Origin: Opitutales bacterium | GTDB taxonomy: Bacteria; Verrucomicrobiota; Verrucomicrobiia; Opitutales; PNEW01 | Direction: 5' to 3' | Assembly (NCBI GenBank): GCA_965219535.1 | Contig: CBDCNV010000001.1 | Coordinates: 1,530,001-1,562,000 of the forward strand | Length of the DNA: 32,000 bases | Shown: positions 1 through 32,000 of the stretch, one piece after another | Layout: every line of letters begins with the position of its first letter | How positions within the stretch are numbered: position 1 is the first letter of the stretch | Position numbers and translations under genes: made by a program | The notes under the pieces: generated by a model | Told to the model about the DNA's origin: nothing | The model's input: the letters and a program-made list of their open reading frames with translations, nothing else | Databases searched by the model: none

Positions 1-474
1 GGTAACCACGTTTTCCGCCCAGTATAAATATTCAATTTGTCTATCTTTTGGCCACCCCTTCGGTGGCGATGTAGCCATGGTCGAGATGTTTGAAATTTTA
101 TCTGCGAGTTTAACCTGCTTTCCTCGCAAACTGAGACGAGGCGCATTTTCAATTTGAAGTCGTTTTCTTTCAGATTTAAGCAATCGCTTATCATCGGTGA
201 CTTCCATGACAACAGATAGAACCTCAGGACCAAAGCGCTCGTTTATTTCATCAGGTTCAGTATCCGTGTCTTCGATCGTATCGTGGAGAATCGCGGCAAT
301 AAGAGTAACCGTATCGGTCACACCGCCCACACGCGCCAATAATTCTGCCACTTCAACGGGATGATTAAAATAAGGCTCAGCTTCTACATTCTTACGTCTC
401 TGATTACGATGCTTTTTCGCAGCAAAATGAGTGGCCGACAGAAGAAGGGCGGAAATATTCTCTTCTTGACGCAT
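1..474 (-). CDS. HD-domain (p)ppGpp pyrophosphohydrolase-like protein (SpoT/Mesh1-type small alarmone hydrolase); C-terminal end runs off the window
   Basis: Absent from the ORF track because it has no in-window stop. My reverse-strand translation from the ATG (complement of 472-474) gives MRQEENISALLLSATHFAAKKHRNQRRKNVEAEPYFNHPVEVAELLARVGGVTDTVTLIAAILHDTIEDTDTEPDEINERFGPEVLSVVMEVTDDKR... It stays open for 158 codons down to base 1. The H..KH..Q.R, PY..HP and ILHD.IEDT motifs are the HD-superfamily metal ligands of RelA/SpoT hydrolase domains. Confidence 0.75.
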   Translation of the reverse strand, partial: MRQEENISALLLSATHFAAKKHRNQRRKNVEAEPYFNHPVEVAELLARVGGVTDTVTLIAAILHDTIEDTDTEPDEINERFGPEVLSVVMEVTDDKRLLKSERKRLQIENAPRLSLRGKQVKLADKISNISTMATSPPKGWPKDRQIEYLYWAENVVT

Positions 475-478
475 AGTA

Positions 479-1282
479 TCAGTTTATTTTCTCGCTGGGG
501 GAATCCGTGATGTTCGGTTTGGAAATTTCAATAAAAGCCAAAATAACCCCGTTTTTGTTATAACACCAATTCTCTTCGTCAAAACTAGGGGCGGAGTAAG
601 ACGAGGTTTCTGGATAATCTTTAAAAAGCTGCTCTAATTCTTCGACTGAACGAAACCTGACACCCTTTGAGTAAGGCAAGCCGGTTTGATGACAATCTGT
701 TGTTATCAGTAATTTTTCTCCCGGTTTCAGGCATCGATACATTTGTTCTAAGGCTATTTCGGTTTTTTCAATATGTTCGATTACCGAAATACTGGTTATA
801 TAATCGAAGCTGGAGCCGGGGTAGGGAATATTAAGTAAATCGATGTTTTTAATAGAAAGATTAGGCGCTCCTCTCGTTAATATTGATCTCCATTTCAGGT
901 AGAATAATTCGTTCTCCTTTCTCGGCAAAAATCCCAAGTATCGAAGTGCGGATTTAAAAAAACGTTGCGACAAAAGGTCAGAGACGACGGGGCTTGCGGT
1001 GAAAGCGGCTAACCAGAATCCAGTGAAAGTATTGAATGAACCGGTATCTAATATTTTTATTTTAGCATTATCAGTCGGTATTTTTTGAAGCACCTTGAAT
1101 AGTTCCCAATCCCGCTGCCGGGGTGGAAAGGGAAAATTATCAGGTAGATGTTGCTTTACCTGTTTGTCATAACGCTGAAGAAAATCGCGACATTCTTTGC
1201 TGTCACGTTCTGATTTCCGGTAATAGTATATAGGGAGGGGTCGATCCATTTCCGAGGCTTGGTTCACTATTTTAACGCCCAT
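479..1282 (-). CDS. class I SAM-dependent methyltransferase (substrate unknown)
   Basis: 267-aa ORF. It has a motif-I-like ILDTGSFNTFTG, a later DYITSISVIEHI (post-II/III-type motif) and LKPGEKLLITT, matching the Methyltransf_11/23-like architecture. It ends 4 nt upstream of the HD gene start, so the two are probably co-transcribed. Confidence 0.6.
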   Translation of the reverse strand: MGVKIVNQASEMDRPLPIYYYRKSERDSKECRDFLQRYDKQVKQHLPDNFPFPPRQRDWELFKVLQKIPTDNAKIKILDTGSFNTFTGFWLAAFTASPVVSDLLSQRFFKSALRYLGFLPRKENELFYLKWRSILTRGAPNLSIKNIDLLNIPYPGSSFDYITSISVIEHIEKTEIALEQMYRCLKPGEKLLITTDCHQTGLPYSKGVRFRSVEELEQLFKDYPETSSYSAPSFDEENWCYNKNGVILAFIEISKPNITDSPSEKIN

Positions 1283-1454
1283 GCCTTTAGCCGGCTTTCA
1301 AGCTGCTGGCGACTTCTTATTCGGAACTATTGTGACAATATGACTAAGAGGGTCTGCTCAAAGCTGATCAGTCACGGCAGACACTTCACATTATGTGGAG
1401 ATTCTCGGCAAAAAGTTAAGGGGGGAGATTTTTAAATGAATGATAAAAAAGAGG

Positions 1455-1474
1455 TTGACAAAGTGGGGTATAAT
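1455..1474 (+). promoter_or_regulatory. sigma70-like hexamers upstream of mraZ (perfect TTGACA 1455-1460 and perfect TATAAT 1469-1474, non-canonical 8-bp spacing)
   Basis: Both consensus hexamers are read directly. They cannot form one promoter at 8-bp spacing. TATAAT, preceded by the A/T-rich tract 1431-1452, is the more plausible -10 element for the dcw operon. Confidence 0.25.
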
Positions 1475-1482
1475 GTCATGAA

Positions 1483-1965
1483 ATGTCAAATTATGGTGAA
1501 TTAAGTGGGTTCATTATGGTAGCATTAGAGTCAGAATCTTTATACGTGGGGGAGTTTCGTCACAATCTCGACGCGAAAAACCGGGTAACGGTACCGTATA
1601 AATGGCGGTTTCGAGGGGATGACATAGATGTCTATGTCGCGTGGCCGCATCCCAATGGTTACATTGTCATTTATCCTCCGCGGAAAATTGAAGAATTTCG
1701 AGAGAAGTTGTTACAAATCCCAGAGAGTGATCCCCGCGGGCAGCGCACTTTACAAAAGCTCTTTGGAAAAGCCCATAATTTTGGATGCGACTCACAGGGA
1801 CGAATCAAGCTCCATGAAAAACTGGTCCAATCCGCGAGGATTGAGAAAGAGGTGGTGCTCGTTGGCTTGGTAGAGAAATTCACGATTTGGGGTGCTGAGC
1901 AATTCGACCAACAGGATGAAGAGGAATTTGATCTGCAAACAGCGATGAAGGATTTAGGCATTTAA
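1483..1965 (+). CDS. mraZ: transcriptional regulator MraZ (likely true start ATG 1516, giving 149 aa)
   Basis: Both MraZ DxxxR motifs are present (LDAKNRVTVP and CDSQGRIKLH). It is the first gene of the dcw cluster. Starting at M12 (MVALESESLYVGEF...) gives the canonical length. Confidence 0.9.
   Translation: MSNYGELSGFIMVALESESLYVGEFRHNLDAKNRVTVPYKWRFRGDDIDVYVAWPHPNGYIVIYPPRKIEEFREKLLQIPESDPRGQRTLQKLFGKAHNFGCDSQGRIKLHEKLVQSARIEKEVVLVGLVEKFTIWGAEQFDQQDEEEFDLQTAMKDLGI
1491..1523 (+). promoter_or_regulatory. candidate MraZ operator: three direct repeats TTATGGTGAA / TTAAGTGGGT / TTATGGTAGC
   Basis: The repeats start at 1491, 1501 and 1514, a spacing of about one helical turn. AAGTGGG also occurs at 1461-1467 and 1503-1509. 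E. coli MraZ is known to bind TGGGN-type direct repeats lying between the mra promoter and mraZ. The third repeat contains the alternative mraZ ATG (1516). Confidence 0.25.
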
Positions 1966-1982
1966 CTGAAATCAAACAAACT

Positions 1983-2189
1983 ATGCAACTACGTAAGAAC
2001 AGATTCACAAGTGATATTCTCGGCAATGAAGAGATCCGTCATTTTAGTGGCTGGAAATTCCGAGGTCTCAATCATGCAGTCAACCTGGCGAATTCTAACG
2101 TCCTGACAGCCTTACTAGGTCGCCGTAAACGCGTAAAGCTGAAACCACGCGGGTTAAAAGCGTTGCTCCATGATATTTTTAACCGCTAA
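1983..2189 (+). CDS. hypothetical small basic protein (68 aa) filling the mraZ-rsmH gap
   Basis: The ORF fits exactly between the mraZ stop (1965) and the likely rsmH start (2209). It is K/R-rich (RKNR, GRRKRVKLKPRGLK). I see no recognisable family and no clear SD sequence. It may be non-coding. Confidence 0.3.
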   Translation: MQLRKNRFTSDILGNEEIRHFSGWKFRGLNHAVNLANSNVLTALLGRRKRVKLKPRGLKALLHDIFNR

Positions 2190-2208
2190 TCTATCGCGTC
2201 GCCAAAGA

Positions 2209-3150
2209 ATGGTTCAACACCTGCCAGTTCTTCTGCGTGAGGTGATTGAGATATTTTCACCACGTGAAGGGTATCATTACCTGGATGCTACTTTCGGGGG
2301 AGGGGGGCACACGCGTGCGCTCCTGGAAACGGACCCATCGATCAAGGTAACGGTCCTGGACTGTGATCCGGAGGCATACTCACGCGCCGTAGCGATGAGC
2401 AAAGAATACGGGGATCGTTTAAAATGTTATAACTTGAGTTTCGATCGCTTAGAGGAAATTCCCGAAAGAGAATTTGACGGGATAATATTCGATCTCGGGG
2501 TGTCCTCTTATCAGCTTGAAACGGTAGCGCGCGGATTTTCTTTTCATCGTGCGGCACCTTTGGATATGCGTATGGATCCTCGTGAGGGTGTCGCAGCGTC
2601 AGAGTTTCTTGAAAGGTCTACGCGTGAAGAACTCATTGAGGCGGTACGTGATTTTGGTGAAGAAAAGCAATGGCGTAAAGTTGTCGATGCTATTCTTGAG
2701 GCTCGGGGAAGTGACGCACTACAAGTAACGACCCGCTTGGCGGAGATGGTATCCAAAACCGTAACTCCAGGCGCACGCCGAGGAAGGAAATCGCAAATTC
2801 ATCCTGCGACTAAAACATTTCAAGGTATCCGTATCGCACTAAACAAAGAGCTGGAAAGACTGGAAGAGGCTCTACCTCAAGCATTTGAAAAATTAAATCC
2901 TCGTGGTATTCTCATCGTGATCGGCTTTCATTCACTTGAAGACCGTATCGTAAAACGCTATTTCAATCGCATGGCTGGTCGCCCCGAACATCGAGGGGAC
3001 TCACTTCCTCAACAGTCACGAACAGTCCAGGCGACTTTATTGACCAGACGACCCCTGCGACCATCACTGAAAGAGAGAGACAGCAATATTCGCAGTCGCT
3101 CCGCACGACTTCGCGCTCTGCGAAAAAATAATACCCCAACTCCTAAATGA
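2209..3150 (+). CDS. rsmH: 16S rRNA (cytosine1402-N4)-methyltransferase RsmH (MraW)
   Basis: It has the DATFGGGGHT SAM motif and the N-terminus MVQHLPVLLREV, which parallels the Bacillus-type MFQHKTVLL start. The ORF is open from 2170, but M14 (2209) is the canonical start. Confidence 0.93.
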   Translation: MVQHLPVLLREVIEIFSPREGYHYLDATFGGGGHTRALLETDPSIKVTVLDCDPEAYSRAVAMSKEYGDRLKCYNLSFDRLEEIPEREFDGIIFDLGVSSYQLETVARGFSFHRAAPLDMRMDPREGVAASEFLERSTREELIEAVRDFGEEKQWRKVVDAILEARGSDALQVTTRLAEMVSKTVTPGARRGRKSQIHPATKTFQGIRIALNKELERLEEALPQAFEKLNPRGILIVIGFHSLEDRIVKRYFNRMAGRPEHRGDSLPQQSRTVQATLLTRRPLRPSLKERDSNIRSRSARLRALRKNNTPTPK

Positions 3151-3151
3151 A

Positions 3152-3469
3152 ATGAAAACGCGAATAGATTCAAATACCAACTCCCTGCATAAAGTTGTAT
3201 TTTTAATCATGCTAATCCTTGTCGTATCGGCTAGCGGCGGACTTAGTCTCGTTTGGCTTCGCCAGCAGATTTCAATAACGGCCACGCGTTCAAAGGTGTT
3301 AGAACAGGAGCTCAGAATTCTTGATCGAAATATCCGAAACCTCGACGCGAGGATTGGCGAATTGCATAATCCCAATAATCTTCTGCGTCACTCAACTGAC
3401 TTGGGTCTAAACATCTCGCTTCCGCGCGAAGATCAGATTGTTCGCATTTCTTCAATCTCGCTTCTCTAA
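3152..3469 (+). CDS. ftsL: cell division protein FtsL-like (single TM segment plus coiled coil)
   Basis: 105 aa. It has a TM segment (VVFLIMLILVVSASGGLSLVWL) followed by a heptad-like helix (LEQELRILDRNIRNLDARIGEL). It sits in the conserved position between rsmH and ftsI. Confidence 0.7.
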   Translation: MKTRIDSNTNSLHKVVFLIMLILVVSASGGLSLVWLRQQISITATRSKVLEQELRILDRNIRNLDARIGELHNPNNLLRHSTDLGLNISLPREDQIVRISSISLL

Positions 3470-3494
3470 CCCCCTGAATACTTACAGCTAGCTA

Positions 3495-5291
3495 ATGAGT
3501 AATGCTTACATCTCCACCTGGCGGTTATTTTTATTGGCCATTGGTATTACTATAGGCTTCAGTGGAATTCTAGCTCGATTGTATTATTTGCATGTCTGGG
3601 ACCAGGAAAACCTGGCAAAGATTGTTAAAACGAATCGAAACACGATTGAAATAATTCATTCCCGTCGGGGTAAAGTTATCGATACGAGAGGTAACCTCCT
3701 CGCCACGACAAACACGGTAATTGAGTTAGGTGTAGATCCTCATGTAGTCGTGCCGGAAGATATGAGCAAACTTCCGGATCTTTCTCATCTCATTGGATTG
3801 CCGCTTAAAGAGCTGGAAGCGCGCATAGCAAAAAAAACCCGACAAGGGTCGGGTAATTTCGGACAGAAAGTGAGGAATAATCACTGGTCCAAACTGGCCG
3901 ATAAAATTGATGAGACAAACTATAACAAGGTACGTGCACTGGAGATTAAAGGTGTCTATGGAAACCGTAAGTTCGAGCGTTTATATCCCGGTGAATCATT
4001 AGCTGCACATCTTGTAGGATTTGTAAATAAAGAGGGTAACGCGGTGATGGGGGTTGAGCGATACATGGACTTTTATCTGCGAGGACAAGACGGGTGGCGT
4101 GAGATCGAGCGCGACGGACACCGTCGTGAACTGGCACAATTTCGTCAACGAGAAGTAGATCCGACGCACGGTCTTAACATTGAATTGACGATCGATTTTA
4201 TGGCGCAGCATATAATCGAAGATGAATTAAATAAATTAGCATCAACCTATCAGCCCCAGTCTGCGGCGATCATCGTGAGCGATCCCTCGACGGGGTACCT
4301 CCTTGCATTAGCCAATTGGCCGACTTTTGATTTAAATGAATTTTGGAAATACCCTCTCGACAATCATCGCAACCGTGCGGTCTCAGATATGGTAGAACCG
4401 GGTTCTACTTTCAAAATTGTGACCGTCAGTGGGGCACTTAATGATTCGCTCGTACTACCTGATACCGTTTTCGACTGCAACCAGGCGATAGTCGAGTATA
4501 AGGGGAGGCGTATCAGTTTGCCACGTGATCATAAAGAATATGGTTCACTTTCCGTAAGTGAAGTGGTCAGTAAATCAAGTAATCGAGGAGCCGCGCAACT
4601 CGGTATGCGGTTGGGACCCAATCGACTTTATAGCTACAGTGTCGCATTCGGGTTTGGTAGCTTAAGTGGCTATCCTCTAGAGGGAGAGACTGCAGGAATC
4701 TTACATCCGGTTAGAGAATGGGATAGTCTTACGATCAGCCGTTTACCCATTGGTTACGCAGTGAGCGCAACACAATTGCAAATTCACTATGCAATGTCGG
4801 TTATTGCCAATCAAGGGGTATTAATGAGTCCTCAATTAGTGCGCCGCGTGTTCGATGATAACGGAGTTACGATTGCCAGTTTTCGACCGCGAACTCGACA
4901 TCGGGCGTTGAGTGCTGAAACGGCGAATAAAGTTGCTCAATTATTAATACGGACTGTGAGCCCTGACGGCACTGCTCCGCTTGCATTTATTCCCGATTAT
5001 GAAATTGCGGGTAAAACGGGAACGACGAAAAAAATAATTAACGGGCGTTATTCCAGCCGACACCATGTTACGTCATTTGCCGGGTTTTTCCCGGCATCGT
5101 ATCCACGTCTTGTGATTTCTGTAATAGTCGATGATCCACAATCATCACTACCTGCTTATGGTGGAAATGTTGCCGCACCGGTATTCAAAAAAGTGGCCCA
5201 AAGACTCATTCAGTATCTGGACATACAACCGCCAAAACAAAACCGTGAATTTTATGCAATGGGAGGAAAAATAATTGATCCTTTACCTTGA
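3495..5291 (+). CDS. ftsI: class B penicillin-binding protein / peptidoglycan D,D-transpeptidase FtsI
   Basis: It has an N-terminal TM anchor and the SxxK (STFK), SxN (SSN) and KTG (KTGT) active-site motifs in the correct order. The dcw position fits. Confidence 0.9.
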   Translation: MSNAYISTWRLFLLAIGITIGFSGILARLYYLHVWDQENLAKIVKTNRNTIEIIHSRRGKVIDTRGNLLATTNTVIELGVDPHVVVPEDMSKLPDLSHLIGLPLKELEARIAKKTRQGSGNFGQKVRNNHWSKLADKIDETNYNKVRALEIKGVYGNRKFERLYPGESLAAHLVGFVNKEGNAVMGVERYMDFYLRGQDGWREIERDGHRRELAQFRQREVDPTHGLNIELTIDFMAQHIIEDELNKLASTYQPQSAAIIVSDPSTGYLLALANWPTFDLNEFWKYPLDNHRNRAVSDMVEPGSTFKIVTVSGALNDSLVLPDTVFDCNQAIVEYKGRRISLPRDHKEYGSLSVSEVVSKSSNRGAAQLGMRLGPNRLYSYSVAFGFGSLSGYPLEGETAGILHPVREWDSLTISRLPIGYAVSATQLQIHYAMSVIANQGVLMSPQLVRRVFDDNGVTIASFRPRTRHRALSAETANKVAQLLIRTVSPDGTAPLAFIPDYEIAGKTGTTKKIINGRYSSRHHVTSFAGFFPASYPRLVISVIVDDPQSSLPAYGGNVAAPVFKKVAQRLIQYLDIQPPKQNREFYAMGGKIIDPLP

Positions 5292-5373
5292 AAATAGGGT
5301 CAATTTATGGGGAGAGCTATCAATACTCGTTGGCTTATCTTTGCTTATTAAGAAAAGCGCATATATTTCATTC

Positions 5374-6858
5374 ATGGACGTCACCTTAAAGACCCTTTTA
5401 AAAAATCTGTCCCTCAAAGATGTCAGTGGAAAGACGGATATTAATATCCAGGCGATTTCTACAGATAGTAGACGGACAACTCCATGTACTTTGTTTTTTG
5501 CGCTCAGTGGTCTCCAAACCGACGGTAATCTCCATATTGATGAAGCCATAGATCGCGGTGCGGTCGCCATAATATCTGAGAAAGATAGTAAGACTCACAG
5601 GCAAGTGACCTGTATACAGGTTGATAATATTAGAAGTGTTCTCGCGGAAGTCGCGCGGCGATTTCATCACAATCCGGAACGCGATATTGAACTGATTGGA
5701 GTTACCGGGACCAACGGCAAGACAACGGTATCCTTTCTTCTCAAACATCTCTTGGAAGATTCAGGTAATAGCGTTGGGATGATTGGAACAGTTCAATATT
5801 ATCTCGGACAGCGCACGCTACCAGCTTATAGAACGACCCCTGAATCAGCGGATATATATGGTATGCTGTCACAAATGCGTGACGCTAAATGCCGCGAGGC
5901 CGTGATGGAGGTGAGTACCCATGGCATCGATCAAGAGCGAGTGAGCGGATTAAAATTTAAAATCGCAGTCTTTCTAAATCTTACTCGAGACCATATTGAC
6001 TACCATCATTCGATGGAGGAGTATTTTCAAGTAAAGTGTAAATTATTCAATGGTGATACCGGTTGTTTACCGTCGGCCGCCGTTGTAAATAGCGACGATC
6101 CTTATGGGCGCCGATTGATAGAACAAATAGGGAATAACCTTCGTGTTCTAAGTTTCGGAGTGAGTGACGATGCGGATATCTACGCGACGGATGTAAAACT
6201 CAATGACCAAGGTTCTCAATTTATCCTGCATTGGCCAGGCGGGTCGGAAGCTGTCTCAACAGGATTACTGGGGCATTATAATCTGAGCAATGTTCTGGCC
6301 GCGTTTACCGTTCTCTATGCCATGGGTCGTGATCCTTCAACCCATGCCGCGCGTTTGCTTGATTTTCCCGGTGTTCCGGGTCGCATGGAACGCATTGAAA
6401 ATGATGAACAAATAAATCTACTCGTCGACTATGCTCATACTGATGACGCACTGAAAAATGCGCTTTCCATGCTGCGCACGATTACGAAAGGTCGATTACT
6501 TGTCGTATTTGGCTGTGGAGGAAATCGCGATCGAGAAAAACGTCCCATGATGACGCGTGCCGTTATGGAACAAGCCGATTTTGCCTGGGCGACAGCTGAT
6601 AACCCGAGAAATGAATCACAGGACATAATTTTTGCCGACATGAAGAGTGAATTGAAAAATTTCGATCGCATTCGATTTATTGAAGATAGACGACGTGCCA
6701 TCGACCTAGCGATTGAATCTGCTAAGCCAGATGACTGCGTGCTTATCGCAGGTAAAGGGCATGAAACTTTTCAAGTAATAAAGGATTCAGTTGTGCCTTT
6801 TGATGACCGTCAAGTGGCACGGGAACTTTTGGGAATTAAACGTATCAAGAAGAAGTAG
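5374..6858 (+). CDS. murE: UDP-N-acetylmuramoyl-L-alanyl-D-glutamate--2,6-diaminopimelate ligase MurE
   Basis: It has the P-loop GVTGTNGKTT and the Mur-ligase central and C-terminal domains. The DNPR motif (ADNPRNE) is typical of meso-DAP-adding MurE. The ORF is open from 5275, but M34 (MDVTLKTLL) is the conventional N-terminus. Confidence 0.93.
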   Translation: MDVTLKTLLKNLSLKDVSGKTDINIQAISTDSRRTTPCTLFFALSGLQTDGNLHIDEAIDRGAVAIISEKDSKTHRQVTCIQVDNIRSVLAEVARRFHHNPERDIELIGVTGTNGKTTVSFLLKHLLEDSGNSVGMIGTVQYYLGQRTLPAYRTTPESADIYGMLSQMRDAKCREAVMEVSTHGIDQERVSGLKFKIAVFLNLTRDHIDYHHSMEEYFQVKCKLFNGDTGCLPSAAVVNSDDPYGRRLIEQIGNNLRVLSFGVSDDADIYATDVKLNDQGSQFILHWPGGSEAVSTGLLGHYNLSNVLAAFTVLYAMGRDPSTHAARLLDFPGVPGRMERIENDEQINLLVDYAHTDDALKNALSMLRTITKGRLLVVFGCGGNRDREKRPMMTRAVMEQADFAWATADNPRNESQDIIFADMKSELKNFDRIRFIEDRRRAIDLAIESAKPDDCVLIAGKGHETFQVIKDSVVPFDDRQVARELLGIKRIKKK

Positions 6859-8285
6859 TGGAGATGCCTAATTTTAATCCAGATAAATTGCGGGCATGGA
6901 CCTCCGGTGAGTGGAAATCAGGGGTTCCATCAACGATATCCGGATTTTCGTGTGATACGAGAAAACTACAACCTGGTGAACTTTTTATTGCCATAAAAAC
7001 TGAGAATCGAGATGGGCATGATTTTCTGGTTAAGGCTAAAAATGCTGGAGCGAGCGGCGCTTTAGTCGCTCGCTTCAGCCCTAATTTCCCCCTGCCACAA
7101 TTGCTAGTAAAAGATCCTCTGGACGCGCTACATAGAATGGCTGCTCATCACCGACAGGAATTCCACGGGCCTGTTATCGGTGTAACTGGCAGTTGTGGCA
7201 AGACTTCGACTAAAGAACTCCTCGCGCTGCTTTTAGGGGATAACCAGGTCCATCGTAATCGCGAGAATTATAATAATCATCTTGGGGTGCCTTTAACCCT
7301 TCTTGAGATCGATCCACAAAATCATGATTTCGCGATTATTGAAGCCGGGATGAATGCACCAGGTGAAATTGAACCGCTCTCCCGAATGATCGATCCTACA
7401 GCGAGTATAATTACGATGGTGGCAAACACGCACCTTGAGGCTTTTGACTCGATCGAAAGTATTGCCCACGAAAAAGCAATGCTCGGCCGATACACGCGCA
7501 CAGACGGCTGGGTCGCCTTTAATAACGACTGTAGCCAATACCATGCATTTCAGGATTTCCCTGCCATTTCTGTTATCCTTCTACCCGAAGACGCGACTGA
7601 AACTCCTATAAAAAAAAACAATGAGTACCTCTATTGGTCAGAAAGGCGATCAACATCACGGGTTGGAAAATCGTTACTTACGTTGAAAGTCTTACCCGAT
7701 GCTATTCATAACTTTGATCTTCCTACGCTCAGTCCAGGTATGGTAGGCAATACCAGCTTATCGATCGCAACAGCCTGGCGACTGGGCATTAATGATACGG
7801 ACATTCAGGAGCGACTTTCTCGCTGGCATCCTCTTTCTCTTCGCGGTGAAATTATACACCGCGAAGAGAAATATTTTTATGTCGATTGTTACAATGCAAG
7901 TCCCGCCTCAATGGCTGATAGTTTTAACGCCTTTAATTCTATAATGGAACCGACCCTGCGTCGGCTCTATGTTCTTGGATGCATGGCGGAGCTGGGTGAA
8001 GAGTCACCTGATCTTCATTATGAAGTGGGACAGCTATTAAAATTACGTCCCGAAGATAAAGTTTTAATCTTAGGTGAATATGCGTGTGAAATGCGTGATG
8101 GCATACGCTTATCAGGCAATGAAAATAATGAGGTGAGCGTATTGAATTCGCTGGATGATATTCGTGATAGTGTAAGCGAATTTAAAGGAGCGGTATTTCT
8201 TAAAGGAAGCCGAATCTATAAATTGGAAAAATTAATTCCCCCTCCTATGACCGAGGAATCGTTGGAGAAGAGAGAAGCATGCTAA
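6858..8285 (+). CDS. murF: UDP-N-acetylmuramoyl-tripeptide--D-alanyl-D-alanine ligase MurF
   Basis: It has GVTGSCGKTSTKE and a Mur-ligase fold. GTG 6858 overlaps the murE stop by 1 nt; ATG 6864 is an alternative start. Confidence 0.9.
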   Translation: MEMPNFNPDKLRAWTSGEWKSGVPSTISGFSCDTRKLQPGELFIAIKTENRDGHDFLVKAKNAGASGALVARFSPNFPLPQLLVKDPLDALHRMAAHHRQEFHGPVIGVTGSCGKTSTKELLALLLGDNQVHRNRENYNNHLGVPLTLLEIDPQNHDFAIIEAGMNAPGEIEPLSRMIDPTASIITMVANTHLEAFDSIESIAHEKAMLGRYTRTDGWVAFNNDCSQYHAFQDFPAISVILLPEDATETPIKKNNEYLYWSERRSTSRVGKSLLTLKVLPDAIHNFDLPTLSPGMVGNTSLSIATAWRLGINDTDIQERLSRWHPLSLRGEIIHREEKYFYVDCYNASPASMADSFNAFNSIMEPTLRRLYVLGCMAELGEESPDLHYEVGQLLKLRPEDKVLILGEYACEMRDGIRLSGNENNEVSVLNSLDDIRDSVSEFKGAVFLKGSRIYKLEKLIPPPMTEESLEKREAC

Positions 8286-9379
8286 GTTATCTCGCAGATT
8301 TTCAGGATTTTTTCGGACCTTTTCGTTTGTTCCGCTATTTAACCCTGCGCGGGGTTTTAGCCGCCGCGACCGCGCTTTTTATAGGCTTTTTAATTGCGCC
8401 CTGGATTTTAGCAAAACTTCTAAAATTTAAGCTTTCGCAGTCGATGCGCGAGAAGTCTGAAGTAGGTGGTCTCGCTGAATTGCACTCACAAAAAGAAGAT
8501 ACACCTACAATGGGAGGGTTAATTATTTTTTTTGCGCTTGTTAGCAGCTCCCTTCTTTGGGCCAAGCCAAACATATATGTCATTACCGCGCTCCTGGTGT
8601 ATGTTGGGCTCACGATAGTCGGATTGATTGATGATTATTTAAAAATATCGCGCAAGAGTAGCAAAGGATTGGCCAGCCGCTATAAGCTGTTGTCACAAGC
8701 GATTATCGCTCTCTTTGTCTTGGGTTTATTGATGTTTAATCAAGATACGCATGCCCTTATGCGTGAGCTCTGGATTCCTTTTATCAAGCAACCCCTGATA
8801 GTTGAAATGCCATACTGGTTTTTAATAATATTCTTTTTCCTGATCCTTGCAGGGTCGAGCAACGCAATAAATCTTACCGACGGGATAGACGGATTAGCAA
8901 TAGGATGTACCGTTACCGTAGCTTTGGTATATTCAGTCATGGCATATTCAACAGGGCACGCCATAATTGCAGATTACCTATTAATAGGTTTTATTAATGG
9001 AGCCGGTGAGTTGGCTGTTATTTGTGCGGCGATGTTAGGAGCCAGCTTGGCGTTCCTCTGGTATAACGCGCATCCCGCTGAGGTCTTCATGGGGGACACG
9101 GGTTCTCTCGCACTCGGTGGTCTACTCGGGACAATTGCTTTCATGGTTCATCAACCGATCACGCTGATCCTCGTCGGCGGTATTTTTGTTATCGAAGCGC
9201 TCTCTGTAATCACCCAGGTGGCTTCCTTTAAATTTCGAGGTAAACGTGTATTCAAGATGGCGCCGATACACCACCATTTTGAATTAATGGGATGGGCAGA
9301 ATCGAAAGTCGTTATTCGCTTTTGGATTCTCTCATTAATTTTCGCAATTGGTGGCTTGGCCACGTTAAAACTCAGATAA
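8279..9379 (+). CDS. mraY: phospho-N-acetylmuramoyl-pentapeptide transferase MraY
   Basis: It is polytopic and carries NLTDGIDGLA, FMGDTGSLALGG and the HHHFE motif. It overlaps the murF stop by 7 nt. Confidence 0.95.
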   Translation: MLSYLADFQDFFGPFRLFRYLTLRGVLAAATALFIGFLIAPWILAKLLKFKLSQSMREKSEVGGLAELHSQKEDTPTMGGLIIFFALVSSSLLWAKPNIYVITALLVYVGLTIVGLIDDYLKISRKSSKGLASRYKLLSQAIIALFVLGLLMFNQDTHALMRELWIPFIKQPLIVEMPYWFLIIFFFLILAGSSNAINLTDGIDGLAIGCTVTVALVYSVMAYSTGHAIIADYLLIGFINGAGELAVICAAMLGASLAFLWYNAHPAEVFMGDTGSLALGGLLGTIAFMVHQPITLILVGGIFVIEALSVITQVASFKFRGKRVFKMAPIHHHFELMGWAESKVVIRFWILSLIFAIGGLATLKLR

Positions 9380-9384
9380 GCGCG

Positions 9385-10674
9385 ATGGGAATTCCAAACG
9401 AAATCAAAAGTCTGGTAGCTTACCCTGTTGCTCTATTTGGCAGCGGGGTCAGTGGGCGAGCGGTGATGGATCTTCTGAGGCACCATAATATTTCATTTCT
9501 CAGCTTTGATGAACGCGGCGGGGAGAATGATCGACATTTTTTTAATTCGAGTGACGCACGCGAGCATCTACTTGTTATCTATAGTCCAGGATTTCCCCAG
9601 AATCACCCCTGGTTACAAACCGCTCGCAGTGAAGGTTGTCTTTGTTTGGGCGAAATTGATTTTGCCTCCCTTTTCTGGAAGGGTCGAATAATTACTATTA
9701 CCGGAACAAACGGTAAGACGACTTTGACTGAATTTATATCTTTTGCTTTAAAGCGCCAGGGAACAGATGCCCTGGCTGTCGGTAATAATGGGGTCCCTTT
9801 TTCACGTCTTCACGATCTGAAGACAACTGAGCGGAAGGTGGCTGTTTGTGAAGTGAGTTCATTTCAAGCTGAATCCTTTCATTATTTTAAATCGGACGCG
9901 TTAATATGGACTAATTTCACTGAAGACCATCTCGATCGCTATAAGAATTGTGAAAACTATTTTTCGGCCAAATGGAATTTGGTGAAATCTTTGCGTCACT
10001 CATCTTTTATAGCGGGTGAATCAGTAGCCAAAGCAGCGGAGAAGTTTGGTTATCAGATGCCCGAATTTGTTGAAATCGTCACCGAGACTGAGGAATCACC
10101 ATGGAGCATACCCCATGGATCAGTATTTGCCACTTATCCTCAGCGTAATAATCTTCAGTTGGCCTTGAGCTACTGGGAAAGTGAGGGTTATTCGAAAACT
10201 ATTTTAAAAGATGCCGTGGTGCGTTTTCCCCCGCGCAGGCATCGTCTCGAAAAAGTCGTAGTGATTAATGATGTCAACTTTTGGAATGATTCGAAGGCGA
10301 CCAACTTTGCCGCGACATATGCGGCCCTTAAAGAATTTGATGAGCCAGTCATTTGGATTGGGGGAGGTCTGTCTAAAGGCGGCGACATTAAAAATTTTGC
10401 AAGGGAAGTAGCGGATAAAGTTAAATCGGCTTATTTGATCGGCGAAACGGCAGAGACAATAGCCAGCGGTTTTAATGAGAAAAATACGCCAGTTGACAGA
10501 TGTGAAACCATGCAAGACGCGGTATTTTCCGCATTCGAGAAAGCTGAGCCAAACGATATTGTCCTGCTTAGTCCTGGATTTTCAAGTCAGGACATGTTTG
10601 AAAATTATGACCAGCGAGGTACTAGTTTCGAGAACGCGGTAATGAGTTTAAAAGTGCCACTTAATACAAAATAA
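9385..10674 (+). CDS. murD: UDP-N-acetylmuramoylalanine--D-glutamate ligase MurD
   Basis: It has an N-terminal Rossmann GSGVSGRA, ITGTNGKTT and Mur-ligase domains. The ORF is open from 9292 (overlapping mraY), but M32 at 9385 lies just after the mraY stop. Confidence 0.9.
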   Translation: MGIPNEIKSLVAYPVALFGSGVSGRAVMDLLRHHNISFLSFDERGGENDRHFFNSSDAREHLLVIYSPGFPQNHPWLQTARSEGCLCLGEIDFASLFWKGRIITITGTNGKTTLTEFISFALKRQGTDALAVGNNGVPFSRLHDLKTTERKVAVCEVSSFQAESFHYFKSDALIWTNFTEDHLDRYKNCENYFSAKWNLVKSLRHSSFIAGESVAKAAEKFGYQMPEFVEIVTETEESPWSIPHGSVFATYPQRNNLQLALSYWESEGYSKTILKDAVVRFPPRRHRLEKVVVINDVNFWNDSKATNFAATYAALKEFDEPVIWIGGGLSKGGDIKNFAREVADKVKSAYLIGETAETIASGFNEKNTPVDRCETMQDAVFSAFEKAEPNDIVLLSPGFSSQDMFENYDQRGTSFENAVMSLKVPLNTK

Positions 10675-10680
10675 AATATA

Positions 10681-11775
10681 ATGAAAAAAGAAAAATTCGA
10701 TATGCAAATATCAAAAATATTCAGTATAGTTCTAGGCCTACATCTCCTTGTTTTCAGCATGCTTCTCATCGTGCCTGGTTGTGTGACAACAGAAGGTGAA
10801 TCAACAGCGACAGAACCCGTAAAACCCAGGGGTGAAACGATGAAATCGCCACCTCGTGTTCAACCGCCAAGCACGCGCTTAGATCCCGCCTTTAATGCGG
10901 GGCTGGCTAGCGGTAGCTCCCGACGAACGACAAAGGGAGGAAGATATCCACCCATGCGACCGACGGCAGAATTAGAAACGGACTCTATTCTCGAACCCCT
11001 TGGCGATTTGATTGATACCTCATATTCTACCTACACTGTTCAAAGTGGTGATAGTCCATGGTTAATCGCCAATGCCTATGGTATCCCCCTTGACGATTTG
11101 CTGAGAGCGAATGGCTTTACACGGGAAACCACTATCTATGTCGGCCAGGAGATTGTAATTCCCGGTGATGCAACGCGTGAAGATAGCGGTGATGCCCCTG
11201 TCGATTTCTCAATTTTGGATAGCGAGAACGAATACATGGTTGAACCTGGTGATACACTTTCGGGAATCGCAGCGCGCTATAATGTGAAAATTAATGCATT
11301 AAAGGGAATAAATAATTTAAGCAATGATGTTATCCTTGTAGGACAGATTCTGCAAATTCCCAGTGGGGGCAATTATACTACTGAGTCGATTAATATCTCT
11401 GAAGAAAGACTCTCCGATCCCTCAGCTTTAGGGAATGAGAATATCCATATAGTTCAGGAGGGAGAAACGCCGAATTTAATTGCCCGCAAGTATGGGCTAA
11501 AAACTGAGGACTTAATGCGAATAAATAAGATAAGCGATCCAAGAAAATTACAGCTTGGGCAATCATTGCTCATTGTGCTACCCGAAAGCACAGATGAAAG
11601 TCCAAGTATAACACCCTCGATAGAGACAGAGAGGGAAGAGTCGGAACCGGATCCTTTTGAGTTTCCGGATTGGGAAGACAGTCAACCCCCAAGCGTAGAA
11701 GATCTTGAACGTAGTCTTCTCGAAGAGGAAGATAAAATCCCCGTTATTCCTATCGAATCCGAAAGTAGCTATTAA
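10681..11775 (+). CDS. membrane-anchored or lipoprotein-type protein with three LysM peptidoglycan-binding domains and an acidic C-terminal tail
   Basis: The N-terminal hydrophobic segment ends in IVPGC (lipobox-like). Three LysM repeats are present: YTVQSGDSPWLIANAYGIPLDDLLRANGF...GQEIVIP; YMVEPGDTLSGIAARYNVKINALKGINNL...GQILQIP; HIVQEGETPNLIARKYGLKTEDLMRINKI...GQSLLIV. The tail is rich in E/D/P/S. Confidence 0.8.
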   Translation: MKKEKFDMQISKIFSIVLGLHLLVFSMLLIVPGCVTTEGESTATEPVKPRGETMKSPPRVQPPSTRLDPAFNAGLASGSSRRTTKGGRYPPMRPTAELETDSILEPLGDLIDTSYSTYTVQSGDSPWLIANAYGIPLDDLLRANGFTRETTIYVGQEIVIPGDATREDSGDAPVDFSILDSENEYMVEPGDTLSGIAARYNVKINALKGINNLSNDVILVGQILQIPSGGNYTTESINISEERLSDPSALGNENIHIVQEGETPNLIARKYGLKTEDLMRINKISDPRKLQLGQSLLIVLPESTDESPSITPSIETEREESEPDPFEFPDWEDSQPPSVEDLERSLLEEEDKIPVIPIESESSY

Positions 11776-11797
11776 TCTAAATATAATAAATTGAGCT

Positions 11798-12925
11798 ATG
11801 TCTTGGTGGATTAATATTCGACGAAATCTTCCGGCCTTATCACTGATTCTTGCGGTCGCAAGTTTGACGGGACTTGGTTTAATAATTCTTTTTAGCGTTA
11901 CCCATTCTCAATATACGGATCCGTATTTTATCGTTCAGCGACAAGTGATATGGCTCTGTCTTGCGGTTGTCGCTGCAGCGGCAGCTTTTTTCATTGATCT
12001 TGAGAAGATGCGAACCTTTGTCTGGCTTATCGCGGTCAGTGTAATCATCATGCTGGCGCTTGTCCTCATTCCCGGAATAGGTCTCGAAATAAATGGAGCC
12101 CGACGTTGGCTGGATCTTGGGCCGATGAATATGCAGGTATCCGATTTTGCTAAAATCGGGTTGATATTTGTCCTCTCTCATTACCTCGCTCAAAACCAGC
12201 GGTCTCTAAAAAGCTTTGAACAAGGGTTTTTTATTCCCTCTCTGATCATTGGATCCGTGGTTGTATTAATTCTATTACAACCGGATTTTGGTACTGCTTT
12301 CCTCACCGGCGTGATTGGATTTACCCTTCTCTTTCTTGCTGGTGCGAGACTTATATACATTATCCCCTCAGTATTTATTAGTGGAGTTCTTTTCTGCATA
12401 GCTATTTTTCTCGATCCCGTGCGCCTCAAGCGTATTACCGCATTTCTTGATGTAGAGGGAAACAGGAGTGATGGCGCCTATCAGCTTTGGCAGGGCATTC
12501 TTGCCTTTGGTGCTGGTGGAATGAGTGGAGTAGGTCTTGGAAACGGTCGGCAGCAAATGGCATTTCTCCCCGAAGCTCACACCGATTTTATTTTTCCCAT
12601 CATCGGGGAAGAGTTAGGATTTTTTTTCACGACTGGAGTGGTCTTTGTTTTCCTCGGTATTTTTTTAATTGGTTTATGGCAACTGCGTCGTTCGCCAAAC
12701 CTTTTTCAATTTCTCTTCGCGAGTGGGGCCCTCATGCTTATTACTCTTCAGGCCCTGCTTAACTTCGGCATTGTTACGGGATGTCTTCCTACCAAAGGCA
12801 TGTCGCTGCCTTTTATTAGTTATGGAGGGTCTAATCTTGTCTGTATGTTTTTCCTTGTCGGAATTATTTTAAACTATCTCCAGGAGTGGAATCGATCAGC
12901 CCTGCGAAAACCTCGAGAACTATGA
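11798..12925 (+). CDS. ftsW: SEDS-family peptidoglycan glycosyltransferase FtsW
   Basis: It is a 10-TM-type protein with conserved SEDS segments (LQPDFGT, PEAHTDFIF, SYGGSN). It lies between murD and murG. Confidence 0.9.
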   Translation: MSWWINIRRNLPALSLILAVASLTGLGLIILFSVTHSQYTDPYFIVQRQVIWLCLAVVAAAAAFFIDLEKMRTFVWLIAVSVIIMLALVLIPGIGLEINGARRWLDLGPMNMQVSDFAKIGLIFVLSHYLAQNQRSLKSFEQGFFIPSLIIGSVVVLILLQPDFGTAFLTGVIGFTLLFLAGARLIYIIPSVFISGVLFCIAIFLDPVRLKRITAFLDVEGNRSDGAYQLWQGILAFGAGGMSGVGLGNGRQQMAFLPEAHTDFIFPIIGEELGFFFTTGVVFVFLGIFLIGLWQLRRSPNLFQFLFASGALMLITLQALLNFGIVTGCLPTKGMSLPFISYGGSNLVCMFFLVGIILNYLQEWNRSALRKPREL

Positions 12926-14040
12926 GCAACTTTCTAATATCCTGTGGCGGCACGGGCGGGCATTTGGCTCCTGGCATATCTCTCGCAGAAAGGCTTATTG
13001 AACAGGGGCACCGCTGTTGGCTTATTATTAGTAAAAAAGAAGTCGATTCGCGTTTAACTCGAAAGTATCCAGAGCTTGATTTTGTGCGCGCACCGGGAGC
13101 AGCTTTTTCCTTCAGTCCCTTGCGACTCATTAAATTTTTCATTCAGCAATTTCAATTACTCATCTTTTCTTTCAAGTTATTACGCAATAAACGCCCCGAT
13201 ACGATTGTTGCTTTTGGGGGATTTATTACGGTCGGAATTACCGTCGCGGGAATCATTCACGGCTGCCCAGTTGCTATTCATGAAGCTAATCGCAAACCGG
13301 GAAAAGCAACTCGCTACCTGCGGGGATTAGCCAAACGATTATATCTCCCTGAAGGGGTACAATTAGCTGGAGTTCCCTTGCAGTCGATTAAACATTTTGG
13401 GTATCCGTTGCGTAAGGGAATTCGACGCACTCCAAAAGAGACGGCGCGTAGCAATCTTCGCATCAATGTTACTGGTAAATTACTTGTGGTTTTAGGCGGA
13501 AGCCAGGGTGCACAGGCGCTTAATGAATGGGTTAACGCGAATTTTGAAAAGTTAGGCGCGGAGGGAATCAGCGTTTATTGTGTAACCGGATTGGGAAAAG
13601 GTAATAATGGGGTCTTTGAATATCGCTCGACCTCCAATGAGGTGGTAAAAGCTTATTATTCCACATTTTGTGATAACATGGGTGGTCTCATGTCGTCGGC
13701 AGATTTGGTCCTCTCAAGAGCGGGCGCGGGAACAATCGCTGAATTAATGCAATGCCGAGCGCCCTCTGTTCTCGTGCCTTACCCCTTTGCGACAGATAAC
13801 CACCAACTCGCGAACGCGCGGTTTCTCGAACAACTGGGTGGGAGTTTGACGATTGAACAAAGTCAAATCAGCAGCCTCTATAGTGAAGTTATTGAACTTA
13901 TTTATAACGATTGGCTATTAGATAAATTTAGACAAAACCTTCAGCGCTTAAATCTAAGTAATAGTGCCGAAATGATCGCCTGTGATCTTGAAAAACTTTC
14001 ATCTGAATTTGCTAAGAAGGATAACGGCAAAGGGCAATAG
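12922..14040 (+). CDS. murG: UDP-N-acetylglucosamine--N-acetylmuramyl-(pentapeptide) pyrophosphoryl-undecaprenol GlcNAc transferase MurG
   Basis: It has the GGTGGHLAPG motif and a GT28 architecture. ATG 12922 overlaps the ftsW stop as ATGA. The ORF is open from 12886. Confidence 0.93.
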   Translation: MSNFLISCGGTGGHLAPGISLAERLIEQGHRCWLIISKKEVDSRLTRKYPELDFVRAPGAAFSFSPLRLIKFFIQQFQLLIFSFKLLRNKRPDTIVAFGGFITVGITVAGIIHGCPVAIHEANRKPGKATRYLRGLAKRLYLPEGVQLAGVPLQSIKHFGYPLRKGIRRTPKETARSNLRINVTGKLLVVLGGSQGAQALNEWVNANFEKLGAEGISVYCVTGLGKGNNGVFEYRSTSNEVVKAYYSTFCDNMGGLMSSADLVLSRAGAGTIAELMQCRAPSVLVPYPFATDNHQLANARFLEQLGGSLTIEQSQISSLYSEVIELIYNDWLLDKFRQNLQRLNLSNSAEMIACDLEKLSSEFAKKDNGKGQ

Positions 14041-14051
14041 CCTATAAGAGA

Positions 14052-16373
14052 ATGAGCGAGAGGATGAAAAGTTTATTTATGATCGGAATCGGGGGTATGG
14101 GCATGGCCCCCTTGGCGCTCTATTTGAGAAGCGGTGGACATAAAATCAGTGGCTATGATGATAATATTAGTAGCCCGATATCAAAGCTTCTGGAGAACAA
14201 TGATATCAATATAGAGTCGAAACCTGAGATTACAAAAGACATTGATGCCATTGTTTATTCAAGCGTGGTTGATGCAAGTCATCCCTGTTATCGTGCCGCG
14301 AGTGAACTCAAATTACCTCTAATGAAGCGGGGAGTGATGCTAGCCCGCGCGGTAGCGGATAAAAAGCTCATTGCTGTAGTAGGTAGTCACGGTAAAACGA
14401 CAACCTCAGGTATGCTTATCTCTGCACTGGAAAAAGAGGGATTTAAATTTGGTTATATTTTAGGGGTCTTATTCAATGATAATTACACCTTGCCCGCGAA
14501 GTTTAATCGTGATAGCGAGTGGGTGATCGCAGAGATCGATGAAAGTGATGGAACAATAAACGAATTTTCACCGGAAATAACACTTACGACAAATTTTGAT
14601 TGGGATCATCCAGATCAATATCCAAATCCAGGTGAATTGGAAAATACTTTTGAGCGACTTTTCCAGCGGACTGAAAAATCCGTTTTTTTTCCGGTGGACT
14701 GCAAATATTTAAAGCAATTATCTCAAGATAATATTACCGCTGATCGGTTGAGTTTCGGGGAGGATGGCGATTACGTGGGTATAATCTTAGAAAAGAGCCG
14801 TAAAAACCTATCATTAAAATTAAGTGGACGTTTTGCTGATAGTGAAGTATCGGTGCCGGTACCAGGACGTTTTAACGCGCTCAATGCTTTGGGCGCATTA
14901 GCCGTAACGCAGTACCTGACAACACATCTTGATAAGTATACACTTGAACTTTTTCCCGGAATATGGCGTCGGCAGACACTTCTCTATAGCGATCCTCAAT
15001 TAACTGTTTATGAAGATTATGCGCATCATCCTGAAGAGATTGGAGCCCTCTTAAACTTTATCCGTGAGGACTACCCCGATAATCAAATAGTCATTGTTTT
15101 CCAACCTCATCGCTATTCGCGAACCCTTCACTATAAAGAGGCATTCGCGGAAGTCCTGAAAAAAGCAAATGCATTTTACCTTCTCAATGTCTACGGGGCA
15201 AATGAGAGCCCTCTTGAGGGTGGGACGAGCGCTGATCTGCTCAAACTTCTGCCAGACATCTCAGAGGACAGAATTGTTACTTCGGTAGAAGAGTTGAGCG
15301 ACAGTCTTGAACAAAAATTAAAAGCACCTTCAGTTTTGCTTTTTATAGGTGCAGGTGATATCACAGAATGGGCCAAAGCCGTGGTCGCGAGAATAGAAAA
15401 TAAGCGCCAAAAAGTAATTAATGGTAATCAGACAATGACCAAAGAAGAAAAATGGTGGATCGATCTATCGCAAAAGATCGATAAGCAAACAAGAATAGCT
15501 GATTTTGAATCGCTCGCCGATAAAACGACCCTGCAAGTAGGAGGGAACACACGCTATTATTCAGAACCGGCATCGGAGGAAGATCTGCGTATCCTCCTAA
15601 GCGAGGCGAGTAAAAATAAAACTCCTGTATATTTTATCGGACGCGGTTCCAATCTGATCGTTCCGGATGAAGGGTTTCAAGGTTTAGTCATTCGGCTTAA
15701 TCATCAATATTGGAAACAAATTCGACCCCTGGGTGAGGGGCGCATTTGGGCGGGAGCGGGTGTCCGGTTAAATAAAATTTGTGTTGAAGGTATAAAACTG
15801 GGGCTCGCGGGCTTTGAGTTTCTCGAGGGGATACCAGGAACTCTTGGGGGATCATTGCGAATGAATGCTGGTGCGATGGGCGGATGGATATTCGATATCG
15901 TAGATGAAGTTCAGTTAGTTACCTTGGAGGGGGAATTTAAAAAGATAAAACGCGAAGATGTACACATCAGCTACCGGGCCTGTGAAGAGCTGAAAGATAC
16001 AGTAGCGATAGGAGCAATTTTATGCGCAACTTCAAGTGCAGAAGCAAAAACCATCCGCGAAAAAGTTAAGTCATTTTCAAGCATCCGAAAAGACAGTCAG
16101 CCTCGCGAGCCGAGCGCAGGGTGTATATTTAAAAACCCCGAGGGGTCGTACGCAGGACAGATCATTGATGAATTGGGACTCAAAGGGAGGCAGGTCGGAG
16201 CAGCTCAAGTTTCGAAGCTTCACGGTAATTTTATCATTAACCGTGGTGGAGCAACGAGCAAAGATGTTATATCATTGATAAAAGACATACGCCGAGAGGT
16301 TAAGGCTGATCGGGGGCTTGATCTCGAACCCGAAGTCCTCCTTATGGGTAAAAGTTGGGAAGAAGTTCTATGA
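14052..16373 (+). CDS. murC-murB: bifunctional fusion: UDP-N-acetylmuramate--L-alanine ligase (MurC, N-terminal) / UDP-N-acetylenolpyruvoylglucosamine reductase (MurB, C-terminal)
   Basis: A single 773-aa ORF. The N-terminal half has GIGGMGMAPLA, GSHGKTTT and a Mur-ligase layout. After residue ~490 comes a MurB FAD-binding domain (TTLQVGGNTRYY, GRGSNLIVPDEGF) and a C-terminal domain (SAGCIFKNP, GNFIIN). There is no stop or frameshift between the halves. Confidence 0.9.
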   Translation: MSERMKSLFMIGIGGMGMAPLALYLRSGGHKISGYDDNISSPISKLLENNDINIESKPEITKDIDAIVYSSVVDASHPCYRAASELKLPLMKRGVMLARAVADKKLIAVVGSHGKTTTSGMLISALEKEGFKFGYILGVLFNDNYTLPAKFNRDSEWVIAEIDESDGTINEFSPEITLTTNFDWDHPDQYPNPGELENTFERLFQRTEKSVFFPVDCKYLKQLSQDNITADRLSFGEDGDYVGIILEKSRKNLSLKLSGRFADSEVSVPVPGRFNALNALGALAVTQYLTTHLDKYTLELFPGIWRRQTLLYSDPQLTVYEDYAHHPEEIGALLNFIREDYPDNQIVIVFQPHRYSRTLHYKEAFAEVLKKANAFYLLNVYGANESPLEGGTSADLLKLLPDISEDRIVTSVEELSDSLEQKLKAPSVLLFIGAGDITEWAKAVVARIENKRQKVINGNQTMTKEEKWWIDLSQKIDKQTRIADFESLADKTTLQVGGNTRYYSEPASEEDLRILLSEASKNKTPVYFIGRGSNLIVPDEGFQGLVIRLNHQYWKQIRPLGEGRIWAGAGVRLNKICVEGIKLGLAGFEFLEGIPGTLGGSLRMNAGAMGGWIFDIVDEVQLVTLEGEFKKIKREDVHISYRACEELKDTVAIGAILCATSSAEAKTIREKVKSFSSIRKDSQPREPSAGCIFKNPEGSYAGQIIDELGLKGRQVGAAQVSKLHGNFIINRGGATSKDVISLIKDIRREVKADRGLDLEPEVLLMGKSWEEVL

Positions 16374-17296
16374 GTGATATTTCGATCGCCGTATTGTCTG
16401 GAGGTATTTCAAGAGAGCGCGATGTCTCTCTGGAATCGGGGCAAGCAGTTACAGCTGCATTAAAAGAGAATTATTCCGTTGATCTTTTTGAATTAAATGA
16501 AATGGCCCTCCCATCCAATCTCGATGCTGAAAGGCAGGTCGTTTTTTTAGCCTTACATGGAACTTTTGGCGAGGATGGAGAAATACAAAAAATGCTTGAA
16601 GAGGGAAATTTTTCTTACGCGGGCTGTGAATTTGAAGCGAGCCGCCTTTGTATTAACAAAAAAGAAACAAAAGCGCGTGTGGCAAAATCTGGTATCCGAG
16701 TTGCCGAAGACTTTTTAGCGGTAGCACCTGGTTTACCGGCAGCGACCGAAGTGGTTGCTAAACTCGGTAGCAGTGTCGTCGTTAAACCTTTATGCGAGGG
16801 GAGTAGTGTAGGTGTTTCAATAGCTGAAAACGAGGAAGTGCTCGGTGAACAAATGGCCCAGCTTGAATCTGGTAATTGGCTCTTTGAACAAAAGATAGAG
16901 GGGAGAGAAATCTCGATCGGGGTGCTTGAAGGTAAGGGAATGGGCCTCGTGGAAATATTACCAAAAAATGGGTTCTATGATTACAGGCACAAGTATACGG
17001 AAGGAATGACAGAATATCGTTACCCTGCCGAACTTGGAGATTCATTGGAGAAAGAAATTCGCGAAGCCGCGGAGTGTGCCTTTGAGATTTGTGGTTGCCG
17101 TGATTTTATCCGCGTCGATTTTATGACTTCGGATAGTGGGGAGAGCTATTTTCTAGAAATAAATACTCTGCCTGGTCTTACTTCTACGAGCCTCTTGCGT
17201 AAAAGTGCGAGCTGCCTGGGTTACGATTTTCCACAACTGGCACAGAAGCTGGTTTCACCGGCAATTAATAGATTTTATGCTTCGCGAGACAATTGA
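16370..17296 (+). CDS. ddl: D-alanine--D-alanine ligase
   Basis: ATP-grasp protein with IAVLSGGISRERDVSLESG, HGTFGEDG and FLEINTLPG. ATG 16370 overlaps the murC-murB stop as ATGA. Confidence 0.94.
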   Translation: MSDISIAVLSGGISRERDVSLESGQAVTAALKENYSVDLFELNEMALPSNLDAERQVVFLALHGTFGEDGEIQKMLEEGNFSYAGCEFEASRLCINKKETKARVAKSGIRVAEDFLAVAPGLPAATEVVAKLGSSVVVKPLCEGSSVGVSIAENEEVLGEQMAQLESGNWLFEQKIEGREISIGVLEGKGMGLVEILPKNGFYDYRHKYTEGMTEYRYPAELGDSLEKEIREAAECAFEICGCRDFIRVDFMTSDSGESYFLEINTLPGLTSTSLLRKSASCLGYDFPQLAQKLVSPAINRFYASRDN

Positions 17297-17298
17297 TC

Positions 17299-18231
17299 AT
17301 GGCAAAAAAGACATCCAATTCCACAGAGACAAGAAACTGGCGTGGAATTAAGCAAACAGCCGGACGGCAAGCGGTTAGCACAATAGCACGCAAACGTAAA
17401 TTTGTCGCTCACGCAAAAATGTACGGTGTCATTCTTATCATTTTATTAATGGCTGGAGGCATTGCGTATAGTGTTCACTTTTTCCGTTCTCATGAAAGTC
17501 AGATAATTCTCGCCGGTCCCTCTGATCCCGTGCGCCGTATTAACTTTCAAAGTAATGGAGAGCTCGACTACCAATGGTTCGAACATAATGTCGCCTGGCC
17601 ACAGGATAAGACAATCATGGAGATCGATATTTTTGCGATCAAACAGATGCTGGAAAAGAAAGGGCAGATCGCTTCGGCGGTTGTCTCACGGAAATTTCCC
17701 GATGAATTGCATATAGAAATTATAGAGAGAGACCCTGTTTTACGTGCGCGAGTTCAAAGTGAAAAAGGGGCAAAGGAGGAAGTTTATATCGCCCGGGATG
17801 GGACGGTATATTTTCATGAGAACTATGAAAAAACAAAAAAGAAACATTTACCTTATTTAGGTGGAGTTCGTTTCAAGCAGGATGACGATCACATTCTTTC
17901 TCTCCCTGGCATGGATGTAATCTCACAACTACTGGATACTGCCCGTTTAAATTACCCAAACATATTTGAGTCGTGGAAGGTAGTTTCTTGTGAGGAATTT
18001 GATGGTCTTAATGAATTCTCCGATGAGATTATTAAGATACGGAGCAGTATTGTTCGTGAGATAATATTCACTCCATTTGATTTTAATCGGCAATTGGATC
18101 AATTAGCGCGCATTATCAAATACTCTGAAAGAAACCACATTTATAATATTAAACGCATTGACCTCTCGATCAGCGACCAGGTTGCAGTACAATTTTATAC
18201 CGATCTTGGACCTAAAAAATTTAGAAATTGA
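17299..18231 (+). CDS. ftsQ: cell division protein FtsQ (POTRA domain)
   Basis: Bitopic protein with the TM segment YGVILIILLMAGGIAYSV, followed by POTRA/FtsQ-type beta-rich domains. It sits in the conserved position ddl-ftsQ-ftsA. The ORF-track start is TTG 17293; ATG 17299 is more likely. Confidence 0.75.
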   Translation: MAKKTSNSTETRNWRGIKQTAGRQAVSTIARKRKFVAHAKMYGVILIILLMAGGIAYSVHFFRSHESQIILAGPSDPVRRINFQSNGELDYQWFEHNVAWPQDKTIMEIDIFAIKQMLEKKGQIASAVVSRKFPDELHIEIIERDPVLRARVQSEKGAKEEVYIARDGTVYFHENYEKTKKKHLPYLGGVRFKQDDDHILSLPGMDVISQLLDTARLNYPNIFESWKVVSCEEFDGLNEFSDEIIKIRSSIVREIIFTPFDFNRQLDQLARIIKYSERNHIYNIKRIDLSISDQVAVQFYTDLGPKKFRN

Positions 18232-18260
18232 ATATAATATAATAAACCAACAATCCAATT

Positions 18261-19469
18261 ATGAACGAAAACAGAATCATTGGAGCAGTAGAAATAGGAG
18301 GTTCCAAGGTGGTCGTAATGGTGGGAGAAATTATCGATGGAGGAAGAAGCCTCAACATTATCGGGATGGGGCAGTCTACAGCGATGGGGGTGAGAAAGGG
18401 AGAAATTATCGATTTTCGTGCGGCGAGTGATTGTACCCATGCTGCGATCATCGCGGCCGAAAAAAATGCCGGGGCCACAATTGAGGGAGTATTTCTTGCT
18501 CAAACAGGAAGGCACCTTCAAGGCTTTGCAAATAAAAGCTCAGTTATGGTCAGCTCCCCTGACAGTCTCGTTCGCCAGAGCGATATTCAAAGCGTGATAG
18601 AAAATGCCAAACGCAAAGAGTTACCTCACAGACGCGTTTACATACACCATGTTCAGTGCGGATTTCAGTTAGATGGACGACCGGTCAAAGACCCTCATCA
18701 GATGCAAGGTGACGAATTGGATGTTACTTACTGGCACATAGAGGGAGATGAAAGAAAAGTAAGTGATCATATTCATGTAATTAATGGTTTTGGTTTGAAA
18801 GTCGAAGATATGATAATTTCAAGCATCGCCTCGGGCTGTATGGTTGCGAGTGAGGAGGAAAAGCAGAATGGTGTGCTCGTTTTGGATATCGGTTGTAGCA
18901 CTACAGATTACTTGCTTTATCGCAACGGACATATTGTGCGAACGGGAGTGGTAAGTGTTGGGGGTGATCACCTGACAAACGATTTAAGTCTGGGATTGCG
19001 CGTCAATAAACAGCAGGCCGAGAAACTCAAACTGGAATTTGGAAAAGCGATTATTGATAGCGAAGATAAAGATGAGAAGGTCTGGCTCTTCGGTGATTTG
19101 ACGATCGGTGATCGCGCCATACCCCGTTTGGCGATTTATCAAATACTTAAGGCCAGAATAGATGAGCTTTTCGGAATAGTAAAAAAGGAACTCGTCGAAT
19201 TTCTTAACCCCGAGGAATTAGCAGCTGGTGTGGTTTTAACGGGAGGGGTCTCACGCTTACCAAAAATTGCCGATGCTGCATCGCACCGATTAGGGATGTC
19301 TACACGGATCGGTGATAACCCGTCCTGGGTGAGAGATGATTTACGTAAACCGGAATACAGTACCGTGTTAGGGCTTCTTTACTATGGTCTTACGGCTCAA
19401 AATATAGAAGAGCAGAATATAAAGAAGTCAGGTCTTTTTAGTAAAGTAGCCAATATGTTTAACCTATAA
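18261..19469 (+). CDS. ftsA: cell division protein FtsA (actin-like ATPase)
   Basis: It has an actin/HSP70-fold phosphate motif (VEIGGSKVVV, LDIGCSTTD, LTGGVSRLP) and a C-terminal amphipathic membrane-targeting helix (GLFSKVANMFNL). Confidence 0.9.
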   Translation: MNENRIIGAVEIGGSKVVVMVGEIIDGGRSLNIIGMGQSTAMGVRKGEIIDFRAASDCTHAAIIAAEKNAGATIEGVFLAQTGRHLQGFANKSSVMVSSPDSLVRQSDIQSVIENAKRKELPHRRVYIHHVQCGFQLDGRPVKDPHQMQGDELDVTYWHIEGDERKVSDHIHVINGFGLKVEDMIISSIASGCMVASEEEKQNGVLVLDIGCSTTDYLLYRNGHIVRTGVVSVGGDHLTNDLSLGLRVNKQQAEKLKLEFGKAIIDSEDKDEKVWLFGDLTIGDRAIPRLAIYQILKARIDELFGIVKKELVEFLNPEELAAGVVLTGGVSRLPKIADAASHRLGMSTRIGDNPSWVRDDLRKPEYSTVLGLLYYGLTAQNIEEQNIKKSGLFSKVANMFNL

Positions 19470-19476
19470 TTATATT

Positions 19477-20748
19477 ATGCAGAGCGAAAATTTTAGTAAT
19501 CCGAATAAAATGTTTAGCGGTCAGGTAAATGATGAAACGATCCGGATAAAAATCGTCGGTATTGGCGGAGCTGGTAATAACGCAGTTGACCGAATTAAAC
19601 TGGATCACCTCGATAAAGTTGATCTCGCGGTAGTAAATACTGACAGCAAAGTTTTAAGTAATTCACTACTCGAGGAAAAGGTGATGATCGGACGTGAGAT
19701 CACCCGGGGCCTCAGTGCTGGCGGTGATGTCGATATCGGTAAGCGTGCGGCAGAATCCGATCGCGATCAATTGCTTCAGCTCGTTAATGGAATTGACCTT
19801 GTTTTTATAATCGCTGGTTTGGGGGGAGGAACGGGGAGTGGAGCGGCACCTGTTCTCGCAGAGATAGCTGCCAATCAGGAAGCTTTGGTTATCGCTTTTG
19901 TTACCTTACCATTTACGAATGAAGGCATTCGCAGGCATAATCAAGCAGAGGAGAGCCTCGCGCAACTGAGGGATTTATGCCATGCAGTTGTTCCCTTACC
20001 TAATGATATTCTCCTGCAGCAGGTTGACGAAAACGCCACCGTCCTCGACGCATTTACCCTCGCAGATGAATGGATATATCGTGGGGTGCATTCCATTTGG
20101 TCGATGATAAAAAAGACCGGTCTTATCAATGTCGATTTTGCTACCTTGAGAAACGCGTTTGAGAACAGGGGGGGGAAGACCCTTTTTGGTCTGGGATATG
20201 GTGAAGGTGAAAATTATGTCGATAAAGCGTTCGATGATCTAAAACTCTGCCCTTTATTACATACACCTGAATTTTCAAAACGCGCAGATTCACTCATTGT
20301 AAACGTTTATGGTGGGACTGATCTTACAATGAACAAAGTCAATGAGATTATGACGGTTATCGGGGATCAATTCGGGAGCAAAGAAAATATCGTATTAGGA
20401 GCTTATATTGATGAGAGCATGCAACAGAAGCTGAGTATTACCGTATTGGGTACGACAAATCTGGACGGTATAAGAAGACGTTACCCCTCAGTAAAACCTG
20501 CTTTCGAGCCCGTGAAACAAGCCCAGAATCCAGCGTCAACAAAACACAAAGAAGAGCATTATTTACCTGCTGTTCATGAATCGAAAATTATGGATCAATA
20601 TGATAGAAAAAATAGTCAGGAGGAATTTATGTTCTCGAGCAATGAGGAACAGAGGGGGTATTTTAATAAAACAGATCGTAATTTCTATGAAGGCGAAGAT
20701 CTTGATGTACCGACCTATCTCCGGCGTGGAATTAAAATAAATTTGTGA
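19477..20748 (+). CDS. ftsZ: cell division GTPase FtsZ
   Basis: It has the tubulin signature GGGTGSGAAPV, GIGGAGNNAV, an NTD T7-loop region, a long disordered linker and the conserved C-terminal peptide DLDVPTYLRRG. Confidence 0.97.
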   Translation: MQSENFSNPNKMFSGQVNDETIRIKIVGIGGAGNNAVDRIKLDHLDKVDLAVVNTDSKVLSNSLLEEKVMIGREITRGLSAGGDVDIGKRAAESDRDQLLQLVNGIDLVFIIAGLGGGTGSGAAPVLAEIAANQEALVIAFVTLPFTNEGIRRHNQAEESLAQLRDLCHAVVPLPNDILLQQVDENATVLDAFTLADEWIYRGVHSIWSMIKKTGLINVDFATLRNAFENRGGKTLFGLGYGEGENYVDKAFDDLKLCPLLHTPEFSKRADSLIVNVYGGTDLTMNKVNEIMTVIGDQFGSKENIVLGAYIDESMQQKLSITVLGTTNLDGIRRRYPSVKPAFEPVKQAQNPASTKHKEEHYLPAVHESKIMDQYDRKNSQEEFMFSSNEEQRGYFNKTDRNFYEGEDLDVPTYLRRGIKINL

Positions 20749-20821
20749 TCAAAATAAATGCATAATGTTTTTCATTCATTTTCATTGAAATCTTTCAACT
20801 TCCGCATCTAAATCTGGTGGT

Positions 20822-21064
20822 GTGAAAGTCATCGTTTACGTTACCCCCAAAAAGAATGTCCTCGATCCCCAGGGATCTGCGGTCGGGCAGGCAATGAAAA
20901 GCCTCGGCTATGATCAGGCAGAAAATGTCCGTGTTGGAAAAACAATAGAATTTCAAATTCAGGGTGAGGACACACCTGATTTCCGCGCTTCGCTTGATAA
21001 ACTCTGTTTTGACTTATTAAGTAACCCGATTATCGAGGATTATCGTTACGAATTAGCTGATTAG
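20822..21064 (+). CDS. purS: phosphoribosylformylglycinamidine synthase subunit PurS
   Basis: 80 aa, GTG start preceded by GGTGG. The sequence VYVTPKKNVLDPQGSAVGQAMKSLGY....VRVGK is the typical PurS fold sequence. No purQ or purL is adjacent. Confidence 0.85.
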   Translation: MKVIVYVTPKKNVLDPQGSAVGQAMKSLGYDQAENVRVGKTIEFQIQGEDTPDFRASLDKLCFDLLSNPIIEDYRYELAD

Positions 21065-21111
21065 TAACGGGGCTAAAGTTAGTTTTCAGAATAGAACCGA
21101 CCCCCTAATTT

Positions 21112-21345
21112 CCTCATCTTCGTCTTCGTCTGCCTCATCGTCTTCGTCCAAAATAATTTCCGACAATATTTCGTCGCGTAATTTGCATCCGATGGTGGAA
21201 CACTTTGCCTGACGGCCATAGGCTATGCAACGGCTGTTTCCGAGCGCGTTTGATTCTGTCGTAATTTAAGAAGCGTGCTAGGGACAGCCCGCTCCACCTT
21301 AAATAGCTCATAGGACGAAGAGACAGACGAAGACGATGACGAAGC
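21112..21345 (+). promoter_or_regulatory. structured leader/element: ~165-nt core bracketed by inverted arrays of the heptamer CTTCGTC (left x3) and GACGAAG (right x3); the right arm covers the ATG at 21336
   Basis: Read directly. CTTCGTC occurs at 21118, 21124 and 21142. GACGAAG occurs at 21314, 21328 and 21338. A perfect 14-bp complement exists between 21135-21148 (TCATCGTCTTCGTC) and 21328-21341. Internal helices are possible: GGTGGA 21194-21199 / TCCACC 21293-21298; GGCTGT 21232-21237 / ACAGCC 21284-21289; AGCGCG 21243-21248 / CGTGCT 21274-21279. It matches no RNA family I can recognise. Confidence 0.35.
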
Positions 21346-22475
21346 TTATTATTAACGAGGCGGGTTCAGTTCTCGACAATAAAGCTTTACTTGCGGTCTC
21401 GACAGTTTTTACCCTTAGCAAGGTGAGTAAACTTGAAGGTATATTTGTCCCTAATATCGTTCCTTTTGATGAAGAGGGAAAAATAAATGAAGATGAATTG
21501 CGTCGCCAAACTAACTGGTTGATTGATAAGGGAGTCTCCGGTCTTTATCCCAATGGGAGTTCGGGTGAATTCATTCGGCTCAGTTTCGAAGAGCGTAAGC
21601 GAATTATCGCAATTATGAGCAGTGAGGTGAGGGGGCGAGTGCCTATTCTCGCAGGGGGTGCTGAAGCAAATCTGGATATGATTCTTGAGGCCTGTAAAAC
21701 CTACGCTGATTATGGTTGTTCTGCCGTTTCTATTACTGGTCCTTATTATTACAATGTAAGCCAGGAAAGTATTGAGGAACTTTTTCGAGAGATTGCTGCT
21801 AAATCACCAATAGGGATCGTCATGTATAATATCCCCCAGTTTTCCAATGAAATCAGTGTACCGGTGGTTAAGCGTTTGGCCTTGGATTGTCCCAATATTG
21901 TCGGGATTAAAGACAGCAGCCGCGATATGCCGCGTTTTATTAATACCCTGAATGAAATTAAACCCCAACGTCCTGATTTCAGTGTTCTCGTAGGTTGTGA
22001 GGAAATACTATTTTCCACACTGATGATGGGAGGCGATGGGGGGACAATAGCAACCTCTGGAGTTGTCCCAGAGGCAGTAATGAAGCTCTATAATTGTTTT
22101 CTCTCGGGAGATCTGGACGAAGCAAAGCGGATTCAGTTTAAGCTTTTAGATCTCATTAACACAATGCTTTATGCTCCCGATTTTCCCCATGGATTTCGCA
22201 TCGGCTACGAATTAAGAGGATTCAATATGGGCAGTTCCCGTTACGTGCTTTCGCCGCGTGAGAAAGTGGAGTTGGATAATATCCGTTCAAAAGTTGCCTG
22301 CCTGCTCACGGAATGTGGTTTCGAAGAAGCGGCGAATAAGTGTCATATGCCAAGGGCAGATCTCGCACAACCATATAAAGGCACAACATTGGCAGACAAA
22401 CAGCCCTCTAGGGGAAAGACCGTTGACGTGGACAAAATAGTAGACGAGGTACTACGGAGTCTTGGTAAGAAATAA
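21336..22475 (+). CDS. DHDPS/N-acetylneuraminate-lyase-family class I (Schiff-base) pyruvate aldolase with a 50-aa C-terminal extension (linker plus amphipathic helix); N-terminal start ambiguous (ATG 21336 or GTG 21423)
   Basis: Family motifs are present: NGSSGEF (GxxGE), MYNIP (YN.P tyrosine) and VGIKDSS (Schiff-base lysine). The canonical N-terminus SKLEGIFVPNIVPFDEEGKINEDEL begins at the GTG at 21423. The family is normally ~290-300 aa; this ORF is 379 aa. The tail is EEAANKCHMPRADLAQPYKGTTLADKQPSRGKT-VDVDKIVDEVLRSLGKK. Confidence 0.85.
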   Translation: MTKLIINEAGSVLDNKALLAVSTVFTLSKVSKLEGIFVPNIVPFDEEGKINEDELRRQTNWLIDKGVSGLYPNGSSGEFIRLSFEERKRIIAIMSSEVRGRVPILAGGAEANLDMILEACKTYADYGCSAVSITGPYYYNVSQESIEELFREIAAKSPIGIVMYNIPQFSNEISVPVVKRLALDCPNIVGIKDSSRDMPRFINTLNEIKPQRPDFSVLVGCEEILFSTLMMGGDGGTIATSGVVPEAVMKLYNCFLSGDLDEAKRIQFKLLDLINTMLYAPDFPHGFRIGYELRGFNMGSSRYVLSPREKVELDNIRSKVACLLTECGFEEAANKCHMPRADLAQPYKGTTLADKQPSRGKTVDVDKIVDEVLRSLGKK

Positions 22476-22498
22476 ATCCCGCCTAAAATAATTATAAC

Positions 22499-23140
22499 AT
22501 GGCAAAAACCTCTGAAGCGATCACCGCCTTGGGCTTTGCCGAGGTTCCTTTCTGGAGTATTGGCGCGGTGGTGGCAGATACGATGGTTAAAGAGGCCAGG
22601 GTGACGCTGCTGGGGTTAGATACTACCGCCCTTGAAAATATCTTAATCCGCGTTGCCGGTGATGTATCAGATGTCAAATCCTCACTGCAAACCGCGATCG
22701 ATTTTGGCCGTGAACTGGGGGTAGAAGTAATTATCGGTGTTATTCCTTCTCCGGAGAGTGGATTTGATAAGGCGGTTAATTACCCCAATGCCATCAATCC
22801 TATTTATGGGGCACGTGAACAATTTTTACCAAGCGATTATAAAATAACACAGAAACAAAATATGAATGATAATCAACATGCATTAGGATTCCTGGAAACG
22901 CAGGGGCTTGTCGCGGTTTTAGAAGCAACGGATGCGATGCTCAAATCCGCAAATGTCACCCTTGTGGGAAAAGAAAAAATTGGGGCTGCTTATGTCACCG
23001 TGGTAGTAAAGGGTGACGTTGCGGCGGTCACCGCGGCGGTTGACGCCGGTAAAGAAGCGGTTAATGGATTAGGTACCCTTATCGCTTCACATGTAATTGC
23101 GCGACCCCATGCTGATCTTGCTGCGCTTCTTCCCGCTTAA
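22499..23140 (+). CDS. bacterial microcompartment shell protein, tandem BMC-domain (BMC-T type)
   Basis: Two Pfam00936-like domains sit in one 213-aa ORF. Domain 1 is ALGFAEVPFWSIGAVVADTMVKEARVTLLGL...IRVAGDVSDVKSSLQTA. Domain 2 is ALGFLETQGLVAVLEATDAMLKSANVTLVGKEKIGAAYVTVVVKGDVAAVTAAVDAGKEA (near-consensus). There are no cysteines. It starts 23 nt after the aldolase stop. Confidence 0.9.
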   Translation: MAKTSEAITALGFAEVPFWSIGAVVADTMVKEARVTLLGLDTTALENILIRVAGDVSDVKSSLQTAIDFGRELGVEVIIGVIPSPESGFDKAVNYPNAINPIYGAREQFLPSDYKITQKQNMNDNQHALGFLETQGLVAVLEATDAMLKSANVTLVGKEKIGAAYVTVVVKGDVAAVTAAVDAGKEAVNGLGTLIASHVIARPHADLAALLPA

Positions 23141-23248
23141 TCACTTTGTTCATAAAAGAGATATTCTCATTAGTAGAATAGCATCGTGAGGTACTGTTTT
23201 TATTGTTGTTGAGATTATTTTTTAGATGATCGATGCAGCTGTCTCGTA

Positions 23249-24403
23249 ATGATTAAACATATTTTTTCGGTAATAGTCATCTCTGTTTTATTTATAACCA
23301 GTAGTCCAATGAAAGAGAAAATATCAATGAATCAGACTGATCTCTATGTAAGTGGCAGTGAAGGCTATCACACATACCGTATCCCCGCATTGCTCGTATC
23401 AAAAAAAGATACAGTGTTGGCGTTTTGCGAAGGGCGTAAAACGGGTCAAAGCGATACTGGAGATATTGATATGCTCGTCAGATGTTCTGAAGACGGCGGT
23501 AAAACCTGGAGTAAACAAGAGGTAATCTGGGATGATGCGGCGAATGTCTGTGGCAATCCCTGTCCGGTTTTAGATGAAGAGACGGGTAAAATCTGGCTCT
23601 TAATGACCTGGAATCTTGGGACTGATTGTGAGAGCGAGATCATCGCCCAAACAAGCGATGATACGCGGCGAATTTATGTAACTTCCTCCCGTGACGATGG
23701 TTTGACTTGGGAAACGCCAAAAGAGATCACGTCATCGGTTAAGGAACCTGGGTGGACATGGTATGCAACTGGACCCTGTACGGGAATTCAGATTCAAGAG
23801 GGAAAATATAAAGGACGTCTTATCATACCCTGTGACCACATAGAAGCTGGGACGAAGAAATACTATTCCCATGTAATTTATTCGGAAGATCATGGTGAGT
23901 CGTGGGAATTAGGGGGAAGGACACCGGTTGACCAGGTGAATGAATGCCAGGCGGTGGAACTTGCGGACGGTAGTATTATGCTCAATATGCGTAATTACGA
24001 TCGAAGCAAACATACGCGCGCCGTTTCTATAAGTCATGATGGCGGCATAACGTGGGGTCCGCTAAACCGGGATCCTGCACTCATTGAACCAATTTGTCAG
24101 GGGAGTATTATTCGTTACACGCATGGTGCTCACGCAGATAAAAACCGAATCCTTTTTAGTAATCCCGCCAGTAAAACAGATCGGGAGAGAATGACCGTTA
24201 GGCTCAGTTACGACGAGGGTAAAACCTGGGCGGCATCAAAATTACTCCATGAGGGCCCTTCAGCTTATTCTGATCTTGCGGTTTTACCTCAGTGTGAAAT
24301 TGCCTGTTTTTATGAACGCGGGGAAACTCACCCTTACGAGAAAATCACTTTGGCCATCCTGGATCTATCCTCGTTGACGGATGGAGAGGATGTTCTCAAA
24401 TAG
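23249..24403 (+). CDS. exo-alpha-sialidase (GH33, BNR/Asp-box beta-propeller), probable signal peptide
   Basis: It has the YRIP (RIP) motif and FCEGRK. Five Asp-boxes are present: SEDGGKTWS, SRDDGLTWE, SEDHGESWE, SHDGGITWG, SYDEGKTWA. The C-terminal YSDL....FYERG contains the nucleophile Tyr/Glu region. The N-terminus MIKHIFSVIVISVLFITSSP is signal-peptide-like. Confidence 0.9.
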   Translation: MIKHIFSVIVISVLFITSSPMKEKISMNQTDLYVSGSEGYHTYRIPALLVSKKDTVLAFCEGRKTGQSDTGDIDMLVRCSEDGGKTWSKQEVIWDDAANVCGNPCPVLDEETGKIWLLMTWNLGTDCESEIIAQTSDDTRRIYVTSSRDDGLTWETPKEITSSVKEPGWTWYATGPCTGIQIQEGKYKGRLIIPCDHIEAGTKKYYSHVIYSEDHGESWELGGRTPVDQVNECQAVELADGSIMLNMRNYDRSKHTRAVSISHDGGITWGPLNRDPALIEPICQGSIIRYTHGAHADKNRILFSNPASKTDRERMTVRLSYDEGKTWAASKLLHEGPSAYSDLAVLPQCEIACFYERGETHPYEKITLAILDLSSLTDGEDVLK

Positions 24404-24407
24404 CGTC

Positions 24408-25439
24408 ATGGCCAGAATCAATGATCATCGCGAGTATTCACAAGGTAAAGTACCGTTGATTGATGTCGAGGGGACGGCCTTCGAATGCGGTGTCATGCTC
24501 GGTTACGCCTGGCAGGAGTCTTTACAGCTTAGGGCAAGCCGGATTGTTCACGGTTCAATTCCGTGGTGGAAGAATAAAAAATTCAACCGGCTCATAAAAA
24601 AATTTACACCTCATATCCCTGATGTATTTCTTGGAATGGCAAAGGGTTCGGGATTAAATGAAAATCAGATAGGAACTATCGGTCACGTAGAAGATGACGG
24701 GTGCACTTCTTTTGCGATTCAACCATCCGCGTCCCTCGACGGCATCCCTATTTCGGGACAATCTAAGGACACCGACGCATTCCGACAGTTTCAATTTCAA
24801 GTACTGCGTCTGAAGATGAGTAACGCGCCATCGGCATTAACGCTTACCTACCCGGGGTGGCTTTTTGGGCACGGATTTGTTCAAGGTCGTTGTTCAATTT
24901 TTCGCAATGCACTCTACGTTGATAACCCCAAGGGCGACCTGCCTTATTCGGCTTGGGGATTGATTGCTTTGCACTGCTCGTGTGTCGATGAGGTTATAGA
25001 ATTCACAAAACAATATCGGATTGAATTATGTGCTCACTGTACTGTTGCCGATGGGAAGGGTGGAGTAGCGGGAATTGAAATCACACCCCATGGAATTGGT
25101 ATTCTTAAACCCAAGCGTGGAATATATACCCATGCGAATTGTGTTGTTTCAAATAAACGCTTCGCAAAGACGGAAAATTTCGGTCAATTTACGCGTGAAA
25201 ATTCGCTTATGCGTGAAAGCACACTACGTAAGAATCTGGAACCTAACAACGGTCGATTGACTGCGCAGTTAGTTTACTGCAGCTTTTGTAATTTCATTGA
25301 CTTTCCCGAAAGTATCGATCGTCACGCTGGCGATGACGCACTAACCACTTCCGTCGTCATCGCAGAGCCAACCCTAGGTAAATTGCATGTCACGCGTGGG
25401 GCCGCTTCACGTAATTGGCCGGAAACTTACAGTTTGTAA
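24408..25439 (+). CDS. peptidase C45 / acyl-CoA:6-aminopenicillanic-acid acyltransferase-family Ntn-hydrolase-fold protein
   Basis: It has a Gly-Cys self-processing/nucleophile context (VEDDGCTSFAI) about 100 aa from the N-terminus, with size and layout typical of the family. ATG 24408 lies 4 nt after the sialidase stop. The ORF is open from 24381. Confidence 0.7.
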   Translation: MARINDHREYSQGKVPLIDVEGTAFECGVMLGYAWQESLQLRASRIVHGSIPWWKNKKFNRLIKKFTPHIPDVFLGMAKGSGLNENQIGTIGHVEDDGCTSFAIQPSASLDGIPISGQSKDTDAFRQFQFQVLRLKMSNAPSALTLTYPGWLFGHGFVQGRCSIFRNALYVDNPKGDLPYSAWGLIALHCSCVDEVIEFTKQYRIELCAHCTVADGKGGVAGIEITPHGIGILKPKRGIYTHANCVVSNKRFAKTENFGQFTRENSLMRESTLRKNLEPNNGRLTAQLVYCSFCNFIDFPESIDRHAGDDALTTSVVIAEPTLGKLHVTRGAASRNWPETYSL

Positions 25440-25551
25440 GTGGAGATCAGCGATGCTTCTTCTTTGCGGTGCTACGGCGTAGTCCTCCCGCGATGGCTGG
25501 TAGGACGAAGATGGATCCCTGTCTAAACCCCAAAGGGGTGCAGGTAAATAG

Positions 25552-25571
25552 CCAGGGGTTTTAGCCCCTGG
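25552..25571 (+). terminator. hairpin downstream of the C45 gene (CCAGGGG-ttttag-CCCCTGG), weak U-tract
   Basis: A 7-bp GC-rich stem lies ~110 nt after the + strand stop at 25439 and is followed only by TT. It is a possible terminator or part of a repeat element. Confidence 0.3.
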
Positions 25572-25582
25572 TTAAGGGATTG

Positions 25583-25606
25583 AAAAAAAGCGCCCTGAAG
25601 GGGCGC
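25583..25606 (-). terminator. Rho-independent terminator for the minus-strand dehydrogenase operon
   Basis: On the minus strand it reads GCGCCC-cttca-GGGCGC followed by TTTTTTT (the A7 run at 25583-25589 on the + strand). It lies ~225 nt downstream of the E1beta stop. Confidence 0.6.
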
Positions 25607-25828
25607 AGGTAAAGAGGTAATATAATGTAGATAATTTAGATTCCGAATTTTAAAAAATGTTATACCTCCACCTCTTCAGGGCGGGGTGTTATGATTTGTT
25701 GTCCAGAGGTTTCGCTATGCTTCACCTCTGGCTACTCGCCGATGCTCCCTAAGGAGCAAAATTTAAATAGCCTGCCCCAGGATTTTCTGTCACCCCTCCG
25801 GGGCGTGATTTACCCTTCTCACACCCAC

Positions 25829-26857
25829 CTAGGCGTGAGCGGGGACGGTCTCCTTAACGAGTTCGACTAACTTATCCGCGTTGGGGAGATAGAATTTTTC
25901 CAATTCTGGTGAGAATGGCACGGGTGTATGTGGAGGGGTGAGCATCTTTGGCGCTGCATTAAGACTGTCAAACGCCTTGGAGGAAGCGAGAGCCACAACA
26001 TCCGTTGCAATGGAGCACCGTGGATTGTCTTCATCGACAACAATTAGATGCCCTGTTTTTCGCACTGAATTCAGAATCAATTCCTCATCAAGCGGTGACA
26101 TCGAACGAGGATCAATCACTTCCACACTAATATCATCTTGCTCCAGTTTTAACGCTGCTTCATAGGCGATGAGCACCATCTTTGAAAAAGCTACGATTGT
26201 TATATCTGTACCCTCACGAACGACCTCTCCTTTCCCCAGGGGAAGAAGATACTCTTCTTCGGGAACCGGCCCTTTGGTGTCATAGAGCCCCTTGTGCTCG
26301 ACAAAGATTACAAGGTCGTCATCACGAATCGCTGATTTCAACAGACCTTTAGCGTCATAGGGAGTTGATGGGGTGACCAGTTTTAACCCCGGGAGGTGAA
26401 CGAGAAGGGAGTGGCAGGAATGTGAATGCTGGGCCGCAGCGTTAAACCCTCCCCCGATCATTGTCCGCATGACCATTGGGACCTTCGCTTTTCCTCCGAA
26501 CATATAACGCATGGCTGATGCCTGGTTCATGATCTGATCGAGACAGAATCCAAGAAAATCGATAAACATTAATTCTACGATGGGTCGCATCCCGCTGGCC
26601 GCTGCACCCGCGGCGCAACCTACAATGGCACCTTCGGTTATTGGGGTGTCGCGGACACGCGATTTCCCGAATTTTCCGACCAGTCCTTTGGAGACACCGA
26701 ACGGACCACCCCACGCATCAAACTCATCTGGGGCTTCATTTTGCGCACCCCCGGCTATATCCTGTCCAAGGATAAAAACGCTTTCGTCACGCTGCATTTC
26801 TTCGTGTAGCGCTTCATTGAGGGCTTGCCGGTAAGTAACTTTTTTTCTATCAGCCAT
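25829..26857 (-). CDS. 2-oxoacid (pyruvate/acetoin) dehydrogenase E1 component, beta subunit
   Basis: 342 aa with a transketolase-like pyrimidine-binding and C-terminal domain layout. The sequence (VTYRQALNEALHEEM...VFILGQDI...RVRDTPITE...PRSMSPLD) is typical of PdhB/AcoB. Confidence 0.9.
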   Translation of the reverse strand: MADRKKVTYRQALNEALHEEMQRDESVFILGQDIAGGAQNEAPDEFDAWGGPFGVSKGLVGKFGKSRVRDTPITEGAIVGCAAGAAASGMRPIVELMFIDFLGFCLDQIMNQASAMRYMFGGKAKVPMVMRTMIGGGFNAAAQHSHSCHSLLVHLPGLKLVTPSTPYDAKGLLKSAIRDDDLVIFVEHKGLYDTKGPVPEEEYLLPLGKGEVVREGTDITIVAFSKMVLIAYEAALKLEQDDISVEVIDPRSMSPLDEELILNSVRKTGHLIVVDEDNPRCSIATDVVALASSKAFDSLNAAPKMLTPPHTPVPFSPELEKFYLPNADKLVELVKETVPAHA

Positions 26858-26875
26858 GACTTAATACTCCTAAAT

Positions 26876-27886
26876 TTAATAATTCACGTATACATCATTC
26901 AGACAGTCTTCGGGTTCGGGAAAGGGAGAAGACCTGCCAAATTCAATTGCTTTTTTAATAACATCCGCGACTTTCTCATCGATGGCTTTCATTTCTTCTG
27001 GAGTAACGCCGATCGCTGGCGCGACATTATTGGCGAATAGGACGAGCGGGTCGCGTTTTCGCGCTTCAATGGCTTCGTTTGGATCACGATATTTTAAGTT
27101 ATCTCCCTCGAAGTGTCCATAGAAGCGGGTCGTTTTGCATTCAAGTAGGGAGGGCCCTTTCCCCGCGCGGGCATGTTTAGCGGCTTCTTTAGTCGCCCGG
27201 TGAACGGCGATAATATCCTGGCCGTCAACAATAACACCCGGAATATTATAGGATTTAGCGCGTTCAGCGAGGTCCTTTACATTCATGGCATAGGAGGTCG
27301 CTGTCGTCTGGGCATAGCCATTGTTTTCACAGACGAAAACGCAGGGCAGATCCCAGATCGATGCCAGGTTGAGGGATTCATGAAAGATACCTTCGTTCGT
27401 AGCGCCATCCCCGAAAAAGCAGACTGCTACCTGACCGCTATTTCGCAATTGGGCGGAGAGTGCCGCACCCACGGCAATCGGTGTGCTACCAGCAACGATA
27501 CCGTTGGCTCCGAGCATCCCCTTAGAAAAGTCGGCGATATGCATCGATCCTCCCTTTCCTTTGCAAATACCCGTTACACGACCATAGAGTTCTGCCATCA
27601 TGCCATCTAATTCTACTCCCTTGGCGACGCAATGTCCATGACCACGATGGGTAGAAGTGATATAATCGTCATCGTTTATTGCGGTCATTACACCGGAGGC
27701 TATGGCCTCTTCACCCACGTAGCAGTGGACGAAACCGGGGAGCTCTCCCGCCGCAAAAAGTTCGTGAACGGCTTCGTCAAAGTCACGAACGCGTCGCATG
27801 TTTTCATACATCTTTAACCCCATTGCATGATCAATATCAGCAAATGATGTGGTCTCTTTGGGGGTTTCAGTTGTTACCTCAGCCAT
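26876..27886 (-). CDS. 2-oxoacid (pyruvate/acetoin) dehydrogenase E1 component, alpha subunit (TPP-binding)
   Basis: It has the TPP motif FFGDGATNEG...(N)NGYA, plus FVHCYVGEEA and STHRGHGH. Its ATG lies 1 nt after the E2 stop. Confidence 0.9.
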   Translation of the reverse strand: MAEVTTETPKETTSFADIDHAMGLKMYENMRRVRDFDEAVHELFAAGELPGFVHCYVGEEAIASGVMTAINDDDYITSTHRGHGHCVAKGVELDGMMAELYGRVTGICKGKGGSMHIADFSKGMLGANGIVAGSTPIAVGAALSAQLRNSGQVAVCFFGDGATNEGIFHESLNLASIWDLPCVFVCENNGYAQTTATSYAMNVKDLAERAKSYNIPGVIVDGQDIIAVHRATKEAAKHARAGKGPSLLECKTTRFYGHFEGDNLKYRDPNEAIEARKRDPLVLFANNVAPAIGVTPEEMKAIDEKVADVIKKAIEFGRSSPFPEPEDCLNDVYVNY

Positions 27887-27887
27887 T

Positions 27888-28901
27888 TTATCCGTCCTCC
27901 AATCTCAGGTTTTCTATTTTATCAACTAAGTCTTTTAAAAAAGTGGCTCCTGCAGCGCCATCGGCCACGCGGTGATCTAAAGTTAAACCTAATTCAATAA
28001 ATGGCGCAAGAGCTATCTGACCATTGTCTCCAGAAACGGCAAGTTGCTGAATGCGTCCAACGGAAAGAATGCCGGTTTGAGAGGGGTAAAGCAAAGCAGT
28101 AAAACGATCGACTGGAAACATTCCCAGATTGGTGACGGAAAAGGTTCCACCTTCCAGTTCATCCGTCAGAGCACTGCGTGAGCGCACCAGTTCGACGAGA
28201 TATTTCCTCTCCTCACAGATCTCGGGAAGTGATAAGCCACAGGCCCCTTTGACTACAGGAATCATCAACCCCTCTTCCATGGCGATGGCGAGGCCGACAT
28301 TTGCCTGGGAATGGATGCGCAACCCAGCATCTTCATAGGAGGAATTAAGACGGGGATGTTCTTTCAAGGTTCGGGAGACACAGAAAATTATAACATCATC
28401 ATAGGCAATAGTTCTATCCACTTCGCGAAGCTCCATCATTCTTGAGGCGGAAGCGCGGGTGAAAAGAGTAATCTGCGGGACAGCTGCTGAATGGGTGACG
28501 GTACGTGTAATTGCTTTACGCATATCCGACCAGGGTTCCAAACTGCCTTCATCCTGTTGCGTTACTTTTTGCTCTATAGGAGCAGCTTCCGAAGATACAG
28601 CCGTTGCGACTGGGGTTCCTGATTGATCAGGGTCTTCAGTTGAAATATCACTTTCCGATTCACCTTCCGCGAGGATCCATGCGATTGTTTCGGCGACATC
28701 GATTTCATCGCCCTCCTGCGCGGTAATACGCGCGAGCGTACCGTCTGCCGGTGAACTCAACTGGTTAACGATTTTATCGGTTTCGATCTCCGCGATTTCC
28801 TGTTTTTTTTCTATCTTGTCCCCTTCTTTAACAAGCCAGGAGACGAGTGTTCCTTCAGTCATCGTCAAACCGAGTTTAGGCATTTTTACAGGAACAGGCA
28901 T
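27888..28901 (-). CDS. dihydrolipoamide acyltransferase (E2): lipoyl domain plus catalytic domain, without a peripheral-subunit-binding domain
   Basis: The lipoyl-lysine motif EIETDKI lies in residues 1-78. An acidic/Pro-Ser-Thr linker spans 79-~122. The catalytic domain carries FSVTNLG and the active-site DHRVADGA. No GTGPGGRI-type E3/E1-binding motif is present. It is 337 aa, against the ~400+ aa usual for E2. Confidence 0.88.
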   Translation of the reverse strand: MPVPVKMPKLGLTMTEGTLVSWLVKEGDKIEKKQEIAEIETDKIVNQLSSPADGTLARITAQEGDEIDVAETIAWILAEGESESDISTEDPDQSGTPVATAVSSEAAPIEQKVTQQDEGSLEPWSDMRKAITRTVTHSAAVPQITLFTRASASRMMELREVDRTIAYDDVIIFCVSRTLKEHPRLNSSYEDAGLRIHSQANVGLAIAMEEGLMIPVVKGACGLSLPEICEERKYLVELVRSRSALTDELEGGTFSVTNLGMFPVDRFTALLYPSQTGILSVGRIQQLAVSGDNGQIALAPFIELGLTLDHRVADGAAGATFLKDLVDKIENLRLEDG

Positions 28902-28982
28902 GGTCTTAAAAATGTTTAATCATTCATCAGCAATAATGTGAATAAAAAAAGATATTTATCTTATATTAACATAGATATAAAA

Positions 28983-29759
28983 TCATATACCTTTCATAAG
29001 AAATCCCCCGTCGATGTAAATGTCCTGACCGGTAATATAACTGGAAGCATCAGAAGCTAAAAAGATGACCAATCCGGATAGATCATCGAGCTGGCCCCAG
29101 CGGTTTAAAAATGTTGTTTCGGCTCTCTCTTTGCGTTTTTCAGGATCATTCCAGGATTTTTCGGAGATCTGTGTTCTAAAATAGCCGGGGCCAATCGCAT
29201 TGGCTCTAACGCCGAATTCCCCCAGATCCATGGCGAGTGATTTAGTAAGCTGTTTAAGACCCCCCTTAGAAGCGATATAAGCAGGGTTATCTGTAAACCC
29301 GCGTTCCGCATTTATGCTTGTAATATTGATAATCGAGCCATTTCCCTGTTCCTTCATCAATTTCCCCATGCGCTTACTCAGCTGAAATGGCGCTTCCAGG
29401 TTTACCTTCATTGTTTCATTCCACAATTCGTCGGGGTAATCCAGACCATCGCGCTGAAAGCTTACCCCTGCGCAATTTACTAATATGTCGATTCTCTGAT
29501 GGTCCGATTTTATATAATATACGAGCGCGTCCATCTGTTTCAGGTCAGTGAGATCGCAGTACTTTTCGCATGCATTTAACCCCTCGCTCTTTAGCTTCTC
29601 TTTCCTCTCGGTAAGAAGCTGTTGATCCCTATCAACGAGAACGACCGTAGCTTCCGCTTTGAGTAGTGCATTGGCCAATGCGCCGCCAATGCCGCCACAA
29701 GCGCCCGTGACAATGGCGATTTTGCCTTTCAGAGAGAAGAGTTTATTTAAGTAGGTCAT
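28983..29759 (-). CDS. short-chain dehydrogenase/reductase (classical SDR; KduD/gluconate-5-dehydrogenase/butanediol-dehydrogenase-like)
   Basis: It has the cofactor motif TGACGGIGGALA, NCAGV, the catalytic S...YIASK, and PG..RT. It is 258 aa. Confidence 0.85.
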   Translation of the reverse strand: MTYLNKLFSLKGKIAIVTGACGGIGGALANALLKAEATVVLVDRDQQLLTERKEKLKSEGLNACEKYCDLTDLKQMDALVYYIKSDHQRIDILVNCAGVSFQRDGLDYPDELWNETMKVNLEAPFQLSKRMGKLMKEQGNGSIINITSINAERGFTDNPAYIASKGGLKQLTKSLAMDLGEFGVRANAIGPGYFRTQISEKSWNDPEKRKERAETTFLNRWGQLDDLSGLVIFLASDASSYITGQDIYIDGGFLMKGI

Positions 29760-29882
29760 GGTATTAATTTTTCACTTTCTGTTCCCTCGTGGAATAGAGA
29801 ATGAGATACTTTATAAGTGCTTGACCTGTTTATTATATAAAGGAGATATATCAAGGGTTTAATCTCTTCTACACTCTGATAC

Positions 29883-30866
29883 GTGATCCGTTTTTCCGTA
29901 TTTTTCATCATCGCAGTTATTCTCTGCGCTTGCTCAAGGCATGAAGAATCGGGATATCGTCTTGCCGTCATACCTAAAGGATCGACACATGTATTCTGGA
30001 GATCCATTCATGCAGGGGCAGTCAAAGCCGAGAGAGAATTTAATGATGCAGGCGTCCCGGTTGAAATAATTTGGAAAGGACCGTTGCAGGAAGATAATCG
30101 GACCGCGCAAATTTATGTCGTTGAGAATTTTATAGGACAACAGGTAAATGGTATCGTCCTGGCACCCCTTGATGATACAGCGATTGTGGCACCGGTAGAT
30201 AAAGCCTACCGGGCAGGGATTCCGGTTGTGGTCATAGATTCCGGTCTCAATTACGATAAAAATGTAAGTTTTGTCGCCACGGATAATTTCAACGGGGGAC
30301 AGATTGCCGGTGAATACCTGGCAGAACTGCTTAAAGGTAAAGGCAAGGTAATTATGCTTCGCGTGCTCGTCGGTTCCGCCAGCGGAACGGCGCGGGAAGA
30401 AGGTTTTCTAGAGGTGATGAAAAAAAACCCTGGGATCGAGTTACTATCGACGAATAAATACGCGGGCGCCACACGCGATACCGCGCAAAGCGCTTCACAG
30501 AATTTACTCAACCGATTTGGTGACGTCGTGGATGGTATATATACACCCAATGAATCTTCAACCAATGGGATGCTGCTCGCGCTGCGTTCCATCGGCCGAG
30601 CGGGCGGTCAGGTTAAATTTGTGGGCTTCGATGGGGGAGAGCAGAACGTTCAGGGTCTGGAAAAAGGAGATATTCAAGGTCTTGTCATTCAGGATCCTTT
30701 TAAGATGGGCTACCTCGGTGTTAAAACCATGATCGAGCACCTGCAAGGTACGATTGTTGAAAAACGGATTGATACGGGAGCGACTCTCGTGACACTGAAT
30801 AATATCCAAAATGAAAAAATTCAAAATCAGTTATTTCCACCCTTAGACGAATATTTAGAATATTAA
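29883..30866 (+). CDS. periplasmic sugar-binding protein (type I PBP, RbsB/LsrB-like), probable lipoprotein
   Basis: It uses a GTG start. The signal sequence with Cys (FFIIAVILCAC) is followed by a typical monosaccharide-binding PBP sequence (RLAVIPKGSTHVFW...VNGIVLAP...PVVVIDS...FVGFDG). No permease or ATPase gene is adjacent. Confidence 0.8.
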   Translation: MIRFSVFFIIAVILCACSRHEESGYRLAVIPKGSTHVFWRSIHAGAVKAEREFNDAGVPVEIIWKGPLQEDNRTAQIYVVENFIGQQVNGIVLAPLDDTAIVAPVDKAYRAGIPVVVIDSGLNYDKNVSFVATDNFNGGQIAGEYLAELLKGKGKVIMLRVLVGSASGTAREEGFLEVMKKNPGIELLSTNKYAGATRDTAQSASQNLLNRFGDVVDGIYTPNESSTNGMLLALRSIGRAGGQVKFVGFDGGEQNVQGLEKGDIQGLVIQDPFKMGYLGVKTMIEHLQGTIVEKRIDTGATLVTLNNIQNEKIQNQLFPPLDEYLEY

Positions 30867-30908
30867 TGTTTCAGAAAAAGCAAAACCAGTAACAACAAGA
30901 ATAAAAAA

Positions 30909-32000
30909 ATGAAAGAACGATTTACCGAGTTGGCTGAATTCTATCGGGATAAACTTCTCAACGACACGATTCCTTTTTGGGAAAAAAATTCTATCGACCG
31001 TGAATGCGGGGGCTTTTTTACCTGCCTTGAACGTGACGGGACTGTCTATGATACCGATAAATTTATGTGGCTGCAGCCGCGCCAGGCATGGACATTTGCG
31101 ATGCTTTACAACCGTTATGAAAAACGCGATGAGTGGTTGGAGATAGCCAGGCACGGAATTGATTTTGTCACTAAGTATGGAAGGGATGAAGCCGGCGATT
31201 GGTTTTTCAGACTTACGCGCGAGGGAAAGCCGGTCCTGCACCCCTATAATCCCAATTCTACGGCTCTATTTTCCACCATAGCCTATGCCGAGTATGCGGC
31301 GATAACCCAGGATGAAGAGGATATTGCCCGTGCGCGGGAAACTTATGATTACCTTATTTCTGATCGTCCCAAACCCTATGCCCGTTTTGCTAAAGCTTAC
31401 CCGGGAACGCGCTCCTTGATCGGGTTGGGCGAACCCATGTTTAGAGCCCACGTTTCCTATGAAATTAAGTGGTTGATGGATGCGGATGAACTCAATCAAA
31501 CAATCGATGAATGTCTCAATGCCGTGTTTGATAAATTTCCAGATCCGAATCTTGGAATTTTTCGTGAGAATGTTGCACCTGACGGATCATTCGTGGATTC
31601 ATTAGAAGGTCGTCACATTAATCCAGGTCACGGAATTGAATGTGTTTGGTTTCTCATGGAGGTGGCTGAATTTCGAAACAACACGGAAGCGATTAATAAA
31701 TGTGTCGATGTACTCCTGAGTACACTGGATTTTGCCTGGGATAAAGAATATGGCGGTATCTATAATTTTATGGATGTCGAAGGTCACCCCCATCACGACC
31801 TTGGGTGGAACCAAAAATTATGGTGGCCGCATGACGAAATACTTATCGCGCTATCGATGGCTTATCGTCTTACCGGTAATCAGACTTGTTGGGACTGGTA
31901 TGAAAAAGCACATGAATATTGCTGGAATCATTTCAGTGATCCGGAATATGGCGAATGGTATGGTTATTTGGATCGCCGAAGTGAAGTCTATATGCCGCTT
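30909..32000 (+). CDS. N-acylglucosamine 2-epimerase (AGE/renin-binding-protein superfamily), C-terminus beyond the window
   Basis: Absent from the ORF track because it has no in-window stop. My translation from ATG 30909 gives MKERFTELAEFYRDKLLNDTIPFWEKNSIDRECGGFFTCLERDGTVYDTDKFMWLQPRQAWTFAMLY...GRHINPGHGIECVWFLME...WDKEYGGIYNFMD...KLWWPHDEILIA... It stays open for 364 codons to base 32000. This is an (alpha/alpha)6 AGE-family signature. Confidence 0.85.
   Translation, partial: MKERFTELAEFYRDKLLNDTIPFWEKNSIDRECGGFFTCLERDGTVYDTDKFMWLQPRQAWTFAMLYNRYEKRDEWLEIARHGIDFVTKYGRDEAGDWFFRLTREGKPVLHPYNPNSTALFSTIAYAEYAAITQDEEDIARARETYDYLISDRPKPYARFAKAYPGTRSLIGLGEPMFRAHVSYEIKWLMDADELNQTIDECLNAVFDKFPDPNLGIFRENVAPDGSFVDSLEGRHINPGHGIECVWFLMEVAEFRNNTEAINKCVDVLLSTLDFAWDKEYGGIYNFMDVEGHPHHDLGWNQKLWWPHDEILIALSMAYRLTGNQTCWDWYEKAHEYCWNHFSDPEYGEWYGYLDRRSEVYMPL

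Follow-up and report, generated by a model that had tools for sequence, protein, structure and literature searches.

The window, by which the whole analysed stretch of 32,000 nt from an Opitutales (Verrucomicrobiota) genome is meant, contains on its plus strand a gene for a class I aldolase of the DHDPS/NAL family (positions 21423–22475, 350 aa; PF00701, E 1e-56). It is followed by a gene for a tandem-domain microcompartment (BMC) shell protein, BMC-T (22499–23140, plus strand; two PF00936 domains in Pfam), which starts 23 nt past the aldolase end. The aldolase ORF had been predicted to begin with the ATG at 21336; the ORF is present, but translation probably starts at the GTG at 21423, because all homologues begin at that point. 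Co-directional with this pair are a secreted GH33-type sialidase (23249–24403; PF13088, E 9e-38), separated from the BMC-T gene by 108 nt with no convincing terminator in between, and a C45-family autoproteolytic acyltransferase/hydrolase (24381–25439; NCBIfam NF040521, 103 bits against a cut-off of 85), which overlaps the sialidase 3' end by 23 nt.

The strand opposite to the pair (minus) encodes parts of a pyruvate/2-oxoacid dehydrogenase, namely E1 beta (25829–26857; PF02779 and PF02780; NF006667, 329 against a cut-off of 321), E1 alpha (26876–27886; PF00676, E 6e-90; TIGR03182, 357, under the cut-off of 394) and an E2 acyltransferase with lipoyl and catalytic domains (27888–28901; PF00364 and PF00198 only), as well as an SDR resembling KduD or gluconate 5-dehydrogenase (28983–29759; PF13561, E 7e-62, under all NCBIfam cut-offs). 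No E3 gene was found in the window, and an E3-binding domain was not detected in E2 with Pfam or NCBIfam. On the plus strand, a sugar-binding lipoprotein of the Peripla_BP_4 family (SBP, 29883–30866; PF13407, E 3.5e-61), for which no transporter partners were found in the window, precedes an N-acylglucosamine 2-epimerase (AGE, 30909–32000) that is truncated by the window end. All genes named in the original prediction were recovered by Pfam, NCBIfam and structure matches; it had omitted the C45-family gene and did not mention that AGE is cut.

Membership of the aldolase in the DHDPS/NAL class I superfamily is indicated by PF00701, the Schiff-base Lys163, the catalytic Tyr135 and a GSSGE motif (the GxxGE carboxylate-binding motif), all three of which line up with NanA, DapA and YagE of E. 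coli. The NCBIfam equivalog cut-offs were used as a test of its identity, and the protein scored under every one of them. Housekeeping DapA of lysine biosynthesis would fit the family, and 4-hydroxy-tetrahydrodipicolinate synthase is a frequent JGI label for the homologues. However, the DapA equivalog score was too low (TIGR00674, 142 against 206), identity to E. coli DapA was 23%, and the clade has an invariant Phe140 in place of Arg138, which binds aspartate semialdehyde in DapA. DapA was therefore rejected, and we give this reading a negligible chance. An identity as NanA was not supported either, since both NanA equivalog scores were far too low (NF003164, 146.6 against 281; TIGR00683, 125.9 against 382) and TIATSG stands in the place of the GSTYN segment of NanA. 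Identity to E. coli NanA was 25%. The GCEE motif is the counterpart of GYDE in NanA, and the active-site motifs are compatible with Neu5Ac. YagE was among the closest solved relatives, and several homologues carry the JGI name 2-dehydro-3-deoxy-D-pentonate aldolase.

In the AlphaFold2 model, the TIM barrel extends to about residue 306 and is followed by a disordered segment (residues 313–333, pLDDT < 50) and a helix (residues 336–348). At the DNA level, a variable linker (~22341–22421, plus strand) precedes an amphipathic C-terminal helix, VDVDKIVDEVLRSLGKK (22422–22472, plus strand). The hydrophobic moment of the tail was 2.40, compared with 0.95 ± 0.47 in shuffled sequences. Of the 120 homologue tails, 117 contained the helix motif, compared with 11.6% of internal windows. 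This build of domain, linker and helix is common to the clade, although the linker is hypervariable. Moreover, the helix resembles the N-terminal peptide of the aldehyde dehydrogenase (AldDH) of a Planctomycetes-Verrucomicrobia-type (PVM) microcompartment encoded at a related locus described below (L027), ETLVRDIVSEVLGRL. The tail thus looks like an encapsulation peptide, in agreement with the original prediction.

BMC-T consists of two tandem, non-permuted BMC domains, is free of cysteine, and has a second domain similar to PduA/CcmK (E about 1e-25). The predicted pairing with the aldolase was borne out across Verrucomicrobiota, in which aldolase homologues were 65–70% identical: 51 of 80 diverse loci (50 of the 76 with enough sequence), from Opitutales, Limisphaerales, Chthoniobacterales, Akkermansiaceae and Pedosphaera, have BMC-T directly 3' of the aldolase. 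Among the genes named here only this pair is widely conserved, and the rest are lineage-restricted. About a third of the loci have no adjacent BMC-T, and a few clade members are tail-less (L052, L059 and L070), as would be expected if the aldolase were cytosolic, its tail had no targeting role and the neighbouring shell gene were a coincidence or a relic. A pairing across several orders is far from chance, however, and together with the conservation of the tail despite its hypervariable linker and its likeness to the AldDH peptide it makes a cytosolic enzyme very unlikely.

The sialidase and AGE are genuine. An RIP motif and five Asp-boxes were read from the sialidase sequence, which matched the solved M. 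viridifaciens sialidase (1eur) with E 4e-54. AGE matched solved GlcNAc 2-epimerases (6f04, E 1.7e-135; 2gz6, E 5.7e-132), measures 392 aa in locus L090 and, judged by its sequence, is a bona fide ManNAc/GlcNAc epimerase; no second lyase was visible near it. The contig of L090 has the gene order of the window and the exact sequence of its SBP lipoprotein. The original prediction had combined these genes with the aldolase, as a Neu5Ac lyase, and with E1/E2 into one sialic-acid island around a new BMC type. Besides the authenticity of the sialidase and AGE, the close, co-directional arrangement of aldolase, BMC-T, sialidase and C45, and the NanA-like acidic residues of the aldolase, this is favoured by the block being intact in L086 and L089, the latter keeping the pair attached to it despite a rearranged upstream side.

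The synteny, however, was limited to one lineage. Matches to the sialidase, C45, E1 beta, E1 alpha, E2 and AGE were found only in L001–L005 among the 80 loci, and in none of the other 75; the sialidase adjoins the aldolase only in these five and in L086, L089 and L090. Loci with the sialidase block are close relatives, with at least 90% aldolase identity in L001–L005 and 79–96% sialidase identity in L086 and L089. The aldolase clade therefore co-occurs widely with BMC-T but with GH33, C45, E1/E2, SBP and AGE only in near relatives, and the island hypothesis fails because its synteny is not conserved. In addition, the E1/E2 proteins of the window carry no encapsulation-like tail and are encoded on the other strand, and the SDR shows only 26–37% identity to those close to the aldolase outside this lineage. 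Metabolosomes sequester small aldehydes that are volatile or toxic, and ManNAc is not known to be one of them, which also counts against an encapsulated Neu5Ac lyase.

A sialidase homologue with 62% identity (L087) is accompanied by a NanM-SSF fusion and a different, tail-less lyase of 312 aa, which shares 31% identity with E. coli NanA but only 26% with the window aldolase. The window resembles the sialic acid pathway of the Bacteroides type (a lyase with an AGE-type epimerase) in having a sialidase and a genuine AGE near a DHDPS-family gene. It differs from that pathway in lacking a sialic acid transporter, a mutarotase and a ROK kinase, in having an aldolase that scores too low for NanA and is without the GSTYN segment, and in a gene association that is not conserved, the canonical cluster of L087 having another lyase. 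A Neu5Ac-cleaving island of this kind is accordingly very improbable in our view. The sialidase, C45, E1/E2, SDR, SBP and AGE are, on these comparisons, lineage-specific neighbours that are not wired to the microcompartment, and some of them may make up a separate set for sialoglycans or amino sugars.

An orthologous pair in one MAG (L027) showed to which organelle the module can be joined. The gene order there is aldolase, BMC-T, PTAC, three BMC-H, BMC-P, AldDH, two BMC-P and a class II aldolase, so that the pair is contiguous with a complete PVM-type core. This refutes the claim that the pair belongs to none of the well-known BMC types, and argues further against the Neu5Ac lyase. PTAC was matched by 2 of 116 upstream ORFs, and the aldolase in L007, L018 and L055 also adjoins ORFs of c20, the cluster to which the L027 PTAC belongs. 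Among Verrucomicrobiota, Opitutae included, PVM microcompartments are common, and the lactaldehyde that they process stems from fucose and rhamnose (PMC4207490, PMC8217296, PMC8857213).

The neighbours of the aldolase in other relatives point to the same sugars, and likewise speak against a Neu5Ac lyase. In L076 the genes of a UxaA-type dehydratase, an SDR and an Amidohydro_2 protein precede the aldolase and BMC-T; the SDR passes the L-fucose dehydrogenase equivalog (353 against a cut-off of 300), and the sole match of the Amidohydro_2 protein was L-fucono-1,5-lactonase. The same gene set is shared by L068, L075 and L077, with BMC-T undetected in L075 and the SDR undetected in L077. An enolase-superfamily dehydratase lies upstream of the aldolase in L082, where its best match was L-rhamnonate dehydratase, and in L019, whose copy is 86% identical to that of L082. 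The operon context expected of an aldolase for 2-keto-3-deoxy-L-fuconate (L-KDF) or 2-keto-3-deoxy-L-rhamnonate (L-KDR), i.e. dehydrogenase, lactonase and sugar-acid dehydratase, was seen for the orthologues in L068 and L075–L077 and in part in L009, L019 and L082. RhaT was found in 8 loci and a GH78 rhamnosidase in at least 4. Within the window there are no fucose or rhamnose genes, and about half of the loci have no 6-deoxyhexose marker within 10 kb.

Another 2-keto-3-deoxy sugar acid could be the substrate of a BMC-targeted enzyme, either a pentonate yielding glycolaldehyde or KDG/KDGal yielding glyceraldehyde. The pentonate aldolase names of homologues and the closeness of YagE would agree with this, as would the many dehydratases adjoining the aldolase in relatives that match no specific equivalog. 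The same genome also has an enolase-type dehydratase without assigned function, together with an Fe-ADH, beyond the window end; the dehydratase lies some 14 kb past the pair in the downstream direction. The specific markers that recur, however, are those of 6-deoxyhexoses (L-fucose dehydrogenase, fuconolactonase-like, RhaT, GH78 and rhamnonate-dehydratase-like genes), and the attached organelle is of the lactaldehyde-processing PVM type. Such a substrate is therefore considered unlikely, though it retains some chance.

Taken together, it is reasonably likely that positions 21423–23140 form an accessory ("satellite") module of two genes for a PVM-type BMC, and that the aldolase acts on L-KDF/L-KDR and releases lactaldehyde inside the compartment. 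The C-terminal amphipathic helix would target the class I aldolase into the shell, presumably that of a PVM core encoded elsewhere in the same genome. There the enzyme, probably a 2-keto-3-deoxy-fuconate/rhamnonate aldolase as inferred from the context in relatives, would cleave one or both acids, supplied by an oxidative, non-phosphorylative 6-deoxyhexose route, to pyruvate and L-lactaldehyde. Since an encapsulated aldolase would make lactaldehyde, the toxic aldehyde would be released within the compartment and processed there by the PVM aldehyde dehydrogenase and PTAC. BMC-T, made together with the aldolase, may adapt the permeability of the shell to the anionic substrate or to pyruvate. If this is true, the organelle has a second entry besides the class II fuculose/rhamnulose-phosphate aldolase. 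The original prediction is thus partly supported: the comparative evidence, from L027 and the fucose/rhamnose neighbours, favours its alternative reading, a keto-deoxy sugar-acid aldolase that yields pyruvate and lactaldehyde for the aldehyde-processing BMC of the PVC group, with the sialidase and AGE merely as neighbours.

The cleavage of L-KDF to pyruvate and L-lactaldehyde by L-KDF aldolase is an established route (PMC11199699). In C. jejuni, a fucose-induced locus contains dapA-like, uxaA and amidohydrolase genes, the same family set as in the relatives studied here (PMC12566272). Its cj0481 carries the annotation of a putative dihydrodipicolinate synthase and would, by this annotation, belong to the family of the window aldolase. 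The two systems share the neighbours, which are a sugar dehydrogenase, an amidohydrolase-type lactonase and a UxaA-type or enolase-type dehydratase, and the expected products, pyruvate and L-lactaldehyde. They differ in that neither a C-terminal extension nor a shell partner is mentioned for the enzymes of this route in the available portion of the published accounts.

The closest known organelle is the PVM BMC for L-fucose and L-rhamnose (Erbilgin 2014; Axen 2014, PMC4207490; Sutter 2021, PMC8217296). It occurs in the same phylum as the window genome, its PTAC, BMC-H, BMC-P triplet, AldDH and class II aldolase are contiguous with the orthologous pair in L027, the expected aldehyde is lactaldehyde in both, and its cargo bears an encapsulation peptide as a tag, as predicted for the window aldolase. 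Its described signature enzyme, however, acts on sugar phosphates and is an aldolase of class II (PF00596), whereas the enzyme with the predicted tag in the window belongs to the class I DHDPS family and would use a non-phosphorylated keto-deoxy acid. Furthermore, the window pair includes a BMC-T, which is absent from the characterised locus of P. limnophilus. In the text part of the supplement of Sutter 2021, pfam00701 is named only under the MUF2 type (PMC8217296). No description of a DHDPS-type encapsulated aldolase for PVM was found in the literature, in which the PVM satellite loci in the supplement of Sutter 2021 are drawn as an image only.

The same logic is seen in the "EUT module" satellite loci, in which EutABC and an EutL-type BMC-T are added to HO/SPU BMCs (Sutter 2021). 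The enzyme family, the BMC-T class (tandem and non-permuted in the window) and the host BMC type all differ, but in both cases the compartment would be functionally extended by an aldehyde-generating enzyme and a trimeric shell protein of its own that is packaged with it, both encoded apart from the main locus.

The DHDPS-family aldolase gene (21423-22475, +) had been predicted correctly, but its ATG start (379 aa) was not retained, as the homologues all begin at the position of the GTG at 21423, the probable start, giving a protein of 350 aa. A tandem-domain BMC-T shell protein (22499-23140, +) is encoded 23 nt 3' of it, and the two are referred to here as the pair. The aldolase clade was described from the best 120 homologues, which outside the genus share 63–73% identity with the window protein, are 333–374 aa long and, where named, are mostly from Verrucomicrobiota. 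By sequence, the aldolase is part of a large clade with tight conservation. In its members, a catalytic domain of roughly 305 residues is joined through a low-complexity linker, hypervariable in sequence, to a conserved amphipathic C-terminal helix of the type xD(A/V)(D/E)xIVREVMxxL.

With a looser form of this pattern and a control on internal windows, the helix was found in 117 of 120 tails as against 11.6% of internal windows, while a stricter regular expression gave 101/120. The hydrophobic moment of the window helix was 2.40 (0.95 +/- 0.47 for shuffles), and the AlphaFold2 model (mean pLDDT 83.8) consisted of a TIM barrel up to about residue 306, disorder at 313–333 and a helix at 336–348. 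These results bear out the encapsulation-peptide-like tail noted in the original prediction. Domain, linker and helix are the usual arrangement for encapsulation peptides of microcompartments, and the aldolase is predicted to be encapsulated. Moreover, the tail DKIVDEVLRSLGK resembles the N-terminal peptide ETLVRDIVSEVLGRL of an aldehyde dehydrogenase from a locus of the Planctomycetes-Verrucomicrobia-type microcompartment (PVM).

A shorter, different tail, (A/S)MLxxIN(K/R/Q)R(V/I)P, replaces the xIVREVMxxL helix in four loci (L042, L058, L060 and L080), two of which (L042 and L058) retain an adjacent BMC-T. It was also found that four cysteines (C91, C99, C156 and C192) are invariant in the clade. 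A C-x4-C-x8-C segment (ACxLxxCGFxEAAxxC; residues ~290-307, window 22290-22345) lies immediately before the linker, past the point at which the E. coli proteins NanA, DapA and YagE end, and may serve in metal binding, redox chemistry or docking.

The aldolase scored below every NCBIfam equivalog cut-off, and its identity to the E. coli proteins was low (NanA 25%, DapA 23%, YagE 27%), with the Schiff-base lysine, the catalytic tyrosine and the GxxGE motif retained. DapA was rejected as its identity, since Arg138 of DapA is replaced by an invariant Phe in the clade, and the DapA equivalog cut-off was not reached either. The GSTYN segment of NanA is absent, but the acidic pair in GCEE, matching GYDE of NanA, is kept, so that active-site motifs alone do not fix the substrate.

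One genome per species was scanned for the aldolase, giving 80 loci with at most 10 kb on either side, in which neighbours were detected by tblastn with defined queries and as GC3-filtered ORFs. BMC-T lies directly downstream of the aldolase in 51 of the 80 loci (50 of the 76 with enough downstream sequence), and the paired loci cover several verrucomicrobial orders. In one of them (L027), aldolase and BMC-T are followed by PTAC (PF06130), three BMC-H, a BMC-P, an aldehyde dehydrogenase, two further BMC-P and a class II aldolase (PF00596). This composition is the same as the set that defines the PVM type, namely a BMC-P triplet, aldehyde dehydrogenase, PTAC and class II aldolase (PMC4207490; PMC8217296 supplement). 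Further members of the ORF cluster containing this PTAC adjoin the aldolase in L007, L018 and L055, with additional BMC-H genes close by in L007 and L055. Opitutae are among the taxa with catalogued PVM loci (PMC8217296), and most Puniceicoccaceae MAGs from North Sea blooms are reported to carry such loci (PMC8857213).

For 76 of the loci, the two closest ORFs to either side of the pair were searched with Pfam. The upstream side (116 ORFs) gave SDR (10), aldo-keto reductase (6), enolase-superfamily dehydratase (5) and Amidohydro_2 (5), and more rarely rhamnosidase, PTAC and RhaT (2 each). The downstream side (114 ORFs) gave MFS (7), SDR (4), sulfatase (3), enolase-superfamily (3), rhamnosidase (2) and BNR_2 (2, one of them from the window's own relative).

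Among the individual loci, one operon (L076) comprises a UxaA-type dehydratase, an SDR, an Amidohydro_2 protein, the aldolase and BMC-T. The SDR scores above the L-fucose dehydrogenase equivalog cut-off of NCBIfam (353 vs 300), and the sole match of the Amidohydro_2 protein is L-fucono-1,5-lactonase. The same gene set occurs in L068, L075 and L077, except that BMC-T was not detected in L075, nor the SDR in L077. This set matches the non-phosphorylating L-fucose route, in which L-KDF aldolase cleaves L-2-keto-3-deoxyfuconate to pyruvate and L-lactaldehyde (PMC11199699), as well as a fucose-induced C. jejuni locus with dapA-like, uxaA and amidohydrolase genes (PMC12566272). In two other loci (L082 and L019), an enolase-superfamily dehydratase is encoded upstream of the aldolase, together with a Gfo/Idh/MocA oxidoreductase; the L082 dehydratase matches L-rhamnonate dehydratase best and shares 86% identity with its L019 counterpart. 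RhaT was present in 8 of the loci, GH78 in at least 4, and about half of the loci, as counted from the tblastn table, contained at least one 6-deoxyhexose marker. Together with the PVM core in L027, these fucose and rhamnose neighbours favour the alternative put forward in the original prediction, that of a keto-deoxy sugar-acid aldolase serving the PVM.

Lactaldehyde is the aldehyde that PVM compartments serve to contain. The aldolase and BMC-T would plug an oxidative 6-deoxyhexose route into the PVM organelle, with BMC-T as a possible passage for pyruvate or the anionic C6 substrate. Such a role would agree with a proposal that permeability is adjusted by satellite shell proteins (PMC8217296).

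In the genome of the window, a minus-strand operon follows the AGE (N-acylglucosamine 2-epimerase) gene 5–9 kb past the window end (L090, 12238-17492). It encodes a PIG-L-family protein, a 2-hydroxyacid dehydrogenase, an enolase-superfamily sugar-acid dehydratase, an Fe-ADH and a second 2-hydroxyacid dehydrogenase. The best match of the Fe-ADH is a 4-hydroxybutyrate dehydrogenase domain model, and its score on the lactaldehyde reductase model (280 bits) is below the cut-off; in NCBIfam, no gene of this operon reached an equivalog cut-off. Its gene content is compatible with a local supply of keto-deoxy acid, albeit non-specifically.

The remaining genes listed in the original prediction were all found in the window. 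Upstream of the pair lie the dcw cell-division cluster, whose last genes are ftsA and ftsZ (19477-20748), and then purS. A sialidase with a signal peptide is encoded 3' of BMC-T in the same direction as the pair, and the end of its gene overlaps by 23 nt with a gene for a C45-family Ntn acyltransferase/hydrolase (24381-25439, +), which the otherwise correct gene list had omitted. The overlap indicates that these two genes are probably co-transcribed. The C45 gene was present beside the sialidase in all relatives of the window's lineage.

E1 beta, E1 alpha, E2 and an SDR are encoded on the strand opposite to the aldolase. In E2 (27888-28901, -), an acidic linker rich in Ser and Thr connects a lipoyl domain and a catalytic domain. 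A domain search detected no E3-binding domain in E2, there was no E3 gene within the window, and E1 alpha scored below its PDH equivalog cut-off. A Peripla_BP_4 lipoprotein lies between the SDR and the AGE-family gene, which is truncated by the window end. The sialidase (4e-54 to that of Micromonospora viridifaciens) and AGE (1.7e-135 to a solved GlcNAc 2-epimerase) are convincing members of their families. The nearest genome record is the Opitutales MAG chromosome OY829953.1 (98% aldolase identity), and contig L090 encodes an identical Peripla_BP_4 protein in the same gene order.

The C45 and E1 beta genes converge, and the 389 nt between them (25440-25828) contain GC-rich hairpins, one of them terminator-like (GCGCCCCTTCAGGGCGC, then a T-run), and a repeated motif, GGGG(T/C)GCAGGTAAA. 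In promoter and terminator scans of 20700-32000, sites were no more numerous than in shuffles, and the scans are thus uninformative on operon boundaries. Rfam gave no match in the window.

The main claim of the original prediction was a sialic-acid island wired to a new microcompartment. Among the 80 loci, sialidase, C45, E1 beta, E1 alpha, E2 and AGE were found only in five near relatives of the window (L001-L005), whose aldolases are at least 90% identical to that of the window; the lipoprotein had one extra match (34%, L066). Two relatives reached via the sialidase (L086, 79%, and L089, 96% sialidase identity) also keep the gene set. Neither AGE nor E1 families were among the recurrent Pfam families flanking the pair in the 76 loci. 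As sialidase, AGE and E1 do not recur outside the near relatives, the synteny that this claim requires is absent beyond one lineage, and the claim is not supported.

The region around the pair is an IS-element hotspot. IS110 is inserted between purS and the aldolase in a 98%-identical strain (L003, 8911-9840), the upstream side of L089 (1-8000) is different and IS-rich, and in another Opitutales genus (L012, 11800-15900) IS630-like and IS110 elements directly follow the aldolase.

That the encapsulated aldolase acts on sialic acid, within an island with sialidase and AGE, is very improbable. The pair runs in the same direction as the sialidase and C45 genes and stays with them in L089 despite the rearranged upstream side, AGE is a genuine family member, and no other lyase is visible near it. 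However, gene order shared at 79–98% identity says little, and in L012 the tailed aldolase occupies the ftsZ-purS position without sialidase or BMC-T. Moreover, a sialidase homologue (62% identity) on a PVC-type metagenome contig (L087) lies in a cluster with another lyase, of 312 aa and tail-less, whose best family match is N-acetylneuraminate lyase (31% identity to E. coli NanA, 26% to the window aldolase). That cluster (5403-10617), in which a NanM-like mutarotase-SSF transporter fusion precedes the sialidase and the NanA-like lyase, is a compact canonical sialic-acid cluster. There is similarly little chance that the aldolase of this lineage was recruited to, or is promiscuous enough for, cleaving sialic acids or further nonulosonic acids set free by the sialidase; sialoglycan catabolism would in that case involve a PVM-type organelle, and AGE would process the ManNAc formed. 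That sialidase, AGE and PDH-like genes are co-linear in one genome calls for caution, as it suggests a pathway that the comparative data do not support.

In the literature searched, no description was found of a DHDPS-family, encapsulation-tagged aldolase with BMC-T as part of the PVM. The text portion of the Sutter 2021 supplement (PMC8217296) has pfam00701 under MUF2 only; its PVM satellite loci are drawn as an image, so the pair may already appear in those diagrams.

The pair would be a naturally occurring plug-in module that combines an enzyme with a shell pore. It supplies a candidate encapsulation peptide and, in BMC-T, a candidate gate through which an anionic six-carbon substrate may pass. 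PVM microcompartments are regarded as a hallmark of verrucomicrobial specialist degraders of fucose- and rhamnose-rich algal polysaccharides, a degradation at which carbon turnover in the sea is controlled. The PVM has been described with a single signature enzyme, a class II sugar-phosphate aldolase, whereas the window aldolase is of class I, widely conserved and predicted to be encapsulation-tagged. If so, the organelle would also receive lactaldehyde from an oxidative, non-phosphorylative route, through a second aldolase that brings its own BMC-T.

Follow-up and report, generated by a model that had tools for sequence, protein, structure and literature searches.

Does the C-terminal extension of a DHDPS/NAL-family class I aldolase, encoded directly before a microcompartment (BMC) shell gene, direct this enzyme into a BMC, and what would the enzyme do there? 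The question was raised by a preliminary description of the 32-kb stretch of DNA analysed here (the window), in which positions 22323-22475 were described as an extra linker and an amphipathic helix resembling an encapsulation peptide (EP). Read in the frame of the PF00701 aldolase, these positions encode EEAANKCHMPRADLAQPYKGTTLADKQPSRGKTVDVDKIVDEVLRSLGKK followed by the stop codon. The last ~53 residues of the aldolase (linker of ~36 aa and helix of 13-17 aa) most likely represent a BMC EP, as judged from their sequence features and those of their homologues. The whole proposal, in which this EP tail would lead to a PVM metabolosome, the enzyme would be a keto-deoxy-sugar-acid aldolase, and the BMC-T shell protein would be its partner in a module, is in our estimate quite probable.

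The aldolase gene is located on the + strand at 21423..22475 and encodes 350 aa (PF00701, E = 1e-56). The start given in the list of open reading frames (ATG 21336, 379 aa) was dropped, as it was absent in an Opitutales MAG chromosome (L007) that is 98% identical to the window and was frameshifted in another relative (L087). As a relative with 90% identity has an ATG aligned precisely with GTG 21423 of the window, this GTG was assigned as the start codon. The correction from 21336 to 21423 leaves the tail of the aldolase unchanged. A search of the whole window against Rfam gave zero matches.

The encoded protein carries all the hallmarks of the PF00701 family, namely the Pfam match, fold, Schiff-base lysine, tyrosine, and G(S/T)xGE motif. 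Lys163, the Schiff-base residue (codon at 21909-21911, + strand), Y135, and G45-S46-x-G48-E49 of the GS(T/S)GEF motif were invariant among 121 homologues. The (beta/alpha)8 catalytic barrel and the C-terminal helical bundle comprise residues 1-297 (21423..22313, + strand), as delimited by AF2 and by Foldseek and phmmer matches covering ~295-305 of the 350 residues, and the Foldseek TM score against DHDPS, YagE, and NAL was ~0.9 (normalised to the target length). In NCBIfam, the aldolase scored under the cut-offs of the DapA, NanA, and KDG aldolase models. DapA identity was rejected because the TIGR00674 score was 142 bits against a cut-off of 206 and because Arg138, which binds aspartate semialdehyde, was missing; the position of the DapA motif 'YNVPGRT' reads 'YNIPQFS' in the aldolase, with Phe replacing Arg138. 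NanA identity was rejected on scores of 146.6 and 125.9 bits against the cut-offs of NF003164 (281) and TIGR00683 (382). Many homologues bear '4-hydroxy-tetrahydrodipicolinate synthase' (DapA) as their automatic annotation name.

The matches of the aldolase to the solved structures of DHDPS, YagE, and NAL, in both sequence and fold, end at ~283-305 of 350 residues, and thus the last ~50 residues are extra to the fold. The linker comprises residues 298-333 (22314..22421, + strand). It begins with the conserved junction ECGFEEAANKC (Cys298 and Cys307) and continues with HMPRADLAQPYKGTTLADKQPSRGKT, in which the columns are not conserved; a third conserved cysteine (C293) is located just before the linker, in the final helix of the fold. 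The predicted EP follows at residues 334-350 (VDVDKIVDEVLRSLGKK; 22422..22472, + strand), with a DSSP helix at 336-348. The hydrophobic residues that had been noticed at i, i+3, i+4, i+7, i+8, and i+11 are indeed V336, I339, V340, V343, L344, and L347, and the hydrophobic moment of the helix DVDKIVDEVLRSL was 0.78 compared with 0.32 +/- 0.15 for 10,000 shuffles, of which a fraction of 0.0008 reached 0.78. The polar face of the helix is acidic or mixed (D335, D337, D341, and E342), the net charge of its core is about -2, and aromatic residues are absent.

The aldolase was modelled by AF2 as a monomer using a 121-sequence alignment (mean pLDDT of 86.9). The structure prediction proposed in the preliminary description gave the DHDPS barrel and C-terminal helices up to residue ~297, next a short helix (301-306), then disorder at 317-333 (pLDDT < 50), and finally a helix at 336-348 with a pLDDT of about 67-74. 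Packing of the tail as an integral part of the aldolase oligomer interface had been named as one result that would speak against an EP, and in the monomer model and in the solved-structure matches the tail was located outside the fold. Given that the model is monomer-only, the terminal helix may pack on the aldolase tetramer.

The tail was evaluated using the criteria for EPs that Aussignargues 2015 (PMC4594438) sets out, citing Kinney et al. An EP is described as a terminal extension that is absent from non-BMC homologues and associated with shell genes, with an amphipathic helix of ~12-18 residues in which hydrophobic and hydrophilic positions alternate and which is proline-free and has few aromatics, and with a variable, poorly conserved linker rich in small or hydrophilic residues (PMC4594438). 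The extension of the aldolase is terminal and missing from the nearest non-BMC homologues, its amphipathic helix has about 13-17 residues, its linker shows little conservation, differs in length between homologues, and abounds in small residues and proline, and the enzyme is encoded with shell genes. Across the family, the linker was unalignable and had no conserved columns (25 or 121 homologues), its composition was 32% G/A/S and 12.5% Pro, and its length beyond the junction had a median of about 24-28 aa (ranging from a few residues to > 60). The family helix contained 30% I/L/V, 44% KRDEQN, 0.6% aromatic residues, and about 2% (2.3%) Pro; the published values for aldolase EPs are 34% ILV, 38% KRDEQN, 0.7% aromatic residues, and 0% Pro (Aussignargues 2015, PMC4594438). 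The compositions of both linker and helix agree with those of aldolase and AldDH EPs in Table 2 of that study (PMC4594438). At the level of sequence, the tail therefore appears EP-like in every one of these features, as had been proposed, with a pattern similar to that of the EPs of AldDH and class II aldolase.

The helix motif [DE]x[DE]xIVxxVxxxL was detected in 192/197 members of the aldolase family from Verrucomicrobiota and Planctomycetota (64-91% and 45-54% identity, respectively). Wherever present (192/197), the motif was located 2-14 residues from the C-terminus. The helix is kept across two phyla while the preceding linker is not, which, as far as the alignments indicate, is more than chance. 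Outside the clade, the nearest sequences (50%-cluster representatives of 35-50% identity) were tail-less and 300-320 aa long. The comparison of tails with BMC neighbourhoods that had been suggested at the outset pointed in the same direction, in that the two clearly tail-less clade members (L026 and L044) and the outgroup P0124 had no adjacent BMC-T. P0124, the closest tail-less outgroup (50% identity), belongs to an SDR-aldolase-MR/MLE dehydratase operon in which a shell gene is absent. The best 80 of at least 589 genome loci were from Verrucomicrobiota or Planctomycetota with few records titled otherwise, and these few were taken to be mislabelled MAGs. PVM microcompartments are confined to Planctomycetes and Verrucomicrobia according to Supplementary Data 2 of Sutter 2021, and the aldolase family showed this phylum restriction among the best 80 of at least 589 genome loci.

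The adjacent gene had been taken for a BMC shell gene, and Pfam identified it as encoding a BMC-T shell protein (tandem PF00936, 213 aa; 22499..23140, + strand) that starts 23 nt past the aldolase stop codon. BMC-T adjoined the aldolase in about 47 of the best 80 of at least 589 genome loci (downstream on the same strand in ~45), and this adjacency held in both phyla and for BMC-T identities as low as 34%. In the reciprocal test, the aldolase was directly upstream of BMC-T in 62 of 69 informative metagenomic loci. The searches matched at least 589 species-level genome loci and confirmed at least 498 metagenomic BMC-T loci. When 141 informative loci were pooled, 102 had a tail and an adjacent BMC-T, 33 had a tail with BMC-T not adjacent, four were tail-less with BMC-T not adjacent, and two were tail-less with BMC-T adjacent, both of which were artefacts; this 2x2 table (Fisher p = 0.04) is biased because the sample of the reciprocal test was chosen by BMC-T similarity. 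For 33 of the 135 tail-bearing genes, no shell gene was found within about 10 kb. None of the best 120 BMC-T matches was located on the contigs of 9.9 Mb, 1.5 Mb, and 0.69 Mb carrying lone aldolases, and the contigs shared with an aldolase among these 120 matches (2,294,292, 190,681, and 15,752 bp, and others) held only the pairs already known to be adjacent. The first BMC domain of the partner BMC-T is divergent. By its length and distribution in PVM phyla alone, this BMC-T is consistent with the 'T_pvm'/Ts_mud clade (Sutter 2021).

Among at least five distinct loci in which the aldolase-BMC-T pair was fused to further BMC genes, the pair abuts a full PVM-type locus in L015 (= L151, same sequence), L142, L152, and L158, and in L025 additional BMC-domain genes follow the pair on a short contig. 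The full PVM-type locus comprises genes for PduL (PF06130), three BMC-H, three BMC-P, AldDH (PF00171), and class II aldolase (PF00596). The EPs 'NETLIRDIVSDVLSRLNG' of AldDH and '...AVKAITDQIMAGITK' of the class II aldolase, which are encoded in these loci at a distance of a few genes, resemble the aldolase tail 'GVNVDQIVHEVLKTLGK' in their pattern, and IVSDVLSRL in the N-terminal EP of AldDH nearly matches IVHEVLKTL in the aldolase tail. The architecture of the tail, its conservation, its gene linkage, and this likeness to neighbouring EPs are shown by the analysis. Within the 32-kb window, the gene set of the PVM main locus was not found. As BMC-T is its only shell gene, the window fits a satellite rather than a main locus.

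Two other roles of the tail were weighed against encapsulation. The helix might be unrelated to microcompartments, serving membrane targeting, oligomerisation, or autoregulation, with the adjacency to BMC-T reflecting shared regulation only. In the membrane-targeting sequences of FtsA and MinD, an amphipathic helix at the terminus is preceded by a flexible linker, and the tail shares this architecture; a quarter of the tail-bearing genes lack an adjacent shell gene, and the AF2 confidence of the terminal helix was only moderate. However, the polar face is not cationic (core charge of about -2), aromatics are missing, and the composition agrees with the EP tables. The adjacency to BMC-T recurs in two phyla, in both search directions, and down to 34% BMC-T identity, whereas tail-less relatives occur in equivalent sugar-acid operons without BMC-T, and the family is restricted to PVM phyla. 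A role unrelated to microcompartments is thus very improbable, and membrane targeting in particular was judged unlikely from the charge of the polar face, the composition, and the gene linkage. The tail could alternatively be an external docking peptide that would hold the aldolase on the cytosolic face of BMC-T, with the aldehyde handed through the pore. This would account for a pairing that is tight and reciprocal with one clade of BMC-T and not with BMC-H, the divergent first BMC domain of the partner could serve as a dedicated receptor, and the cytosol requires the pyruvate that is formed. External docking is nevertheless improbable. The tail pattern is near-identical to that of the N-terminal EP of AldDH from the same locus, and AldDH, which bears this like EP, is luminal, being a core enzyme in the lumen of characterised metabolosomes (PMC4594438). 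BMC-T was moreover not adjacent for 33/135 tail-bearing genes, and the organelle would fail in its purpose if the reactive aldehyde were set free on the outer side of the shell.

The substrate of the aldolase was approached from the solved structures best matching its sequence, which include YagE, a 2-keto-3-deoxy-sugar-acid aldolase, from the Phe in place of DapA's Arg138, and from the gene neighbourhood. An enolase-superfamily sugar-acid dehydratase was encoded within 4 kb in 20/98 loci and an SDR in 15/98, frequently in the order SDR-dehydratase-aldolase-BMC-T with the dehydratase or SDR directly upstream of the aldolase. These recurrent neighbours suggest a 2-keto-3-deoxy-sugar-acid substrate with pyruvate and an aldehyde as the products, and from the sequence evidence the aldolase most likely cleaves a non-phosphorylated acid of this type. 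The dehydratase/SDR pattern was present in only ~20% of the loci, and in the window the genes downstream instead encode a sialidase-like BNR protein and a C45 hydrolase.

The sialidase-like neighbour raises the alternative that the enzyme is an encapsulated N-acetylneuraminate lyase that would work with the sialidase-like protein in a module fed by sialic acid. The order of aldolase, BMC-T, and BNR/sialidase-like protein with a signal peptide in the window suits this role, GlcNAc 2-epimerase and PIG-L deacetylase genes are located near the locus in the close relatives L001 and L002, and the NanA model PRK04147 was among the top NCBIfam matches (146.6 bits). However, that score is far under the NanA cut-offs (281 and 382 bits). 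The sialidase-like gene neighbours the aldolase in only 4/98 loci, all of them close relatives of the window, while dehydratases and SDRs recur family-wide, and the role in sialic acid metabolism was downgraded on this count. The catalytic domain is also strongly conserved despite varied neighbours (mean column identity of 72-74% across the loci), and the product ManNAc, a stable cyclic sugar, would be an atypical reason for sequestration. We therefore consider a sialic-acid lyase unlikely and retain the keto-deoxy-sugar-acid aldolase.

We infer the binding and encapsulation of the aldolase, its substrate, and the role of BMC-T from the above observations as follows. The hydrophobic face of the helix (V336, I339, V340, V343, L344, and L347) would attach to shell proteins or to other cargo that carries an EP (or to both), and this binding would recruit the aldolase into a PVM-type metabolosome. 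Cleavage of 2-keto-3-deoxy-L-fuconate or -L-rhamnonate would yield L-lactaldehyde as the aldehyde, and cleavage of a pentonate would yield glycolaldehyde. The EP-tagged aldehyde dehydrogenase would oxidise the aldehyde within the organelle, and the acyl-CoA from this reaction would pass to the PduL-type phosphotransacylase (PTAC). The aldolase and BMC-T genes form a portable two-gene module, placed at a satellite locus as in the window or fused to the main locus, and BMC-T is plausibly either a shell tile passing the anionic substrate or pyruvate or a docking site for the aldolase.

An extended form of this proposal is a mobile 'substrate-extension cartridge', in which the EP-bearing aldolase would add a non-phosphorylative route to the PVM organelle and BMC-T would be its dedicated pore or receptor. 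The route would proceed from a sugar through the sugar acid and the 2-keto-3-deoxy acid to pyruvate and lactaldehyde or glycolaldehyde, in the same compartment that also runs the classical fuculose/rhamnulose-phosphate route, and the co-inherited BMC-T would serve the anionic keto-deoxy acid and pyruvate. We hold this extended form tentatively, as it could be right nearly as easily as wrong. If it is true, the signature enzyme of PVM organelles in two phyla would come in two alternative forms with unrelated folds, and a single cargo would be paired with a single shell tile.

What defines a type of microcompartment is its signature enzyme, which produces the aldehyde to be sequestered. An EP-tagged DHDPS/NAL aldolase, if confirmed, would give the PVM organelle a second signature enzyme with an unrelated structure; published work describes this organelle as a major route of fucose and rhamnose turnover in marine and soil Verrucomicrobiota/Planctomycetota (PMC8217296, PMC8857213). 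The preliminary description held that aldolases of this family are not among the classic encapsulated enzymes, and the searchable literature agrees, as no DHDPS/PF00701-type class I aldolase, dihydrodipicolinate synthase, or N-acetylneuraminate lyase was found there as BMC cargo; the sole paper on an encapsulated class I aldolase in this literature concerns DERA (PF01791). The aldolase-BMC-T module was absent from the searchable main and supplementary text of Sutter 2021, of which the figure of satellite loci may draw the gene uncommented. The neighbourhood of aldolase and BMC-T suggests an undescribed way of feeding microcompartments, and the module is widespread (at least 589 species-level genome loci and at least 498 metagenomic BMC-T loci). 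If the proposal is true, the sugars and pathways assigned to PVM organelles in metabolic reconstructions would change. The pair would also be an unusually clean natural case of one cargo and one BMC-T for testing cargo-tile recognition, and it would provide a compact C-terminal tag with a matching tile for engineered microcompartments.

Among known systems, the class II aldolase of PVM/GRM5 organelles (PF00596; fuculose/rhamnulose-phosphate type) is close to the window aldolase, as its EP is likewise C-terminal and belongs to the same type of organelle. The EP of the class II aldolase is composed of a linker of 23-81 aa and an amphipathic helix of 12-17 aa (PMC4594438), a build common to the window aldolase tail. 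Both are aldehyde-generating 'signature' aldolases, and the class II and window-type enzymes share a locus in L015, L142, L152, and L158. The class II aldolase, a metal-dependent enzyme of unrelated fold and chemistry, acts on a sugar phosphate to release DHAP, whereas the window aldolase is a Schiff-base TIM barrel (PF00701) that would release pyruvate from a non-phosphorylated keto-deoxy acid and, unlike the class II aldolase, has its own BMC-T gene partner. The N-terminal EPs of PduD, PduP, EutC, and AldDH have the hydrophobic periodicity and helix length of the aldolase tail. The PduD EP contains IIEDVLR, and the tail core IV(x)EVL(x)xL is close to this sequence and to IVSDVLSRL of AldDH. 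The aldolase tail differs from the Pdu/Eut EPs in being C-terminal, in belonging to another enzyme family, and in that it is a predicted EP, while the function of the Pdu/Eut EPs is experimentally established. YagE/YjhH and N-acetylneuraminate lyases share the fold, Schiff-base lysine, and tyrosine of the aldolase and, like it, lack Arg138 of DapA; they differ in their low identity (24-30%), their length of 290-300 aa, and the absence of a C-terminal extension or a link to shell genes.

A similar arrangement is the satellite 'EUT module' (EutABC and an EutL-type BMC-T), which was proposed in Sutter 2021 (PMC8217296) to widen the substrate range of HO/SPU BMCs. As described there, it resembles the aldolase-BMC-T pair in being a small satellite of a signature enzyme and one BMC-T, either separate from the main locus or fused to it, and both are plausible plug-ins that would add a substrate and a pore; the enzyme, BMC-T clade, host phyla, and presumed substrate differ. 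Supplementary Data 2 of Sutter 2021 also places a pfam00701 class I aldolase near MUF2 loci of Gemmatimonadetes, a DHDPS-family enzyme beside shell genes like the window aldolase, and makes no EP claim for it. By eye, the N-terminal extension of P0122, an aldolase of this lineage, resembled the N-terminal end of the class II aldolase of PVM loci, but this resemblance was dropped after BLASTP gave no alignment. P0122 (46% identity) is encoded directly after two BMC genes, one of which is a 384-aa multi-domain fusion, and, unlike the window aldolase, the enzymes of its lineage are extended by ~85 aa at the N-terminus and lack a C-terminal EP.

The open reading frame at 21336-22475 (+) matched a single Pfam family, PF00701 (DHDPS family, E = 1e-56). 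As the 98%-identical Opitutales MAG L007 lacked the ATG at 21336, the frame was disrupted in the homologous locus L087, and the 90%-identical locus L002 has an ATG at the exact position of the window GTG at 21423, the start of the aldolase was set to GTG 21423. The resulting protein of 350 aa was equal in length to its closest database homologues; the ATG start would add 29 non-conserved residues (21336-21422). The preliminary description had proposed that the C-terminal tail of this aldolase (22323-22475) is an encapsulation peptide (EP) of a bacterial microcompartment (BMC), and its tail translation matched ours exactly. The shell gene that it placed 23 nt 3' of the aldolase contained two PF00936 domains (22499-23140), identifying it as BMC-T. 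As BMC-T was the sole shell gene in the 32-kb window, the aldolase-BMC-T pair is a satellite locus under the usual definition (PMC4207490; available text of PMC8217296).

In the AlphaFold2 model (monomer, 121 homologues as input, mean pLDDT of 86.9), the (beta/alpha)8 barrel and its C-terminal helices ended near residue 297, followed by a short helix (301-306), a segment with pLDDT below 50 (317-333), and a terminal helix (336-348, pLDDT ~67-74). The phmmer alignments with solved DHDPS and YagE ended at residues 255-288, and Foldseek aligned ~295-305 columns of the 350 residues, with TM-scores of 0.85-0.91 (target-normalised) and 0.72-0.78 (query-normalised). The model and the solved-structure matches thus place the ~50 extra residues outside the predicted aldolase fold, as had been described. 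The hydrophobic moment of the terminal helix DVDKIVDEVLRSL was 0.78, compared with 0.32 ± 0.15 for 10,000 shuffles, of which a fraction of 0.0008 reached 0.78, and the amphipathic character ascribed to the helix was therefore confirmed. A similar moment was obtained under the same scoring for what we take to be the PduD peptide. In architecture, the protein is a globular class I aldolase with a disordered linker that leads into a conserved amphipathic helix at the terminus. Three cysteines at the fold/linker junction (Cys293, Cys298, and Cys307 in 'ACLLxECGFxEAAxxC'; 22299-22343) were invariant or nearly so in 121 Verrucomicrobiota-type homologues, and the first and last were kept in Planctomycetota ('LQCLL…GGC'); they could form a disulfide, metal, or redox site beside the tail.

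More than 100 database homologues (64-91% identity, Verrucomicrobiota-type MAGs) were all ~335-360 aa long. Their junction (CGFxEAAxxC) was invariant and their end ('D.D.IVREVM..L') conserved, whereas the linker between the two could not be aligned. When one genome per species was scanned, at least 589 aldolase loci were retrieved, and the best 80 of these were from Verrucomicrobiota or Planctomycetota, except for a few records titled otherwise, which we took as mislabelled MAGs. The Planctomycetota versions (45-54% identity) ended in 'x[DE]VxxIVQxVVAELKRRG'. Of 197 members, 192 matched a simple helix pattern, which in every case lay 2-14 residues from the C-terminus, behind a linker of a few to more than 60 residues. 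The tail was truly absent from two loci (L026 and L044), and two others (L033 and L041) had a short version, …LNSMLEKLRQRLP, which could represent an EP behind a minimal linker. The pooled compositions of the helix (30% I/L/V, 44% K/R/D/E/Q/N, 0.6% aromatic, and 2.3% Pro) and the linker (32% G/A/S and 12.5% Pro) reproduced the published table for aldolase and AldDH (aldehyde dehydrogenase) EPs (PMC4594438). Across the family, the tail is a trait maintained by selection.

The aldolase gene and one BMC-T clade are inherited together. Starting from the aldolase, a BMC-T homologue was adjacent in ~47 of the 80 best genome loci, in both phyla, and this adjacency persisted down to 34% BMC-T identity. 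BMC-T was located 3' on the same strand in ~45 loci, with spacing from a 24-bp overlap to a gap of ~480 bp (mostly <200 bp); in the other two, BMC-T was just 5' of the aldolase (L042) or 3' of it but on the opposite strand (L057). In the reciprocal test, a metagenome scan with the BMC-T alignment gave 80 loci, 69 of which had at least 400 bp of upstream sequence. The aldolase was immediately 5' in 62 of these 69, and the remaining loci included one with the aldolase 3.2 kb away and one with an aldolase remnant. When 141 informative loci were pooled, a tail was found with adjacency in 102 and without it in 33, and no tail was detected by pattern in two adjacent and four non-adjacent loci; the former two were artefactual, L135 through a pattern miss and L138 through a frameshift. 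As the pooled sample was biased by the collection method and its Fisher p was only 0.04, the case rests on the two directional counts.

The pair is sometimes embedded in loci of the Planctomycetes-Verrucomicrobia microcompartment (PVM) type, whose core enzymes bear near-identical peptides. It was immediately followed by a complete PVM-type locus in L015 (the same sequence as L151), L142, L152, and L158, and by extra BMC-domain genes on the 4.6-kb contig of L025. According to Pfam, the full loci comprised a PduL-type phosphotransacylase (PTAC; PF06130), three BMC-H, three BMC-P, an AldDH (PF00171), and a class II aldolase (PF00596), which is the PVM gene set (PMC4207490; available part of Supplementary Data 2 of PMC8217296). 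In these loci, where two core enzymes bear accepted EPs, AldDH has an N-terminal EP, NETLIRDIVSDVLSRLNG, followed by a Pro/Ala-rich linker, the class II aldolase has a C-terminal EP, ...EAESAVKAITDQIMAGITK, and the DHDPS-family aldolase ends in GVNVDQIVHEVLKTLGK; five hydrophobic positions of the latter tail superpose on the AldDH EP. The window BMC-T agrees in length and host phyla with the 'T_pvm' (Ts_mud) clade of BMC-T proteins (~202-207 aa; main or satellite PVM loci) in the available text of Sutter 2021 (PMC8217296).

A full HMMER search of 1.84 billion representatives clustered at 50% identity, among which the clade itself was reduced to very few, retrieved the relatives outside it. The tail was present in P0121 (60% identity), and the next relatives (35-50% identity, 300-320 aa) had ordinary C-termini. 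The closest tail-less relative, P0124 (50% identity, 308 aa), was the aldolase of an SDR-aldolase-MR/MLE dehydratase operon, and the 13 kb retrieved there contained no shell gene. P0122 (46% identity; L168 723-3708, also L170) had an N-terminal extension of ~85 aa and no C-terminal helix, and its gene was directly 3' of two BMC genes, whose products were a BMC protein of 192 aa and a multi-BMC-domain fusion of 384 aa. This context fits the pfam00701 class I aldolase noted 'nearby' MUF2 loci in the available text of Sutter 2021 (PMC8217296), and the locus resembles MUF2 loci with quadruple BMC-H fusions in the available part of its Supplementary Data 2. A distant DHDPS-family protein, P0141 (37% identity, 390 aa; L167, gene 1480-2652), had a C-terminal extension with a Cys-rich linker segment, CTQCGMCDGVADC, weakly matching Fer4_17, and then an EP-like helix, EAIKSIVDETVKRIK (SKEAIKSIVDETVKRIK); its neighbours on the short contig encoded a periplasmic binding protein and a DUF386 protein. 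Tagging of a DHDPS-family enzyme may have arisen independently in P0141.

The hydrophobic face of the helix would bind shell proteins and/or other EPs, as in Pdu/Eut systems (PMC4594438). The aldolase would be packaged, AldDH would oxidise the resulting aldehyde in the lumen, and PTAC would take on the acyl-CoA formed; more speculatively, BMC-T could be the matching pore or receptor. The same tail and adjacent shell gene could also reflect docking of the aldolase on the outside of BMC-T rather than luminal packaging, which we consider improbable. A tail function outside microcompartments, for instance in membrane targeting or oligomerisation, for which an amphipathic helix might serve, is unlikely, with a very small probability, as the polar face of the helix is acidic and non-aromatic, the aldolase and BMC-T are linked in both directions, and the tail-less controls also argue against it. 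The device targeting the aldolase is most likely a standard EP.

The Schiff-base K163 (in GIKDSS), Y135, and the GS(T/S)GEF motif were invariant in 121 homologues. DapA was rejected as the identity of the enzyme (142 bits against a cut-off of 206; Phe aligned to DapA Arg138, YNIPQFS vs YNVPGRT), and the scores for NanA and archaeal KDG-aldolase were likewise under the NCBIfam cut-offs. The best solved sequence relatives included YagE, a 2-keto-3-deoxy-sugar-acid aldolase. Among 98 loci with enough flanking DNA, an enolase-superfamily sugar-acid dehydratase was found within 4 kb in 20, with best NCBIfam similarities to L-rhamnonate, L-talarate/galactarate, galactonate, and arabinonate dehydratases (all under the cut-offs), and an SDR within 4 kb in 15; the gene order was SDR-dehydratase-aldolase-BMC-T in several loci. 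The non-phosphorylative route converts a sugar via its lactone and sugar acid into a 2-keto-3-deoxy acid and then into pyruvate and an aldehyde. A keto-deoxy-sugar-acid aldolase is therefore the most economical reading, drawn from ~20% of the neighbourhoods, and we give about an even chance that the enzyme has this activity and that lactaldehyde (from 6-deoxyhexonates) or glycolaldehyde (from pentonates) is the aldehyde contained by the organelle. Sialic-acid lyase function, which concerns the substrate and not the targeting, is possible in the window's lineage, at a low probability: a sialidase-like neighbour was found in only 4 of the 98 loci, all close relatives of the window, and family-wide support was absent.

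Aussignargues 2015 listed the EP-bearing proteins, with no others then known (PMC4594438). The available text of Sutter 2021 (PMC8217296) mentions pfam00701 once, for MUF2 and without an EP claim, and the aldolase gene is absent from its available PVM text, an undescribed depiction in the satellite-locus diagram being possible. Full-text searches combining microcompartments with dihydrodipicolinate synthase, N-acetylneuraminate lyase, or fuconate returned nothing relevant, in line with the earlier statement that DHDPS/NAL aldolases are outside the classic encapsulated enzymes; the sole class I aldolase match in the microcompartment literature was DERA (PF01791), of another family. The searchable literature describes neither the cargo family nor the pyruvate-forming chemistry, nor a fixed pairing of aldolase and BMC-T.

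Directly 3' of BMC-T, the window encodes a secreted BNR/sialidase-like protein (N-terminal signal-peptide-like segment) and an overlapping C45-family autoproteolytic acyltransferase/hydrolase (23249-25439), a neighbourhood shared by 4 of 98 loci and specific to the lineage of the window. Convergent to this block on the minus strand is a 2-oxoacid dehydrogenase set (E1-beta, E1-alpha, and lipoyl E2) with an SDR (25829-29759), followed by a periplasmic sugar-binding protein (29883-30866). The best similarities in the set were of the gluconate 5-dehydrogenase/KduD and L-rhamnose 1-dehydrogenase types, all under the cut-off; this gene group may act on the pyruvate formed or on a related sugar acid. 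In L001 and L002, two close relatives, genes for a GlcNAc 2-epimerase and a PIG-L deacetylase were nearby.

On the other side of the pair, the window contains purS and, before it, a dcw cell-division cluster whose last genes are ftsA and ftsZ. The interval from purS to the aldolase holds a 29-nt inverted repeat built of short GACGAAGA-like repeats. Its arms (21114-21142 and 21314-21342) are 86% complementary and separated by 171 nt, and similar arms were recognisable in L002 and L087. The 251-nt stretch containing this repeat (21100-21350) had a folding energy of -83.9 kcal/mol (shuffles, -61.4 ± 4.5; z = -5.0) and no match in Rfam; a MITE-like insertion and a structured leader/terminator are possible identities. 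The ~80 nt just before the GTG start (21343-21422) were near-invariant in the window, L007, L002, and L087, while other intergenic sequence diverged, and contained a direct repeat, TCTCGACA, at 21371 and 21397 (26-nt spacing), making this segment a candidate operator or 5' leader of the pair. Within the dcw cluster, a single protein of ~770 aa (14052-16373; 2637-4946 in L001/L002) was a MurC-MurB fusion, based on Pfam matches of the syntenic L001/L002 genes to Mur ligase domains (MurC-like), FAD_binding_4, and MurB_C. A LysM-repeat protein was encoded just 5' of ftsW in L001 and L002, corresponding to the window open reading frame at 10681-11775.

What the first reader, a model, noticed from the sequence alone, without database searches (positions are those of the whole stretch)
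22499..23140. Solitary tandem-domain BMC-T shell gene with no BMC-H or BMC-P partner in 32 kb
A closed shell needs hexamer (BMC-H) and pentamer (BMC-P) proteins. Here only one BMC-T is present. Its second domain is near-consensus and its first is diverged (FWSIGAVVADTMV..., DTTALENILIRVAGDVSDV). There are no cysteines, so it is not a PduT-like Fe-S pore. That pattern fits a satellite locus, which would supply a specialised pore or adaptor tile together with its cargo to a shell encoded elsewhere. PVC bacteria are known to carry a PVM-type fucose/rhamnose BMC. Alternatively the protein could have a non-shell scaffolding role.
Basis: partly seen in the sequence, partly recalled or inferred. Interest (0 to 1): 0.7.

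Follow-up and report, generated by a model that had tools for sequence, protein, structure and literature searches.

The report
Shell tile paired with targeted aldolase
The lone microcompartment shell gene is real and belongs to a widespread two-gene unit in Verrucomicrobia: a sugar-acid aldolase with a shell-targeting tail, followed by a dedicated shell tile, which most likely plugs a second fucose/rhamnose breakdown route into a microcompartment encoded elsewhere.

Summary
ORF 22499-23140 (+) encodes a 213-aa, cysteine-free tandem BMC-domain protein. Its first domain is diverged and its second is near-consensus. It is the only shell gene in the 32 kb window and in about 9.6 kb beyond the window end.

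It is not an isolated oddity. In 82 species-level loci, mostly Verrucomicrobiota, the same DHDPS-family class I aldolase sits immediately upstream in 73-74. The gap is usually -4 to +11 bp.

That aldolase carries a variable linker and a conserved amphipathic C-terminal helix, which is the anatomy of a microcompartment encapsulation peptide. The pair usually ends a non-phosphorylative L-fucose/L-rhamnose operon, whose aldolase step yields pyruvate and L-lactaldehyde.

In two species the pair directly abuts a canonical PVM main locus. In the window's Opitutales clade both genes are under purifying selection and the tail helix is invariant.

Best reading: a satellite "signature enzyme plus tile" module for a PVM-type lactaldehyde microcompartment. 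I could not check whether this genome has the main locus. The tile's exact role (pore or docking site) is inferred. This is a new variant of a known kind, of moderate interest.

The parts
21336..22475 (+). DHDPS/NAL-family class I aldolase, the predicted cargo. The longest ORF is 379 aa. Relatives start at the position of window 21423 (350 aa).
   Evidence: PF00701, E 1.1e-56. It is 58-68% identical to the DHDPS genes that precede the BMC-T in other species. The Schiff-base Lys (K163), Y135 and the GSxGE motif are invariant in alignment A2. It falls below the curated cut-offs of NanA and DapA. dN/dS is 0.03-0.11.
22344..22421 (+). Poorly conserved linker of the aldolase C-terminal extension (HMPRADLAQPYKGTTLADKQPSRGKT).
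   Evidence: The alignment of 76 orthologues shows a tail of variable length (24-59 aa) and composition after the conserved ...CGFxEAAxxC end of the core. It varies even within the window clade.
22422..22472 (+). Predicted encapsulation peptide: amphipathic helix VDVDKIVDEVLRSLGKK.
   Evidence: The motif phi-D-V-[DE]-x-I-V-x-x-V-[LM]-x-x-[LI] is present in 73 of 76 orthologues. The window helix has a hydrophobic moment of 0.83, against 0.78 for the 95th percentile of shuffles. The core DVDKIVDEVLR[SN]LGK is invariant in the clade while dS is 0.6 to >1. It resembles the AldDH N-terminal and class II aldolase C-terminal peptides of the PVM locus in L071. A low-confidence single-sequence AF2 model places a helix there, after a coil.
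22499..23140 (+). Tandem, non-permuted BMC-domain shell protein (BMC-T of the 'standard' class), 213 aa, no Cys.
   Evidence: PF00936 matches twice. The AF2 model has pLDDT 75.5 and shows two beta-alpha-beta BMC folds joined by a disordered linker. The best PDB match is the synthetic tandem BMC-H fusion 6NER, TM 0.72/0.83. More than 1,600 database relatives were found, and relatives occur in 330 GTDB species.
22520..22783 (+). Domain 1 (residues ~8-95), diverged. Its pore loop DTTALEN is at 22619-22639.
   Evidence: It scores 15.6 bits against the BMC-H profile. The family consensus loop is ETTGNEN; the A44/L45 changes occur only in the window clade, and S84 replaces the usual Arg before the invariant Pro85 there and in two other members.
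22784..22870 (+). Inter-domain linker carrying the family signature NAINPIYGAREQFLPSDY.
   Evidence: N97, N100, P101, Y103, G104, R106, Q108, L110, P111 and D113 are invariant in A1. The region has pLDDT < 50 in the monomer model.
22871..23137 (+). Domain 2 (residues 125-213), near-consensus BMC-H-like. Its pore loop KIGAAYV is at 22976-22996. The edge residues are K149 and R202-P203-H204.
   Evidence: It scores 109.8 bits against the BMC-H profile. GKEKIGAAYVTV, K149 and R-P-H are essentially invariant in 78 family members. It is 57-60% identical to PduA/EutM structures.

Best explanation
Genes 21336-22475 and 22499-23140 form a conserved two-gene satellite module of a PVM-type (Planctomycetes/Verrucomicrobia) lactaldehyde-processing microcompartment.

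The first gene encodes a class I (DHDPS/NAL-family) aldolase. It cleaves a 2-keto-3-deoxy-6-deoxyhexonate, most likely L-2-keto-3-deoxyfuconate or -rhamnonate, into pyruvate and L-lactaldehyde. Its C-terminal linker plus amphipathic helix acts as an encapsulation peptide that takes the enzyme into the shell.

The second gene is co-expressed from the same operon. It encodes a tandem-domain shell trimer that tiles into the facets of a shell built from BMC-H and BMC-P proteins encoded elsewhere. There it provides a pore suited to the acidic C6 substrate and to pyruvate, or the docking site for the aldolase tail, or both.

The toxic lactaldehyde is then handled inside by the core PVM enzymes (aldehyde dehydrogenase, phosphotransacylase).

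Shown: the gene pairing, the peptide anatomy, the pathway context in relatives, physical fusion to PVM loci in two species, and purifying selection.

Inferred: the substrate in this clade, the presence of a main locus in this genome, and the tile's precise role.
For: Pairing:
- DHDPS lies immediately upstream on the same strand in 73-74 of 82 species-level loci. Gaps cluster at -4 to +11 bp.
- In 3 more loci DHDPS is in the same operon.

Cargo signal:
- 73 of 76 aldolases end in a variable 24-59 aa tail with a conserved amphipathic helix.
- This matches the published definition of an encapsulation peptide (PMC4594438).
- The tail resembles the AldDH and class II aldolase peptides of the same PVM locus.
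- Solved DHDPS/NanA/YagE homologues are about 290-340 aa and align only up to residue ~317 of 379.

Pathway:
- Recurrent neighbours are MR_MLE dehydratase (30 loci), SDR (27), Amidohydro_2 lactonase (18), rhaM mutarotase (14), SSF (13), alpha-L-fucosidase (10) and RhaT (6).
- This is the non-phosphorylative L-fucose/L-rhamnose route, whose aldolase branch gives pyruvate and L-lactaldehyde (PMC11199699).
- L-lactaldehyde is the PVM microcompartment's substrate (PMC4207490, PMC8857213).

Link to a shell:
- L071 reads DHDPS, BMC-T, PTAC, 3x BMC-H, BMC-P, AldDH, 2x BMC-P, class II aldolase. L075 begins in the same gene order.
- Domain 2 keeps the canonical edge Lys and R-P-H in all 78 members.

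Function retained here:
- dN/dS is 0.10-0.13 for the tile and 0.03-0.11 for the aldolase core, and the helix is invariant.

Precedent:
- PVM main loci are catalogued in Opitutae and Opitutaceae genomes, and a PVM satellite tile in Opitutus.
- A 'T_pvm/Ts_mud' BMC-T clade is catalogued as PVM satellites.
- The 'EUT module' (EutABC + EutL) is a known enzyme-plus-tile satellite.
Against: - No BMC-H, BMC-P, AldDH, PTAC or class II aldolase was seen in about 42 kb around the gene. I could not inspect the rest of the genome.
- The window clade has lost the usual fucose-operon context. Upstream lie the dcw cluster and purS; downstream lie a sialidase and a C45 hydrolase.
- The nearest MR_MLE, beyond the window end, is only 32-34% identical to the dehydratases of the fucose-type loci. 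The substrate here may therefore differ.
- The clade is the family's most divergent. It has unique changes in the domain-1 pore loop and a rare Arg-to-Ser change at an edge position.
- The aldolase has no characterised close relative: best PDB hits are about 120 bits and no NCBIfam equivalog is met.
- Five of 82 loci carry the tile without the aldolase.
- Whether this family is the catalogued Ts_mud clade was not tested.
Confidence: 0.68

Rival explanations
1. Shell-less remnant or scaffold. This genome has no BMC-H/BMC-P main locus. The tile and the tailed aldolase act on their own: BMC-T sheets or trimers bind the aldolase tail and concentrate the enzyme, or channel its aldehyde product to a cytosolic reductase.
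For: There is no partner shell gene in about 42 kb. An Fe-ADH, a possible lactaldehyde reductase, lies about 15 kb downstream. The clade shows unusual substitutions at a domain-1 edge position and pore loop. Orphan tile copies exist in other species.
Against: Purifying selection acts on a protein whose second domain keeps every residue used for hexamer-hexamer tiling. The targeting helix is invariant. In nearly all relatives the pair is likewise far from any shell gene, yet in two it is fused to a full PVM locus, so distance alone says little. PVM main loci are catalogued in other Opitutae and Opitutaceae genomes, and a PVM satellite tile in Opitutus.
Confidence: 0.17
2. Sialic-acid module. 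The DHDPS-family enzyme is an N-acetylneuraminate lyase that works with the adjacent sialidase and the nearby GlcNAc-2-epimerase-family and PIG-L genes. The tile would then serve a sialic-acid-related compartment or scaffold.
For: A BNR sialidase follows 108 bp downstream. GlcNAc_2-epim and PIG-L genes lie about 8-10 kb downstream. The NanA models are among the top NCBIfam hits by E-value.
Against: The scores are far below the NanA cut-offs (147 vs 281 and 126 vs 382 bits), and the L009 orthologue from a plain fucose operon scores the same. The enzyme is 58-68% identical to orthologues in fucose/rhamnose operons that have no sialidase. The sialidase neighbour occurs only in the four loci of this clade. 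In a 96%-identical strain it is disrupted by an IS element while the pair stays intact.
Confidence: 0.08
3. Decaying relic. The shell gene is a non-functional leftover of a lost microcompartment locus.
For: It is solitary and its first domain is diverged.
Against: The reading frame is intact in at least four lineages separated by dS 0.6-1.2, with dN/dS of 0.10-0.13. The diverged first domain is a conserved family trait, with K31, G39, P85 and the linker motif kept across the family.
Confidence: 0.03

Closest known systems
PVM microcompartment satellite BMC-T ('T_pvm' / Ts_mud clade of Sutter et al. 2021, PMC8217296)
   Same: Both are tandem, non-permuted BMC-T proteins of 202-233 aa, encoded away from the main locus in PVC bacteria, and are not the PduT/Fe-S type. 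The window family is physically joined to a PVM main locus in L071 and L075.
   Different: The catalogued members I could read are Planctomycetes and Acidobacteria, whereas this family is Verrucomicrobiota. Membership in that clade was not tested. The texts I could search do not mention a partner class I aldolase for PVM.
'EUT module' satellite loci (EutA/B/C + EutL-type BMC-T) described for HO, SPU3 and SPU6 microcompartments
   Same: A signature enzyme with an encapsulation peptide is encoded next to one BMC-T, away from the main locus. This is interpreted as a functional extension that lets an existing shell use an extra substrate.
   Different: The enzyme here is a class I aldolase rather than ethanolamine ammonia-lyase. 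The tile is a non-permuted BMC-T rather than the permuted EutL type. The product is lactaldehyde rather than acetaldehyde.
PVM signature enzyme: class II aldolase (PF00596) with a C-terminal encapsulation peptide
   Same: It also produces L-lactaldehyde from a fucose/rhamnose derivative. It also has a C-terminal linker plus amphipathic helix, with a similar helix pattern.
   Different: The fold and mechanism are unrelated (metal-dependent class II vs Schiff-base class I). The substrate is a phosphorylated ketose and the co-product is DHAP; here the substrate is a 2-keto-3-deoxy acid and the co-product is pyruvate.
CcmO (beta-carboxysome tandem BMC protein) and PduT
   Same: All share the two-domain, non-permuted architecture. 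CcmO is the only NCBIfam model that aligns over the full length (residues 10-212).
   Different: The protein scores 108 vs 270 bits for CcmO and 53 vs 250 bits for PduT. There are no carboxysome genes and no pore cysteine. The family has its own conserved inter-domain linker.
[quoted passage not shown]
   Same: The reaction and pathway position are the same as inferred from the operon context of relatives. From my own recollection, not checked here, that enzyme is also of the DHDPS/NAL superfamily.
   Different: No sequence comparison with the characterised enzyme was possible. The characterised enzymes are not reported with an encapsulation tail or a shell-protein neighbour.
MUF2 loci (Gemmatimonadetes) with a 'nearby pfam00701 class I aldolase'
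   Same: This is the only published mention I found of a PF00701 aldolase near microcompartment genes. Its AldDH is the closest relative of the PVM one.
   Different: The phylum, the shell set and the BMC-T clade (Ts_hazel/steelBlue) are different. The extra feature reported for that aldolase is an N-terminal domain shared with a neighbouring protein; no C-terminal encapsulation peptide is reported on it.

Membership tests
BMC-T, standard (non-permuted tandem) class | Two PF00936 domains on one chain | tested here: met
   Pfam finds 2 stretches, 132 bits. Per-domain scores are 15.6 and 109.8 bits.
BMC-T, standard (non-permuted tandem) class | Canonical (not circularly permuted) secondary-structure order in both domains | tested here: met
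   Domain 2 aligns co-linearly to Pfam positions 1-75. The AF2 model shows the E-H-E-E-H-E order twice. The best fold match is the tandem BMC-H fusion 6NER, TM 0.72/0.83.
BMC-T, standard (non-permuted tandem) class | Edge residues used for tiling with neighbouring hexagons (Lys of helix A; Arg-Pro-His near the C-terminus) | tested here: met
   K149 and R202-P203-H204 are invariant in 78 members. In domain 1, K31 and P85 are kept, but the usual Arg84 is Ser in the window clade.
BMC-T, standard (non-permuted tandem) class | Forms a trimeric pseudohexamer that is incorporated into shells | not testable with these tools
   Only a monomer model could be made.
PduT-type Fe-S BMC-T | Pore cysteine ligating a 4Fe-4S cluster; passes the PduT equivalog model | tested here: not met
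   The protein has 0 Cys. TIGR02526 scores 52.7 bits against a cut-off of 250.3.
CcmO (beta-carboxysome) | Passes the curated equivalog model; carboxysome gene context | tested here: not met
   NF053792 scores 107.9 bits against a cut-off of 270. There are no RuBisCO or Ccm genes in the window.
Satellite locus of a PVM microcompartment (Axen 2014 / Sutter 2021 definitions) | Shell gene(s), with or without enzymes, encoded away from any BMC-H + BMC-P main locus | tested here: met
   It is the only shell gene in 32 kb plus about 9.6 kb. The same holds in 78 of the 80 GTDB loci, within flanks of up to 10 kb.
Satellite locus of a PVM microcompartment (Axen 2014 / Sutter 2021 definitions) | A main locus (BMC-H + BMC-P, AldDH, PTAC, class II aldolase) elsewhere in the same genome | not testable with these tools
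An indirect attempt through contig lengths of BMC-H homologues found nothing among the 120 hits listed, out of more than 7,899.
Satellite locus of a PVM microcompartment (Axen 2014 / Sutter 2021 definitions) | Orthologues associated with PVM core genes in other genomes | tested here: met
   L071 reads DHDPS, BMC-T, PTAC, 3x BMC-H, BMC-P, AldDH, 2x BMC-P, Aldolase_II. L075 shows the same start.
Satellite locus of a PVM microcompartment (Axen 2014 / Sutter 2021 definitions) | Falls in the catalogued Ts_mud / T_pvm clade | not tested
   The catalogue sequences and HMMs were not available. The stored tree text lists only Planctomycetes, Acidobacteria and one Halanaerobium (Firmicutes) outlier in that clade.
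Encapsulation peptide (on the aldolase) | [quoted passage not shown] | tested here: met
   The motif is conserved in 73 of 76 orthologues. The hydrophobic moment is 0.83, against 0.78 for the 95th percentile of shuffles. AF2 gives a low-confidence helix at residues 336-346 of the 350-aa form.
Encapsulation peptide (on the aldolase) | Joined to the enzyme core by a poorly conserved linker | tested here: met
   The tail is 24-59 aa with no conserved columns between the ...C end of the core and the helix.
Encapsulation peptide (on the aldolase) | Absent from homologues that are not microcompartment-associated | tested here: met
   All 60 listed PDB homologues (DapA, NanA, YagE, KDG aldolase; 289-343 aa) align only within query residues ~22-318 of 379.
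Encapsulation peptide (on the aldolase) | Sufficient to target a protein to the shell | not testable with these tools
   This needs an experiment.
N-acetylneuraminate lyase (NanA) | Passes the curated equivalog models | tested here: not met
   NF003164 scores 147.3 against 281, and TIGR00683 scores 126.2 against 382.
4-hydroxy-tetrahydrodipicolinate synthase (DapA) | Passes the curated equivalog model | tested here: not met
   TIGR00674 scores 142.6 against 206.15.
Class I 2-keto-3-deoxy-L-fuconate/rhamnonate aldolase | Schiff-base Lys, catalytic Tyr and carboxylate-binding GSxGE motif of the DHDPS/NAL fold | tested here: met
   K163, Y135 and G45-S46-x-G48-E49 are invariant in 28 orthologues.
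Class I 2-keto-3-deoxy-L-fuconate/rhamnonate aldolase | Encoded with the dehydrogenase, lactonase and dehydratase of the non-phosphorylative route | tested here: inconclusive
   This is met for many relatives. It is not met in the window, where only an SDR and, beyond the window end, a distantly related MR_MLE lie nearby.
Class I 2-keto-3-deoxy-L-fuconate/rhamnonate aldolase | Cleaves L-KDF/L-KDR to pyruvate and L-lactaldehyde | not testable with these tools
   This needs an enzyme assay.

The most novel reading that the evidence does not exclude
The aldolase-plus-tile pair is an undescribed, portable 'second entrance' to the PVM microcompartment. It would route the non-phosphorylative (sugar-acid) catabolism of 6-deoxyhexoses into the organelle through a class I aldolase and its own dedicated tile. 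In the window's Opitutales clade the module would have been re-tuned to a different 2-keto-3-deoxy sugar acid, perhaps derived from an acetamido or other modified sugar. The signs of re-tuning are the changed domain-1 pore loop (ETTGNEN to DTTALEN), the Arg84-to-Ser change, and the move to a new neighbourhood with a sialidase, PIG-L, an epimerase-family gene and a distant MR_MLE.
Probability: 0.25. Interest if true: 0.6.

Novelty: new variant of a known kind. Interest (0 to 1): 0.42.

Why it matters
PVM microcompartments are thought to let Verrucomicrobia and Planctomycetes consume fucose- and rhamnose-rich algal and plant polysaccharides without being poisoned by lactaldehyde. Published schemes feed them only through the phosphorylated route and a class II aldolase. 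One paper even treats the non-phosphorylative route as a cytosolic alternative that avoids lactaldehyde.

A conserved class I aldolase with a targeting tail and its own shell tile occurs in about 330 species-level genomes. This suggests the organelle also takes in sugar-acid intermediates. It gives a natural, compact two-gene example of how a new substrate is plugged into an existing shell.

That is directly testable, and it is useful for engineering: a ready-made pair of targeting peptide and matching tile. For this particular window, it shows that the lone shell gene is a working part of a known type of system, not an anomaly.

Tried and rejected
1. Finding the main locus in the same genome.
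- I then searched with a PVM BMC-H from L071, hoping to recognise hits by the contig lengths of the window clade (5,050,799; 4,492,227; 3,314,608; 2,294,292; 2,142,214; 1,412,859; 1,353,866 bp).
- More than 7,899 hits passed and none of the 120 listed lies on those contigs. This is uninformative, not negative evidence.

2. Walking outward with exact-protein look-ups.
- Downstream worked (L092).
- Upstream failed twice because the ORFs as I delimited them are not on record.

3. AF2 of the aldolase.
- The single-sequence model is poor, with pLDDT 48.5, so I use it only as weak support for the terminal helix.

4. Literature.
- No paper in the searchable library combines microcompartment, dihydrodipicolinate synthase and fucose.
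- None links KDF/KDR aldolase to microcompartments.
- The Watanabe 2020 paper is not held.
- The catalogue's figure of PVM satellite organisation is not held as text, and its tree files are truncated. I therefore cannot exclude that the pairing is drawn there.

5. My first gene-calling heuristic (longest ORF) picked antisense ORFs in high-GC loci. I replaced it with a conservation-weighted choice.

6. Rejected readings.
- PduT-like Fe-S pore: no Cys, and the model fails.
- CcmO: the model fails, and the context is wrong.
- NanA or DapA identity of the aldolase: both are below the curated cut-offs.
- Pseudogene: dN/dS is about 0.1.
- Orphan tile copies as a separate paralogue clade: their nearest relatives are aldolase-linked copies at 76-84% identity.
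Full report
**Observation**

The ORF at 22499-23140 (+) exists exactly as reported: ATG start, 213 aa.
- Pfam finds two BMC (PF00936) stretches, E 7.6e-39.
- I scored the two halves against a hexamer profile built from three BMC-H genes of locus L071. The second domain scores 109.8 bits and the first only 15.6 bits.
- The protein has no cysteine.
- A six-frame profile search of the whole window found no other BMC-domain fragment and no EutN/CcmL fragment; all other hits had E > 1.
- Pfam scans of the large ORFs agree.
- The same metagenomic contig read about 9.6 kb past the window end also has no shell gene.

**Organism and neighbourhood**

The window carries a complete dcw cluster (mraZ to ftsZ, 1483-20748) with a MurC-MurB fusion, followed by purS. 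Then come a DHDPS-family gene (21336-22475), the shell gene, a BNR sialidase, and a C45-family hydrolase. On the other strand lie a 2-oxoacid dehydrogenase E1/E2 set and an SDR.

The exact protein is encoded on long-read metagenome contigs of up to 1.35 Mb. Its closest named relative, at 97% identity, is on the 4.49-Mb chromosome of an Opitutales MAG, OY829953.1.

**The key result: a conserved gene pair**

The first distant homologue I looked at (66% identity) also sits directly after a DHDPS-family gene. It lies at the end of an operon of fucosidases, a sodium-solute symporter, rhaM, an alcohol-type dehydrogenase, an MR_MLE dehydratase, two SDRs and an Amidohydro_2 lactonase.

A scan of one genome per GTDB species found relatives in 330 species; the best 80 loci were fetched. 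I analysed 82 species-level loci: those 80, plus the window and L009.
- In 73-74 loci a DHDPS orthologue lies immediately upstream on the same strand. Most gaps are between -4 and +11 bp.
- In three loci it is in the same operon, 7.6 kb away.
- In five loci it is absent.
- The tile-only copies do not form a separate clade.

The most frequent other neighbours are MR_MLE (30 loci), SDR (27), Amidohydro_2 (18), rhaM (14), SSF transporter (13), alpha-L-fucosidase (10) and RhaT (6). This is the non-phosphorylative L-fucose/L-rhamnose route. In it, an aldolase cleaves the 2-keto-3-deoxy acid into pyruvate and L-lactaldehyde (PMC11199699).

The data answer it in the opposite sense.

**The aldolase is built like cargo**

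An alignment of 76 orthologues shows the following.
- The catalytic core ends at a conserved ...CGFxEAAxxC.
- A tail of 24-59 residues follows. Its first part has no conserved columns.
- The tail ends, in 73 of 76 sequences, in the helix pattern phi-D-V-[DE]-x-I-V-x-x-V-[LM]-x-x-[LI].
- The window version is VDVDKIVDEVLRSLGKK. Its hydrophobic moment is 0.83, against 0.78 for the 95th percentile of shuffled tails.

This matches the published definition of a microcompartment encapsulation peptide: a 15-20 residue amphipathic helix, joined by a poorly conserved linker, and missing from non-compartment homologues (PMC4594438).
- Solved DHDPS, NanA and YagE structures align only to residues ~22-318 of the 379.
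- Within one PVM locus (L071), the aldehyde dehydrogenase N-terminus (ETLVRDIVSEVLGRL) and the class II aldolase C-terminus (AVKAITDQIMAQIGK) show the same pattern as that locus's DHDPS tail (MDQIVHEVLKTLGK).

The enzyme keeps the Schiff-base lysine, the catalytic tyrosine and the GSxGE motif. It fails the curated models for NanA and DapA, so it is a distinct class I aldolase subfamily.

**Link to a real shell**

In 78 of the 80 GTDB loci no other shell gene lies within the fetched flanks. 'Solitary' is therefore the normal state of this pair.

In L071 the order is DHDPS, BMC-T, PduL-type phosphotransacylase, three BMC-H, BMC-P, aldehyde dehydrogenase, two BMC-P, class II aldolase. That is a textbook PVM main locus. 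L075 begins in the same gene order.

The PVM compartment processes L-lactaldehyde (PMC4207490, PMC8857213), which is exactly the expected product of the paired aldolase. PVM main loci are catalogued in Opitutae and Opitutaceae genomes, and a PVM satellite tile in Opitutus.

**The tile itself**

- The family is strongly conserved, with median pairwise identity of 65%.
- It has a signature inter-domain linker, FPNAQNPLYGGRDQFLPTDYP.
- An AF2 model (pLDDT 75.5) shows two canonical BMC folds joined by a disordered linker.
- Its best structural match is a synthetic tandem fusion of two BMC-H domains, 6NER, with TM 0.72/0.83.
- CcmO is the only curated model that aligns over the full length, but the score is far below the cut-off. 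PduT fails.

The protein is therefore a 'standard', non-permuted BMC-T that is neither CcmO nor PduT.

In domain 2 the pore loop GKEKIGAAYVTV, the edge lysine and the R-P-H motif are essentially invariant in 78 members. This fits a protein that must tile with ordinary hexamers.

The domain-1 pore loop is ETTGNEN in most members but DTT[AT]LE[NS] in the window clade only. The window clade, with two other members, also has Ser in place of the usual Arg before the invariant Pro85.

**Is it functional here?**

I compared the four lineages of the window clade (window, L012, L013, L014; dS up to 1.2 for the tile and 2.1 for the aldolase core).
- dN/dS is 0.10-0.13 for the tile.
- dN/dS is 0.03-0.11 for the aldolase core.
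- The linker drifts, while DVDKIVDEVLR[SN]LGK does not change.

Both the tile and the targeting helix are under selection. That makes most sense if there is a shell to join.

**What remains open**

1. I could not show that this genome has a main locus. An indirect attempt through BMC-H homologues and contig lengths drowned in more than 7,899 hits.

2. In the window clade the pair has left the fucose operon.
- The sialidase neighbour is confined to this clade. In a 96%-identical strain it is broken by an IS element while the pair is intact.
- Beyond the window end lie GlcNAc-2-epimerase-family, PIG-L, two 2-hydroxyacid dehydrogenase genes, an Fe-ADH and an MR_MLE.
- That MR_MLE is only 32-34% identical to the fucose-type dehydratases.
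- A similar mix (PIG-L, MR_MLE, lactonase, SDR) surrounds the tile in the L029-type operon.
- The substrate in this clade may therefore not be L-KDF or L-KDR.

3. Whether the tile acts as a substrate pore, as the docking site for the aldolase tail, or as both is inference.

**Comparison with what is known**

- Satellite loci are a defined concept. The 2021 catalogue lists a 'T_pvm / Ts_mud' BMC-T clade of 202-233 aa, mostly labelled 'PVM (sat)', in Planctomycetes.
- The same paper describes 'EUT modules' (EutABC plus EutL) as satellites that extend a shell to a new substrate.
- In the texts I could search, a PF00701 class I aldolase is mentioned only once, for MUF2 loci of Gemmatimonadetes.
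- No paper in the library links a DHDPS-type or KDF/KDR aldolase to microcompartments.
- Published PVM schemes use only the phosphorylated route.
- The catalogue's figure of PVM satellite organisation is not available to me. The pairing may be drawn there without comment.

**Verdict**

The finding is real. The thing is best filed as a new variant of a known kind: an enzyme-plus-tile satellite module for a PVM-type compartment, using a class I aldolase as an alternative signature enzyme.

A specialist would find it useful and plausible rather than startling, so I score interest at 0.42. My confidence in the stated mechanism for this genome is 0.68.

Noticed in passing
window 14052-16373 (+): A single 773-aa ORF fuses MurC (Mur ligase domains) to MurB (FAD_binding_4 + MurB_C). 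It lies inside a complete dcw cluster that also keeps ftsQ, ftsA and ftsZ.
   Followed up: no
L004 and L005, 10832-13189 (the 96%-identical strain): The BNR sialidase gene downstream of the shell gene is interrupted by an IS element (rve integrase + HTH_Tnp_1 ORFs). The aldolase and tile genes stay intact.
   Followed up: partly
window 24381-25439 (+): A C45-family autoproteolytic acyltransferase/hydrolase (NF040521, 103 bits against a cut-off of 85). Its longest ORF overlaps the end of the sialidase gene by 23 nt.
   Followed up: no
window 25829-29759 (-): E1-beta, E1-alpha and E2 genes of a 2-oxoacid (possibly acetoin-type) dehydrogenase, followed by an SDR. No E3 gene is nearby.
   Followed up: no
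L092 11027-18834 (just beyond the window end): GlcNAc-2-epimerase-family, PIG-L deacetylase, two 2-hydroxyacid dehydrogenases, an MR_MLE dehydratase (only 32-34% identical to the fucose-locus ones), an Fe-ADH and a PhyH gene. This may be a different sugar-acid pathway that feeds the aldolase in this clade.
   Followed up: partly
L029, L038, L054 (about 2.6-17.8 kb): In these Luteolibacter/Akkermansiaceae loci the tile sits mid-operon, after an 809-aa protein with no Pfam match. It is followed by SDR, CoA-transferase, thiolase, PIG-L, an alpha/beta hydrolase and an SGL lactonase. The tailed aldolase is the last gene.
   Followed up: partly
L025 4746-6899 and L080 6794-8953: Two of the aldolase-less tile copies are followed by the same protein family. 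In L025 it scans as a dCache-HAMP-SpoIIE (PP2C) membrane sensor phosphatase.
   Followed up: no
L026 and L064 (same Luteolibacter MAG, CAYRLT01): One genome carries two copies of the tile, one aldolase-linked and one orphan.
   Followed up: no
window 22619-22639 and 22748-22750: Only the window clade has A/T-L instead of G-N in the domain-1 pore loop. It also has Ser instead of Arg before the invariant Pro85 (6 of 78 members). It is the most divergent branch of the family: 56% median identity to the rest, against 65% among the rest.
   Followed up: partly
L071 4926-6065: A second, very divergent PF00701 protein (41 bits) lies upstream in the same locus as the tailed aldolase. An FGE-sulfatase-domain protein directly precedes the pair.
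   Followed up: no
L002 6980-8250; L005 1664-3974; L006 17540-19744: Several long-read assemblies split otherwise intact genes (ftsZ, murC-murB, the binding protein, the epimerase) into two ORFs. These are probably homopolymer frameshift errors rather than biology.
   Followed up: no
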